From Alphaproteobacteria bacterium (lineage in GTDB: Bacteria; Pseudomonadota; Alphaproteobacteria; RF32; CAG-239): a stretch of 64,000 nt of DNA. Both the position numbers and the translations under genes were made by a program. Of the stretch, positions 1 through 64,000 are shown one piece after another. The notes under the pieces are model-generated. The model was not told the DNA's origin, ran no database searches, and was given only the letters and a program-made list of their open reading frames with translations. How positions within the stretch are numbered: the first letter of the stretch is position 1; each line of letters begins with the position of its first letter. The DNA lies in contig JAFVFB010000012.1 in assembly GCA_017475705.1 (NCBI GenBank), positions 60,525 through 124,524 of the forward strand, given 5' to 3'.

Positions 1-52
1 GAACAATGCCAAAGGATATGCTTTTATAATAGGAATGGAGCTAAGTCTATAA

Positions 53-664
53 ATGGTGATAAATATTTTTTCAGATAATATTCTTTTTTTAGAAGACTTA
101 TCGCAACAAATAAGAATTAATGTTCCAGATAGCATAGTAGAAACAGAAAAATTATCAGAAAAAGCAGATGTCTTGATGCTAGATGAGCATTACAGCAATA
201 TGCCGCAGATTCTGAAACAAAGCAAAGATATTCCGATTGTTCTATTTTCAGCAAAAGGAGAAATCTCTGATATTGCAGATTTAGTTATAAAGAAGCCTTT
301 TAGCTTAAATTCTTTTATAGACGCCTTAAAAAATAATAAATTATTACCCAAAGTTCGCCACAAAGAATGTTTGCTTTTCAAGGAATACTGTGTCTATCCG
401 GTAAAAAAAGAAATTTTTTCTTCTATAACACAAAAAAACACAAAATTAACAGAAAAAGAAATCAATATTATCAAATATCTATATCAAATGGCTCCACAAA
501 TTGTAAGCAAAGAACAACTGTTAGAAAATGTTTGGGGCTATAGTGCGGAAGCAACCACCCACACAGTAGAAACACATATTTATCGATTACGCCAGAAAGT
601 TGAAATGGGTGGAGCCTCACAGCTTATCATTACAGAGAATAATGGATACAGATTAAATATATAG
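53..664 (+). CDS. OmpR-family winged-helix transcriptional regulator with atypical receiver-like N-terminal domain
   Basis: 203 aa. The C-terminus (LTEKEINIIKYL...VWGY...THTVETHIYRLRQKVE) matches the OmpR/PhoB wHTH pattern. The N-terminal ~110 aa is receiver-like but divergent. Confidence 0.55.
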   Translation: MVINIFSDNILFLEDLSQQIRINVPDSIVETEKLSEKADVLMLDEHYSNMPQILKQSKDIPIVLFSAKGEISDIADLVIKKPFSLNSFIDALKNNKLLPKVRHKECLLFKEYCVYPVKKEIFSSITQKNTKLTEKEINIIKYLYQMAPQIVSKEQLLENVWGYSAEATTHTVETHIYRLRQKVEMGGASQLIITENNGYRLNI

Positions 665-1684
665 CTACTTTGCTAAACCAAGCGGAGTAAATGTAAATCT
701 AATTTCTTTCCATTTATCATAGCTGGAGCCACTTTGTTTGGCTAAAACATTAAATACGCCATGAACATCTTGAGCAATGTGAATAGCCCGTTCTGCACTA
801 TCTGCTAAAGCTTGGAAATAAGTATCAGAACGATAACGCTTCATATCTTCAATTTCAACAGCTTGAATTACCCCTTCTTTTGTAAGCTTAACATTAATTA
901 CAACTTCTATATTGCGGTCGTCTTTCCCTCCGGCAATCGTTTTCCAACTCTCTTGAATTTTTGACTTAACAAAGTCAATACCGGATACAGACAATTCACT
1001 AAAATAAGATCCTTTGCTATTACCACCCTCAATACCTAAATTATTAACCGGCTCATCATAACGAACTTGTGCCGGCGCATCTTCTGCCCCAATTTGCTTT
1101 TGCAAATCGTCAACGGAATTCATTAGGCTTTCTAACGGATTGACTTTTTTAATTGGGGCATCTTTTTTCTTAGTTGGTTGAGCCGTATTAGCTTTATCCG
1201 AAGGCGTTGGTTTCTTTTTAGTCTCTGGTTTTTGAGCAGGTTTAATCTGAGGCTTCTTTTGGGGGATTGGTGCAGGCTTTTTCTTTTCTACTGGTTTTTT
1301 TTCTTCTTTACGAGGCTCCTCAACAGAATCTTCCATTTTGGGTGCATCTTCAATCAGCGATGGAGCCTTTATATCAGGTTCTTTAATGATTTCTGGTTCA
1401 GGTTCTTCTTTAACAACAGGTTCTGGTTCAGACTTTGATTGTTTAGGTGCTGCCATTTCTTCAACAGGCTTTTCTTTTCTTGTTGCGGGTTTTCTTTCTT
1501 CTCCGCGGATAGCTTTCTCCGGTATATTGGTTGTATCCGAGATAACGACATCATCAAGATTAACCAAGATGGGTGGCTGGTCTTCAAAATCATGTGTGCT
1601 TTTAAAATAAGGTAAGTCAAATACACATAGAATGAGAACAACTATGTGCAAAGCAACTGATTTATAGACGTACCTTTTTTGCAT
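665..1684 (-). CDS. tolA: TolA-like envelope-spanning protein
   Basis: 339 aa. N-terminal TM, a long E/P/K-rich low-complexity linker and a C-terminal globular domain. Lies immediately downstream of tolQ-tolR on the same strand. Confidence 0.6.
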   Translation of the reverse strand: MQKRYVYKSVALHIVVLILCVFDLPYFKSTHDFEDQPPILVNLDDVVISDTTNIPEKAIRGEERKPATRKEKPVEEMAAPKQSKSEPEPVVKEEPEPEIIKEPDIKAPSLIEDAPKMEDSVEEPRKEEKKPVEKKKPAPIPQKKPQIKPAQKPETKKKPTPSDKANTAQPTKKKDAPIKKVNPLESLMNSVDDLQKQIGAEDAPAQVRYDEPVNNLGIEGGNSKGSYFSELSVSGIDFVKSKIQESWKTIAGGKDDRNIEVVINVKLTKEGVIQAVEIEDMKRYRSDTYFQALADSAERAIHIAQDVHGVFNVLAKQSGSSYDKWKEIRFTFTPLGLAK

Positions 1685-1695
1685 AGATCAACCTT

Positions 1696-2121
1696 TTATT
1701 TCTGCTTCTGACGGGCTTCTGTTTTTAATCCAACTTTGCTAAAACCAGCCTCTTTTAATAAAGCCATAAGACCTATAACACGCCCATAAGCCGAAGAGGC
1801 ATCACCAGAGATTGTAATGGTAACATCATTATTTTCACCTTTAATTGCCATTATTTTATCAATAATTGTCTCTGGCTCAATAGCACTCTGGCCAATATAG
1901 TAGATACCATCTTTATCAACGCTAATGTTGATAGATGTTTCTTTACCATTTAAGGTTCCACCACCAACTTTAGGCAAGTCCAAAGGAATACCGGAGGTCA
2001 TAAGTGGCGCAGCAACCATAAAAACAACCAGTAGAACCATCATGACATCCATAAGGTTAGTCATATTTATATTAGCATTACGGCGGCTATTTTTTCTGAT
2101 GCTTTTTCCGTTAATAATCAT
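1696..2121 (-). CDS. tolR: TolR/ExbD biopolymer transport protein
   Basis: 141 aa with a single N-terminal TM (MMVLLVVFMVAAPL) and a periplasmic domain. Sits in tolQ-tolR-tolA order. Confidence 0.8.
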   Translation of the reverse strand: MIINGKSIRKNSRRNANINMTNLMDVMMVLLVVFMVAAPLMTSGIPLDLPKVGGGTLNGKETSINISVDKDGIYYIGQSAIEPETIIDKIMAIKGENNDVTITISGDASSAYGRVIGLMALLKEAGFSKVGLKTEARQKQK

Positions 2122-2123
2122 AG

Positions 2124-2858
2124 TTATTCTCCAGCCATTTCCGCACGAATTGTCGTATCGTCAATCTCACGAGATAAAATACTAGAAAATTCAGCCATAA
2201 AGTTATCAAGAGTTTTGGCGTAGCGTTCGATGTCAGAAGTAATAATGTTATATGCTACATAAGCTGGAATTGCCGCAATCAGCCCAAAGGCAGTGGTAAA
2301 TAAAGCTTCAGCAATACCTGGAGCAATAGATGTTAGTGAATTGCTCTGTGTTTGAGCAATAGCATTAAAGCAAGAAATAATCCCCCAAACTGTACCAAAA
2401 AGTCCAACCAATGGAGCCACAGAACCTGTAGAAGCCAAAAAGCCGAGATGATTATCAAGTTCATCTAACTCTTTATCCATAGAAACCATCATCGCTTTTT
2501 CGATTCGTTGTTGTAAAGAAACACCTCTCAAGCCTCTATCTGTTTTGGATTTCATAATATTCGTACGACGCCATTCCTTCATTGCTGCAACAAACATAGC
2601 AGACATAGGGTCTTGGGGATTGCCGATAGAATCATATAATTTATCTAAAGAACCGCCAGACCAAAAGCGCTCTTCAAAAAGTTTAGAAAGTTTTTTAACT
2701 TGGCGTAAGGTATTAAATTTTTCAAAGATGATAGCCCAAGACCAAATAGATGCAGCAATTAATCCAATCATAACTGCTTTTGTAATAAGGTCAGAAGACC
2801 ACACCATGCTCCACATAGAAATTTGGTTTGCGACTTCATTAGCTGCTTGTGTATCCAT
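2124..2858 (-). CDS. tolQ: TolQ/ExbB/MotA family proton channel
   Basis: 244 aa with 3 TM. The conserved C-terminal segment (GLFGTVWGII..F...A...SL..IAPGIAEALFTTAFGL) is present. Confidence 0.85.
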   Translation of the reverse strand: MDTQAANEVANQISMWSMVWSSDLITKAVMIGLIAASIWSWAIIFEKFNTLRQVKKLSKLFEERFWSGGSLDKLYDSIGNPQDPMSAMFVAAMKEWRRTNIMKSKTDRGLRGVSLQQRIEKAMMVSMDKELDELDNHLGFLASTGSVAPLVGLFGTVWGIISCFNAIAQTQSNSLTSIAPGIAEALFTTAFGLIAAIPAYVAYNIITSDIERYAKTLDNFMAEFSSILSREIDDTTIRAEMAGE

Positions 2859-2979
2859 TTTTTTCCTCGTTGTTTATTAAATGCAAATTCTCTGAACATA
2901 CCCTTTATCATATAATTGTAAAAAAACAACTAATTAAAACAAAAAATCGTCTCCAAGCAAAGCTTGAAAACGATTTTTT

Positions 2980-3339
2980 TTATAAGCTACCTGCCATCAA
3001 CCTCAAGAAATTATATCCAACATAGATAATAACAAATCCCACAAACAGAAAGGAAATGACACCAATAGCAATCAGAATCCAATGTCCGAAAATTTTATTG
3101 ATTCCTGTCAACCAATAAAGAAAAAACAAGACCCAAAATAAAATTTTTCTCATGGACCATCCGTGGCTATGCACAAAACTCAGCAAACCGCTAAATATAT
3201 TTTCCAGAAAGCCACATTTCATTAGCAACCAAACACTCACCCAAGCACATATAGCGGCCCAGATGAAAGCAAAGATAGACTCTTTCATAATACACACAAT
3301 AACTATTATTTGAGCAGAAAAATAGCACTGTCCAAACAA
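2980..3339 (-). CDS. small integral membrane protein, hypothetical
   Basis: 119 aa ORF with about 4 hydrophobic helices. It occupies the position upstream of tolQ where ybgC is usually found. Confidence 0.35.
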   Translation of the reverse strand: MFGQCYFSAQIIVIVCIMKESIFAFIWAAICAWVSVWLLMKCGFLENIFSGLLSFVHSHGWSMRKILFWVLFFLYWLTGINKIFGHWILIAIGVISFLFVGFVIIYVGYNFLRLMAGSL

Positions 3340-3354
3340 AAATCAAGAAAAATA

Positions 3355-4026
3355 TTAAAATGCAGAAGCCGAAGGTGATTTTTCATCAACAATAGCATCT
3401 TGCCAACGAATTCTTTCTGCACACTCTTTATCATTTGCCCCAACAATTTTGCATTTATGTATATCGATATCTGGAGCGCCGGTTAAATTATAACAAATAT
3501 CACCAATGGTACGAATAGAATGCGTATCTGTCCCTAGAGGTTTTACGTCTCTAAAAATAAAAGCAAAAGTACGCTGTGAATATATTAGATTTAAAGCTAA
3601 AATCCGAAGATGATGATTAAGTTTCGATTTTAACGTAACAGTAAAAGAACAAGAAGGCTGCTGAAAAGCATTTTGAGCAAAATGAAAGCTTCCTTTTGTA
3701 ACCCCAACCAAAAGCTCACCTTCAAGCGGTGGAAGAGGTTCATTGCGCCGTTCTATAGAATTCATCGCTCCTGTTCTTTTTATACTATCTGCCACAACAT
3801 CCATAGCATCATCAAACGTCTTTACTTTTGTGACATCTCTATCTTCTTCGGAGTAATCACTGAACAATTCGTTAAATAAAGCTTCGTCTTGGTCCGTCGC
3901 GTCAGGACGAATCTCTTGCTCAGCAAGAGCCGCATCTTCATCAAGAACTTGCGCCAAACTATTGCGAAAAAGACCGACACAACAGATTAAGACCAAAAGA
4001 AGAAACGCGAACCTATTCATGCGCAA
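3355..4026 (-). CDS. secreted hypothetical protein (signal peptide, Cys-rich C-terminus)
   Basis: 223 aa. N-terminal signal peptide (MRMNRFAFLLLVLICCVGLF...A-QV). No recognisable catalytic motif. Confidence 0.45.
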   Translation of the reverse strand: MRMNRFAFLLLVLICCVGLFRNSLAQVLDEDAALAEQEIRPDATDQDEALFNELFSDYSEEDRDVTKVKTFDDAMDVVADSIKRTGAMNSIERRNEPLPPLEGELLVGVTKGSFHFAQNAFQQPSCSFTVTLKSKLNHHLRILALNLIYSQRTFAFIFRDVKPLGTDTHSIRTIGDICYNLTGAPDIDIHKCKIVGANDKECAERIRWQDAIVDEKSPSASAF

Positions 4027-4033
4027 GCCCTAA

Positions 4034-4768
4034 TTAATTGATATTGTGCAAAGTTTTATCAGAAGTACCTAAGTTTTCAACAATTTTGTTAATAACAGTA
4101 TCAATATCTGACAGCTCATTAAGCTCTATAGCTTTATCTTGAGCAGCTAAATCTGTTGCCGAAAGTTTTTTGAATTGTCCAAAATACTCAGGGTTAGAAA
4201 TACTGACAAATTGGAACATCTGCGAGCATTCTTTGTTATTAAGAGCTTTGCCTGCGTTATTATCAATGTTACGAGCAATGTCACAAGGAGATATAGTGTA
4301 AGATGCATCGCTAAGCATCAGATAGCATTTTTCAGTATCAACATGAGAATGAATAGAAATTTGCTTATCAGCACCAAATGCATTAACTGTTATTGCTGTC
4401 TTTAACGGTTCAGCAGGGGCATCTTCGCCAATAAGGTCCTTCTGGTTAGCAAATTCATCAGCACTCATAATTGATGCCATATAGCGATCAAATTTAAATC
4501 GCTCATCAACCACATCATTCCACTGCATATTAATCGTAAAAGAACGGAAATTAACAGCGGTTCTATTGTAAAGGGTAACAGTATAATCACAACCGGTGAC
4601 TACGCCATCTTGTGTGACCGGCGTAATGTCATGAACCTTAAAAATAACAGCATCATTACGCGTTGTTTGTTCTGGTTCAGGAGCTTTCTCTACCGCATAA
4701 GCAGGCATAGACGCCAATGCCAAGCAACCAAAAGTTAAAGAGACTAGAGACTTAAAAGATTTTTCCAT
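4034..4768 (-). CDS. secreted hypothetical protein
   Basis: 244 aa. Signal peptide ending ...LASMPAYA-VEK. Paired cysteines are present. Confidence 0.45.
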   Translation of the reverse strand: MEKSFKSLVSLTFGCLALASMPAYAVEKAPEPEQTTRNDAVIFKVHDITPVTQDGVVTGCDYTVTLYNRTAVNFRSFTINMQWNDVVDERFKFDRYMASIMSADEFANQKDLIGEDAPAEPLKTAITVNAFGADKQISIHSHVDTEKCYLMLSDASYTISPCDIARNIDNNAGKALNNKECSQMFQFVSISNPEYFGQFKKLSATDLAAQDKAIELNELSDIDTVINKIVENLGTSDKTLHNIN

Positions 4769-4841
4769 GTCGAAACCTCATATTTCGTAATTTATGAGGT
4801 CATAATAAACAAAGAGTGTTTAATTTTTATTAATTCCTAAA

Positions 4842-5654
4842 TTATTTTAATTCATCAATTTTTCTTTTAAGGCGTAACAAATCTGTCCAGGCCTTAGCTT
4901 TTTGTGCAGAACTACGAAGCAAATAGGAAGGATGATACGTTGCAAGAACCTGTATATTCTTATTTTCTACAGAATATTCTAACCATTTTCCACGTGTTCT
5001 TGAAATAGAGTCACTACAATCCATAACAGCCTTTAGGGCTATTCCACCAAGTAGCAATATAATATCTGGATGAATAAGCTCTATTTGTCTTTTCAAGAAA
5101 GGTAAACAAACAGCAATTTCATCGTCCGTAGGAGTTCGATTCCCTGGCGGTCTCCAAGGCAAAACATTAGTAATATAACATTCTTTACGGTTAAATCCTA
5201 TAGCTGCCAGCATTTTATCTAAAAGTCTACCGCACCTTCCTACAAAAGGTAAACCGATTCGATCTTCATCTGCACCTGGTGCTTCTCCTATCAGCATAAT
5301 TTTTGCTGTAGCTGAACCATCACCAAACACAGTTGAAGCAGCTGTATCTTTAAGATTACAGCCGTCAAACGCAAGCATAACAGACTTAAGCTCATCAAGA
5401 GTTTCAACCTTAGCACAAATATCTCGAGCATTTTTCAATGCCGTCAAATTAGTGGAATTTGAATGCACTGGCCGGGATAAAGTATTTTGCACAGTTACTT
5501 TGGATATTGAATTATAGCTTATAGCTGGCTTTTTTTCTAAATTTTCAGACAGGCACACTTTATCCGCGCAGATTTCATCAACCCCCGCCCATAAATACCA
5601 ATCAAGTGTTTCCACAATGTTAATTTGCTTATCCATTAGAACTATTTTTAACAT
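4842..5654 (-). CDS. uracil-DNA glycosylase, family 4, with N-terminal extension
   Basis: 270 aa. Family-4 UDG motifs are present: GEAPGADEDRIGLPFVGRCGRLLDKML and HPDIILLLGGIALK. Confidence 0.8.
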   Translation of the reverse strand: MLKIVLMDKQINIVETLDWYLWAGVDEICADKVCLSENLEKKPAISYNSISKVTVQNTLSRPVHSNSTNLTALKNARDICAKVETLDELKSVMLAFDGCNLKDTAASTVFGDGSATAKIMLIGEAPGADEDRIGLPFVGRCGRLLDKMLAAIGFNRKECYITNVLPWRPPGNRTPTDDEIAVCLPFLKRQIELIHPDIILLLGGIALKAVMDCSDSISRTRGKWLEYSVENKNIQVLATYHPSYLLRSSAQKAKAWTDLLRLKRKIDELK

Positions 5655-5768
5655 ATTACACTTTTTATTGCAATATAAAGCAATTATTTACACAAATATA
5701 ATAAATTTAGTTTAAAGTTAAGAGAAAAGTGATAATCTACATCAATAAATATAGGATTGTGACAACAA

Positions 5769-7553
5769 ATGTTAAAAGCAAGCTACATTATAACCTTACT
5801 AGGCGGAATAGGGATATTTAATTCTTGTACGGGGAATTTTATTAATTTGCCCAAACATCAAGAGTATACAATATCAAAAGCAGAAGAGTCATTATATGGA
5901 AATTATTTAGCCGGGAGAGTTGCTCATATCCGTCAAGAGTATGATGTTGCCTCAAAATACTACGTAAAAACCATAGAAAGAGGGTTTGTTAATGATGATA
6001 TATTAAACAAAACCTATATTATTTTAGCCTCACAAGGCAATATCGATGAAGCTGTAAAATATGCCAATATGTCACGAGATAAAGGGGATAAAAACAATTT
6101 TATTGATGTCATCAATGCCGTCCATTTATTTAAACAAAATAATTACAAAGATGCACGCAAACAGCTAGAGAGAATTAATGAAAAGACATACAAAAATTTA
6201 ATATCTCCACTATTTAATGCATGGAGTTATGTTGGCGAAAATAATTATAACAAAGCTACAAATGAGCTGCAAAAAATATCTTCCGCAGAAGAAATGAAAA
6301 CCGTATACAATTTGCATCGAGGATTGGTGGCAGAAATTTTTGGCTATGAGCAGGAGGCAGAAGGTTTTTATAACAAAATTATAAATGATAAGACAACAGA
6401 TATGTCTTTTCGAGCGTTGCAAATTATTTCTAACTTTTTGGTACGCCAAGGGCAAAAAGAAAAAGCTCTTTCTCTAATAACCAAATACTATGGTTCAAGT
6501 AACATGAAAGAGATGCTGTCAAGCTTGAGTGATAAGATAAAATCAGGTGATGAAAGGACTTCTGCAATAGTAAAAACAGCGGATATTGGCGTTAGCGAAG
6601 TCTTTCTTGAGGTTGCTCTTTTGTTCAAAGCTGTTCCTGTTGGGTACGACTATGCACAAATGTATATGGCAATTTCACAATATTTTAATCCAAACAATGA
6701 TATTGCCAAAATAGCAATGGCGGATATTTGTGAAGAAAGGCAGATGTATAATCAGGCCAATAAATATTACGATTCTATCAGCAAAAAATCAGAAATGTAT
6801 TATCCGGCACAAATCAAAAAAGCAAATAATCTCTCAAATGAGAAGAAATATGATGCAGCTGTTAAGGTGCTGAAAAAGTTATTACGAAACAACCCAAATA
6901 ACTTTCAGATACTATCAAATTTAGGAGATATTTTGCGTATGAGCAATAATCAGCCAGACGCAATAAAATATTATAAAGAGGCTTTAAAATCTATTTTTTA
7001 TGAAAGTGAAAAACATTGGCCTTTATATTATGCACTAGCTGTCTCGTATGACCGCAATAACGAATGGAACAAGGCTGAAGAAAATCTCAAAAAAGCCTTA
7101 GATCTAAGTAATCGCCACCCGCAAGTCTTGAATTATTTGGGATATTCGTGGTTAAAAAACAATATAAATGTAGATAAGGCGGCCTCACTAATCCTAGAAG
7201 CCTATGAAAAAGAACCAAATGATGGGATAATAATGGATAGCCTTGGATGGGTGTATTTTAAAACAGGTGACTATAAAAATGCAATTTCTTACTTGGAAAA
7301 AGCATCAGAACTTAATCCACAAAATGCAATTATCAGTGACCACTTAGGAGATGCTTATTGGCTCGGTGGCCGCAAAAATGAAGCTATTTTCTTATGGAAG
7401 CAGTCATTGCATCAAAAAGAAAATCAAGAAGAACTAAATCCTAGAGTAATCAAACATAAAATACAAAATGGGTTAAAAAACATTGAAGCCTTGCAAATCA
7501 AAGACGAAAAACTGAAACAAAGCCTTCATAGTCTAAATGATATTGCAGACTAA
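5769..7553 (+). CDS. TPR-repeat lipoprotein
   Basis: 594 aa. Lipobox (IFNSC). Multiple TPR-like repeats (...AIKYYKEALK..., ...NAISYLEKASELNPQNA...). Confidence 0.6.
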   Translation: MLKASYIITLLGGIGIFNSCTGNFINLPKHQEYTISKAEESLYGNYLAGRVAHIRQEYDVASKYYVKTIERGFVNDDILNKTYIILASQGNIDEAVKYANMSRDKGDKNNFIDVINAVHLFKQNNYKDARKQLERINEKTYKNLISPLFNAWSYVGENNYNKATNELQKISSAEEMKTVYNLHRGLVAEIFGYEQEAEGFYNKIINDKTTDMSFRALQIISNFLVRQGQKEKALSLITKYYGSSNMKEMLSSLSDKIKSGDERTSAIVKTADIGVSEVFLEVALLFKAVPVGYDYAQMYMAISQYFNPNNDIAKIAMADICEERQMYNQANKYYDSISKKSEMYYPAQIKKANNLSNEKKYDAAVKVLKKLLRNNPNNFQILSNLGDILRMSNNQPDAIKYYKEALKSIFYESEKHWPLYYALAVSYDRNNEWNKAEENLKKALDLSNRHPQVLNYLGYSWLKNNINVDKAASLILEAYEKEPNDGIIMDSLGWVYFKTGDYKNAISYLEKASELNPQNAIISDHLGDAYWLGGRKNEAIFLWKQSLHQKENQEELNPRVIKHKIQNGLKNIEALQIKDEKLKQSLHSLNDIAD

Positions 7554-7558
7554 ATCTC

Positions 7559-8938
7559 CTATTTTTGATATTTTGAGATAAGAGACTTTAGATCTTGAGC
7601 TAACTTTTCAACCAAATGAACATCAGTTCCTTCAACCCGAAGCTTGATAACCGGTTCTGTCCCAGACTTTCTTGCAATAAGATTACTATCATTGCCTAAT
7701 GCCGCCTTTGCTTTATTTAATGCCTGCTTAACATCTTCATGCTCAACGCTTTCCATCATGTATTCTTTAGAAGAAAAACGAATGTTTTCAATTTTGCAGG
7801 GATAAGGTTTAAAGATAGGGAATATTTCACTCATCTTTCTCCCATCTTCTAAATAAGCTAATGATAAAACAACCGCGACAGCAAGGGCATCACCACTTCT
7901 TGCATAATCTGCCAAGACAATATGTCCAACCAATTCTCCGCCCAAAACTGCATCTTTTTCGCGCATCAAATCTATAACATAGCGTTCTCCAACTTTGCTT
8001 TTATAGTGCGCAAAGCCATGGGCTGCCAGAAATTTTCCAAGTCCTAAATTAGACCATTCAGTGCTAATAACAATATCATTCTTTAGTTTATTATGCTTTT
8101 TCAAATACTGCGCCAAAAAACATAGCAACTGATCGCCGTCAATAATTTGCCCACAATCATCAATCAAAATTATTCTATCTCCGTCACCATCAACGGCCAA
8201 ACCAAAATGTGCGTGTGAATCTTTAACAACTTGTGAAAGCTGCTCTGTGTGCTGCGATCCGCAGTCTTTATTAATATTATAGCCATCTGGAGCATTATTA
8301 ATTGCAATAATACCAGCGCCCAAATCCTTAAGTACTTGAGGAAAAATTTGATAATAGGCCCCATTTGCACAATCGAGAACGATTCGCAGCCCTCTTAGTG
8401 CCGCATAACTAGGAGCAATTTGGCGTATTCTCTCACAGTATGCTTCAACTATATTAACGGACTTTTCAACACGTCCAAGGGGGGAAGGGCTTTTATTTTT
8501 GTTATCGTTTCTATTATTGGTTGAGTTATTTTTTTGCTTATTATCTAAAAGCCCTTCAACTCTGGCATAAAACTTATCTGGAAACTTATCACCATTCTTA
8601 TCAATGAGCTTTATGCCGTTATCTTGATATGGATTATGCGATGCTGTAATCATTATCGCCATATCAACATCTAAATGCGGAACAGAATTTGTAATCAAAG
8701 GTGTTGGTACGATTCCAAGAGAAATTACGGAAACACCATTGGCTGTAAAGCCAGCTGTTAATGATGCTTCAAGCATATCACCAGAAATTCTAGTATCCTT
8801 GCCAATAGCAACTTTCTTTTTTTCATGGCAGACTTCAAGACTCAGAATTTCAGCTAAATCAAAAGCAAATTCCGCAATCATCGGGTATTGATTCGCAATA
8901 CCACGAACTCCATCCGTTCCAAATAATTTGTTAACCAT
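7559..8938 (-). CDS. glmM: phosphoglucosamine mutase
   Basis: 459 aa. N-terminus FGTDGVRG and phosphoserine loop TASHNPYQDNGIK. Carries an Asn/Lys-rich low-complexity insertion. Confidence 0.9.
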   Translation of the reverse strand: MVNKLFGTDGVRGIANQYPMIAEFAFDLAEILSLEVCHEKKKVAIGKDTRISGDMLEASLTAGFTANGVSVISLGIVPTPLITNSVPHLDVDMAIMITASHNPYQDNGIKLIDKNGDKFPDKFYARVEGLLDNKQKNNSTNNRNDNKNKSPSPLGRVEKSVNIVEAYCERIRQIAPSYAALRGLRIVLDCANGAYYQIFPQVLKDLGAGIIAINNAPDGYNINKDCGSQHTEQLSQVVKDSHAHFGLAVDGDGDRIILIDDCGQIIDGDQLLCFLAQYLKKHNKLKNDIVISTEWSNLGLGKFLAAHGFAHYKSKVGERYVIDLMREKDAVLGGELVGHIVLADYARSGDALAVAVVLSLAYLEDGRKMSEIFPIFKPYPCKIENIRFSSKEYMMESVEHEDVKQALNKAKAALGNDSNLIARKSGTEPVIKLRVEGTDVHLVEKLAQDLKSLISKYQK

Positions 8939-9027
8939 TAGTCGCAGCTCCTATCTTGTTTGAATATCTAAAAGCTAAAGCCTTCCAAACAAGATTGCAA
9001 GCTTTTATATAAGGGTTGTTGCCAATT

Positions 9028-9645
9028 TTAAAAAACGTATCTAACACCCATATATACTTCATGGTCGGTAATATCTGTACGACCATTATGCATGGATAGA
9101 TCACCCATATCATAATAGCGATAACCAACATCAAGATTCCAATGATTTGTCAATTTTGCAGATAGTCCTGCACCTAATGACCAAGTAAAGCTATTATCTT
9201 TTATAGAATACTTCGTGTCGGCAGTTATATTACGAAAACGCAATTTATTGCGAGTATAACCTACACCAGCATCAATAAATGGCGTAAACCAGTAATTAGG
9301 AAAGAAGTCATAATAGACAACAAACATATAAGAATGAGATTTAAATTCAGCTTTATTCAAACCTATAATTGTCTCTTTGTTTTTTCTTCTCCATACATAT
9401 TCAATTTCTGCACGGAAGTGGCTGTACCGATAACCTAGAGCACCACTTGCCATAAATCTGTCTTTGTCAATAACGTAGTCTGTAGCATCATCACGAACAT
9501 TACTCCGATTATCATCAACTTCATAATTAGCAACACCACCTCGGCCAGCGAGGTAGAAGCCATCACAGCCGGCATAAGCTGGCATTGCCGCACAAATAGA
9601 AGTTGTGGCTAAAAGAGCTACAGCAAAATTAGATCTTTTTATCAT
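9028..9645 (-). CDS. Omp25/Omp31-family outer-membrane beta-barrel protein
   Basis: 205 aa. Signal peptide ...AMPAYA. Alternating beta-strand pattern with an aromatic-rich C-terminus ending in F, typical of the Rhizobiales Omp25/Omp31 family. Confidence 0.8.
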   Translation of the reverse strand: MIKRSNFAVALLATTSICAAMPAYAGCDGFYLAGRGGVANYEVDDNRSNVRDDATDYVIDKDRFMASGALGYRYSHFRAEIEYVWRRKNKETIIGLNKAEFKSHSYMFVVYYDFFPNYWFTPFIDAGVGYTRNKLRFRNITADTKYSIKDNSFTWSLGAGLSAKLTNHWNLDVGYRYYDMGDLSMHNGRTDITDHEVYMGVRYVF

Positions 9646-9795
9646 AAAAAAACTCCATAGTTAAGTTCAAAGTAACTATAGACAAAATATCACAAATTTT
9701 AAACAAAACAAGTAAAAAATTAAAAAACTGTAAAAAAAATAAAAAAAGAACGTCAAAATATAAATTTAGAACTTAATGGTATTGATTTTTAAGAT

Positions 9796-10162
9796 ATAAA
9801 ATGATAGAAAATCCCCAAGGTGGTCGGATAGCTGCGTTGATTTTTTTTCAATGAGGAAAGTCCGAGCGTCGTGGAAACATGATACCGGATAACGTCCGGC
9901 TGGAGAAATCCAAGGGAAAGTGCCACAGAAAATTACCGCCAAATTTATTTGGTAAGGTTGAAAAGGCGAGGTAAGAGCTCACCGCGCACATAGTAATATG
10001 TGTGGCAAGGTAAACCCTATCTGACGCAAGACCAAATTAGGAGAGCGGCTTCGCCGTTTCATAGAGCGTTTCCACTCTACTCCAGAGGTAGGTCGCACGA
10101 GCAGGCTGGCAACAGTTTGCCTAGATGAATAGCTATCGCTTAGAATCTTCACTATTTTAGCG
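9796..10162 (+). ncRNA. rnpB: RNase P RNA (bacterial type A)
   Basis: Conserved blocks GGAAAGTCCGAGC (P4 5' strand), AGGGAAAGTGCCACAGAAA, GGTAAGAGCTCACCGCGC and GCCTAGATGAATAGCTATCGC (P2/P4 3' strands) are present. Ends are approximate (about ±15 nt). The minus-strand ORFs overlapping this region are spurious. Confidence 0.8.
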
Positions 10163-10212
10163 AAGCAAATGATAAGTACAAAACTCGGCTTATAGACCAC
10201 CTAATTTTTTTA

Positions 10213-11076
10213 ATGGAGATATTGATGCAATATACAATAAAAGAAACAACAGAAATAAAAGGAATCGGCTTACATTCTGGTTGCGATTCAACATTAGTAA
10301 TAGAACCAGCCGAAGAAAATTTTGGAATACAATTCTTTCGTAGTGATTTACCTTTAGAACAGCCGATTCGTGCCTTGTATTCCAATGTGGTTGATGTCAG
10401 AAATTGTACCTGCATCGGTTCGTCTCCTCAAAATATCATTAGCACAATAGAACATTTAATGGCAGCACTATATATTCAGGGTATCGATAACGCTAAAATC
10501 TCTATAAACAACCCAGAAATACCGATTCTTGATGGTAGTGCTAAGGTAATTTTAGATAAAATACAGCAAGTTGGCAAAAAACAGCAAAATGCTCCCCGTC
10601 ATTACCTCAAAATAATAAAAGAAATATTCTTTGATGATGGTAAAGGAGGGTCGATAACGCTGCTGCCTGCGGAAAGTTTACATATTTGTTTTGATATAGA
10701 ATTTCCATCAAAAATTGTTGGACATCAACAGTTTGATGAAGATATTACAGTAGAAAATTTTACCAAAGAGATTGCACCTAGCCGCACTTTTTGTGAAAAA
10801 TACCAAGTAGATTACTTAAAATCTATTGGTCTAATAAAGGGTGGTTCTTTAGAAAATGCCGTTGTCTTAGATGGTGAAACAATACTTAATCCAGAAGGAT
10901 TTCGTGTGCAAAATGAATGTGTTAAGCACAAGGTTCTGGATGTGATAGGGGATATGTACACTTCTGGGTATCATATTTTAGCAAAAATAGTTGCTAATAA
11001 AAGTGGACACTATCATAATAACGAAGTATTAAAAAAATTATTTAGTTCAAAAGATAATTATAGAATTATAGAATAA
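10213..11076 (+). CDS. lpxC: UDP-3-O-acyl-N-acetylglucosamine deacetylase
   Basis: 287 aa with LpxC signatures (TIKE....GIGLHSG, HKVLDVIGD) and lpxC-bamD-recN synteny. The true start may be the second Met at 10225. Confidence 0.9.
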   Translation: MEILMQYTIKETTEIKGIGLHSGCDSTLVIEPAEENFGIQFFRSDLPLEQPIRALYSNVVDVRNCTCIGSSPQNIISTIEHLMAALYIQGIDNAKISINNPEIPILDGSAKVILDKIQQVGKKQQNAPRHYLKIIKEIFFDDGKGGSITLLPAESLHICFDIEFPSKIVGHQQFDEDITVENFTKEIAPSRTFCEKYQVDYLKSIGLIKGGSLENAVVLDGETILNPEGFRVQNECVKHKVLDVIGDMYTSGYHILAKIVANKSGHYHNNEVLKKLFSSKDNYRIIE

Positions 11077-11089
11077 AGGGGGATTTATC

Positions 11090-11842
11090 GTGAAAAAATA
11101 TATTTACATATTGCCAATACTTGCGATGTTTTTATTGCCATCATGTGCTAGTCATAGCGAAGATGAAATGTTGGACGAAGATAAAAGTGCCGAAACATTG
11201 TACAATGAAGCATACAATTATCTGGAAAAAACTGCATATCAAAAAGCAGCAGAGGGGTTTGATAAAGTAGAAATGGAGCACCCCTATTCTAAGTGGGCCA
11301 CAAAATCAAAACTAATGGCCGCTTACTCTTATTACAAAGATGAAAAGTATGATGATGCTATAGCTGCATTAGACCGTTATATTCGTTTACACCCTGGTAA
11401 TAAAGATGTTGCATATGCCTATTACATGAGGGGTATATGTTTTTATGACCAAATAGCCCCCTCACAAAAAGAACAATCCGCAACCAAAGACGCTAAAGAG
11501 AGCTTTATGCAAGTGATAAGTATGTTTCCAAATAGTGAATATGCTGCAGATGCCAAATCAAAGATAGCTTTAATAGAAGACCACTTGGCTGGACATGAAA
11601 TGAGTGTCGGTCGCTACTACTTAAAAAATAAAGAATACATTTCTGCCCTAAATCGTTTTTCTATGGTAACAGATAATTACCAAGATACGGCACAATTAGA
11701 GGAAGCAATTTACAGAGAAATTGAGGTCTATAAAATTCTTGGCTTAGCCACAGAGGCTCAACGCAAAGAAGAAATTTTACGCCAAAATTATCCTGATGGG
11801 AAATGGACCAAGCGTGCTTCTAAGTTGATAAGAAAGGACTAA
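11090..11842 (+). CDS. bamD: outer membrane protein assembly factor BamD (ComL)
   Basis: 250 aa. Lipobox LLPSC and TPR-like repeats. Lies downstream of lpxC as in Rhizobiales. Confidence 0.8.
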   Translation: MKKYIYILPILAMFLLPSCASHSEDEMLDEDKSAETLYNEAYNYLEKTAYQKAAEGFDKVEMEHPYSKWATKSKLMAAYSYYKDEKYDDAIAALDRYIRLHPGNKDVAYAYYMRGICFYDQIAPSQKEQSATKDAKESFMQVISMFPNSEYAADAKSKIALIEDHLAGHEMSVGRYYLKNKEYISALNRFSMVTDNYQDTAQLEEAIYREIEVYKILGLATEAQRKEEILRQNYPDGKWTKRASKLIRKD

Positions 11843-11851
11843 TCAACTCTC

Positions 11852-13552
11852 ATGCTAAAATCTCTATCTGTTAAAAATGTTGTTCTCATAGACAGTCTGG
11901 ATATAGATTTTGGACGTGGGCTTATCGTATTAAGCGGAGAAACCGGCGCCGGTAAATCTATTTTATTGGATTCGCTTGGCTTGTTACTTGGCAATAAAAC
12001 AGATACCGGCTTAATTAGAAATGGAGAGGAAAAACTTTCTGTAACAGGAGTCTTTGATGTTTCTCCTCAAAATAAAATATTTGAATTAGCAGAAAAGTAT
12101 GAGTTAGATATTGATGGAGATATTATCATAAAACGCACTATTTCTGCAGATGGAAAAAGTAAAATACTGTTTAATGACCAAATAATAACCCTAAAGTTGC
12201 TTAAAGAACTAGCGCAATACTTGATAGAAATTCATGGTCAGCATGATAATCAGGGTTTACTAAACCCCTCTACCCACCTAAATATTTTAGATGCATATGG
12301 CGGTTATACCAAAGAACTGGATACAGTAAAAAACACTTATTTAGCATATAAAACAGCACAAAAAGAGTTTAACGAAAAATCTGCAAAGTTGCAAAAAGCA
12401 GCTGAAGATGAAGAAAACATTCGTCACTGGGTACAAGAGTTAGAAAAGGTTGCACCTCAAAAAGGAGAAGAAGAAGAACTGCGCCAGCGTCGCAGTGAAA
12501 TGATGAATGCTGAAAAAATCATCGAAAAACTAAATACAGCTTATACAGCATTAAATGCAAACACCTCGGTGATAGATAATATTTCAAAAGCTCGTAATGC
12601 TATAGCTAGAGCCAATGAGATAGTAAACAATAAATATTCAGAGATAGAGCAAATTCTTGAAAACGCATTATACACATTAAGTGAGGCAATAAATCAAATA
12701 GAAGCAAGTTCAACAGAAATCACCATAAACCAAAATGAAATAGATAATATAGAAACACGCCTGTTTTTACTAAAAGACCTTGCTAAAAAACACCAAACGG
12801 AAATCAATCTGTTACCGGAAAAATTACAAGAATTATCAGTAACGCTGAATAATTTAGAACTAGGAGCTGATGATTTAGAAGAGCTAAAAAGAAAAGTAAA
12901 TTCACTGCGTGAAAATTACATATTATCAGCACAAAAACTAAGTCAATCTCGCCAATCAGCTGCAAAAAAGTTAGATAAATCAATTGCAAAAGAGCTCCCT
13001 CCACTTAAAATGGATAAAGCTCATTTTCAAACCACAATAACGCAAAAAAAAGAGGAACATTGGACAGAAGAAGGGTGCGATAACGTTTGTTTTGAGGTAT
13101 CCACAAATCCTAACACGCCTCTGGGGCCATTGAATAAAATAGCCTCAGGAGGAGAGTTATCTCGTTTCATGCTTGCACTAAAAGTTAATTTAGCAGAACA
13201 AAGTCACGAAGAAACATTGATTTTTGATGAAATAGATACAGGAATTGGTGGTGCGACGGCTGAAGCTGTAGGAGAACGGTTATCACGCTTAAGCCAAAAG
13301 GAACAAATATTTGTTGTTACGCACTCTCCGCAAGTGGCTGCATTTAGTAATGAGCATTTTAAGGTTGAAAAGTATACAACCGGCAACATAACAACAACCA
13401 CCTTAACAAAATTGAATAATAAAGGGAAAGTGGAAGAAATTGCCAGAATGTTAGCCGGAGAGAAAATAAGCGAAGAAGCACGAGCCGCAGCATATGTATT
13501 ACTAAACAAAGATTCCAAACAAACCCCTGACCCCAAAAGCAAAGGAGCATAA
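11852..13552 (+). CDS. recN: DNA repair protein RecN
   Basis: 566 aa. Walker A GETGAGKS, a long coiled-coil middle, and the signature/Walker B region (SGGELSRFMLAL...LIFDEIDTGIGG). Confidence 0.9.
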   Translation: MLKSLSVKNVVLIDSLDIDFGRGLIVLSGETGAGKSILLDSLGLLLGNKTDTGLIRNGEEKLSVTGVFDVSPQNKIFELAEKYELDIDGDIIIKRTISADGKSKILFNDQIITLKLLKELAQYLIEIHGQHDNQGLLNPSTHLNILDAYGGYTKELDTVKNTYLAYKTAQKEFNEKSAKLQKAAEDEENIRHWVQELEKVAPQKGEEEELRQRRSEMMNAEKIIEKLNTAYTALNANTSVIDNISKARNAIARANEIVNNKYSEIEQILENALYTLSEAINQIEASSTEITINQNEIDNIETRLFLLKDLAKKHQTEINLLPEKLQELSVTLNNLELGADDLEELKRKVNSLRENYILSAQKLSQSRQSAAKKLDKSIAKELPPLKMDKAHFQTTITQKKEEHWTEEGCDNVCFEVSTNPNTPLGPLNKIASGGELSRFMLALKVNLAEQSHEETLIFDEIDTGIGGATAEAVGERLSRLSQKEQIFVVTHSPQVAAFSNEHFKVEKYTTGNITTTTLTKLNNKGKVEEIARMLAGEKISEEARAAAYVLLNKDSKQTPDPKSKGA

Positions 13553-15168
13553 TGATGATTGAATCAATAAAAAACAGTGATTTTGATGTTGAGGATATAG
13601 TGACGCAAAAATGGAGAAATATATCGGTCCTGTCCAAAAAGTCGTTTCTTTGGATATTTATAATTACTAATATTGTCTTTTTATTTCATACAGTAACATT
13701 TTTTTGGGGAAATCATGATTGGACACTAATAAAAAACGGCTTTGGTATAACAAATGATATGTTAAAATTAGGACGATTTACCAGTGGGGCACTCCAACAA
13801 CTTATGGGCGGAGATATCTTACCGATAGCGAATAATTTATTCTGTTTTGCAGGTTTTACTTTGGCCGCTATATATCTTGCAAAATATTGGAAAATACCAC
13901 AGACCCCAATTACTTATATAATGTTTGGTCTTTTTGTAATAATAACGCCATATACTCTGCCATGGTTATGGTATACCAAACAGACAACTTTATTCTGGAA
14001 TATATTATTTTGTGTTTTAGCTTTAATTTTATCTGAAAAATATAGTCTGATAAAATCAATTATTGCCATAAGTCTCATTACTTTTAACCTAGGGACATAT
14101 GCTTCTTTAATTTCAACACTTTTAATAATGCTTTTAGGACGCATTTTGATAGATATAATGTATGAAGAAAAAAGTCTCAAAATGCTTATAAATAGCTATA
14201 CTAATTCAATAATAAATATAGTCATTGGTAGTGTGCTTTTTCTTATCGTCCTTTTATGGTTAAAATACACAGGAAAAATGGGACAAGGGCAAGCGAATAC
14301 AGATTTTATCTCAATAACAGACTTGAAGCAAAAAATAAGTTATTTGATACATATCAAAAGTATTTTTTACACAGCGACACCATACATTAGCAGCAAATTA
14401 ATGTTTTTAATGACGTTACCTGTATTTGGCGTTTTTTATATTGCAATAAAAAAGCACGTTTTTCTCAAAACGCTTATAGGAATATTGCTTTTATTTATAT
14501 GCAGTCAAATGACAAATTTATTAGCAAAAGAGAATTTTAATCATTACACAAGAGTCGAGTTCTTTTCATATCCATTTTTATTTGCAGCATTTATTGCTGG
14601 TTGCTTAAAGTATACCAAGAGCGTAAAGTCATTAACAATTATCCTCCTCACAGTCATAATCTATTCTTGTGCCCTGTCAGATTTTCGTTTTCAGAGAGTT
14701 AATTATCTGGGAAAAATGGCAGAAATGGAACAATACCAAGATATAAAAGCAAGAATAAAATCAAACAAGGCTTTTCGTAATAAAGAATATATATTAATCA
14801 GTGTCGGCGCAAATACAAAACGTCCACTTTTTTATCATTACAATAAATCTAAAGGCTATGCAGGAGATATATTAAAACACGGTACGATTCGCAATTGGAA
14901 TGAAACAGAATATTATAATTTTTCAGAAGAAAAACCTTTTATAAAAAAGTCGTTTTTATTAAGTAGCAAGAGGTTTATGCCCAAAGATATCAAAACTTTA
15001 ACAGAAATTTCAAACTTTATTTTTCAAAAAGCAAAGCCTTATCCGTATGAAAATTCTGTGTATATTGATAACAAATACATATACATAATATATAATGAAC
15101 AGGGGTTAAAGCAAGCAAAAGAAAATTTACGCGAAATGTTAAAAAAGAAAGGAGTACAATATGAATAA
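13552..15168 (+). CDS. polytopic membrane protein, putative GT-C-fold glycosyltransferase
   Basis: 538 aa. About 11 TM followed by a ~170 aa soluble C-terminal domain. Start overlaps the recN stop and the end overlaps the downstream GtrB-like GT2, which suggests translational coupling. Very AT-rich. Confidence 0.4.
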   Translation: MMIESIKNSDFDVEDIVTQKWRNISVLSKKSFLWIFIITNIVFLFHTVTFFWGNHDWTLIKNGFGITNDMLKLGRFTSGALQQLMGGDILPIANNLFCFAGFTLAAIYLAKYWKIPQTPITYIMFGLFVIITPYTLPWLWYTKQTTLFWNILFCVLALILSEKYSLIKSIIAISLITFNLGTYASLISTLLIMLLGRILIDIMYEEKSLKMLINSYTNSIINIVIGSVLFLIVLLWLKYTGKMGQGQANTDFISITDLKQKISYLIHIKSIFYTATPYISSKLMFLMTLPVFGVFYIAIKKHVFLKTLIGILLLFICSQMTNLLAKENFNHYTRVEFFSYPFLFAAFIAGCLKYTKSVKSLTIILLTVIIYSCALSDFRFQRVNYLGKMAEMEQYQDIKARIKSNKAFRNKEYILISVGANTKRPLFYHYNKSKGYAGDILKHGTIRNWNETEYYNFSEEKPFIKKSFLLSSKRFMPKDIKTLTEISNFIFQKAKPYPYENSVYIDNKYIYIIYNEQGLKQAKENLREMLKKKGVQYE

Positions 15169-16117
15169 CATACCTGATATATCATTTGTTGTTCCAATGT
15201 ACAATGAAGAAGATGTCATCGCAACATTCTTCTCGACCATGGATAAGACACTGAAAAAAATACCTCAATACACTTATGAATTTATATGCGTTAATGATGG
15301 TAGCAAAGATAAAACCCTACCAATATTAAAAGAATATGCCACTAAAGATAGGCGTATAAAAATTATCAGTTTCTCACGTAATTTTTATAAAGAGCAAGCT
15401 CTTTTTGCCGGTCTAGAGGCTTCATCAGGTCGCTGTGTTATTCCGATGGATGCAGATTTACAGGACCCTCCGGCACTAATTCTTAAATTTATAAAGAAAT
15501 GGCAAGAAGGTTATGAGGTCGTTTATGGTGTAAGAACAGAAAGAACTAAAGATACACTAATCAAGCGTATAACAGCTAACCTTTTTTATAAGATATTTAA
15601 TTTTATAGCGGATAGACCCATTCCAGCCAATACTGGAGATTACCGCTTGATGGATAGAAAAGTTGTTGATGCAATTTTACAAATTAAAGAAAATAAGCTA
15701 TTTATGAAAGGAATTTTCAGTTGGGTCGGGTTCAAATCTTGTGGTGTCGAATACCAAAGGCCCAAAAGAGCCGCTGGCAAAACGAAATTTAACTATTGGA
15801 AATTATGGAATTTTGCCCTTGATGGCATTACTGCTTCAACAACATTGCCTTTAAGAATATGGACTTATATAGGAAGCTTTATTGCTGCAATTTCTGGTCT
15901 ATATGCACTTTATATTATTGGTAGAACACTTTTTATGGGGGTATCCGTTCCTGGCTATGCCTCATTACTCGTTTGTATTTTATTTTTCGGCTCTGTACAA
16001 CTAATTGTTCTAGGTATCTTCGGAGAATACATTGGTCGAATATTTATGGAGGTCAAACGCCGTCCACGTTATATCATAGATGAAAAAATCAATTTAATAG
16101 AACATGACAAAATTTAA
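15161..16117 (+). CDS. GT2 polyprenol-phosphate glycosyltransferase (GtrB/ArnC-like)
   Basis: 318 aa with VVPMYNEE...NDGSKDKT...DADLQDP motifs. Two C-terminal TM, as in GtrB/ArnC. Confidence 0.8.
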   Translation: MNNIPDISFVVPMYNEEDVIATFFSTMDKTLKKIPQYTYEFICVNDGSKDKTLPILKEYATKDRRIKIISFSRNFYKEQALFAGLEASSGRCVIPMDADLQDPPALILKFIKKWQEGYEVVYGVRTERTKDTLIKRITANLFYKIFNFIADRPIPANTGDYRLMDRKVVDAILQIKENKLFMKGIFSWVGFKSCGVEYQRPKRAAGKTKFNYWKLWNFALDGITASTTLPLRIWTYIGSFIAAISGLYALYIIGRTLFMGVSVPGYASLLVCILFFGSVQLIVLGIFGEYIGRIFMEVKRRPRYIIDEKINLIEHDKI

Positions 16118-17070
16118 AGAGCTCTTTTTCTTCTTTTTAACCGTGCGAGTTTATAGCTGACAACAGAAGTATCACGACCTGCTTTTGCCAATCTATCATA
16201 CATCCTCTCAATTTCTTTTTCTAAGTAGGCTGTTTCCATATCGCTTTCCAAGGTTGCTTTTTCATCTTCAGAGCCAAAACCTCTGATAGCGCTAACTTCT
16301 CTAATGATATCAATAACATCTTTTCGAGAGTTCTGCCTACGTTTGATGAAATAAGGTAATTCGTAAACAAGCTCACGAGAGCTATCATAGACGCTTTTAA
16401 CGTCTTTATGTGCACTAAATTTAGATTTCAGCAGATTAAAGGCAACTTCAAGTTCGAAGTCATTATCAACCACAATAAAAGGCACAGGGTCGGAGAAGCC
16501 TTTATTGGAAATAGATTTTAAGAATTCCAACAAATGATGAAAGAATCCTCCAATATTATACAAAATAAAGGGTTTCTTTTCAAGCAGCCCATCTTGCATC
16601 GCAACACAATCATAAGCGAGTTCATCAAGTGTGCCCACGCCACCGGGAGCAAAAACAACAAAATCAGCATCAAGTAATTTCTGTTTTCTTTCTTCCAGAG
16701 TTTTAGCAAAAATAACATTTATATGCTTCAACAAATCGTCATTTGAATCATAAAGCTTAAAATATTCCTGAGTTGTAATCCCCTGAATTGGAAAATCTGG
16801 ATTTTCAAAATTACGTTTAGCATTCCAAGCATCCATGACGCCACGAGCAACCGCCCCCATAATGCCCGTATTAGAAAGGCCAAAATCCAATTTAAATCCC
16901 ATCTCAACAATTTTTCTGCCCAAATTATAAGTTTCCCTTATATATAATGGGTTGTTACCCTCACGAGACCCACCAGCAACAAAAACACGAATACCATTTT
17001 TATTGTTTTCTTTAATAAAAGCTGAAAGAAGATCTTCATTGCTTGTAGAATTTAAATTTTTCTTAGTCAT
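16114..17070 (-). CDS. LOG-family (TIGR00730) nucleotide-binding protein
   Basis: Carries VFVAGGSREG...GIMGAVARG...PGGVGTLDEL motifs plus a ~100 aa C-terminal extension. The likely start is the internal Met (MTKKNL) at 17070; the longer ORF starting at 17145 would overlap tgt. Confidence 0.7.
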   Translation of the reverse strand: MTKKNLNSTSNEDLLSAFIKENNKNGIRVFVAGGSREGNNPLYIRETYNLGRKIVEMGFKLDFGLSNTGIMGAVARGVMDAWNAKRNFENPDFPIQGITTQEYFKLYDSNDDLLKHINVIFAKTLEERKQKLLDADFVVFAPGGVGTLDELAYDCVAMQDGLLEKKPFILYNIGGFFHHLLEFLKSISNKGFSDPVPFIVVDNDFELEVAFNLLKSKFSAHKDVKSVYDSSRELVYELPYFIKRRQNSRKDVIDIIREVSAIRGFGSEDEKATLESDMETAYLEKEIERMYDRLAKAGRDTSVVSYKLARLKRRKRAL

Positions 17071-17071
17071 A

Positions 17072-18199
<1,128 letters not shown>

Positions 18200-18207
18200 T
18201 TATCCTA

Positions 18208-19353
18208 TTATTCTTTATAAATTTTACTCCACAGAGGGATATTATTGCCGATTCCCGGAGCCAATTTTTTTGTTTCAATAAAAGCCATTTCCCCATTGTC
18301 AAACATAACGCGCATCCATGCTTTATCTGTTGTATAACCAGTAATTCTTACAGTGGTACCTACTTCAACTTCCCTATATGCATCAAATCCTTTATCAGCG
18401 CCATGCATAGCTGTTGTTTTGGTAATAACATGATATAGCTTATCTTTATCATAAATGTCTACAGGAATATCAAAAATTTTAGCAACAGCAACATCGCTAA
18501 AGGTCTTTTTCCCATCATTAAAGACAACAACTTGCTTAACTTGAGCTTTATCTTCGTTATCTGCACGCAAATAATCTAAATGCCAAATTCCCAAAATTAA
18601 GCACAAAAGACAAGCAAAGCCCCCAAAATAAAAAAGTTGCACCTGACGTAATTTTGCAAAATTCCATTTTCTTATAACAGGTAATTCAAAATTCCCAAGT
18701 TCGTTAATAAACTGATTAATATAAGCAAGTTGTTCTCGGTTGGCATACTGTTTCGCTTGCATAGCAGAAGATGCTGCCTCATTAATCTTTCCCTCTGCTT
18801 GATAAACCAACGCATTGTGCATAAGCAACGTAAGATTATCTTTATCACAATTGAATGCAAAGAGGTTTTGTAAAATAGCTTTAATATTAAGTCCAAAAGC
18901 GGTAATACCCCAAAATCCATAAAGCCAATTATGTTTAGTAATATTACGCACTACATTAATGGCTTCAGCCGGATTACAATAGTATATTTTGTTAATAGAT
19001 TGATGTCCCAAACCTTTTCCGGTAACCTCAATCATATGTATGGCGCGCAGGTTAATATCTTGTTGCCCATGCATATTATAGAGTAGAGCCAATGCCCCCA
19101 TGTCTGGAAAATTTGCTTTATCGTAAATCATGGAAAGAATGGTATATTTTAACCTACTTTGTTTATCTTTCAGAGTTTCATATGCTACAGAAAGGGCTTG
19201 AAACATATCCAATGCATTAGGGGATTTATTATGGTCAGGATGCCAAAATTTAGCAAGCCGACGATAGTTTTGCCTTATGTTTTCTTCAGATGCATCAGGG
19301 GTGACCTCTAAAATCTTAAAATATCCTAATTGATCAAATAAAACCTTATCCAT
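18208..19353 (-). CDS. J-domain (DnaJ-like) protein with TPR-like middle, one TM and C-terminal periplasmic domain
   Basis: 381 aa. Canonical J domain with HPD (YFKILEV...LAKFWHPDHN...AYETLKD). The TM segment is LFYFGGFACLLCLILGIWHL. Confidence 0.6.
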   Translation of the reverse strand: MDKVLFDQLGYFKILEVTPDASEENIRQNYRRLAKFWHPDHNKSPNALDMFQALSVAYETLKDKQSRLKYTILSMIYDKANFPDMGALALLYNMHGQQDINLRAIHMIEVTGKGLGHQSINKIYYCNPAEAINVVRNITKHNWLYGFWGITAFGLNIKAILQNLFAFNCDKDNLTLLMHNALVYQAEGKINEAASSAMQAKQYANREQLAYINQFINELGNFELPVIRKWNFAKLRQVQLFYFGGFACLLCLILGIWHLDYLRADNEDKAQVKQVVVFNDGKKTFSDVAVAKIFDIPVDIYDKDKLYHVITKTTAMHGADKGFDAYREVEVGTTVRITGYTTDKAWMRVMFDNGEMAFIETKKLAPGIGNNIPLWSKIYKE

Positions 19354-19354
19354 A

Positions 19355-20155
19355 TTAGTTATCTGCCTCCATTAGTTTTTGCGCAATATGTCTAATATCT
19401 GTTGCCGCTTCCGAAGATGGATAGCGAGATAATAATAATTCTTTGTTTCTTATAGTATCCCTAATACGAGTATCAAAGCGAACAATACCTAATAAATTAG
19501 GCATTTCCATGTTATGGCGTTCCACAGCTTTATACAACTCTTTATAAATTTTATAACCATCTTCAAACGAATTAACACGGTTAATAATCAAAAAACAGCG
19601 TGAATGAATATTCAGTTGGTAAAATAAGCGTAAAGTATCAAACGTTTTAACGAGATCACTGCTTTTTTCAGAACACATGAGCAAAATTTTCTCTGCAATA
19701 TGGCACAATCCCAACGTTTGTTCATTAATATTAGCGCCGACATCAATGATAGTATGCTGATAATCCTGCGCAAGGATAGCAAGGTCTTCTGCAAAAATAT
19801 GAATCCTTCCCAAAGGCATATTCTCAAGGAAATTATTTCCAGGAGATGCCGTCAAAATGTTAAAATCCTTATTTTTGTAGGCAGTCAAAAGTTGATTAAC
19901 TGTTTTTTGATGAGCGGCATATTCTTCAAGATACAAAGGGTTATTTAATAGAATATATGAGCTGATATTAGCAAGTCCACCATTTCCATCAACCAATAAG
20001 ACACGCTCTTTTTCGAGGTTAAGTGCATGCGCCAAAGTAAGAGCGCACCAGGATGTGCCAATATGCTCTGTTCCTGAAACAAAAGCTGAAATATGTTTAG
20101 GATTGCCGCTTTTTAAGAACAACCTTTTATATACTAAATCTAAATCTTCACTCAC
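19355..20155 (-). CDS. ParA/MinD-family protein with degenerate P-loop
   Basis: 266 aa with a MinD/ParA-like fold. The deviant Walker A position reads VSGTEHIGTS instead of KGGxGKT. Confidence 0.5.
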   Translation of the reverse strand: MSEDLDLVYKRLFLKSGNPKHISAFVSGTEHIGTSWCALTLAHALNLEKERVLLVDGNGGLANISSYILLNNPLYLEEYAAHQKTVNQLLTAYKNKDFNILTASPGNNFLENMPLGRIHIFAEDLAILAQDYQHTIIDVGANINEQTLGLCHIAEKILLMCSEKSSDLVKTFDTLRLFYQLNIHSRCFLIINRVNSFEDGYKIYKELYKAVERHNMEMPNLLGIVRFDTRIRDTIRNKELLLSRYPSSEAATDIRHIAQKLMEADN

Positions 20156-20274
20156 GTTAAAACCTCAAAACAATTTCAGCAAAACAATATTATCAAAAAG
20201 ATAATAGATAAATCTTTTTTTAACATAATACCAATTATATTTAAAATGCAAAGATTCTTTTTAGGAGAGCCAAA

Positions 20275-21207
20275 ATGAGACGCAGTATTTTATCAATTTT
20301 AATCACTTTATGCGGGGTTATAACTTCCAGAGCAGAAACAATACAAATGATAGGTCATGATGAATATGGCTATAATCTCCCGAAATATATCAGCACTGCT
20401 CCCAAAGCCGGTGGTCGCATTAAATTAAGACTAAAAGCACTGGCAGATGATAAAAATTTTCCAATCTCATCACTTGAGCAAGGTTCTGTCTTTAGCAAAA
20501 TTTTTGATGAAATGTTGATAAAAAATTCAATCCAATTTTCAATTATATATCGGCCAGAGACCTATCAAAAGGCTGTAAGAGATTTTGAAAGAAATGAATC
20601 AAGAGAAATAAATGCCCACTTTGGCGTATACTACAAAGATGCGCCGTATTCCAAAAATCAATACATTTATCCAGCGTTCTTTACCAACGATGTTCACATC
20701 ATAACATCTTTACACAATAAGCTTGAACTAGCAACCAAAAATGATTTGAAAAAATATAAAGGTATACATGTGCAAACAGATAAAATATCAGACTTTGTTG
20801 CCAAGGATTTTACTTCCTTTAATATAAAAGAAGTAGAAAGTTTTTCTAAAGCCTTTGAATTGCTATTAACCGGAGAAATAGATTATATAGCCGCAAGTTA
20901 TTATCCAAGCTTAATAGAACTCTATAAAACAGGTATAAGAGATTACGTTGCATACAGCCAAGAGCCAGTATGGAAAATACCAATGTTTATAAGAGTTCAC
21001 CCCCAATTAATGAAATCCCCTAAGATAAAAGAGCTAGAAAATATATTAAAAAGCGATGAATATAAAAAACAAAGAGATGAGCTTTTAACAGAACTTATTG
21101 AAATATATCAAGAAAATACCAGAGGGATAGTTCCACCAAAATATGTAAAAGAAACACCGGATAATACAGCAGAAAGCGAACCACTAAAAGTAAAAGATAA
21201 TTTTTAA
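20275..21207 (+). CDS. periplasmic solute-binding-protein-like (PBP2 fold) protein, orphan
   Basis: 310 aa with a signal peptide. SBP_bac_3-like pattern (...KKYKGIHVQTDKISDFVAKDF...). No adjacent ABC transporter genes. Confidence 0.45.
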   Translation: MRRSILSILITLCGVITSRAETIQMIGHDEYGYNLPKYISTAPKAGGRIKLRLKALADDKNFPISSLEQGSVFSKIFDEMLIKNSIQFSIIYRPETYQKAVRDFERNESREINAHFGVYYKDAPYSKNQYIYPAFFTNDVHIITSLHNKLELATKNDLKKYKGIHVQTDKISDFVAKDFTSFNIKEVESFSKAFELLLTGEIDYIAASYYPSLIELYKTGIRDYVAYSQEPVWKIPMFIRVHPQLMKSPKIKELENILKSDEYKKQRDELLTELIEIYQENTRGIVPPKYVKETPDNTAESEPLKVKDNF

Positions 21208-21275
21208 CAGAAACAAAAGCTTGAAAAAAATAATTTAACGATATAGCATACAAAAGATGTTTTTGGAGAGGAATA

Positions 21276-21941
21276 ATGGTTTTATTGGGTCATCATAGTA
21301 TATCGCCGCAGTCGCGTAAAGTGCGGTTGATTATGGCTGAGAAAAAGATGTTGTTTGTCTTAAAAGAAGAAGATCCATGGAATATCTCCCCAGAAATAAA
21401 AAAAATTAATCCAGCAGGGGATTTACCTATATTAATTTTTGATGGCAATGTCATATCTGGTAATTACGCAATTACAGAATATTTGGAAGAAAGCAATCCA
21501 CAATACAAATTACTGCCAGAAGGCGCAAAAGAACGCGCGGAGATTCGTAGAATAATAGATTGGTTTGATACAAAGTTTTATAATGAAGTTTACAAATATA
21601 TTGTAACAGAAAAAATTATTAAGCGTTTTCAGCTAAGACAGGCTCCTAATTCAAAAGTTTTGAAGGCCGGCCTAAATAACCTCAAATTTCATATGCAATA
21701 TATTGATTATCTAGCAGATAGAAACAACTATATTGCAGGAAGGACATTGAGTTTGGCAGATTTAACCGTCGCAGCTCATTTATCTATCATAGATTATTTA
21801 GGGGATATTTCTTGGAATGAATACAAAAATGCCAAATTATGGTATGCAAAAGTGAAATCAAGGCCGAGTTTTAAAGATATATTAAAAGATAATATTCGTG
21901 GTATTCCCCCCTCTGCTAATTATGCAAATTTGGATTTTTAA
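21276..21941 (+). CDS. glutathione S-transferase
   Basis: 221 aa. N-terminal thioredoxin-like GST domain (LGHHSISPQSRKVRL) and a C-terminal helical domain. Confidence 0.7.
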   Translation: MVLLGHHSISPQSRKVRLIMAEKKMLFVLKEEDPWNISPEIKKINPAGDLPILIFDGNVISGNYAITEYLEESNPQYKLLPEGAKERAEIRRIIDWFDTKFYNEVYKYIVTEKIIKRFQLRQAPNSKVLKAGLNNLKFHMQYIDYLADRNNYIAGRTLSLADLTVAAHLSIIDYLGDISWNEYKNAKLWYAKVKSRPSFKDILKDNIRGIPPSANYANLDF

Positions 21942-21942
21942 G

Positions 21943-22398
21943 ATGAAAAAGGTTCTTTGGATATGTGTTTTGCTATTAATGAGTTCTTGCTCCAGTACTC
22001 ATCGGGGGCAAGTTGTTTTTCACTGGGATAGGCAAAATACAGGCGGAATAAAATTTGCTAGAGATCATTCAGAATGCATGAGAGCGTCAGAAGCTTTTAA
22101 GTTTTGGCCAAGTTTCAAAAGCTGGTTTTATACCGAAGAGCAAAGATATAACATTGTTGTCAAATGGCACAAAGAGCATGGCGTCTGGGCCAGTTTTGTT
22201 CCTTATCCAGGAGCTGTACCAATCATGGTTAATTCTGTAAGGGATGATACAGACGTAAGTCCAAGTAAATATAGAAGGTGTATGATAAATAAAGGATATT
22301 TTGAGCGGAGCACAAATATACCAGAAACAACTAATCTCTTTATCTATAAGCCTCAAAGCGTTAACCAAGATGTGCCGTTGGATAGTACGTATCCATAA
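21943..22398 (+). CDS. lipoprotein, hypothetical
   Basis: Start is likely at the internal Met (MKKVLWICVLLLMSSCSS), which gives a lipobox LMSSC. The gene abuts the GST stop. Confidence 0.45.
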   Translation: MKKVLWICVLLLMSSCSSTHRGQVVFHWDRQNTGGIKFARDHSECMRASEAFKFWPSFKSWFYTEEQRYNIVVKWHKEHGVWASFVPYPGAVPIMVNSVRDDTDVSPSKYRRCMINKGYFERSTNIPETTNLFIYKPQSVNQDVPLDSTYP

Positions 22399-22407
22399 TG
22401 TCTAGAT

Positions 22408-23808
22408 CTATTTTAAATTATAGCCACCTCCCGTCGCTTTATAAAAAGCAATGATAGACTGTAAAATTTGCGCATTACTATCAGCTAAAGAAAGTTGTGC
22501 CTCTAAAAGGTTTTGTTCCGCAGCAGCAACATCTGTAAAATTGACAAGTCCATGTATATATTTTTCATTAGTGAGTGCCATAATTTTTTTCATTTTATAA
22601 AAAGAATTATGTTGGTGAATGTTTGTATTATATGCTTTTTCTACAGCATAAATAGCATTTTTTAATTCGACAAGAGCGGTTAGCAATACATTATTGTAAT
22701 TAAGCAGATATTCTTCACGAATATGCTTTTGCAAATCAATATTATTTTGCAACTGTTTCCAGTGCCAAATAGGCAAAGATAAAGTAGGCGCATAGCCATA
22801 TAATTGCTTTTGTGGGCTAATCAAGGATTTTCCACTAACTGACACATAACCAAAAGAGGCAGATAAATCAACATCAGGATAAAGTTCAGTAATAGCTTTA
22901 TTTACAGCAGCATTTTGCGCACGAATTTCTGCTTCAGCTGCTAAAATGTCTGGTCTGGTTCTTAAGATATTAAGAGGTAATTTATATAAATCTTTAACAG
23001 TGTATTTAAAAGTACTGGCAGTGATATTCTTTGAAGGTTTATCTAAATTGATAGGGAGCCGATTAGGGGTTACACCAAGCAAAACAGCTAAGGAATTTTT
23101 ATTATTTTCGACATCTAATTCAAGCGGTGGAATAGTTGATTTTGTTTGCTCAACACTAAACTGAGCTTGGTTTAAGGCTAAATCATCAGTAATTCCTGCT
23201 GCATGCTTATCAGAAATAGAATTTAAAATATCATTTTGCAGGCTTAGATTGTGCTTGGCAATTTTCAATTGCTCCTGGGCCTTTCTTAAATTAATATAAT
23301 TAGACGCAATTTCTGCCGTTATAATCGCCCTTAAATGCAATAAATTATATTTAGAATTTTTCATTAATTCAAAATATTGTTCGCTAAGGTATTGTCCTTT
23401 TCCCCAAATATCAACTTCCCATACAGAATCAAAGCCGATTTTGAAGGTGTTAATATCTGTAGCATATGAACTCTGAGTATGCGCTTTTTGGTATGTATAG
23501 CCACCCTTAGCATCAATCATAGGAAAACTCTGTTTAGATTGAATAGCAAATTGTAAACGCGATTGTTTCAGTCTTTCAATAGCCTGCTTTATGGTTAAAT
23601 TAGAGTGATTTAAATGGCTGAGCAGTGTATTTAAATCTTTGTCCTTAAACATTTTATACCAATCTGTCGTGATATTTTTTTCAGAAGGCGTAAGTGTTAA
23701 TTCTTTTAACACATCTTGATCTGAAATAAATAGTGGCTGCTGATAATCATGCCCGACATGACAAGCAGTTAGAAGAAAAAATAACAACAAATTTAATGGT
23801 TTAAACAT
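22408..23808 (-). CDS. RND efflux outer-membrane factor (NodT/OprM family)
   Basis: 466 aa with a lipoprotein signal (LLTAC). Two-repeat OEP architecture. It is the last gene of the MFP-RND-OMF operon. Confidence 0.85.
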
Positions 23809-26800
23809 TTTTTTCCTCCAACGATAAATTATCTGACAATTTTATAGGGTAAAAATGCTCTTTAATGCCCTCAAATAGCGCAAAGAGAGCTGGTATAAAT
23901 ATAATGCCGACAAGTGTTGCCGCGATCATACCGCAAAATACTGTGACCCCAATAGAAATTTGAGAATTTGCTCCTGGTCCAGAGGCAATAACCATAGGAA
24001 ACACACCCAAAATAAAAGTCATAGCAGTCATAAGTACCGCTCTAAACCTTTCTTCAGCACCTTTTTCAGAGGCTTCCAAAATACTAAATCCTTGTTCACG
24101 ATAATCTTTAGTAAATTCAACAATAAGAATAGCATTTTTAGCTGCCAAACCAATTAGTAAAACTAAGCCAAGCTGCGCATAAATACTGAGCGATAAGCCA
24201 AATAAATGCAATCCGATAAAAGCACCTAACACCGCAAAAACAGTAGAAAACATCACCGCAAAAGCCAACATCCAACTCTCATATTGCGCCACAAGAAATA
24301 AATAGCAAAACACAATGGCAAGAGAAATAAGAGCTCCAACTAGCCCTTTTGTTTGAGCTTCTTGCAAAGAAAGCCCTGTCCATCTGATGCCAAACCCCTT
24401 TGGCAATTCATGAGCTAGCTGTTCCAACGTCTCCATAGCCTGCCCGCTACTTATATCATCCGCTGCTTGTGCCGTAATTCCAGCTGAGGTATACAAATTA
24501 TAACGGTATATAATTTTAGGGGATATTTGGGTGGCAATATCGGCAAAGCTACCAATTTTAATGAGATCATTATTATTCGTTTTAACATAAAGATTTTTTA
24601 TATCGGAAAGGCTTTGTCTATAATTAAAGTCAGCTTGCAGTATAACCCGATTAATTTGTCCGTTTAAGGTAATATTATTAATATAACTGGCTCCTAAGTT
24701 ACTTTGTAATGTAGCAAACATCTCAGCAACGGATATGCCATAAGAGAGCAATTTTACACGATCAATATTCAAAAATACATGTGGCGTATCAGCTCTAAAA
24801 GTGCTAAAAGCATAAGCAATCTTCTTGTTTTGATTAGCATCATAAAGATATTTTTTGAGCGTATTATCTAAATCCATTGGAGTAAGGGCCGTATCGATGG
24901 CCACCAGTTCAAGAGAGAGGCCATTGCTTTGTCCAATCCCAGGTACAGATGGCGGCGCAAAAAAATTATATTCAATACCATTATGGCTAATAAATTTTTT
25001 TGCGAGCAGCTGTGTGATGGCAGATAGAGATTGCTCTTTAGATTTTCGTTGAGCCCAATCTTCCAAACCGATAACTCCCAAAGCCGCATTTTCCCCACCA
25101 CCGCCAAGCATACTATAACCTGCTACGGTAACCACATATTTAACTCCGTTCATTTTTAGGGCTTCTTTGCTAACATTTTCTAAAATGTGATTAGTTTGAT
25201 TGACACTTGCCGTATTATCAAGCTGGACATTGGCGAAAATGATTCCTTGATCTTCCTCAGGGATAAATGAAGTTGGTGTAATCTTAAAATAGAGAGCAAT
25301 AAACAAAAAAGCAAAAACAATCAAAGTGATAGTGGCATGCATATGAATAACAAAAAATCGCACAACTCTAACATATAAATCACGAGATTTATCCAAAAAG
25401 CTATTAAAGTAATTAAAAAAGGCAAAAGTTTTTTTATTTTTGTTTTCACTTTTCAAAAAAATAGCACATAACGAGGGGCTAAGAGTCAAGGCATTAAAAG
25501 CAGAAAAAACAATAGATGTCGCTATAGCTACAGCAAATTGTTGGTATATTCGACCGGTAATACCAGCCATCAGTCCGACCGGAACAAAAATAGCTAACAA
25601 AACAAAAGTTGTTGCCACAATAGCACTTCCAATTTGTTGCATAGACTTAACAGCAGCATTATAAGCTGATAGAGCTTCATATTGCATTAGATATTGCACG
25701 CGCTCAACAACAATAATAGCATCATCAACCACTAAACCTATAACTAAAATCATTGCAAATAACGTCAAAATATTAATGTCAAATCCAAGCAAATAGATAA
25801 CAATAAAAGTAGCAATCAGTGAAACCGGAATAGTAATCAGTGGAATAAGAGTTGTTTTAATTTTCTGTAAAAATACATATGTTACCAAAACAACCAATAA
25901 AAAGGTAATAAACAATGTCTCAATAATAGCGTCAAGAGATGAGCGAACGTAATCGGTTGAATCATAAACCACCCCAATATTCATATCTTCAGGAAAACTT
26001 TTCTCTAGTTCATTTAGTGCTTCGTGAACATTTTCCATTGTTTGCAAAGCATTGGTATTTGGTGTTTGATTAAGAGCTATAATAACAGCCGGCTCATTAT
26101 TATATTTTGAACTAATGTTATAAGAATCTCTTCCGAGCTCAATACGTGCAACATCTTTTAAATACACGACACCTCCAGCCTCATCAGTAGCGATAATGAT
26201 TTCAGAAAAATCTTTAACGCTGTTAAGCAGTCCTTTAGCTGTAAGGCTAAGGACTAGATTTGTATTTACATGACTAGGTGCAGAGCCAATAGTTCCTACG
26301 GCTGCTTGAACATTTTGATTTTTCACCGCATTAATTACATCAGTGCTATTAAGCCCCAAAGCAGCAAGTTTATCCACATCAAGCCAAATCCGCATACTAT
26401 ACTGAGGACCAAATATTTGCACTTCTCCAATACCATACAATCTGGAGAGAGGATTCTTAATATTTGTGTATGCAAAATTACTTAAAAACAAATCGTCATA
26501 GCTATGGTTAGGTGAACGCAACACAATTAATCCAAGGATATCCGCATTTTCTGTAGAAACGTCGATACCATTTTGTACGACTTCATCTGGAAGCTCACTA
26601 TTAACTTGCTGCAATCGATTTTGAATTTTCACTTGGTCTATATCTGGATTGGAACCAATATCAAACGTTACCGTTAGCGTATAAGATCCATTATCATCAG
26701 AAACAGAAGACATATAAAGCATATCCTCAACACCATTCATTTGATTTTCAATTGGTACTGCAATCGTATCTGCAATAACTTCGGCATTAGCACCCAGATA

Positions 26801-26947
26801 TTTTGTTTTAACACTAACTTGAGGCGGTGTAATATTTGGAAATTGTGAAATTGGTAAAACCTTAATAGCAAGTAGACCCAAAATAACCAAAACTATAGAA
26901 AGAACCATCGCAAAACGTGGTCTATCAATAAAAAATTTAGAAAACAT
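23801..26947 (-). CDS. RND multidrug efflux transporter (AcrB family)
   Basis: 1048 aa with 12 TM, two large periplasmic loops and conserved TM4 acidic residues ([10 protein letters not shown]). Confidence 0.9.
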
Positions 26948-26958
26948 TTTTCCTCCAC

Positions 26959-28086
26959 TTAAGACTGAACAATATTAAAATTTACATGAGTCCCTGGTTT
27001 TATGTTTTCTACCGTGTCTAAGATAAGTAAATCTCCCGCATAAAATATATTTTTAATAACAAACTGATTATCTTTTTCTGAAAGGATATCAACGCGAACA
27101 TTTTCAATATGCTGGTTCCGCCCGATACTTAAAAAATACCCATTATCAGCAAATTTAACAAGGTTTTTATCTAGGATAACAGCGTTTTTAAATGTCTTAT
27201 AAACATCAACCGTCACAAAAGCTTCTGGCATTAAGTCCTCATTTTCATTTTGAAAATAAGCATATATGGCCAATGAATTTGTACCTTTATTAAGTCTATT
27301 ATCTGTGTATTTAAATTGCCCTTCATGTGCAAAAGTCTTCCCGTTAGCTAGAGTAAGTTTGATAACACTGTCTTTAAAAAGTTGCTGACCATCTTTCATA
27401 GTTAAGTACTCATTATCAGATAGAGAAAAAACCACTCTGATGGGATCTGTTTGCACAATACGCAGTAATGGGCTATCGACTGGTGCAACATAGTCCCCCA
27501 CGCTCAAATTAAAATTTCCTATTATTCCGGATATAGGCGCTTTTATTTGTGTATAATTAAGATTTACGTCAGCAAATTTTTTATTAGCAAGAGCACTTTT
27601 GTAAGCGGCTTGTGCCTGCAGAAAATTATTTTTGGCATTGTCAATATCTATTTCCGAAAAGGCTCTCCGACCGGATTTCTGCACGCGATTATAAAAATTT
27701 TGAGCATAGTCAAGTGCTGCAGAGCTTTGCATAACGGCGGCTTCTGCAGCATCAGCTTTTGCTTTATACTCAGCATCATCAATAGTAATAAGCAATTCAC
27801 CCTGTGAAACCTTTTGTCCTGGTTGCACAGCAATATTATCCAAATAACCGCTTATATACGGCACGATTAATACCTGATTAATGGCCTCAACATGTCCAAC
27901 ATAATGGTAAACAACGACAACATCTTCGCCATAAATGGGTATTGCTTTAAGAGTAACATCATCAGAGTTTTGGATGTTTTGTGCAGGATAGACCAAAGAT
28001 TTGTAAAAATAAATACAACTTAAGCCCAAAACACAAAGACATAAAATAACAAGCAGTATTTTGTAAATTCGGCGTTTATTTTCCAT
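26959..28086 (-). CDS. RND efflux membrane fusion protein (AcrA/HlyD family)
   Basis: 375 aa. N-terminal TM, coiled-coil hairpin and beta-barrel domains. Lies upstream of the RND gene. Confidence 0.8.
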
Positions 28087-28150
28087 TACTAATCCTTTAT
28101 TCTAATCAAATTTTTAGAATAAATAATAAGTAATATCCGCAATTCAACCT

Positions 28151-29029
28151 CTACTGCATAAGTTCTATGGCTTTTGTAATCTTTTTAATAGAATTAAGTT
28201 CTATTTGCCTCACTCTTTCTTTTGATATATTATAAAGTTTGCTTAGGTCGTCTAAAGTAATAGTTTTTTCATAGAGACGCCTTTTAAACAAAATATCTTT
28301 TTCACGAGGGTTAAGGACATACAAAGCCTGATTAAACATCTTGCGCCGATATTTAACAGTTTCAGCATGAGCTAAAGTTTCTTCTTGGTTAGGTTTATTA
28401 TCAGAGATAAAGTCCATCCATTCGCTTGTTCCGTCAGAATCAGCATCAACAACAGCGTTTAATGAACCATCATGAGCTTTGAGGCGCATATTCATATCTG
28501 TAACGTCTTGCACGCTGACATCTAATGATTTTGCAATATCAGATAAAACGTATTGAGACATATCTCTATCATCAAGCAGGTTCAGCCTATTTTTGATTTT
28601 ACGTAAATTAAAAAAAAGTTTTTTCTGAGCGGCAGTTGTACCTAATTTAACCAAAGACCAAGAGTTTAAAATATATTTTTGCACTGAAGCCTTAATCCAC
28701 CATAAAGCATAGGTGGAAAAACGAAAACCTTTTTCAGGTACAAACTTATCAATAGCATACATTAAACCAATATTACCCTCAGAAATCATTTCTCCCACAG
28801 GTAAACCATATCCACGATATTTTGAAACGACTTTAACAACTAATCTTAAATGAGAAGTGATAAGTTTATAAGCCAATTCTTTATCTTTTGTCTTTTGGTA
28901 TTCCGAAGCCATTTGAAATTCTTCATCGGGTGTTAAAATTGGAAATTTTTTAATAGATTGAAGATAGCGCGAAAGATTTTCTTCTGGTGAAAAGTCAAGT
29001 CCGGGTAGAGTATTAAGTTGTTCTTTCAT
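28151..29029 (-). CDS. rpoH: RNA polymerase sigma-32 factor
   Basis: 292 aa. Region 2 (GNIGLMYAIDKF..FRFSTYALWWIKAS), the RpoH box (QKKLFFNLRK) and region 4. Confidence 0.9.
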   Translation of the reverse strand: MKEQLNTLPGLDFSPEENLSRYLQSIKKFPILTPDEEFQMASEYQKTKDKELAYKLITSHLRLVVKVVSKYRGYGLPVGEMISEGNIGLMYAIDKFVPEKGFRFSTYALWWIKASVQKYILNSWSLVKLGTTAAQKKLFFNLRKIKNRLNLLDDRDMSQYVLSDIAKSLDVSVQDVTDMNMRLKAHDGSLNAVVDADSDGTSEWMDFISDNKPNQEETLAHAETVKYRRKMFNQALYVLNPREKDILFKRRLYEKTITLDDLSKLYNISKERVRQIELNSIKKITKAIELMQ

Positions 29030-29148
29030 ACTTTTTCTCCTAAAATTTGACTAAAATCAATCATAGGAAAAAAATTTTTTTCCACAACCTAGACAATGGT
29101 TTTATAAATCAATTTGACATTTTCAAATAATATCAAGGTCAATTAGAA

Positions 29149-30132
29149 CTAAAGTATAATTTTTTGCAATGAAGAAACTAGTTCTTGCATATCATCTGGC
29201 AAAGGAACCTTAAATTGTAAAAATTCTTTAGATCTTGGGTGAACAAAACCGAGAGAAGAAGCATGCAGTGCTTGTCTAGGAAATCTATTGACAAAGGCTT
29301 TAAGTGGCTCAGGTAGATTAATTTGCGATTTCTTAGCCTTTGTATACAACTCATCGCCGATTAAATTACAACCGATACTAGAAAGGTGTACACGAATTTG
29401 GTGAGTTCGCCCCGTTTCTAGTTGGCAGCGAATTAGAGCAGCTGCATTTCTATAGTTTTCACAAACTTCATAATGAGTAATAGCTACTTTTCCACCATTT
29501 GCGACAAGAGCCATTTTCTTTCTATCAAAGGAGCTACGGGCGATATTTCCTTCAATAGTCCCTTTGGCTGGTGAAGGGACCCCATACACAACAGCCAAAT
29601 AAGTACGCTCAATGGAGTGCACAAAAAACTGTTCAGCCAAAAATCGATGGGCAATATCATTTTTTGCTACAACCAAAATACCGCTAGTATTCTTATCAAT
29701 CCGATGGACAATTCCAGGTCTGACGACACCTCCAATACCAGAAAGGCTCTCCCTACAATGGTAAAGTAATGCATTAACCAATGTATTCTGATAGTTTCCG
29801 GCAGCGGGATGAACCGTCATACCAGCAGGTTTATTAACAACAATAAGATCATCATCTTCAAAAAGAATGTCTAAAGCAATATTTTGCGGAACAGGCGTGG
29901 CTTCTTGTGGTTCAGGCATAATAACTTGATACACATCACCTAACCGAGTTTTGAAGCTCTTATCATTAATAATTTCATCGTCAGCAAAGACATAACCTTC
30001 CTCAATTAATCTCTGAGCTTGTGCCCGAGAAAAATTGGAAAGATTATCCGCAATAAACTTATCAATTCTAATCTTAACATTATCAAGAGAAACCGGCGGT
30101 GTATAAAAAATATGATTATTTTCTTCAGTCAT
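29149..30132 (-). CDS. rluD: 23S rRNA pseudouridine synthase RluD
   Basis: 327 aa. S4 domain plus a RluA-family catalytic core (HRIDKNTSGILVVAKN). rpoH-rluD adjacency as in Rhizobiales. Confidence 0.85.
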   Translation of the reverse strand: MTEENNHIFYTPPVSLDNVKIRIDKFIADNLSNFSRAQAQRLIEEGYVFADDEIINDKSFKTRLGDVYQVIMPEPQEATPVPQNIALDILFEDDDLIVVNKPAGMTVHPAAGNYQNTLVNALLYHCRESLSGIGGVVRPGIVHRIDKNTSGILVVAKNDIAHRFLAEQFFVHSIERTYLAVVYGVPSPAKGTIEGNIARSSFDRKKMALVANGGKVAITHYEVCENYRNAAALIRCQLETGRTHQIRVHLSSIGCNLIGDELYTKAKKSQINLPEPLKAFVNRFPRQALHASSLGFVHPRSKEFLQFKVPLPDDMQELVSSLQKIIL

Positions 30133-30244
30133 AGCACTTACATTAAGTATATTTTCACCAATAATAAGCTAAGATACATATAAAACAAATATAAATCAAG
30201 CGGATAATAAGCCAATAGACTAAAATAAAGCAACAGGAGGAACA

Positions 30245-31372
30245 ATGGCAGATACAGAATTAGATAATTTCTTTTCAGCAGATTCGCAAACAAAAAAATC
30301 AACCACAGCAAAAAGTACTAAGCAAGAAGAAACCAATGATGACGATGGCTTTGATTTAGAAGATGAATTTTCCAAATTATTAAACGACTTTATTAACCAA
30401 GAAAATACCGCTCCTGTGCTACAAGATAAGTCAGATTCGGTATCAAATAGCCTGGATTCTCTGCAAACACCACAATGCCCTTTGGAATCAATGGTCACAG
30501 CTACACCAGTAGAAGAAACCTCAGCTTTAGATGATTTTGCCCAAACAGCACCAAACAATCAACAAGAAACGATGCTGGATGGTTTTGTTACAGAAAATAC
30601 CGCTGTTCAGACTGGAGCAGAACTAGATACTTTTATAACCAATGAACCTGCATCCTCAGAAATCAACGAAACAGATGGGCATTCAGGTCTAAAGCCGGAA
30701 GAACAAGAATTGGCACGTTCTTTGACCAACTTTCAAGATAGTATTTCCGCAATGGCAAACAAAAAGAACCTTAAATTGCCTAAAACAGACTATGAAGAAA
30801 CGATGTTAATGCCAAACTACAAACCGAGCGTAGGTAAAAAAATTGCTCAATATCTTTTAGACTGCTGGCCAATTATAAACAAATATGACCCTGATAATAT
30901 GAAGCGTCTAGCCCCCACGGCAACAGATGAGGAATATCTTTCTTTTGCAGAAAGCTTAAACGATACCTACATGCAGTTAGCCATAATTTCTTATGTGGAA
31001 ATCTTGATAAACATGGAAATATGCGAAGTTAGCTATGAACAGAAAAAAGCGGAAGTGCTAAAAAATCGTGCTAAAAGAGAGCTTTATGAAGAATATATGG
31101 AACTTCAAGAACGCAAAAAATTGTTTATAGAAAAACTTAAAGAAAAGAATTTTCCCATTGATGCAGAACGGCTGATTAGTAATTATTTTCGAGTCGCTCA
31201 AAAAGATCCAGATGGTTCTTTTGAGGCTCTAACCAAAAATCCTGCAACATTTTCGCCGATTCAAGTTGAAAAAATTCACCCAAAATTCTTTGGCTTAATA
31301 AAAGTAACACCTGAAGACGGAATAAAAGCAAACCAAAAAATAGGAAAGTTTATTAAAAATCTAAAAGTATAA
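30245..31372 (+). CDS. hypothetical protein with acidic disordered N-terminal half and helical C-terminal domain
   Basis: 375 aa. Strong RBS (AGGAGG). The first ~170 aa are D/E/S/T/Q-rich with no TM. First gene of the T4CP cluster. Confidence 0.5.
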   Translation: MADTELDNFFSADSQTKKSTTAKSTKQEETNDDDGFDLEDEFSKLLNDFINQENTAPVLQDKSDSVSNSLDSLQTPQCPLESMVTATPVEETSALDDFAQTAPNNQQETMLDGFVTENTAVQTGAELDTFITNEPASSEINETDGHSGLKPEEQELARSLTNFQDSISAMANKKNLKLPKTDYEETMLMPNYKPSVGKKIAQYLLDCWPIINKYDPDNMKRLAPTATDEEYLSFAESLNDTYMQLAIISYVEILINMEICEVSYEQKKAEVLKNRAKRELYEEYMELQERKKLFIEKLKEKNFPIDAERLISNYFRVAQKDPDGSFEALTKNPATFSPIQVEKIHPKFFGLIKVTPEDGIKANQKIGKFIKNLKV

Positions 31373-31403
31373 AATTTTTCATCGATTCGCATGTTTAAAG
31401 TGG

Positions 31404-31419
31404 ACAAACATTTGTTTGT
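31404..31419. promoter_or_regulatory. perfect 7-2-7 palindrome ACAAACATTTGTTTGT, candidate operator upstream of the J-like protein gene
   Basis: Read directly from the sequence. It sits just upstream of a -10-like TAATAT and the RBS AAGGAGG of the 31462 gene. Confidence 0.3.
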
Positions 31420-31461
31420 ATGCTAATATAACAGATATAAGACGACTCAAGGAGGCAAAAA

Positions 31462-33594
31462 ATGGCATGGTATGATGAAGATGCCCTCAAAAAAAGAAAA
31501 GATTTATATGAGGTACTAGAGATAGATATCAAAAATTGTGCTCGTGAAGAATATGCTAAAGAGGAAATAGAAAAACAATACCAAAAATTAAAAGTAAAAC
31601 ATAAACAAGACAGTGATGATTTGAAAGAACTTGAAGGTGCCTACAAGATATTAAGTGATGATGTTAAGCGTTCAGTTTATAATCAGATGCATAATATTAA
31701 ATTCGGCTTAGATGCTGTAAATCAAGAATTAAAAAATGATATAAATGATTTTCTTGGTAAGCCTGTTTATGATACAGGCACTCAAAAAAAACAAACAACA
31801 GATTCAAATAGTGCAGAAAATACACCGCCAAAAACTTCTCAACAAGATGAACAGGGTGCGAATAAACAACAAAAAACCCAAAGAGAGAATACCTCTCCCA
31901 ATATTGAAGAGTTCACACAGTCTTTTGACGGAGAATCAAAGGCTTATAAAGATATAGAGCTGGATATCTATGGTAATGTAAAAGAAAAAAAGAAAAAAAG
32001 TCAAAGTGCCGGTGGTAAAATTAAAGCACCGGAGCGCAAGCCTTCTAAAGGTGGCGGTGGTGGTGGTAAAACCATTATGGAAGTTTTCTGGAACGAAATT
32101 ATCGTTGCCGCTTATGAAAAGAGCTTAGATTTAGCTGTAGACTTCACATTAGATTTTGCAGATTGGGTTTTATTTAATGCTTATGACCCGCAAACTGTGC
32201 AAAAAGAAGAAGCCCAAAAGGAAAAGAAAAGTATTTGGGACTATGCGCGTGACGTTTACAAAAAATATAGCAAAGATGCAGACGGTAGCATGGAAATATT
32301 CCAAAAAGCTCATACTGAATTAATGAAAAACATAGAACTGGCAAAAAATGGCATAGCCCCGAAATGGAAAGTTTGGCCGAACGAGAAAGAGCCATCGTTC
32401 TTTAAACAAGTCGTAGAAATTGCTAAAAAAGCAGAGGAAGATCCCCATTCCCCGGAAGCGAAAAAATGGGAACGTTTTTGTTCAATGCCGGAAATTATGG
32501 AAAATTTATATGAAAAAGAGCTGCAATTAAGGAAAATGTCTATTTTCTTAGCTACAGAAGAAACACAGCTAAAAATTGCCGCATATAAACATCCATCAGA
32601 AATAACGTACAGGCTAAAAGAAATGAAAGAATTAAAGTTAGGTCCTGAAAAGAACTATGAACTGTACCAAAAAAATATGCAGCGTTTAATCACGGAATTA
32701 AGAGATAAAATCAAAGAGGATACTTCTGTAAATCGCCAGATTGGTGCCCAATTAGATGAGATGGAAAAATTAGTAAATAACAAGGATATTAAGAAAGAGT
32801 TCAATAATATCACATCTGGATTGTCCGCACACATTAAAGCAATCGGCAACATTACACCTGAGTTTACTCTATCACCCTCCATTCTAAAAAATTTAAAAGA
32901 AATAGATAAAATAGGAGGCTCAACCTCTAATATCGATAAATATAAAAAAGCAGTGAGTGCTAAGGTGATTGAAATTCAAAGCTTAGCTAAGGGTAATCAG
33001 CCTATAGATAAAGAAATAAACAAACAATTAGCAGAGATAGAAAAAGCCCTCAAAAATCCTAAAGCAACAGTAGAAGATTTAGTAAAAATAGTTGGCAAAA
33101 CAACAGCTTCAATGCGTGAAATTACGCCTCTTCGCCAAGAAATAGATGAATCAAGCCAAGCTTATTATGATCGCATGCGCAAAAATATCGATAAAATTAA
33201 AGTTATCTATGGTAGAGACCCGGAACAATGCCGTGAAAACATTAAGCAATATCTTAAAAATATTACCGAGAATATTAAGCAAGCTCAACCAGAAATAGAT
33301 AATTTTGCTCATGCCAGCCATTTAAAACGTGCGTTGATAAATACAGGGCATGCTGCATATAATTCTGTTAAAGGGCTAATGGGTAAAAAAGATCCAATAG
33401 CTGCAGATGCTATTATGGATAGGATGGAACAAAAGGCCTCAGATGGTTTCAAAAAAGCAAATTCTATAATCGATGATTTTGAAATAAATGGACGGAGATT
33501 AAGAGACTATGCTGTTGCGACCGAGACACCAAATCCATTTAAGAATAAGCAAAGCGTATTTAATGCATATAAAGATTATTCAGGGGGCCGTTAA
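31462..33594 (+). CDS. large helical protein with N-terminal degenerate J-like domain (HPD replaced by KQD)
   Basis: 710 aa. Residues ~14-75 align to the DnaJ J-domain (DLYEVLEI...EIEKQYQKLKVKHKQD...AYKILSDDVKRSVYNQ), but the HPD tripeptide is absent. Followed by a Q/K/T-rich linker and a G6 run. Confidence 0.5.
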   Translation: MAWYDEDALKKRKDLYEVLEIDIKNCAREEYAKEEIEKQYQKLKVKHKQDSDDLKELEGAYKILSDDVKRSVYNQMHNIKFGLDAVNQELKNDINDFLGKPVYDTGTQKKQTTDSNSAENTPPKTSQQDEQGANKQQKTQRENTSPNIEEFTQSFDGESKAYKDIELDIYGNVKEKKKKSQSAGGKIKAPERKPSKGGGGGGKTIMEVFWNEIIVAAYEKSLDLAVDFTLDFADWVLFNAYDPQTVQKEEAQKEKKSIWDYARDVYKKYSKDADGSMEIFQKAHTELMKNIELAKNGIAPKWKVWPNEKEPSFFKQVVEIAKKAEEDPHSPEAKKWERFCSMPEIMENLYEKELQLRKMSIFLATEETQLKIAAYKHPSEITYRLKEMKELKLGPEKNYELYQKNMQRLITELRDKIKEDTSVNRQIGAQLDEMEKLVNNKDIKKEFNNITSGLSAHIKAIGNITPEFTLSPSILKNLKEIDKIGGSTSNIDKYKKAVSAKVIEIQSLAKGNQPIDKEINKQLAEIEKALKNPKATVEDLVKIVGKTTASMREITPLRQEIDESSQAYYDRMRKNIDKIKVIYGRDPEQCRENIKQYLKNITENIKQAQPEIDNFAHASHLKRALINTGHAAYNSVKGLMGKKDPIAADAIMDRMEQKASDGFKKANSIIDDFEINGRRLRDYAVATETPNPFKNKQSVFNAYKDYSGGR

Positions 33595-33597
33595 AAT

Positions 33598-34089
33598 ATG
33601 AAAAAACTTAAAAACTTTTTCCGCTTTTGCACAATAAGCACCATAACATTGGTGCTTTTAACCATTGTAGCCAGATTTATTTTTCGCATGATATGGCATT
33701 TTGATATCTTAGATAAACACTCATATCAGCTAATGGCAGAATACTGGAATAGTGGCGGCATCTTTAATTCCTTACAAGATTATAGTCTCGGTTTAATGTT
33801 TCTGTCTTTGCCGATTATCTGGCTCTGGATAAGTTATAAAACATATAGATTTGGTTTGATGAGATTATTATCTCTTCCAATTACAAAGATATATCGGTAT
33901 TTAACGCGGCCGGAAACCTATGATGTGGAACACGTGAAAATAAAAAATCTGCGCGGCAAAGAAAAAAATATAGAGGAACTCATCGCTGAAAAGATAAAAG
34001 AAGAAAACCCTAATAGTGGCGCGGCTCATACCGTAAAAAATTTGCGAGCACAAATTTCTGCAAGAATAGGAGAAAATAAAAAACAATAA
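33598..34089 (+). CDS. small membrane protein, paralog of the N-terminal module of the next gene
   Basis: 163 aa with 2-3 TM. Shares the motif WHFDIL...YWNSGG...SLP.IWLW with the N-terminus of the 34145 ORF. Confidence 0.45.
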   Translation: MKKLKNFFRFCTISTITLVLLTIVARFIFRMIWHFDILDKHSYQLMAEYWNSGGIFNSLQDYSLGLMFLSLPIIWLWISYKTYRFGLMRLLSLPITKIYRYLTRPETYDVEHVKIKNLRGKEKNIEELIAEKIKEENPNSGAAHTVKNLRAQISARIGENKKQ

Positions 34090-34107
34090 TCACTTTTTAA
34101 CCAATCA

Positions 34108-34124
34108 TTATCTACAATAGATAA
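34108..34124. promoter_or_regulatory. perfect 7-3-7 palindrome TTATCTACAATAGATAA, candidate operator upstream of the 34145 gene
   Basis: Read directly from the sequence, in the 55-nt intergenic spacer. Confidence 0.3.
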
Positions 34125-34144
34125 TAAGAAAGTCGGAGAATAAC

Positions 34145-35437
34145 TTGAAACCATTGCTAATTATATTAAAAACTCTGATAATAGGCTATCTCTGGAGCAT
34201 CGTCTTCATAGATGGTATCAGGGTTTTGTTGTTAGTAAATTGGCATTTTGATATTTTTTTAAGAGAGCATTGGCGTTTATTAAGTGATAAATGGAATAGC
34301 GGAGCTCCGATTAGCCGCTCAGAGTTTGCATTTTTTCTAATCCTTGTTAGTTCAATACCATTATGGGTAGCCGGCTGGATAGGCTTGTGTTTAATAAAAT
34401 GGGATAGATTTTTCAAAAAGCTATTTATGTGGCCAGTGTATTTATACAAGAAATTAACATTGAAGAAAAAGCCGCCGATCGTAATAAAGAAAAAATCTGT
34501 CACAGAAGAAACAAAAACAACCTCCAAAGCCAGTGTGGCTAAAAAAGTGCCTGTCAAAAAGGTGGGTTTACCTTCAGCAACCTTAATGCAATCAAATGTT
34601 AACAACAATATGTCATCATCAATGCGGCCAACCTCAAATTATATAGCAGCAAGCAAGAAGAATCCAGAAGCACCAACGACGCATGCTTTATTTAATTTTG
34701 ATGACGATGATTTTGATTTGGATTTTGACTTAGATAAAAAAACACCTGAAAAAGAAGATTATGGCATTCCCTCTGCGCTAAAAGTAGACGAACCACAACC
34801 CAAAGAAAAAGCTAAAGATTCAGCAGATAGTATCATTTCAAATTTTGACACCAATTTCTTAGAGAACAAGCCTAAAAACAATAATCACAAAGACAACCAG
34901 TCAAAGCCGAAATCCACACCGGCTCCAGCAAGAGAATCTCACACGCCGATTTTAGATATCCTAAAACAAAAAGGGTATGACATCATTCCATCTGCAGTTA
35001 TTAAAAATACTACCATTGACTATATCGCTGTGTCCAAGCAACAACTGATCCTATGTCTGGTAGATAAAGAAATTGGCGACTGGTTAGCAGACGAGGAGAA
35101 ATTTAATGATGAAGAGCCACTATGGTTTTCAGAAAGTAGCCATAGAATATCTCCAGTACGCAAAATAGATGTTGCAAGAGATATTTTACGTACTAAGCTT
35201 ATTGCTGCAGATATGAATTTTGAAATTGTTTCTTATGTCATCATACAATCAGGCAACATCATTAACGCTGAAGATATGTTTGAAATATGGAGTGAGATGA
35301 ATATTAATGTAACCAGAATTAATCGCGGCAGCCCTAAAGAAATTCGCTTATTTTCTAAATCATTAGAAAATTGTGAAGATAAAATAGATAAAAACATATT
35401 TGAAAAACTTAAAAAACTAATTCGTAGTTTGGCGTAA
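34145..35437 (+). CDS. membrane-anchored protein: shared 2-TM N-module, K-rich disordered linker, C-terminal NERD/restriction-endonuclease-like domain (tentative)
   Basis: 430 aa. N-terminus NWHFDIFL...KWNSGAP...SIPLWVAGW is paralogous to the preceding ORF. The C-terminal ~180 aa (IDYIAVSKQQLILCLVDKEIGDW) resembles a NERD-type core. Confidence 0.45.
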   Translation: MKPLLIILKTLIIGYLWSIVFIDGIRVLLLVNWHFDIFLREHWRLLSDKWNSGAPISRSEFAFFLILVSSIPLWVAGWIGLCLIKWDRFFKKLFMWPVYLYKKLTLKKKPPIVIKKKSVTEETKTTSKASVAKKVPVKKVGLPSATLMQSNVNNNMSSSMRPTSNYIAASKKNPEAPTTHALFNFDDDDFDLDFDLDKKTPEKEDYGIPSALKVDEPQPKEKAKDSADSIISNFDTNFLENKPKNNNHKDNQSKPKSTPAPARESHTPILDILKQKGYDIIPSAVIKNTTIDYIAVSKQQLILCLVDKEIGDWLADEEKFNDEEPLWFSESSHRISPVRKIDVARDILRTKLIAADMNFEIVSYVIIQSGNIINAEDMFEIWSEMNINVTRINRGSPKEIRLFSKSLENCEDKIDKNIFEKLKKLIRSLA

Positions 35438-37629
35438 TTATTTAATAGAGGAATAAATGGTAAGAGAAAGAGGGAAAGAGTGGGAAGAATATGATAAAGC
35501 CGTCCGGTGGATGGCTACCACGTTTATCATATCTGTCGTGGTCGCAATGGTGCTGGTTTATTTGTCTCAGCCTATAGCCTATCTGGTGCAAAAAGGTGTA
35601 TCCAAAGAAAACGTTGATGTTGCAGTAAGATTTCTGAAAAAATCACTGGCAGATCCCGGATTTTTATATGATAGATATATAAGATGGTTCAAGCAAGCAA
35701 TGCGTTACAGTGGAGCTTTTAAGCCCAGCTTATGGATACCGATATTGCCATTTATAATGTTTCCACTGATATTAATTATTGGAGGCATTAAGTGTCCATA
35801 TAAATTCCAGTCCAATATTCATGGTTCTGCACATATCGCTACTTTAAGAGATATCGAAAAGATGGAACTGCTTGGCTTCGATGGATTTTGCATGGTTGTT
35901 GGCAAGTTCCAAGGTAAGATGTTGAAATTAAAAGAAACATTATCAACACTATGCTGTGCACCTCCTGGTACAGGTAAAACAGTAGGTATTGTTATTCCAA
36001 CAATTTTTAATTCTGAAGGTCTGAGTATCATTGTAAACGACCCAAAACCCGAGTTATGCTACAAAACTACGGGAGCAAGAAATAAAGTTGGTCCGGTATT
36101 TGTTATAAACTGGGGGAAAGAAGATAATCCAGAAACTGGTGAATACTATCCAAGCTGGAACCCACTTTCACCAGGGGCCTTGCCAATGCCTGGTCCAGCG
36201 CGAGATTTGTACGTAGATTCAATGTGTAATACGCTGGTAGAAGATCCCAAGGGTAATGCTGACCCGCACTGGTCAAAAACAGGTCGTAGTGCGTTGTGCG
36301 GTTTCATACATTTTATATCTTCAAAATGCGAGAGAGCTCTTGCTAATGAAAAGTTTATCCAAAAAATTTATGAAGGTTCACTAACAGCAGAAGACAAAGC
36401 AGAATTAATTAATTACTATAGTGACATGAGCATGGGTGGCCTGCGTACAAATGCCGCTCAAGCTATTTCAGATATACAAAATGATAATCTGACTATAGAA
36501 AATTATTTACCGATAGGGACATGGAATCTTCTACCGGAAAAATGGATAAATCATGAACCGTGTATGGCTATGATATTGGAATGGATAACCAGTTCACAAA
36601 TAGAGCAGGCTAATGATATTCGCCGCCGACTGGAAGAAGGTGACCAAATGGCTGCAATGGCAGACCCAATGCGAGATTTGCTAGATGCAGCAGTAGAAGA
36701 GGCGAACAATTATGGTTATTCCCGCCGCTGTGTAACGGAGCTAAGTGCCTTAAGTGCAATGCCGGATAAAGAGCGCGGTTCTGTTTTATCAACAGGTTTA
36801 ACCGGTATTGGTATATTTAAGAACTCAGCCGTCGTTGCCCGAACAAGCTTTTCTGATATCCAATTTAAAGATTTGCGAGGGATGAAAGACCCTGTCACTG
36901 GTGAATGGCGGCCAATTTCCGTATATCTTTCTGTAAATCAAACAGATGCGCAAGCCTTAAATCCTATCAGCGCAACATTCGTAGACTTGATGAGTGCTTA
37001 TTTAATTTCTAATCCACCTAATGCGGTTAATAAATCAGATGGCAAAATGGGGCCATTTCCAGTACTATTTGTGCTCGACGAGTTTCCGCAAATGCCAAAA
37101 TTAAAAGCGGTTATAGACGGTCCTGCTGTTGGTCGTGGTCAAAAGGTTGCATATTTATTGATAGGACAAGATTTAGGGCAAATTTCTGGGAAATACGGTA
37201 AGGATGACCTCGAAACAGTTATCTCAACCACGGCCTGCAAAGTTATCTTATCACAAAACAATGAACAAACCGCACAGCGTTTTTCAAAGATGATTGGTAA
37301 TAAAACAGTACAAACCACATCTTTTTCACGCAGTGAAGGAGGTATAAGCAACAAAGACTTTAATCCATTTTCTAAAAATGTAAGTTACCAATTGCAAGGT
37401 GTCTCAGCCATTAGTACCAATGACCTATTGAGTCTACCGATGCTTAAGCAAGTTGTTTTAATGCAAGGCTACATTGATACACCGATTATGGCAGATTCAC
37501 CTCGTTGGTATCTTGATAAAAAGATGAGAGAGCTGGCATCATTACCTCCATCGCCAAATGTTCCGGACTGGATTGTTGCTCAAAGAACAGATGAAAATGA
37601 AGATATACTGTCCAAACTTGGAATAGATT

Positions 37630-40564
<2,935 letters not shown>

Positions 40565-40670
40565 TTAAAATAATGCAGTGTTTCAATAAAAAATAAGTAC
40601 AGCCCAATAAAGATTTTTGTTGCAAGTTGAATTAAGATAGGTATCATATTATATGTAACTAAAATTTTTA

Positions 40671-41222
40671 TTGGAGGCAACAATAGCTACAGAAAACACA
40701 AATGCGCCAGTACGAGAAGCAGACGGACCACGCATAAATCAAGAGATAAAAGTAAAAGAAGTACGTTTAATAAATTATAATGGGGAAAATTTGGGTGTTG
40801 TGCCAATTGCAGAAGCGCTGCACATAGCCTCAGAAGTCGGGCTAGATTTGATAGAAATTTCCCCTCAAGTAACTCCCCCGGTTTGCAAAGTGCTAGACTA
40901 TGGTAAATATAAATATGAGTTACAGAAAAAGAAAAATGAAGCCAAGAAAAATCAAAAGGTTGTTAATATCAAAGAGCTTAAGTTACGCCCGATGATAGAA
41001 GCGCATGATTATGAAGTCAAATTAAAGCAAGCAAAGAAGTTTTTATCGCAAGGTGATAAGGTAAAGTTTACGATGCGCTACAAGGGTCGTGAGCTAAGTG
41101 CTAATGATATGGGCAAAGAAGTCCTAAATAAGTTGATAGAAGATTTAGAAGGTCTATGCAAGGTTGATGCTGCTCCTAAGTTAGAGGGTAAGCAAATGTT
41201 TGTTGTGGTGTCGCCAGCGTAG
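40671..41222 (+). CDS. infC: translation initiation factor IF-3
   Basis: 183 aa. Starts with a non-ATG codon (TTG). Matches IF-3 across N- and C-domains (INQEIKVKEVRLI...PPVCKVLDYGKYKYE...). Confidence 0.9.
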   Translation: MEATIATENTNAPVREADGPRINQEIKVKEVRLINYNGENLGVVPIAEALHIASEVGLDLIEISPQVTPPVCKVLDYGKYKYELQKKKNEAKKNQKVVNIKELKLRPMIEAHDYEVKLKQAKKFLSQGDKVKFTMRYKGRELSANDMGKEVLNKLIEDLEGLCKVDAAPKLEGKQMFVVVSPA

Positions 41223-41245
41223 CAAAATATATATTTTATCAGGTT

Positions 41246-41287
41246 AAGGCAGTTTAATCAAGGATGATTAGCTGCCTTATTTTTTAT
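41246..41287 (+). terminator. intrinsic terminator after infC
   Basis: Long hairpin AAGGCAGTTTAATCA-AGGA-TGATTAGCTGCCTT followed by ATTTTTTAT. Confidence 0.6.
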
Positions 41288-41582
41288 ACTTTACTTTTCT
41301 TATTTTTATTTATAGAGTAAAAGCGGACAGGGTGTTCTTGTCTGGGGTGTGGAAACCTCTTCAAGGAAATAGAAGGAACGTATGATTGTCCGTCTCACAG
41401 TTGTGTTTATTTAAATACATGACTGGAAGGCGACAAAATACGCCGCTTTGAGACTCATATATAACTGCAGATGTATATGCCGTTTAGGCTAATATGTCGC
41501 ACAATCCTTGAATTGTTTCCAACTTCCAGTCGCTTTATAGCGACTTTTTCTTTGACTTAGGAGCTAAAAAAGGAAGTTGATT

Positions 41583-44500
41583 ATGAAGAAACAAAAGAAC
41601 AAGCAAGCTAAAAAAGCATCAAAATTGGCAAAGGCCGAGAACTTAAAGAAAAAACCAGCACAATTTATTACGGTTAAAAATGCCGAGGGTGATCCCGATA
41701 CAACCGCCGAAATCCTCATTCAAAACCAAATCGATTATACGCCGAAAGTATCGGTGATTATTCCAGTTTATAATGTGGAACAATACCTGCGCGAATGCTT
41801 GGATAGTGTTGTTAACCAAACATTGAAAGAGATAGAAATCATCTGCGTGGACGATGGCTCAACCGATTCTTCATTGGAAATCCTCAAAGAATACGCCGCA
41901 AAAGACAAGCGTATGACAGTTATCCGCCAGCAAAATCTCCATGCCGGTGTCGCCCGCAATGCCGGTCTATCACAAGCAAAAGGAGAATACCTCAGCTTCC
42001 TCGATTCCGACGACTTCTTCGAACTCAATATGCTAGAGGAGATTTATGACAAATCTAAGCAAAATGATGACGATATTTTTATTTATAATTATGATTTTTA
42101 TGACAATGACAAGAACTTATACAAAGAATCATATAAATATAATTCAAGGTATTTGCAACAAGAGGGGTTTTCTGCAAAAGATTATCCGAAAAATATCTAT
42201 TTTTTAGCGACACCAAATGCATGGACAAAGCTCTTCAAAAGAACCTTAATTGTAACCAACAGTATTTACTTTGAAAATTGCCCAAGTTGCAACGATATTA
42301 CTTTTGTAGATACGGCTCTTTCTGTTGCGGAAAGGATAAACGTATCAAACAATGTATATGTACATTACAGAATAAATTCAGGTATAAATATATCAAACAA
42401 CAGAGAAGTAAAAGCTTTTTCAATCATTCATGCGATGAAAAAACTAAAGTCAAATCTTGAAAGACTAAAAGTGTATAAAATATTTCGAGATAATTTTGAA
42501 AAGCAGTTAGTTGTTCGTGCAAAATCGGAGATTTTAAAAGCTGATACAGTTTTTAAAACAAAATTCTTAGCAGAATTTAAAAATATTTTTGCTGATGATT
42601 TATACAATGAACTTCTGAAAGAATTAGAGGTAAAAGTCTCAATCATTATTCCAATTTATAATGCTGAAAAATATTTACGTGAATGCTTGGATAGTGTTGT
42701 CAATCAAACTTTAAAAAATATTGAAATTATTTGTGTCAATGATTGTTCTACTGATGGTTCATTAGAAATTATAAAAGAATATGCCAGTAAAGATGGGCGT
42801 ATCATAATTGTCAATAATGATAAAAATACCGGAGCTCCAGGTGCGGTAAAAAATATTGGTATGCAGCATGCCTCAGGTGTATATATTGGTATTGTCGACT
42901 CTGATGATTATATTGATTTAAACTATTTTGAAGAGTTGTATAATGTTGCAGTAAAAAACAATGCTGATATTTCATCTATATCTAGTATTATTAAATTTTC
43001 AGGAAAAAAACAAACACCTATTATACTTGATACAAAAGGGAAAACAATACTTAGCAACCCAAAAGACAAAACCCCACTAATGAGAATATCTAGCACAAAT
43101 TCTGCACGAATATACAGAAGGGAACTACTGGAAAAATACCATCTTAGATGCTATGATAAATTTTCAACAGCAGAAGACAACTTATTTTCGATGGAAGTTA
43201 TGAGTGTGGCTAATAAAATAGCGATGGTGCCAAATATAACTTACCATTATAGGCAACGTGAAGGGAGTGTCACCGGACGAAAGAGAACCAAAGAACATTT
43301 TAATATTTTTGATATTTACCTAATGATAGATAAATTCATATCTAAAACCTTTAGCGGAGAAGAAAAAAACTTATATTTAACAGCTGTTAACGAACGGAAA
43401 AAGTTAGATTTTAAATGGTTTTTAAATTCTTTAGATATCAACTATTTACAAGAATTTAAGGAAAAACTATTAAATGTATTTCCTTTGGTATACAAACACT
43501 TGTTCTTAAATGAAATACCTATAATTTTAGCATCTGATGATAACTATGCGCCATTTATGTACACAACAATGGTATCAATTTTAGAAAATGCAAAAGAAAC
43601 AACTTATTATGACTTTTATCTTATGGTTCCATCTGCATTTTCTAAAAACAACGAAAAAACAATTTTGACCCTAAAAGATAAATACAATTGCGATATTCAA
43701 TTTTTGGATATGAAAGATGCTTTCTCGGACTTGACTATGCAAATATCGCATATTACATCGCCAACTTATTACCGTTTGCTTGCAGGAGATTTATTGCCTA
43801 AAGAATATGATAAATGTATTTATCTGGATGTTGATATCTGTGTTTGCCAAGATTTGAGCGAACTTTATAATATTGACATGGGTAATAATTATATTGCCGG
43901 AGTTGTTGCAGCAGGTTATTATTTTTCTGAAGCGGCAAACTGTAAACGATTAAATCTGCCATCAATGCGAACATATGTTAATGCCGGTGTTTTGCTGATG
44001 AATTTAAAACAAATTCGTCAAGACAGGATGACAGAGAAGTTTGTTGAATTATCTAAGAAAAATTACTCATCTCAAGACCAAGATGTTGTAAATATTGCGT
44101 GTTATGGCAAAATTATAACATTGCCACCTAAATACAATGCGATGACTACGAGGCTACAGCAAAATGACGCGCGTTTAAGAGATTTATATTCAGAAGAAGA
44201 TATTTGGAAAGCAAATAAACATCCATATATTATTCACTATGCAGATAAAAATAAACCATGGAATAGTAGCTTTGTCTATATGGAACAATACTGGTGGAAT
44301 ATTGCAAGAAAAACTCCATATATTGATTTATTTAAAATAGATGCATCATTTTATAAAACTCAGCTAGAGCAATGGTGGTATAGAGCGAAGAAAACTTCAT
44401 TAAACCTAGATAATCCTAAAACTTTTAATGAAAAAATTCAATGGATGAAACTATATGATTCGACACCGCTTAAAACGCGTTTAGCAGATAAATATCTGGT

Positions 44501-46046
44501 GCGTGACTGGGTAAAGGAAAAAATCGGTGAGGAATTTTTGATTCCGCTGTTAGGTGTTTATGATAGGTTTGAAGATATTGATTTTGACAAGCTTCCAAAT
44601 CAGTTTGTCATCAAATGCAATCATGGTAGTGCTTACAATATTATTGTTAAGGATAAATCAAAGCTGGATTTAGTAGATGCAAAAGCAAAACTTGATAAGT
44701 GGATGAATGAAGACTTTGCTTTTAAGTCGGTAGAACTTCATTATCGTGACATAGAACATAAAATCATTATTGAAAAGTATATGGATGATGGAACTGGGGA
44801 TTTAAGAGATTACAAATATACTTGCTTTAATGGAAAACCAGAGTTTATTTGGATAGACAGCGATAGACATACTAAACACAAACGTAATTTATATGACTTA
44901 AACTGGAAACAATTACCATATAAAGTTAATTCGCATTATGACACATTTCCATCACCAGATAAACCAGAACGCTTAGATGAAATGACACAACTTGCTAAGA
45001 TATTAAGCGAAGGATTTTCTTATGTTCGTGTTGATTTCTACATAATAAATGGGAAAATTTATTTCGGAGAAATGACATTTACATCGTCTAGTGGAACTGA
45101 AGATATTGTTCCTGAAAGTTTTGATAGGTATTTAGCTAAAAAGATTAAACTTCCCAAACTCGCCTACAATATTGATACCGGTGAGTATTATAAATTGCCG
45201 AAACCAAGTAAACTCGCCCCATATCTCTTCTTCCCGTATTATCTGTTCAAGGTGGCGCAGATGCGTAAGAAGGTGTTTGCGTTAACAACAGATAAAATAT
45301 TATCTGAATTTACCAAGATGCGGATAGATATTAAAAATAGCGGCACTGCTAAAAATGCTTTGTCTATCACGGCACCAAAAGCAAATATTGATACCCCAGC
45401 TTGGTTTACAAATGCAAGGGGTATCGGACAGATGGTGCAAGGCAATAACCTCAAACAAACCATAAAAATCAAAGCAATTAATGATGGAAAATTAATCTTT
45501 GATTTCCGCGGGCAAGATAAAAGAGATAAAGAAAATCAACGCATTCCGCTATGGTGCGACTATCAGTCTATTAAAATTGATGGCAAAAAGATTAATGATA
45601 AAAAAGAGCAAACATGGCACGATAAACCTTATCACTATGAAATGCCCGTAAAAGATGGGCAAGAGGTTAAAGTTGAAATCGAACAAACCTATCATCGCTA
45701 TATGGAAGGTGATCTTCGCGATACAATATTAGAGCTGTTTCCTAGTGACAAATACATTACCGAAAATATTGATAAATTAACCGCGAAAATCTTTCATTTT
45801 ATAGAATCTAAAGCATCTGCTAAAACATTAAAGCAAAAACTTACAAAAAAAGAGGCGAGCCTAAAGCTATTTAAGGTTTTGCCGATTGCCAGTTTTCGGC
45901 ATAGCGGTGGCAAAAAAGTTTGGAAGATTTTTGGCCTGCCAGTGTTCAAAAAGCGCATGACAAATAATGGAAACACCACAAAATACTACATACTAGGCAT
46001 AAATTTGCTGCAATTAAATAAAAAGACAACCGATGTCTTGCGTTAG
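41583..46046 (+). CDS. multidomain glycosyltransferase: GT2 + GT2 + GT8 + TupA-like ATP-grasp + unknown C-terminal domain
   Basis: About 1487 aa from the ATG 7 nt after the RBS AGGAAG. Two GT-A modules (VIIPVYN..DGSTD..DSDD), a GT8 module (DVDICV, HYADKNKPWN), a TupA-like ATP-grasp module (KCNHGS...) and a ~280 aa C-terminal domain. Confidence 0.8.
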   Translation: MKKQKNKQAKKASKLAKAENLKKKPAQFITVKNAEGDPDTTAEILIQNQIDYTPKVSVIIPVYNVEQYLRECLDSVVNQTLKEIEIICVDDGSTDSSLEILKEYAAKDKRMTVIRQQNLHAGVARNAGLSQAKGEYLSFLDSDDFFELNMLEEIYDKSKQNDDDIFIYNYDFYDNDKNLYKESYKYNSRYLQQEGFSAKDYPKNIYFLATPNAWTKLFKRTLIVTNSIYFENCPSCNDITFVDTALSVAERINVSNNVYVHYRINSGINISNNREVKAFSIIHAMKKLKSNLERLKVYKIFRDNFEKQLVVRAKSEILKADTVFKTKFLAEFKNIFADDLYNELLKELEVKVSIIIPIYNAEKYLRECLDSVVNQTLKNIEIICVNDCSTDGSLEIIKEYASKDGRIIIVNNDKNTGAPGAVKNIGMQHASGVYIGIVDSDDYIDLNYFEELYNVAVKNNADISSISSIIKFSGKKQTPIILDTKGKTILSNPKDKTPLMRISSTNSARIYRRELLEKYHLRCYDKFSTAEDNLFSMEVMSVANKIAMVPNITYHYRQREGSVTGRKRTKEHFNIFDIYLMIDKFISKTFSGEEKNLYLTAVNERKKLDFKWFLNSLDINYLQEFKEKLLNVFPLVYKHLFLNEIPIILASDDNYAPFMYTTMVSILENAKETTYYDFYLMVPSAFSKNNEKTILTLKDKYNCDIQFLDMKDAFSDLTMQISHITSPTYYRLLAGDLLPKEYDKCIYLDVDICVCQDLSELYNIDMGNNYIAGVVAAGYYFSEAANCKRLNLPSMRTYVNAGVLLMNLKQIRQDRMTEKFVELSKKNYSSQDQDVVNIACYGKIITLPPKYNAMTTRLQQNDARLRDLYSEEDIWKANKHPYIIHYADKNKPWNSSFVYMEQYWWNIARKTPYIDLFKIDASFYKTQLEQWWYRAKKTSLNLDNPKTFNEKIQWMKLYDSTPLKTRLADKYLVRDWVKEKIGEEFLIPLLGVYDRFEDIDFDKLPNQFVIKCNHGSAYNIIVKDKSKLDLVDAKAKLDKWMNEDFAFKSVELHYRDIEHKIIIEKYMDDGTGDLRDYKYTCFNGKPEFIWIDSDRHTKHKRNLYDLNWKQLPYKVNSHYDTFPSPDKPERLDEMTQLAKILSEGFSYVRVDFYIINGKIYFGEMTFTSSSGTEDIVPESFDRYLAKKIKLPKLAYNIDTGEYYKLPKPSKLAPYLFFPYYLFKVAQMRKKVFALTTDKILSEFTKMRIDIKNSGTAKNALSITAPKANIDTPAWFTNARGIGQMVQGNNLKQTIKIKAINDGKLIFDFRGQDKRDKENQRIPLWCDYQSIKIDGKKINDKKEQTWHDKPYHYEMPVKDGQEVKVEIEQTYHRYMEGDLRDTILELFPSDKYITENIDKLTAKIFHFIESKASAKTLKQKLTKKEASLKLFKVLPIASFRHSGGKKVWKIFGLPVFKKRMTNNGNTTKYYILGINLLQLNKKTTDVLR

Positions 46047-46050
46047 AAAC

Positions 46051-46090
46051 AAAAAAATCCGCCGATGTTTAATCGGCGGATTCCTTTTCT
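46051..46090. terminator. bidirectional intrinsic terminator between the GT gene and fba
   Basis: AATCCGCCGAT-GTTTA-ATCGGCGGATT hairpin flanked by an A-run and a T-run. Confidence 0.6.
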
Positions 46091-46100
46091 AAATAAAATC

Positions 46101-47141
46101 TTAAGCGCTATATCTTTTAGCCATCACAGACAAAGGAACAGGCTTAATCTTATCGGCATGTCCTGCAGCCCCAAAAGCAACATAACGGCTGATGCATACT
46201 TTCTTCATTTCTTCGATTGCTGGTTTCAAATATTTACGAGGATCAAATTCTTTCGGATTCTCGGTAAACACTTTGCGGATAGCACCAGTAATTGCCATAC
46301 GGCAGTCAGTATCAACATTAACCTTGCGTACGCCGGCTTTAATACCGCGAACAATATCTTCCACTGGCACACCGAATGTTTGCGGAATAGCTCCGCCATA
46401 AGCATTAATTAAATCTTGTAATTCTTGCGGCACAGAAGAAGATCCATGCATAACCATATGTGTATTAGGCAGTTTTGCATGGATTTTTTCAATCACATCA
46501 ATCGCTAGGATATCACCTGTTGGCTTGCGTGTAAATTTGTAAGCACCATGAGAAGTTCCCACAGCAACAGCTAAGGCATCAATATTTGTTTCTGCCACAA
46601 ACCTAGCGGCCTCATCAGGGTCTGTAACCAAACGTTTTTTATCAATGACACCCTCTGCACCGTGTCCGTCTTCTTTATCACCTTTACCTGTTTCTAAAGA
46701 ACCGATAACCCCGAGTTCCGCTTCAACAGATGCGCCGACAGCATGAGCACGAGCCACAACCTCTTTTGTCACCCGGACATTATACTCAAAAGAAGAAGGT
46801 GTTTTACCATCAGCTTCCAAAGAACCGTCCATCATTACAGAGGAATAGCCATTAACCAGTGCAGATTGGCAAATATCAACGGTCGCACCGTGGTCTTGAT
46901 GCAAACAGATTGGCAATTCCGGATACATCTCAATAGCCGCCGCAATCATATGGCGAATCATCGGATCGCCGGCAAATTTTCGTGCACCGGTAGATGTTTG
47001 TATAATTACAGGGGCATTAACCTCTTTAGCAGCTTCACAAACAGCGATAACCTGCTCCATATCATTAATATTAAACGCCGGCACACCATAATTATTTTCT
47101 GCGGCATGGTCCAAAATTTGGCGCATAGAAACTAAAGGCAT
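46101..47141 (-). CDS. fba: fructose-bisphosphate aldolase class II
   Basis: 346 aa. Matches the class II FBA/CbbA family (MRQILDHAAENNYGVPAFN, PVIIQTSTG, HLDHG-like, HGSS). Confidence 0.9.
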   Translation of the reverse strand: MPLVSMRQILDHAAENNYGVPAFNINDMEQVIAVCEAAKEVNAPVIIQTSTGARKFAGDPMIRHMIAAAIEMYPELPICLHQDHGATVDICQSALVNGYSSVMMDGSLEADGKTPSSFEYNVRVTKEVVARAHAVGASVEAELGVIGSLETGKGDKEDGHGAEGVIDKKRLVTDPDEAARFVAETNIDALAVAVGTSHGAYKFTRKPTGDILAIDVIEKIHAKLPNTHMVMHGSSSVPQELQDLINAYGGAIPQTFGVPVEDIVRGIKAGVRKVNVDTDCRMAITGAIRKVFTENPKEFDPRKYLKPAIEEMKKVCISRYVAFGAAGHADKIKPVPLSVMAKRYSA

Positions 47142-47249
47142 ATTTTTCTCCTTATAACTGTTTTTATTAAATCTCCTTCTGAATATATAAAGTTGAGGCA
47201 GATTTGCAAGTAAATTTTCAATAATTATAAGCGATGTGCGTTATTTTAT

Positions 47250-47277
47250 AAAAAAAAGACTCGCGTTTGCGAGTCTT
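47250..47277 (-). terminator. intrinsic terminator for the minus-strand small gene
   Basis: AGACTCGC-GTTT-GCGAGTCT hairpin with an A8 run on the plus strand, which is a U-run for the minus-strand transcript. Confidence 0.5.
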
Positions 47278-47302
47278 CATCGAGGTTTATTTAAGTAAAA
47301 AC

Positions 47303-47521
47303 TTAAGCAACTTCTTTTTGTTTAGTAAAAAGAAAAACATTATTACGCTTTTGTTCAATAGACATTTCCGAGCAGGTGCCACTGCCAATAACTTTATAGC
47401 GGTCGAGCACAATACCATTAACAATTGGTCTGGATTGGCAAATAGACCCAGCAATTTTGTGACCATTAGCTTTCGCAAACGCATTTCTTTTAGTTTGATT
47501 TCTAATTGTTGCCTTAATCAT
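47303..47521 (-). CDS. small basic protein (72 aa), hypothetical
   Basis: Has its own terminator downstream. Basic and Cys-containing. Possibly ribosomal-protein-like, but no family could be confirmed by eye. Confidence 0.35.
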   Translation of the reverse strand: MIKATIRNQTKRNAFAKANGHKIAGSICQSRPIVNGIVLDRYKVIGSGTCSEMSIEQKRNNVFLFTKQKEVA

Positions 47522-47724
47522 ACTTTATTCCTTTCTTATTATTGACATAATAAATGGCAGGTATTTTTGTTTTTGTCAATAAATATTTTCAAGATTTACA
47601 AAATAATTTCCATTACCTATGAAAATAATGAAATAAGATTAAAATAAAGTAAAGAAGAATAAAATTTTGTCCATCATAAAATTTTTATGCAAAAAAAAGA
47701 ACCGCCAACGCGATTCCCAACAAG

Positions 47725-47814
47725 TGGCGGAGTGTACAGGACTCGAACCTGTGCATCCCTATTCAGGATGACGGATTAGCAATCCGCTGCATTACCACTC
47801 TGCCAACACTCCGC
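47725..47814 (-). tRNA. tRNA-Ser (anticodon GCU)
   Basis: The reverse complement folds as a tRNA: acceptor GCGGAGT, D arm GGCAGAGTGG, anticodon loop TTGCTAA, a long variable arm, T-arm GGTTCGAGTCC and genomic CCA. A hairpin plus T-run follows (47690-47724). Confidence 0.85.
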
Positions 47815-47966
47815 AACAGAAACCTATTTACATTAAGTTTTTTTTGCCGTCAATCTTTTTTTGAAATTTTATTGCATTTTGTTATTTATTGATTGTTTTT
47901 TTATTTACTACATTTTAAATATATTGATATAAATTAAGCACAACACAGATTAATTGGAGAAAAAAA

Positions 47967-48404
47967 ATGGATAAAGAATATGACTACATCTCAACATTAA
48001 GTGCTGAAGAGAAGAGAATATTCGTTGAAAGCTTTTGCTGTATGGTTTATACAGATGGTAATGTAGCCAAAGAAGAAATAGAATTCCTCAAAGGGATTGG
48101 TAAGTTATATGGCATCACAGAACAAGAAATTGTTAGTATCCTGAAAAATATGAAAAGAGAAGTTGTAATGGAAAATATAGCCAAGATAACGGATCGTCCA
48201 AAAGCATTACAATTAGTCAAGGAATTATGCTATTTAGCCAATTCAGATACCGGTCTAGATGACAGAGAGATTGATTTTATTATTGATGTAGCAGAAACAG
48301 TTAATATTGATAGTGAAAAATTAAAGCAAATCAATAAATGGGTACTGGATAAGATAGTTCTTCAAAAAACGGGAGAAATTATTTTAGAAACAGAAGGCAA
48401 ATAA
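47967..48404 (+). CDS. TerB-like domain protein
   Basis: 145 aa. Two-repeat helical pattern (EEKRIFVESFCCMVYTDGNVAKEEIEFL... / ...LCYLANSDTGLDDREIDFI) typical of the TerB/DjlA-N-like fold. Confidence 0.5.
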   Translation: MDKEYDYISTLSAEEKRIFVESFCCMVYTDGNVAKEEIEFLKGIGKLYGITEQEIVSILKNMKREVVMENIAKITDRPKALQLVKELCYLANSDTGLDDREIDFIIDVAETVNIDSEKLKQINKWVLDKIVLQKTGEIILETEGK

Positions 48405-48410
48405 AAATCT

Positions 48411-48434
48411 AAGCGGCGTAAGCCGCTTTTTTAT
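48411..48434 (+). terminator. intrinsic terminator after the TerB-like gene
   Basis: AAGCGGC-GTA-GCCGCTT hairpin followed by TTTTTTATT. Confidence 0.55.
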
Positions 48435-48437
48435 TGC

Positions 48438-48466
48438 TTGCAAGTAATATTTTTTTGTGATATAAT
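48438..48466 (+). promoter_or_regulatory. sigma-70-type promoter (TTGCAA-17-TATAAT)
   Basis: Consensus-like -35 and -10 hexamers with 17-nt spacing. They lie ~20 nt upstream of the RBS AAGAGG and the ATG at 48486. Confidence 0.5.
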
Positions 48467-48485
48467 GCCCCGTAAGAGGTTACCA

Positions 48486-49370
48486 ATGGCAGAAGATATT
48501 AGTCGCAAAGAATTACACAATATTATAAACCGTGCAATTGCAAAATGCGGTTCCTATGGCTCATATTCATTAACGAGTGAGATAAATATCTATTGCGAAA
48601 GATATAAATACCGCCAAACAGCAAATCCCCAATTGAATATTTTTGAAGAAACAGTTGCTCAGCCACAAGAAATGTTGGAGGCAAAAAGTTTTTGTGAAGA
48701 CTTAGATGAATACAAAAAATCAATTGACTTAGATGCAAAAGAAGAAACGTTACCAGAAAGTTTTTGTCGCCGGATATACCAAAGATTAGCAGCTTATGAA
48801 CCCTATATATTTCCAGAAAATCAAGAGGTTTATAATCGGTTGCGAAAAAATATAGAGGGTGAACTTCCTGAAAATAAAGAAAAAATGATGATAGAAGCCT
48901 ATTTGTTAGACATCGAAAAAATAGAACGAGTACAAAAGGAATATGCTAAAGAAAAGAGAAAGAACAAAAAAGCATCAAAAGAATATTTAGAAAAATTGAC
49001 CTTAAAATTTTTCAAAGATATACAGCAAGATGAAATGTTAAAAGAATGCAAGGCCAGCCCAGAAAAGATGTCTTTATTTGAAAAAAGTGTTAATTTAGTA
49101 AAAGATTTACCTTTATGGAGTTTGGGACGAATAGCAAGATATGAACTAAAAGTCAATATTTATAACCAAATACAGCAAATAGCAGAAGCTTTGGGGGATA
49201 AATATAAACCAAACGCCATAACAGCACAAAATGAAGCAATACGCTTTCAAAATGCAATACAAAAAACAATAAATATTATTAGCAACCCGATTCCTCGAGA
49301 AACAAAACATACCACAATTTCAACAGAAGCCATAAATAAAATAGCACAAGAAGAATGGTTATATAAATAA
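48486..49370 (+). CDS. hypothetical helical protein
   Basis: The start at the internal Met (MAEDISRKEL) is preferred given the promoter and RBS. K/E-rich and predicted helical. No motif recognised. Confidence 0.45.
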   Translation: MAEDISRKELHNIINRAIAKCGSYGSYSLTSEINIYCERYKYRQTANPQLNIFEETVAQPQEMLEAKSFCEDLDEYKKSIDLDAKEETLPESFCRRIYQRLAAYEPYIFPENQEVYNRLRKNIEGELPENKEKMMIEAYLLDIEKIERVQKEYAKEKRKNKKASKEYLEKLTLKFFKDIQQDEMLKECKASPEKMSLFEKSVNLVKDLPLWSLGRIARYELKVNIYNQIQQIAEALGDKYKPNAITAQNEAIRFQNAIQKTINIISNPIPRETKHTTISTEAINKIAQEEWLYK

Positions 49371-49398
49371 ATCCCAAGCAGATACTTGGGATTTTCTA
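49371..49398. terminator. bidirectional terminator (shared with glgP)
   Basis: ATCCCAAG-CAGATAC-CTTGGGAT hairpin followed by TTTCT. Confidence 0.5.
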
Positions 49399-49406
49399 TA
49401 ACTGAT

Positions 49407-51914
49407 TTAAGCAGATTGTCGTTCTTCTAATTCTTCATATGACAACTCATCACCCGGCACATCGACATGCCAAATCTTGGTTGCATACTCACGTACAGCG
49501 CGGTCACTGGAGAAATATCCCATTTTTGCTACATTTTTAATGGCCATCTTGATCCATTTATTTTGATCAAGATATGTTTTTTCCGCTTTCTTTATAGCTT
49601 TATCAAAGGCCTCTAAATCAGCAAGCACAAAGAAATAATCCCGATTGAGTAGCTCATCAAAAATAGGCTTGAATAATGTGGGGTTTTCCCCTTCACAAAA
49701 CATATTAGAGTTAACAGCATTCAAAATACGTTTTACATATTCTGAGGTCTCATAAATGTGCCGTGGATTATATGTCGGCCGCATTTTTTTAATTTCTTCT
49801 TCTTTTAGACCGAATAAGAAGAAGTTCTCTTTACCAACAGCCTCACGCAATTCAATATTTGCACCATCATATGTACCAGCAGTTAAAGCCCCGTTAAGCG
49901 CAAATTTCATATTGCCAGTGCCAGAGGCCTCAAAGCCAGCAGTTGATATCTGCAGACTCAAATCAGCCGCAGGAATCAGTACCTCAGCCACAGAAACTTT
50001 ATAGTCAGGGATAAATGCCACTTTTAGGGTATCTCCAACCAGAGGGTCATTGTTAACGATATTAGCAACATTATTAATAAGCTTAATGACAAGTTTCGCA
50101 AAAGTATAAGACGGAGCAGCCTTTCCTGCAAAAATATAAGTTTTAGGGCAAATTGGACGAGCATGGTCGCGCACAATAGCCAAATAGTCGCCAATAACCT
50201 GTAAAATAGCCATTAACTGACGCTTATATTCATGAATACGCTTTGCTTGAACAATAAACATGCTTTTTGTAGAAAGTGCCACATTGCTACGTTTATAAAT
50301 TTCTTGCCGTAGGATTTCCTTATTAATTTTTTTGATTTTACTAAATTTATGTACAAATTCCTCGTCATCAGCAAAATCAGCTAATTTTTCTAAAAGCTCT
50401 AAATGGGCAACCCAATCTTTACCGATTTTATCAGAAATCAATGATGCAAGATATGTATTAGCATGTAATAACCAGCGTCTTGGTGTAATGCCATTGGTGA
50501 TGTTTGTAAACTTCTCTGGCCATAATTCATAAAATTCAGGCACCAGAGAAGATTTAATTAATTCAGAGTGGATTTTTGCCACACCATTAACAGAGAATGA
50601 GCCAACAATAGAAAGGTTTGCCATACGCAAGATTTGTGAATCACCTTCACCAGAAACAATAGAGACCTTTGCCAGCTTTTCGGAATTATCACCAAATTTC
50701 TCACGCGCGAATTCCATAAAGCGACGATTAATTTCATAAATAATTTGCAAATGCCTTGGCAACATGATAGAAAAATATTTAGCCGGCCATGTTTCCAACG
50801 CTTCTGGCAACAATGTATGATTTGTGTATGCAAAAACTTTGGTAACAATATCCCATGCATCGTCCCATTCCTGTCCATAAGTATCAATGAGAAGTCTCAT
50901 CATTTCTGCAATTGCTAAAGCCGGATGAGTATCATTCAGCTGAATACACACACTGGTCGGTAATTTTTTGAAATCATTATTTTTCTCAAGGAATCTTCTT
51001 AAAATATCTTGGATAGCGCAAGAAACAAAGAAATACTGCTGTGATAACCGTAAAGCTTTTCCCGCCTCAATAGCATCAGAGGGATACAACACTTTAGAGA
51101 TAGATTCAGTCTTTATTTTATCTTCAACAGCCTCAATATATCCCCCATTGTTAAAGATATCTATATCAAATTCATCGTCTGTTTTTGCAGAAAAGAGTCG
51201 CAAATAATTAACAGATTTACCATTATATCCAACAATAGGAAAATCATATGGCACACCATACAAAATATGGGTGTTCGTCCATACATAAGTGTCTTTACCG
51301 GACGCATCTCTGTATGTTTCAACATGTCCATAGAGAGGAATAGTAATTTTTCGATCCGGCCTTGCCAGTTCCCAAGGTGAAAAATCAGAAACCCAATCAT
51401 CGGCCTGTTCAACTTGCCAACCATTTTCAAACTTTTGCTTAAATACACCGAATTGATAATTAATACCATAGCCAAATCCAGCGATTCCTAAAGATGCCAT
51501 AGAGTCCAAATAACAAGCAGCTAATCGCCCGAGACCACCATTGCCCAAAGCCGGATCATATTCAGTATCAAAAATTTCTTCCAAAGAAAAATCAGGGAAG
51601 TCTTTAATTTTAATTTCTTTAAGAATTTTATATAATCCTAAATTATGAAGGTTGTTCTCTAAAGAGCGACCAATAAGATATTCAATAGAAAGATAATACA
51701 CGCGTTTCGAAGATTTTTTGTTATAGCGCGCCATCGTATTATACAATTCATCCATAGCAAACTCACGCACTGCCAAAGATATAGCATAAAGTGCTTCTTC
51801 TTTAGTAAGTTCACAGGCACGCTTGCCAATAAAATACTTTATATAGTGTTCAATGGAAAGTTGCAAACGAGCTTTTTTCATCTCGTCACTAATTTCTAAT
51901 TTACTTTTTCTCAA
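49407..51914 (-). CDS. glgP: glycogen phosphorylase
   Basis: 835 aa. PLP-site region (...ISTAGFEASGTGNMKFALNGALTAGTYDGANIE...) and N-terminal phosphorylase family conservation. Confidence 0.9.
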   Translation of the reverse strand: MRKSKLEISDEMKKARLQLSIEHYIKYFIGKRACELTKEEALYAISLAVREFAMDELYNTMARYNKKSSKRVYYLSIEYLIGRSLENNLHNLGLYKILKEIKIKDFPDFSLEEIFDTEYDPALGNGGLGRLAACYLDSMASLGIAGFGYGINYQFGVFKQKFENGWQVEQADDWVSDFSPWELARPDRKITIPLYGHVETYRDASGKDTYVWTNTHILYGVPYDFPIVGYNGKSVNYLRLFSAKTDDEFDIDIFNNGGYIEAVEDKIKTESISKVLYPSDAIEAGKALRLSQQYFFVSCAIQDILRRFLEKNNDFKKLPTSVCIQLNDTHPALAIAEMMRLLIDTYGQEWDDAWDIVTKVFAYTNHTLLPEALETWPAKYFSIMLPRHLQIIYEINRRFMEFAREKFGDNSEKLAKVSIVSGEGDSQILRMANLSIVGSFSVNGVAKIHSELIKSSLVPEFYELWPEKFTNITNGITPRRWLLHANTYLASLISDKIGKDWVAHLELLEKLADFADDEEFVHKFSKIKKINKEILRQEIYKRSNVALSTKSMFIVQAKRIHEYKRQLMAILQVIGDYLAIVRDHARPICPKTYIFAGKAAPSYTFAKLVIKLINNVANIVNNDPLVGDTLKVAFIPDYKVSVAEVLIPAADLSLQISTAGFEASGTGNMKFALNGALTAGTYDGANIELREAVGKENFFLFGLKEEEIKKMRPTYNPRHIYETSEYVKRILNAVNSNMFCEGENPTLFKPIFDELLNRDYFFVLADLEAFDKAIKKAEKTYLDQNKWIKMAIKNVAKMGYFSSDRAVREYATKIWHVDVPGDELSYEELEERQSA

Positions 51915-52098
51915 AACAAATCTCCCAAATTAAACATACTTTGCTATCAACAAAGCTAGTGTGAAATAGTTTGAATTTTCGTTAATAATATAAGATATTT
52001 TCCCCAAAATAAAAATAATGTTTGGTTTTTTTTTAGAAATGTTATAATAAATAAGCGAATAATAGATAAGATACTAGTAATTTGAGAGGATTTAAAAT

Positions 52099-53457
52099 AT
52101 GAAAAAACAAGGTGTTATGGTTGCTCTGGGTCTGATGTTTGCGGCAACCATTTCATATGCAGGTACACTAGAAACAGCATTAGCAAAGGCCTATGATTAC
52201 AATCCCGCACTAAAGGCAGCACGTGCCGGTACACAAGCAACAGATGAGAATGTCGCATTAGCCAAATCTGGCTACCGCCCTACTTTAACAGTAGAAGGAG
52301 GGTATTCAGATACCAAAATAAATACCAATGCACCGGTTAAGCCAATAGATGGGTATAATCGTTCTTTAACAGCGACCATTTCACAACCGGTATTTCGTGG
52401 CTTTAAAACAATGAATTCAATAAAATCAGCCAAAAGTTACGCTAAAGCATCTCAGGCAAACCTAATGGCAATAGAGCAAGATGTCATGTTGCAAGCTGCA
52501 ATTGCATATCTTGATGTATTGCAGGATGAGGCAATAGTCAAATTGCAAAAAAACAATGAAAAATTGCTCAAAAAAGAATTGGAAGAGACAAAAGAACGTT
52601 TCAATGTAGGAGAAGTCACCACAACAGACTTGTCACAAGCTCGTGCAAGCTATGCCTCAGCTCAGTCGCAGCGGATTTCTGCAGAAGGTAATTTAGAAGC
52701 ATCTCGCGCAGTATATAAGCAAATTATCGGCGACAATCCAAAAAATATTAGCATTCCCAAACAAATAGAAAAAATGTTTCCCAAAAGCTTGGAAGAGGCG
52801 ATTAGCTATGCAAAGGAGCATAACTATGCACTGGAGGCCGCACGTCATAATCTAAAAGCAAAAAAATATGATGTAAACACCAGTACCGGTGATTTATTAC
52901 CATCCGTGAATGCATATGCAATGGCAGGAAGGCTAAAGAGCCAAAATTATATGTACCACAAAAATCCCACTAATGACGAGGTGGAATTAGGGGTAAACTT
53001 TTCAATGCCGATATATAATGCAGGGGCTAGCAGAGCCAAAATTCGCCAGAGCAAGTATTATCGCTGGCAAGCTCAAGAAAATCTGCTGAATGCAGAAGAT
53101 GCCTTGTACTCAAATATTACCAGCGCATGGGAGTATCTAAATGCAAACAAAGCTCGCATTAATTCAGTAAGAGCGCAAACCAAAGCATATCAAGTCGCAT
53201 TAAACGGCGTTCGTGAAGAAGAATCCCTTGGCAATCGAACAGTCTTAGATGTTTTAAATCAATATCAATATCTGCTGAATTCAGAAGTAGAAGAAGTAAC
53301 CGTTCGGCATGATTACTATGTTTCTGGTTTGACTTTACTTCAAGCAATGGGCAAACTAACCGCCCGTGACATGAAATTAAAGGTTGATTTATATGATATA
53401 GATGCTAATTATAAGAAGACGAGTGGAAAATGGCTTTCTACCGGAATCAAACAATAA
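52099..53457 (+). CDS. tolC: outer membrane channel TolC family
   Basis: 452 aa. Signal peptide and the two-repeat OEP architecture. Confidence 0.8.
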   Translation: MKKQGVMVALGLMFAATISYAGTLETALAKAYDYNPALKAARAGTQATDENVALAKSGYRPTLTVEGGYSDTKINTNAPVKPIDGYNRSLTATISQPVFRGFKTMNSIKSAKSYAKASQANLMAIEQDVMLQAAIAYLDVLQDEAIVKLQKNNEKLLKKELEETKERFNVGEVTTTDLSQARASYASAQSQRISAEGNLEASRAVYKQIIGDNPKNISIPKQIEKMFPKSLEEAISYAKEHNYALEAARHNLKAKKYDVNTSTGDLLPSVNAYAMAGRLKSQNYMYHKNPTNDEVELGVNFSMPIYNAGASRAKIRQSKYYRWQAQENLLNAEDALYSNITSAWEYLNANKARINSVRAQTKAYQVALNGVREEESLGNRTVLDVLNQYQYLLNSEVEEVTVRHDYYVSGLTLLQAMGKLTARDMKLKVDLYDIDANYKKTSGKWLSTGIKQ

Positions 53458-53468
53458 AGAGAGGTCTT

Positions 53469-53696
53469 ATGGCTCAGGCAGCACAAATAGATGAAGCAAC
53501 AGCTCAAATCCGCCAAAGTATCATTAAGAGCAAAAGCGGAAAGCACTGCATCAGAGATTTTAGTGGGGATATCTTTGAACTAACAGCAGATATGTTAGTA
53601 AAGGATCGCTTATTTAATATTAAGCAGGCAAAAGAACTGTCAGGAATAGCAGAAAATATACTACAAAAATATGCGCGCCTATTGTCAGTAAAATAA
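53469..53696 (+). CDS. small hypothetical protein
   Basis: 75 aa from the internal Met (MAQAAQIDE...). The upstream extension would overlap the tolC 3' end. Weak support. Confidence 0.3.
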   Translation: MAQAAQIDEATAQIRQSIIKSKSGKHCIRDFSGDIFELTADMLVKDRLFNIKQAKELSGIAENILQKYARLLSVK

Positions 53697-53698
53697 AA

Positions 53699-54421
53699 TT
53701 AATCAATAACTTTTGCCACAGTCAAAATATCAACAGATTTTGCACCAAACTTCAAAAGAGTTTTGGTGCATTCTTTTGTCGTAGAACCCGTCGTATAAAC
53801 ATCATCAATCAAAACGATTCTCTTTCCTTTTATCCGTTCAGGGTGAGTAATTGTAAAAGCACCTTTAATATTTTTATGTCTTTGTTTCCCATCACACTGT
53901 GTTTGTGGTAGAGTGTATTTAATTTTCTTGAGAACATCATAGTCGACAATAATATTAGTCATTTTTGCCAGTTCACCAGCTAACACTGCAGATTGATTAT
54001 ATTTACGCTTAAGCAGTCTGGTATAGTGCAATGGCACAGGAACAATCAAATCAGCACCAGCCTCAAAGATATCCTTTCCAGCCAGATAGAGCCACCGCGC
54101 CAGCAATTTTTTATTTTCGATGTGCGCTGCAAATTTAAAGTCAAGCACTAGCCGTTTAGAAAAATTATCATATCGAATGGCTGCACGAGAATAGCGGAAG
54201 TTGGGTCTTTTATTAAGGCAAGAAACACAATATAAATCATCTGCCTCAGTGCTGCCAGTATACAAAGGTCGTCCACAACATTTGCAGTATGGTTTAGAAA
54301 TAAATGTAATATTATTAAAGCAGTCAGCGCACAGGCTGTCATGAGAAGCTAAAACTACACCACAGCACAAACACCGATGTGGCAACAAAAAGTTAATGAG
54401 AGTTCGAAAGATATTTATCAT
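53699..54421 (-). CDS. comF: ComF-family phosphoribosyltransferase
   Basis: 240 aa. N-terminal Cys-pairs (CLCCG...CADC; CKCCGRP...CVSC) and a C-terminal PRTase motif (VLIDDVYTTGST). Confidence 0.7.
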   Translation of the reverse strand: MINIFRTLINFLLPHRCLCCGVVLASHDSLCADCFNNITFISKPYCKCCGRPLYTGSTEADDLYCVSCLNKRPNFRYSRAAIRYDNFSKRLVLDFKFAAHIENKKLLARWLYLAGKDIFEAGADLIVPVPLHYTRLLKRKYNQSAVLAGELAKMTNIIVDYDVLKKIKYTLPQTQCDGKQRHKNIKGAFTITHPERIKGKRIVLIDDVYTTGSTTKECTKTLLKFGAKSVDILTVAKVID

Positions 54422-55284
54422 AACCTTGAGAGTTCTTCTATCAAAGAGAGTAAATTATCGACCACAATGATTCCGGCACTTTCTAACAGTTGCTTTTTTT
54501 CAGCAGCAGTTGTAATTCCTCGGCATATAATATCAGAAGCTAAGCCGACATTATTATCCATATAGGCTTGATCATCAACCATTAAAGCAATAACCGGCTT
54601 TTTTTTCGACATATTTTTATAAGCATGAGCCATTTCTATTTCATAATTACCACCGTAGCCCCCAATGGTCACAATAGCCTTTGTCTGCTTATCATTATTA
54701 AATTCTTTAATGATATCAATAAATCCTGTCCCGATAATAAAGTCATCACCAAGGCCAACAATTGTCGATTCGCCAAAACCGGCACGATTAATTTCTAACA
54801 CAGTTTCATATGTAAGAGTAGAAGAACGTGAAATGATGCCAATATTGCCTGAACGATGGATGTTATCAGGAAATGTTCCCATATAAGCCACCTGCGGTGT
54901 GATAATTCCTGGTGTATTAGGCCCGATAAGCAAAGTTTGAGAATTTTCTAACTCATGACGAATTTCCATCATGTCATTAACGGGAATGCCTGAAGTAATA
55001 GCAACAACAAGTTTAAGTTTTGCTCTTATTGCCTCAATAATAGCGTCTTTAGCAAATTTTGCCGGTACAAAAATAACAGAAGCTGTAGCACCAGTTTTAT
55101 CCTTTGCCTCCTGCACCGTATTAAATAAAGGAATTCCCAAATGTTCCTTTTCTTTTTTATTTGGCACAACACCAGCAACGACATTCGTTCCATATTTAAT
55201 AGCGCGCGGCGTATGGAAAGATGCTTGCGTTCCAGTAAGACCTTGTACAATAACTTTAGTATGTTCGTCAACCAGCACAGCCAT
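54418..55284 (-). CDS. sucD: succinyl-CoA ligase alpha-subunit-like protein lacking the catalytic phospho-histidine
   Basis: 288 aa. Good SucD similarity (VQGLTGTQASFHT, GATASVIFVPA, NIGIISRSSTLTYE). Where GHAGAII is expected the sequence reads VGLASDI. Its stop overlaps the comF start (ATGA). Confidence 0.65.
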   Translation of the reverse strand: MAVLVDEHTKVIVQGLTGTQASFHTPRAIKYGTNVVAGVVPNKKEKEHLGIPLFNTVQEAKDKTGATASVIFVPAKFAKDAIIEAIRAKLKLVVAITSGIPVNDMMEIRHELENSQTLLIGPNTPGIITPQVAYMGTFPDNIHRSGNIGIISRSSTLTYETVLEINRAGFGESTIVGLGDDFIIGTGFIDIIKEFNNDKQTKAIVTIGGYGGNYEIEMAHAYKNMSKKKPVIALMVDDQAYMDNNVGLASDIICRGITTAAEKKQLLESAGIIVVDNLLSLIEELSRL

Positions 55285-56493
55285 CTACAAGTCCTCCTCA
55301 ATAGCCTCTTTGAGCAAGGCTAAACCAATCTGAGTATCATTTGCGATCTTAACAGATAAATTAGATGTTTGTAAGATATTTATCGCTTCTTCTTTATTTG
55401 TCCCCTCAAACCGCGCAACAAGAGGAATATTCAGACCAAGGTCGTTAGCCACACTAATAATTCCATCAGCAATAAGGTTACAGCGAGTAAATCCACCTAA
55501 AATATTGATAAAGATACCATCAACTTTCGGGTTGAGCATAATCAATTTAATACCGGCGGTAATTTTATCTCTGTCAACACCACCTTTAATATTTAAAAAA
55601 CACGCCGTACACAGGCCTTGTTTTTCAGCTTCGCTCATAGTATTGAAAGCCAAACCATTACCATTAGAAATTAAGCCGATTCCGTGGTCCAGTTATTTAT
55701 ATTGAAAGCCGTATTTAGCAGCAATGACTTCTCTTTCATCAATTCCTGCATTATCCGTTAGTTTTAGTATATCCTGATGTCGGTATAGTGCATTTTGGTC
55801 AAAAACAATTTTAGCATCTAAAGCCCAAATTTTTCCATATCTATCAATTCCAAAAGGGTTAATTTCAAGCATTGTTGCATCGTAGTGATAAAATATCTTA
55901 AGAGCTTTGTTAAGAAAACTTTTGAGTGAAAGATGATTACCTCTAAATCCCATAAAATCAATAACTTGAGATAGCTGATTTGCAGATATTTCTTTTTGCA
56001 AGCCCAAATTAAGTTTTAAGATATTTTCTGGGTGTTGTTGTGATAAAATAACAATATCATCATTAGTCCTACCATTAACTGCTGTTAGTAGCAACATAAC
56101 AGAAGCAGATATACGGTCGATAATAAATCCGAGATAATACTTTTTGACGACCTTGATATACTCTTCGACATAAACACGGCTAACAAGGCGTCCTTTTGCT
56201 CCAGTCTGGTTCGTAATAAGCATGTTTTCAAGCATTTTGTCAGCGTTTTCATAAACATCATTTAAAGTTTTAGAAAGCCGAATTCCGCCTTTTCTTCCAG
56301 CCCGTTTATCTAAAAATTTACCGATATTACGCGAACCGGCTAAAATTTGTGCTTTAACCATCCACGGTCCGGTAGATGAAATTTTTTGCGCAGCCTTTTG
56401 TGCCTCTAGAGGAGTATAGGCAACCAAACCTGTGGGGATAGGAATTCCAAAATCCTTAAATATTTTTTTTGCCTGATACTCATAAATATTCAT
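55285..56493 (-). pseudogene. sucC: succinyl-CoA ligase beta-subunit-like gene interrupted by one in-frame TAA
   Basis: Two ORFs (55693-56493 and 55285-55653) are in the same frame. They are separated only by a TAA at 55693-55695 (…YGFQYK*LDHGIGLISNGNG…, compare canonical NYVALDGNIGCMVNGAG). The glycine-rich loop is also altered (AGSRNIGK). Confidence 0.6.
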
Positions 56494-56494
56494 A

Positions 56495-56902
56495 CTAGTT
56501 TCCTATAGATTGAGCAGCATAATACTTAATTTTATCAACCATTGAAAGCATACCGCTGCGTCGATTAGGGGTAATATGTTCCCTTAATCCCATTTTATCA
56601 AAAATTTCTTCAACATCAACATCTAAAATTTCTTGTGCAGGTTTATCTTTAAATATAACTAAAACAATAGCAATAATACCTCGTACTATAATTGCATCAC
56701 TATCTCCTTCAAACCAAATACTGGTATTTTCGAAATGTGGCACAATCCAAACCTGAGATTGGCAACCAGGAACCCTCCATTCATCAGTTTTCTTTTCATC
56801 AGGCAGATGAGGCAACTGGTTACCTAATTCAATAAGATATTTATATCTATCTTCCCAAGAGTCGATAAAAGAAAAATTATCAATTAATTCATCAGCTGTC
56901 AT
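56495..56902 (-). CDS. sufE: cysteine desulfuration protein SufE
   Basis: 135 aa. SufE active-site region VPGCQSQVW. Confidence 0.8.
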   Translation of the reverse strand: MTADELIDNFSFIDSWEDRYKYLIELGNQLPHLPDEKKTDEWRVPGCQSQVWIVPHFENTSIWFEGDSDAIIVRGIIAIVLVIFKDKPAQEILDVDVEEIFDKMGLREHITPNRRSGMLSMVDKIKYYAAQSIGN

Positions 56903-56912
56903 AATCTAACCT

Positions 56913-57350
56913 CTAAATCATTTCAAGCATCATTCGAGCTTCATCACTCAAGCGTTCAATTGACCAAGCTGGCTCCCAAACTACTTCAACTTCAACTCTG
57001 CCCACTCCGTCAACAGCAGCGGCCGCATCAGCAACTTGTTGTGGTAGTATTCCTGCAACAGGACAACCTGGAGCTGTTAAAGACATATCTATGTGTAATT
57101 GCCCATCGTCTTGCTGATTTATTTTATAGATTAGTCCTAAATCATAGATATTTATAGGAATTTCCGGGTCAAAAACCGTTTTAAGTGCCTCAACAATATC
57201 ATACATTTTTGCGGGCTTTTCACCCTTTTTTAGATTTTTGCCAGCATGGGCTTTATATGAGGGTAGCTCACCAACATCATCTATACTCATAGCTGTCAGC
57301 AATTGAGCCTCATTTTCATCGATTTGAAATTGTTGTTCAGTATCAGTCAT
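56913..57350 (-). CDS. Fe-S assembly DUF59/SufT-family protein
   Basis: 145 aa. MIP18/DUF59 pattern (DIVEALKTVFDPEIPINIYDLGLIY...TAPGCP) with an acidic N-terminal extension. Confidence 0.7.
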   Translation of the reverse strand: MTDTEQQFQIDENEAQLLTAMSIDDVGELPSYKAHAGKNLKKGEKPAKMYDIVEALKTVFDPEIPINIYDLGLIYKINQQDDGQLHIDMSLTAPGCPVAGILPQQVADAAAAVDGVGRVEVEVVWEPAWSIERLSDEARMMLEMI

Positions 57351-57363
57351 CGTTTAATATCTT

Positions 57364-58590
57364 TTATCTAAAAAATTCTTTCGCTTTATACAATGCTTTA
57401 ACAAAAACATCAATATCTTCTTTAACAGAATATATACCAAGCGAGGCGCGTGTAAGGGAGGTATAACCCAGTTTACGCACTATCGGTTCAGCGCAAAAAT
57501 GCCCAGTTCGCACGGCAACACCTTCTTTTCCCAATACAAAGGCCAAGTCTTGAGGGTGAATATTTTTTACGGCAAAAGAAAATACCCCACCTTTATTTTG
57601 AGCCGTACCGACAATTTTAAGTTCAGGAATCTGAGCGAGTATTTGAGTAGTATAGTCAATTAAAGCTTGTTCATATTTTTCTATATCTTCAAAATCAAAC
57701 TGCATCAAATAGCGAAGAGCCTCTCCTAAGCCAATAGCTTGTACAATAGCAGGTGTTCCTGCCTCAAACTTAGCAGGAGGCAACGCAAATGATGTTTTAT
57801 CATAATAAACATGTTCAATCATATCGCCGCCAAATTGATAAGGGGGCATATCTTTAAGCAAATCATATTTAGCGTATAGTACACCGATACCTGTCGGCCC
57901 ATAAAGTTTATGACCGGAAAAGGCCAAAAAATCACAATCAAATTCTGTAACATCAATTTTTTTATGAACAGCAAATTGACAAGCATCAATAAGAACTTTT
58001 GCGCCAATAGCATGAGCCGCCTGGCAAATTTTTTTTACAGGGAAAATTGTTCCTAAAACATTAGACATAGCAGTAACAGCAACAATTTTAGTTTTGGAAT
58101 TAAGGGCATTAGCAAAATTTTCCCAATTAAAGCTACCGTCTTCATCTAAATCAAAATATTTTAAGGTAGCACCTGTTCTAAGGCACCACTGCTGCCAAGT
58201 GACAAGATTAGCATGATGCTCTGCAACAGAGAGCAACACTTCATCACCAGGTTTTAGGTTTTGCCAGCCAAATGTAGCTGCGACCAAGTTAATGCCCTCA
58301 GTAGCATTACGAGTAAAAATAACTTCATTTTTATTAGTTGCATGAATAAATTTTGCAACAATTTCCCGTGAACTTTCATAGTTTTCTGTGGCAAGTTCAG
58401 AAAGTCGATAGCTACCACGATGAACATTTGCATATTCATCTTTATAGGCTTTTTCGATTCGTTTCAATACAGTCAAAGGTTTTTGCGCTGATGCTGCCGT
58501 ATCCAAATAGGTATTACGTTTACCATCAATCAATTGCCCCAAACTAGGGAAGTCTTTTCTAATTTCATAAGCATCAAACATTTTAAACAC
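57364..58590 (-). CDS. sufS: cysteine desulfurase SufS
   Basis: 408 aa. PLP lysine motif SGHKLYGPTGIGVLY and class II aminotransferase V features. Confidence 0.9.
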   Translation of the reverse strand: MFKMFDAYEIRKDFPSLGQLIDGKRNTYLDTAASAQKPLTVLKRIEKAYKDEYANVHRGSYRLSELATENYESSREIVAKFIHATNKNEVIFTRNATEGINLVAATFGWQNLKPGDEVLLSVAEHHANLVTWQQWCLRTGATLKYFDLDEDGSFNWENFANALNSKTKIVAVTAMSNVLGTIFPVKKICQAAHAIGAKVLIDACQFAVHKKIDVTEFDCDFLAFSGHKLYGPTGIGVLYAKYDLLKDMPPYQFGGDMIEHVYYDKTSFALPPAKFEAGTPAIVQAIGLGEALRYLMQFDFEDIEKYEQALIDYTTQILAQIPELKIVGTAQNKGGVFSFAVKNIHPQDLAFVLGKEGVAVRTGHFCAEPIVRKLGYTSLTRASLGIYSVKEDIDVFVKALYKAKEFFR

Positions 58591-58661
58591 CTCAAATTGG
58601 AGATAAGATAAAACCTCTCACAGATTTTTTCAACATTTAAAAATATTCTCTTTGAGTTTAT

Positions 58662-58690
58662 AAAAAAAAGTCGCACGAAGCGACTCTTTT
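58662..58690 (-). terminator. intrinsic terminator after fabZ
   Basis: AGTCGC-ACGAA-GCGACT hairpin with A8 on the plus strand, which is a U-run for the minus-strand transcript. Confidence 0.5.
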
Positions 58691-58707
58691 AATACAAATC
58701 AAAGGTC

Positions 58708-59160
58708 TTAATCAATAATCATGGCCGTAAATTCTGCTTCAGAAACAACATGGTCATCAACCATTGCCACTCCTCTAAACACGAAGATATTGCGTCTAGC
58801 TTTTACCTTTTCAACGTGCATCCGCAGCTGATCACCAGGTTTTACCTGTTTTCTAAACTTAACCCCATCGATTCCCATAAATAAAACGTTACGTTTTGCA
58901 TTTGCATAATCAGGATTTTGAGAGATAACAACAGCACCAGCAGTTTGTGCCATAGCCTCAATTTGCAATACACCAGGCATAACGGGGTTATTCGGAAAAT
59001 GTCCTTGGAAAAATTCCTCATTCATCGTTACATTTTTAATACCAACCCCTTTTTCACCGGGAACCTCTACCTCTAATCTGTCTACTAACAAAAAAGGATA
59101 GCGATGAGGCAACATTTTCATTATTTCTTCAATAGTGTAAACTTTAACTTCTTCCGACAT
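58708..59160 (-). CDS. fabZ: 3-hydroxyacyl-ACP dehydratase FabZ
   Basis: 150 aa with a hotdog fold. Motifs LPHRYPFLLVDR and HFPNNPVMPGVL. Confidence 0.9.
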   Translation of the reverse strand: MSEEVKVYTIEEIMKMLPHRYPFLLVDRLEVEVPGEKGVGIKNVTMNEEFFQGHFPNNPVMPGVLQIEAMAQTAGAVVISQNPDYANAKRNVLFMGIDGVKFRKQVKPGDQLRMHVEKVKARRNIFVFRGVAMVDDHVVSEAEFTAMIID

Positions 59161-59176
59161 ACCAAACTCCTATAAA

Positions 59177-60196
59177 CTATTTTTTACTATTTTTCTGCAA
59201 AAAGGCAACCTGCCGCATAAAATCTTTAAATGGGACTGTTGGTGTACCCATAACAATTGCACCGGCATCAATATCCCTCATCACACCAGATTGGGCACCA
59301 ATCTGCACCCCACTACCAATATTTAAGTGGTCAGCCAATCCAACCTGTCCGCCACAAACCACATAATCACCGAGCGTACAGCTACCGGCAATACCTGTTT
59401 GAGAAACTAAAATACAGCAACGTCCAATTTTATTATTATGAGCAACTTGAACCAGATTATCAATACGCGTACCATCACCGATAATTGTATCGTCTAATGC
59501 TCCACGGTCAATACATGTATTAGCACCAACCTCAACATCATTGCCAATAATAACCCTGCCAATTTGAGGAATACGCTTGTGTCTCCCATCTACAACAGAG
59601 AAACCAAATCCATCCTGACCGATTCTGGCACCGGTATAGACGTAACAATCATTGCCCATCAAGCAATAAGCAATACTGGCATTATTGGCTATACGACAAT
59701 TGTTTCCAATCTGACAGCCACGAGAAATAACCACATTGGCCTCTATAACGCAATTATCGCCAATAACAACCTCTTCTTCAATAACGACATTGTGACCGAT
59801 ATAACAGTCTTTACCTACTTTTGCAGATGCTGCTATATGCGCGCTAGCCTCAATTTTCGACTTTGGCCGATACTCTTGATAAAAAGCGTCAACCAAATTA
59901 ATAAAGGCAAGCTTGGGATTTTCGCAAACAAGTATAATCACACCGTCCGGTACAATATGCTGCAATTCTTTTGTAGTTATGCAGGCTTTCGCCTTAATTT
60001 TTTCAGCCAACGCCTTATTCTTTTTATCATAAAAGAAACAGATATCTGTTGCACCGGCCGTTTCAATAGAGCAGACATTTTCAATCTGCTCTTTTTCTTT
60101 ACCGGAAGTGATAATTTCTGCATGAGCAATTTCTGCAATCTCTGCAATCGTTTTTGCTGGAGCTTGTTTATAGAAAACTGTATCAGCCATAATCAC
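59177..60196 (-). CDS. lpxD: UDP-3-O-acylglucosamine N-acyltransferase
   Basis: 339 aa. Left-handed beta-helix hexapeptide repeats. bamA-lpxD-fabZ synteny. Confidence 0.9.
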
Positions 60197-60204
60197 CTCT
60201 CACA

Positions 60205-62463
60205 CTACAAACTTGTGCCAAAGTTCAAACGAAATACCTCTGTTTCGTCATATTTTTCTTTAACAATTGGGAACCCAAAGTCGATATCAATTTTGCCCAT
60301 TGGTGAAGTCCACTCAAAACCAAAACCAACAGCGACACGAGGTTTAGAACTATAATCTATATCATTGTTATCAACCTTATCTGGTTTACCTGTTGTACCA
60401 ATATCAACAAAGGTTCTTCCACGGATACCAAGTTCGTCCAATCCCAGAGGGAATGCCAATTCAGCACCACCCCAAACCATCCAGTTGCCGCCGAGGGCAT
60501 CATTGGTATATTTATCACGGGCACTGATGCCGCCAGATTCAAATCCGCGCATTGTGTTTCCACCTAAGAAATATCTTTGGGCTAAGCGTGCATCTCTATC
60601 ACCATAACCTGTAACATAACCCCCATTAACATAAAATTTGAAGGTATAATAATCAGATAGAGTATAGAAAGTGTAAGCTTTAGCGTCAAATTTCAAATAT
60701 TTATCATCACCGCCTAAGCCGGAAATATCATTACCAAAAGACAGATAATATCCCTCACGTGGTTTCATCGTGTTATCACGTTTATCATAAACAATTGTTT
60801 GGCCGACAACAGAGTCAGTAGATTTCCCTTGTTCTCTTTGGATATATTTAGAAGCAGAGCTAACATTCTTAATTTTATCTTGCTTCAATGTATAGCGGAT
60901 ATAATGACTCAAATCATCTGTATAATTCCATCCAAACCGAACACGTCCACCATAAGTATCCATATCATAGTTACTTTCATCTTGGTAGTCTTCTGTTTGG
61001 TAGAAGAGGTCAAAACCAGCACTCAATCTTCTATTTAAGAAATAAGGCTCTGTGAAACTAAAGTTATAATCTGTCGTTCTTTGGGATTTCCCTGCACTTA
61101 AGCTAACTTGTTGCCCTTTTCCTAAGAAGTTATTTTCAGTAATGCCAGCCCTAATCAAAGCGCCATTAACAGTAGAATATCCAACACCAACATTAAAGTA
61201 ACCTGTAGATTTTTCTTCAACATTAACATTAATGTCTGCTTTGTCGTAGTCAACGCGTTCAGAGTCAATATCAACTTTACTAAAATAATTCAGCCGTTCA
61301 ACATTCCTTCTGGATTCTCTAATTTTGGAAGCATTAAATACACTGCCTTCAGAAATACGGAATTCTCTTCTGATTACTTCATCTAAAGTTCTCGTATTGC
61401 CGGTAATATTAATTCGATTAACATAAACTTTTGCATTTTCTTTAATATCAAAAATAGCAATTAACTTCCCTGTTTCTCTATCCTTTTGGATATTAGGAAC
61501 AACCTCAACAAAGACAAAACCCTTCTTAGAAAGTTCTTCTGTTAACTCATTAACTGTTTTTTCAACTTCATCAGAATTATACCAGTCACCTGTCTTAAAG
61601 GTAACATATTTATACCACTGGTCAACATCAACATCAGGCACAGAGGAACGAATTTGGATATCATCAACTTTGTAGCGGCGTCCTTCGTCAATAGTAAATG
61701 TCAAAACAAAAGAGGTCTTGTCTCTGGAAAGTTCTGCAATGGCAGATACAACAGCAAAATCAGCATATCCATGCCGGTTATAAAAACGACGGAGCAACTC
61801 TTGATCATAGTTCATTTTTTCGCGGTCAAAGTTTTCAGCACTTGAAAATAGTCGATACCAACGGCTCTCTTTGCTCATTATTTCGCCTTGCAAATCACTA
61901 CTGGTATAGTGCTTATTACCAATAAAGTTAATCGTATCAATTTTAGCTTCCGGACCTTCCTCAATTTCAAAGATTAAGTCCACGCGGTTTTCAGACTTCT
62001 TGATAATTTTTGGTTCAACCGAAACACCATAACGTCCGGCTCTTTTATAAACATCAAGGATTCTCTGGACATCTTGCTGCACTTTTGCTTTGCTAAAAAC
62101 AGAACGCGGCGCAGATTGTACTTCTGCCTCTAAAATTTTATCGTCAATCTTATCATTGCCATCAAAAGCACGTACACCAATCACCGGATTCTCTGTCACA
62201 TTAATAACAAGCTCAGAACCCTTCGTATCAAAATTAATATCACTAAACAGCCCTGTGTCATAAAGTCTCTTAAGAGCTGCATTCAGGTCTTCAGAAGAAA
62301 CCGGTTTGTTTGTATCGATTCCCGCATAAGAAAGAGCAGTTTCTCTTTCCACACGTTGTAAACCTTGAATATTTATATTTTTAATAGTCTCTTGGGCTAA
62401 TGCCTGTGAGCAGATAGCCAAACTTAATAACGAAATTCCCGCGAATTTAAACTTCATTTTCAT
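60205..62463 (-). CDS. bamA: outer membrane protein assembly factor BamA
   Basis: 752 aa. Signal peptide, POTRA repeats and a C-terminal Omp85 barrel ending in ...RLNFGTSL. Confidence 0.9.
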   Translation of the reverse strand: MKMKFKFAGISLLSLAICSQALAQETIKNINIQGLQRVERETALSYAGIDTNKPVSSEDLNAALKRLYDTGLFSDINFDTKGSELVINVTENPVIGVRAFDGNDKIDDKILEAEVQSAPRSVFSKAKVQQDVQRILDVYKRAGRYGVSVEPKIIKKSENRVDLIFEIEEGPEAKIDTINFIGNKHYTSSDLQGEIMSKESRWYRLFSSAENFDREKMNYDQELLRRFYNRHGYADFAVVSAIAELSRDKTSFVLTFTIDEGRRYKVDDIQIRSSVPDVDVDQWYKYVTFKTGDWYNSDEVEKTVNELTEELSKKGFVFVEVVPNIQKDRETGKLIAIFDIKENAKVYVNRINITGNTRTLDEVIRREFRISEGSVFNASKIRESRRNVERLNYFSKVDIDSERVDYDKADINVNVEEKSTGYFNVGVGYSTVNGALIRAGITENNFLGKGQQVSLSAGKSQRTTDYNFSFTEPYFLNRRLSAGFDLFYQTEDYQDESNYDMDTYGGRVRFGWNYTDDLSHYIRYTLKQDKIKNVSSASKYIQREQGKSTDSVVGQTIVYDKRDNTMKPREGYYLSFGNDISGLGGDDKYLKFDAKAYTFYTLSDYYTFKFYVNGGYVTGYGDRDARLAQRYFLGGNTMRGFESGGISARDKYTNDALGGNWMVWGGAELAFPLGLDELGIRGRTFVDIGTTGKPDKVDNNDIDYSSKPRVAVGFGFEWTSPMGKIDIDFGFPIVKEKYDETEVFRLNFGTSL

Positions 62464-62474
62464 ATCCTTATAAG

Positions 62475-63611
62475 CTATTCAAACCATCTTGTAAATAAAT
62501 GCTTTATGTCATTCCAAGTAGCAAAAATCATTAAAAACAAGATGAAACCAAAACCGAGCTTAAACAAATAATCCTTAAACTTTGCATTAAGCTCACGTTT
62601 TGAAATTATTTCTAACAGATAAATTATTACATGTCCACCATCTAATAAGGGGATTGGGAATAAGTTTATCAAACCCAAGTTAACAGAGAGCAAAGCCATA
62701 AAAGAGAGGAAATTCCAAAAATCTCTATTTTTAGAAATATCCCCTGACATTTCTGCAATGCGAATAATACCGCCGACATCCTCTCCAGAGCGTTCGCCAA
62801 CCAACATCTGTCCAACACCGCGTAAAGTAATGTCTGTCAAATTATAGACTTCTTCAGCTGCTTTAATGAGGGATGGTATAAAGTGAAAATTATCCTTAAC
62901 AATATGAAATTGTTTAGCTTCACCTTTAATTCCAATCATGCGCCGTTTAATAGGCTTTTCATTTTCATCAAAAGCATACTCAATTTCTTCTAACGGTATT
63001 GTTAAAATTTGTGTTGTGCCATTTCTTTCAATTTTGATTTTTACATCATTAATAGAAACGCTAACTTCTTAGGTGATGTCATTCCAATCTTTTATCTCTT
63101 TGCCATTAATTTCAAGAATCTTATCATTCTCTATAACGCCAGCTCTTGCTGCCGGACTGCCTTCAATAACACCAGAAACAACCGGCGGTATATCATAACT
63201 TCCCAAAAAGAAAAATAAACCGAAAAAGACAACAAATGCAAATAAATAGTTAAACAAAGGCCCCGCCACCGCAATGGCAAGTTTTTTATAGGGGGTTTGC
63301 GTAGAAAATAGATGTTTCTTTTCTTCTTCAGAATACTTGCTTAGATCAACTTCTGCAGTAGAGGAAGACTCATCTGCATCACCTAAAAACTGGCAATATC
63401 CCCCCAGCGGAATAGCAGAAATTTTCCAAACGGTTCCTTTCTTATCAGTCGTGCTCCACAAGGTCTTTCCAAATCCTATAGAAAAAGCACTCACTGCAAC
63501 ACCAAGTTTTCGAGCCACAATAAAATGTCCAAACTCATGCACAAAAACAAGTATTCCTAACAAAATAAGAAAGGGAATAACATAATAAACAATATTGAAT
63601 AACCATTCCAT
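62475..63611 (-). pseudogene. rseP: RIP zinc metalloprotease RseP homolog interrupted by one in-frame TAA
   Basis: ORFs 63069-63611 (HEFGHF zinc motif) and 62475-62939 (LDGG motif) are in the same frame. The 44 intervening codons stay open apart from a TAA at 63069-63071. Confidence 0.6.
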
Positions 63612-63637
63612 AACTTTATCTTCCTTTTTTAATATTA

Positions 63638-64000
63638 TTATTCAAATGAAACCAAAGTGAAGTAACAGTAAGCAATTGGTGCGGCAAATATAAGCCCGTC
63701 AATTCGATCAAAAACACCGCCATGTCCAGGAATAATTGAACTGCTGTCTTTAATTTGTAAAAATCTCTTGATGGCAGATTCAATCAAGTCGCCAACTTGT
63801 GCAACCAAAGCAATAATGGCTCCGAGTTGCGCAAATCTTATCTGTTCACGCAAAGGTAATGGCAAGCTATAGATGTTCTTTACCAGATACATATAAATAA
63901 AGCTGACAGCAATAGCTAGTATAACACCGCCAATAAGACCTGACCAAGTTTTGTTTGGGCTAATTTTGGGGGCTAATTTGGGCCCATGTAGAGAGGTGCC
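63638..64000 (-). CDS. cdsA: phosphatidate cytidylyltransferase (C-terminal part; gene continues beyond window end)
   Basis: CdsA C-terminal signature ...IPGHGGVFDRIDGLIFAAP... and cdsA-rseP-bamA synteny. The 5' end lies outside the window. Confidence 0.75.
   Translation of the reverse strand, partial: GTSLHGPKLAPKISPNKTWSGLIGGVILAIAVSFIYMYLVKNIYSLPLPLREQIRFAQLGAIIALVAQVGDLIESAIKRFLQIKDSSSIIPGHGGVFDRIDGLIFAAPIAYCYFTLVSFE

Follow-up and report, generated by a model that had tools for sequence, protein, structure and literature searches.

Closest described systems

Among described systems, canonical SucCD, that is succinyl-CoA synthetase (SCS; Escherichia coli SCS, PDB 2SCU/1CQI/2NU8; NCBIfam NF001913 and NF004230), is one of the closest to the gene pair considered here, which is designated sucC'-sucD'. 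The SCS mechanism depends on a phosphorylatable His246alpha carried by the GHAGA swinging loop (PMC10342173, PMC11494057), and the phosphohistidine is stabilized by Glu208alpha and Glu197beta at sites I and II. As in sucC'-sucD', the canonical genes are adjacent, with the beta subunit encoded before the alpha subunit, and their products have the same Pfam architecture and folds, along with K46, E99, E197, N199, and D213 of the beta subunit and the CoA-binding motifs. In contrast, His246alpha and Glu208alpha are both absent from SucD', SucC' differs by 10 extra residues within its glycine loop and by deletion of GG129-130, family-specific residues occur in the site I loops of sucC'-sucD' only, and the usual mdh-sucCDAB context is replaced by sufE and comF.

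A second point of comparison is the synthetase domain of the Pat/PatZ/PatA acetyltransferases (type I/II GNATs), which belongs to the same superfamily and, like SucD', has lost the catalytic histidine; in Pat/PatZ this non-catalytic, histidine-less domain binds acetyl-CoA and controls the activity of its partner (PMC8556138). It is the closest functional precedent for sucC'-sucD', although in Pat the domain has an ACD-type arrangement on one chain and is fused to a GNAT, whereas sucC'-sucD' encodes two separate subunits within a sufE-comF operon, for which ligand binding is a prediction from motifs. No GNAT domain was detected by Pfam in SucC', SucD', or the module that contains them. A parallel from genomic context alone is provided by E. 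coli yhgH (gntX), a ComF family gene that lies directly upstream of, and co-oriented with, the Fe-S carrier gene nfuA, much as comF accompanies sufE here; however, the E. coli arrangement contains no SCS-like pair and its Fe-S partner is NfuA rather than SufE.

Organization of the sufE-sucC'-sucD'-comF locus

All genes of the locus lie on the minus strand of the window, i.e., the whole 64-kb stretch of DNA analyzed, whose coordinates are used throughout. The conserved four-gene module starts with sufE (56495..56902; Pfam SufE, E=3.5e-45), which retains the PGCQSQVW cysteine motif. It is followed by sucC' (55285..56493; 402 codons), which encodes an SCS beta-like subunit with Pfam ATP-grasp_2 and Ligase_CoA domains, and by sucD' (54418..55284), an intact gene for a 288-aa SCS alpha-like subunit with Pfam CoA_binding and Ligase_CoA domains. 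The last member is a comF/gntX-family gene (53699..54421), the product of which consists of a double zinc ribbon and a phosphoribosyltransferase domain (Pfam DZR_2 and Pribosyltran; NCBIfam GntX/ComF). The sufE/sucC' and sucC'/sucD' junctions measure 1 and 0 nt, and sucD' and comF overlap by 4 nt, the TGA of the former and the ATG of the latter being shared as ATGA. This layout bears out the first-pass annotation, which had placed the pair between sufE and comF, outside the mdh-sucCDAB context, and had regarded it as tightly coupled to comF. A promoter/terminator scan, in which counts were at chance level, showed the interior of the operon to be free of terminator-like sites on the minus strand, and no canonical sucCD was found within the 64-kb window. 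A sufT-like gene (56913..57350; FeS_assembly_P/DUF59, Pfam PF01883 on the orthologue) and sufS (57364..58590; class-V aminotransferase/cysteine desulfurase, Pfam Aminotran_5 on the orthologue) are also present. The latter adjoins the module in the window, and its placement relative to the module differs between relatives.

Remodeling of site I in SucD'

HMMER alignment with E. coli SCS pairs MGHAGAII with VGLASDII of SucD', which places Leu248 (codon 54541-54543) at the His246alpha position within the former phosphohistidine loop GLASDIIC (residues 247-254; 54523..54546), and likewise pairs IGEIGG with IGGYGG, which places Gly209 (54658..54660) at the position of the catalytic Glu208alpha. The loss of the phosphohistidine, proposed earlier from a replacement of GHAGAI(I) by VGLASDI, is thereby confirmed, and it extends well beyond the window. 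Histidine occurs at this position in none of approximately 200 SucD-like relatives (46-100% identity), and its absence was recorded in 120/120 close SucD' homologues and 86/86 locus-derived SucD' sequences, as opposed to its presence in 78/78 canonical SucD sequences. Across the SucD' family it is replaced by L, Y, I, F, or V, and Glu208alpha is never present, its place being taken by G, Q, K, or A. Of the two phosphohistidine stabilizers, Glu197beta is kept and Glu208alpha is gone. With both the phosphohistidine and Glu208alpha replaced family-wide, the pair is not a normal succinyl-CoA synthetase, in agreement with the first reading of the locus.

Further substitutions accompany these losses. 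Among 60-63 representatives sharing <80% identity, alpha G20A, C123T, G154S, and G179D are fixed or nearly fixed, and A249 is changed to D or E (acidic in 58/60 representatives). The CoA-binding motifs of the alpha subunit, namely GxTGxQ, P40, VP72-73, and PNxPG, are retained. The AF2 model of SucD' (pLDDT 80) superimposes on E. coli SCS alpha with a TM score of 0.86; structural alignment gives 48-49% identity to SCS alpha, and residues 239-244, immediately before the former phosphohistidine loop, fall below pLDDT 50. The SucD' score of 329.3 lies below the NCBIfam cut-off of 336 (NF004230). A cysteine following the loop (DIICRG) was considered as a family-wide persulfide or metal site, and this idea was rejected because the deep clade of the family carries Thr there (DIITHG).

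Glycine loop and nucleotide site of SucC'

In SucC', the loop AGSR + NIGKFLDKRA + GRKGGIR aligns with AGGR-GKAGGVK of E. coli SCS. The sequence AGSRNIGK had been correctly noted, but as a substitute for AGGRGKxGG; according to the HMMER gap placement, the glycine loop is interrupted by 10 residues (NIGKFLDKRA, residues 56-65; 56299..56328) rather than replaced. The insertion is common to all SucC' partners and is conserved as G[KH]F..[DK][KR].AG. In the same representatives, beta N285C, D288N, G290K, D308N, and I322F are fixed or nearly fixed, N285C being invariant. Beta A266 is changed to D, S, or N, E107 to K or other residues, and GG129-130 is deleted in the family, while K46, E99, E197, N199, and D213 are retained. 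The AF2 model of SucC' matches SCS beta chains, with a TM score of 0.81-0.88 between its ATP-grasp domain and 6NO0-6NO6, 32-35% identity to SCS beta by structural alignment, and low pLDDT at residues 51-59. Both AF2 models are single chains, which support the folds and carry no alpha/beta interface. The SucC' score, 344.8, lies below the NCBIfam cut-off of 370 (NF001913).

Distribution, phylogeny, and selection

The family comprises approximately 200 full-length homologues with conserved lengths, and SucC' and SucD' are each monophyletic. Median dN/dS (NG86, sequence pairs with dS 0.07-1.06) is 0.025 for sucC' and 0.026 for sucD', lower than for the neighboring sufE (0.083) and comF (0.085), and indicates very strong purifying selection. 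Neither the lack of the histidine nor the change in the glycine loop is a lesion; both characters are fixed throughout a large, monophyletic family. Alpha divergence inside the SucD' family exceeds that among canonical SucD of different phyla, which could reflect partly relaxed constraint. We found no description of a histidine-less sucC'-sucD' family in the literature. In a representative library clustered at 50% identity, the family was collapsed, with P0241 and P0242 the only deep members recovered; the same search also returned unrelated His-less lineages. A scan of a genome collection with query-specific patterns matched only two close relatives.

The module occurs in abundant, low-GC Alphaproteobacteria from the rumen and the human gut. 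The gene sufE lies immediately upstream of sucC' in 58/58 testable loci, and comF lies directly downstream of sucD' in 68/70; lineage L091 has no comF at this downstream position. The four-gene module is unchanged while the positions of sufS, sufT, and sufBCD vary between loci, so that adjacency to a suf gene is kept across rearranged genomes. In close relatives the entire 20-kb neighborhood is syntenic; in the deep clade the surrounding synteny is lost and sufE-sucC'-sucD'-comF remains contiguous, with gaps of 0-50 nt. The possibility that SucC'D' substitutes for SufBCD was dismissed because sufB, sufC, and sufD adjoin the module in L104 and L170.

The in-frame stop codon and alternative explanations

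In the window record, sucC' contains an in-frame TAA at codon 267 (55693..55695), immediately ahead of the strand that opens the C-terminal CoA-ligase domain, and the NCBI annotation covers no more than a 266-aa N-terminal fragment (MBR2273825.1). In four further assemblies of this organism, derived from at least three samples, the 1209-nt sucC' differs solely by GAA (Glu) at this codon, and in the 120 SucC' homologues closest to the window the corresponding residue is Glu with ≥95% conservation. Relative to the copy of this contig in ENA, the window carries five private substitutions in 42.5 kb; all five alter a protein sequence and two create a TAA, one in sucC' and the other in rseP (63071). 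These private differences look like errors. The stop reported earlier is thus present in the record, but as a lesion it amounts to one base private to a single assembly, most probably an error in the consensus sequence or else a deleterious variant of low frequency. Stop-codon reassignment or read-through was rejected because TAA is the commonest terminator in the window. A stop private to another assembly occurs in the sufS of that assembly. As a matter of method, in-frame stops in one MAG should be compared with sibling assemblies before gene decay is called.

The first-pass annotation had counted the stop and the two motif changes as three independent lesions and had proposed either a decaying duplicate or a repurposed pseudo-enzyme scaffold. 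Decay into a pseudogene pair, with all three changes inactivating, would fit the interrupted sucC', the scores just under both NCBIfam cut-offs, and the description of rumen Alphaproteobacteria MAGs as metabolically reduced (PMC8992543). Instead of the shared or accumulating disruptions and the dN/dS near 1 that characterize pseudogenes, however, there is one lone stop, missing from the four other assemblies, together with conserved length in some 200 full-length homologues, a dN/dS of ~0.025, below those of sufE and comF, and substitutions that are themselves invariant across the family. The decay reading is refuted at the family level, and overall we regard it as extremely improbable; of the two proposals, the repurposed pseudo-enzyme is the one that fits the fixed replacements and the strong constraint. 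A narrower version, in which the TAA is a genuine allele of a strain with a truncated or split sucC' or with stop read-through, draws on the presence of the base in a deposited MAG and on the position of the stop ahead of the C-terminal domain, but GAA in the sibling assemblies, the use of TAA as the main stop codon of the genome, the private rseP TAA, and the protein-changing nature of every private difference in the record make it improbable. Moreover, a restart at the next in-frame start, TTG at 55653, would lose the conserved GIGxIxNG strand.

Given that the CoA-binding motifs, Glu197beta, and the Mg/nucleotide residues of the ATP-grasp domain are retained, the pair might still have acyl-CoA synthetase activity, either with a different loop residue as phosphoryl carrier (Asp/Glu at +3, or the Tyr of the deep clade) or with a different acid as substrate. 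The deep-clade loop, GYAGDII, is only two changes away from GHAGAII, and the acidic residue at 249 is nearly universal. Substitution of His246alpha nevertheless abolishes SCS activity, roughly half of the representatives, the window included, carry L, I, V, or F at this position, which therefore offers no conserved nucleophile, D and E interchange at 249, and Glu208alpha is lost without exception. At both power-helix tips, where the phosphoryl group is bound in the superfamily (PMC11494057), there are also new side chains (alpha G154S and beta A266D/S/N), and continued synthetase activity is accordingly judged highly improbable. A greater, if still rather low, probability attaches to a conserved pseudo-SCS with no functional tie to Suf or ComF, such as a sensor of CoA/acyl-CoA or adenylates for central metabolism that merely shares the transcript. 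Bacterial operons of mixed function are common, the whole 20-kb neighborhood is syntenic in close relatives, and L091 lacks comF; against this, the deep clade keeps the four genes contiguous while sufS, sufT, and sufBCD move.

Proposed function and implications

Our preferred reading, held with moderate confidence, is that sucC'-sucD' is an intact, SCS-derived pair encoding a heteromer that is unable to carry out the SCS reaction, and that it resides in the middle of a translationally coupled module between sufE and comF; the view that the TAA plays no part in sucC' biology belongs to this reading and shares its confidence. The phosphohistidine, its partner Glu208alpha, and the phosphate- and acyl-pocket loops of site I have all been exchanged for other residues that are equally conserved. 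The pair probably binds CoA/nucleotides and serves SufE and ComF as a partner. In the proposed mechanism, two ligand sites would be kept, one for ATP/ADP on the ATP-grasp domain and one for CoA or acyl-CoA on the alpha Rossmann domain, as suggested by the retained motifs. The former swinging loop would be static, with the new Asp and Lys residues possibly pinning it and Ser or Asp N-caps filling the phosphate site, and the complex would act as an accessory or regulatory ligand-binding partner of SufE and/or ComF, much like the acetyl-CoA-sensing, histidine-less domain of Pat. Taken jointly, these steps form a tentative model. The change at beta E107, the deletion of GG129-130, and the interruption of the glycine loop weigh against ligand binding, and the shared operon with sufE and comF may be a matter of co-expression instead of physical or functional partnership.

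A further possibility, more speculative and on balance unlikely, is that, in anaerobic Alphaproteobacteria of gut and rumen, an ancestral TCA-cycle enzyme was exapted as a phosphohistidine-free, ATP/CoA-binding complex dedicated to the sulfur-transfer protein SufE and to ComF, through which sulfur mobilization or Fe-S delivery would respond to the status of CoA/acyl-CoA or energy. The mitochondrial NFS1-ISD11 desulfurase depends on acyl-ACP, a dependence that the proposed coupling of CoA/acyl-CoA status to SufE would echo.

The products of sucC' and sucD' are publicly annotated as 'succinate--CoA ligase subunit alpha/beta', and metabolic reconstructions will therefore credit gut and rumen Alphaproteobacteria with an SCS/TCA step that these sequences cannot perform. 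The family offers a clean case of a core metabolic enzyme turned into something else under a constraint stronger than that on its neighbors, and its placement between sufE and comF offers a link, open to testing, that would connect the sensing of CoA/nucleotides with sulfur trafficking and with the ComF family, which is poorly understood. If the exaptation reading were true, the pair would give a first lead to what ComF proteins do in bacteria that are not competent.

Gene organization and conserved neighbourhood

Six genes follow one another on the minus strand: sufS (58590..57364), a DUF59/SufT-like gene (57350..56913), sufE (56902..56495), a sucC-like and a sucD-like gene encoding beta-like and alpha-like succinyl-CoA synthetase (SCS) subunits (sucC′, 56493..55285; sucD′, 55284..54418), and a comF/gntX-family gene (54421..53699). 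Only 1 nt separates the sufE stop from the sucC′ start, the TAG of sucC′ abuts the ATG of sucD′ with GAGGAGGA just 5′ of the junction, and the sucD′ end overlaps the comF start in ATGA, a placement between sufE and comF that the first-pass annotation had already recognized. The conserved EEDL at the SucC′ C-terminus is specified by GAGGAGGACTTG (55285-55300) directly before TAG-ATG; the Shine-Dalgarno sequence of sucD′ therefore sits inside the conserved SucC′ C-terminus, part of whose conservation may reflect an RNA-level role. Convergent with comF is a small ORF without a Pfam match (53430-53696, plus strand; 88 aa in the window), which has as its counterpart a 75-79-aa gene between comF and a TolC-like gene in loci L001-L004, L085-L087, and L089 of other assemblies.

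Among close relatives, synteny spans the entire neighbourhood, frr through glgP, which by itself says little. In the deep clade of the sucC′D′ family, this synteny is lost and the suf genes are relocated. The sufS-sufT-sufE cluster is contiguous in 15 loci and split by inserted genes in 14; in 8 loci sufS and/or sufT are encoded on the opposite strand or downstream, and in another 8 they are out of reach; sufBCD is found upstream in locus L170 and downstream, in convergent orientation, in L104. Despite these movements, sufE lies immediately 5′ of sucC′ in all 58 testable loci and comF immediately 3′ of sucD′ in 68 of 70, the exceptions being L121 (a 438-nt gap before comF) and L091 (without comF). 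The conserved unit is therefore sufE-sucC′-sucD′-comF. In Escherichia coli K-12 (locus L174, NC_000913.3 3544882-3546199), the ComF-family gene yhgH (gntX) is the immediate upstream neighbour of the Fe-S cluster carrier gene nfuA, in the same orientation, an independent hint that ComF-family genes accompany Fe-S biogenesis genes.

Elsewhere in the window, a TraG/VirD4-like coupling protein of type IV secretion (35457-37679) is surrounded by five sizeable ORFs without a Pfam match (375, 710, 163, 430, and 272 aa), and the region 30245-38448 may be what is left of a conjugative or secretion element. A 1489-aa ORF (41577-46046) carries several glycosyltransferase domains and ATPgrasp_TupA, as assigned by Pfam on the orthologue in L001 and L175.

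Loss of the catalytic histidine as a family character

SucC′ contains the Pfam domains ATP-grasp_2 and Ligase_CoA, and SucD′ CoA_binding and Ligase_CoA; their best NCBIfam matches are SucC (344.8 vs a cut-off of 370) and SucD (329.3 vs 336), both under the curated cut-offs. The AF2 model of SucD′ (pLDDT 80) superimposes on E. coli SCS alpha with a TM of 0.86, with low confidence at residues 239-244, which immediately precede the former phosphohistidine loop; that of SucC′ (pLDDT 75) matches SCS beta chains (ATP-grasp domain TM 0.81-0.88), with low confidence in an insertion. In HMMER alignments to E. coli SCS, SucD′ reads VGLASDII instead of MGHAGAII, placing Leu at His246alpha, and IGGYGG instead of IGEIGG, replacing Glu208alpha with Gly. 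The glycine loop of SucC′ aligns as AGSR, a 10-residue insertion, and GRKGGIR. The motif changes noted in the first-pass annotation are therefore correct, the phosphohistidine being absent, except that the glycine loop is altered by an interrupting insertion and not replaced.

These features extend well beyond the window. His is absent in all of the best 120 SucD′ homologues, which are 63-100% identical, measure 288 aa in nearly every case, and carry G[LIV]A[SP][DE]I[IL]C[RH]G together with IGG[IY]GGNYE; the insertion is present in all of the best 120 SucC′ homologues, of 399-411 aa and 62-100% identity. Scanning metagenome contigs for sequence patterns contributed a further 80 loci from rumen and human gut, with identity down to 46%; GHAG was found in none of 86 SucD′ proteins from the loci, and the deep clade has GYA[GSA]DIIT, with Tyr in place of His. 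As a control, all 78 canonical SucD proteins from a genome scan retain His at this place (77 as GHAGA, 1 as GHTGA). The missing His and the altered glycine loop are thus family characters.

When 60-63 representatives below 80% identity were compared at positions that canonical SCS keeps invariant to 90% or more, many such positions differed. Fixed or nearly fixed alternatives (mature E. coli numbering) include G20A, C123T, G154S, and G179D in alpha and N285C, D288N, G290K, D308N, and I322F in beta, while E208 (G/Q/K), H246 (L/Y/I/F), and A249 (D/E) in alpha and A266 (D/S/N) in beta are variably replaced; beta GG129-130 is deleted, and the 10-aa insertion is present. Beta K46, E99, E197, N199, and D213 are retained, as are the alpha CoA-binding motifs. 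Several of the changes appear to map to the two power-helix tips and neighbouring loops, where, in the superfamily, the phosphoryl group and acyl substrate are held beside the swinging histidine (PMC11494057, PMC10342173). Several other full-length SucD-like cluster representatives lacking both the GHAGA His and the sucC′D′ signature were also observed (P0291, P0301, P0310, P0327, P0329, P0335, P0347, P0362, P0380, P0388), and His-less SucD-like proteins may have arisen more than once.

Selective constraint and the in-frame stop codon

Median NG86 dN/dS values, from locus pairs with unsaturated dS (0.07-1.06), are 0.025 for sucC′, 0.026 for sucD′, 0.083 for sufE, and 0.085 for comF; the six closest pairs are mutually non-independent, and seven further pairs agree with them. 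Between-genome amino-acid identities of SucC′ and SucD′ are similar to those of SufS, SufE, and ComF. In rough neighbour-joining trees, each subunit forms one clade, and the canonical sequences nearest on average include alphaproteobacterial ones.

Codon 267 of sucC′ (55695..55693) is indeed an in-frame TAA in the window record, an NCBI MAG, as first reported, and NCBI annotates the N-terminal fragment as the 266-aa hypothetical protein MBR2273825.1. An exact SucD′ look-up retrieved four further assemblies of this organism, derived from three or more samples; in all four, the gene upstream of sucD′ is called as a 402-aa product, and its 1209-nt sequence differs from the window by one base, so that GAA (Glu) stands where the window has TAA. 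Among the best 120 SucC′ homologues, conservation of Glu at this column is 95% or more.

Over 42.5 kb of the window compared with the ENA version of the contig (150,319 bp; NCBI record 150,320 bp), five window-private substitutions were found (27235, 51446, 52163, 55695, and 63071); all change the protein, and two create TAA, at sucC′ E267 and rseP K181 (63071). The latter TAA (63069-63071) splits rseP (site-2 protease, minus strand) into ORFs 63069..63611 and 62475..62939, where L001 and L002 have AAA (Lys) at codon 181 in a single 378-aa gene; L002 carries a private sufS stop of its own (window position 58263). In this organism, nearly all single-base differences that one assembly alone carries change the protein; they look like assembly or consensus noise in the metagenome data set. 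Since dN/dS is 0.03-0.08 in these genes, real divergence would be mostly synonymous, which suggests consensus noise or rare deleterious variants as the source of the private differences. The sucC′ TAA is most likely an assembly-private artefact or a rare variant; the rival reading, a genuine strain-specific knockout, is unlikely, with Glu in the four other assemblies.

Nothing points to stop-codon reassignment, TAA being the commonest terminator in the window, where it ends 22 of the 38 curated genes and 30 of the 42 long ORFs. TAG ends 11-15 and TGA 1, the latter at sucD′, with TAA directly after; TGA stops are used in relatives such as L005, L098, and L104, so that its rarity may reflect lineage bias or chance.

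Predicted function and implications

Canonical SCS needs a histidine that ferries phosphate ~30 Å from the ATP-grasp site to the CoA/acyl site (PMC11494057, PMC10342173). With this His and Glu208alpha gone and the site-I (phosphate/acyl) pocket rebuilt, the sequences indicate that the pair cannot be an SCS, and a neofunctionalised or pseudo-enzymatic SCS derivative is the best-supported reading. Of the two interpretations in the first-pass annotation, the pseudo-enzyme thus stands, whereas a decaying duplicate is contradicted by dN/dS near 0.025 (a check named there), the conserved family characters, and the private nature of the TAA; the pair is clearly not decaying.

Ser, Asp, and Asn are classic helix N-cap residues, and Ser154alpha and Asp/Ser/Asn266beta would act as N-caps occupying the former phosphate site. 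The new acidic alpha residues (D179, D/E249) and Lys290 of beta could pin the former swinging loop, and the old His position, now hydrophobic or aromatic, seems suited to packing, not catalysis. A rival reading, altered chemistry with another phospho-carrier, is unlikely, since the loop has no conserved nucleophile.

The closest functional precedent is the synthetase-like domain of Pat/PatZ, of the same superfamily and also His-less, which has high affinity for acetyl-CoA and governs the acetyltransferase it is attached to (PMC8556138). By this analogy, together with the retained ligand motifs and the sufE-comF module, the neofunctionalised or pseudo-enzymatic pair might be a CoA/nucleotide-binding accessory of SufE and/or ComF, a tentative proposal of well below even likelihood; a sensor unrelated to Suf is a rival reading.

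Full-text literature searches found no description of the sucC′D′ family, which is widespread in gut metagenomes and mis-annotated as an active TCA enzyme. It is strongly constrained and forms part of a conserved sufE-comF module.
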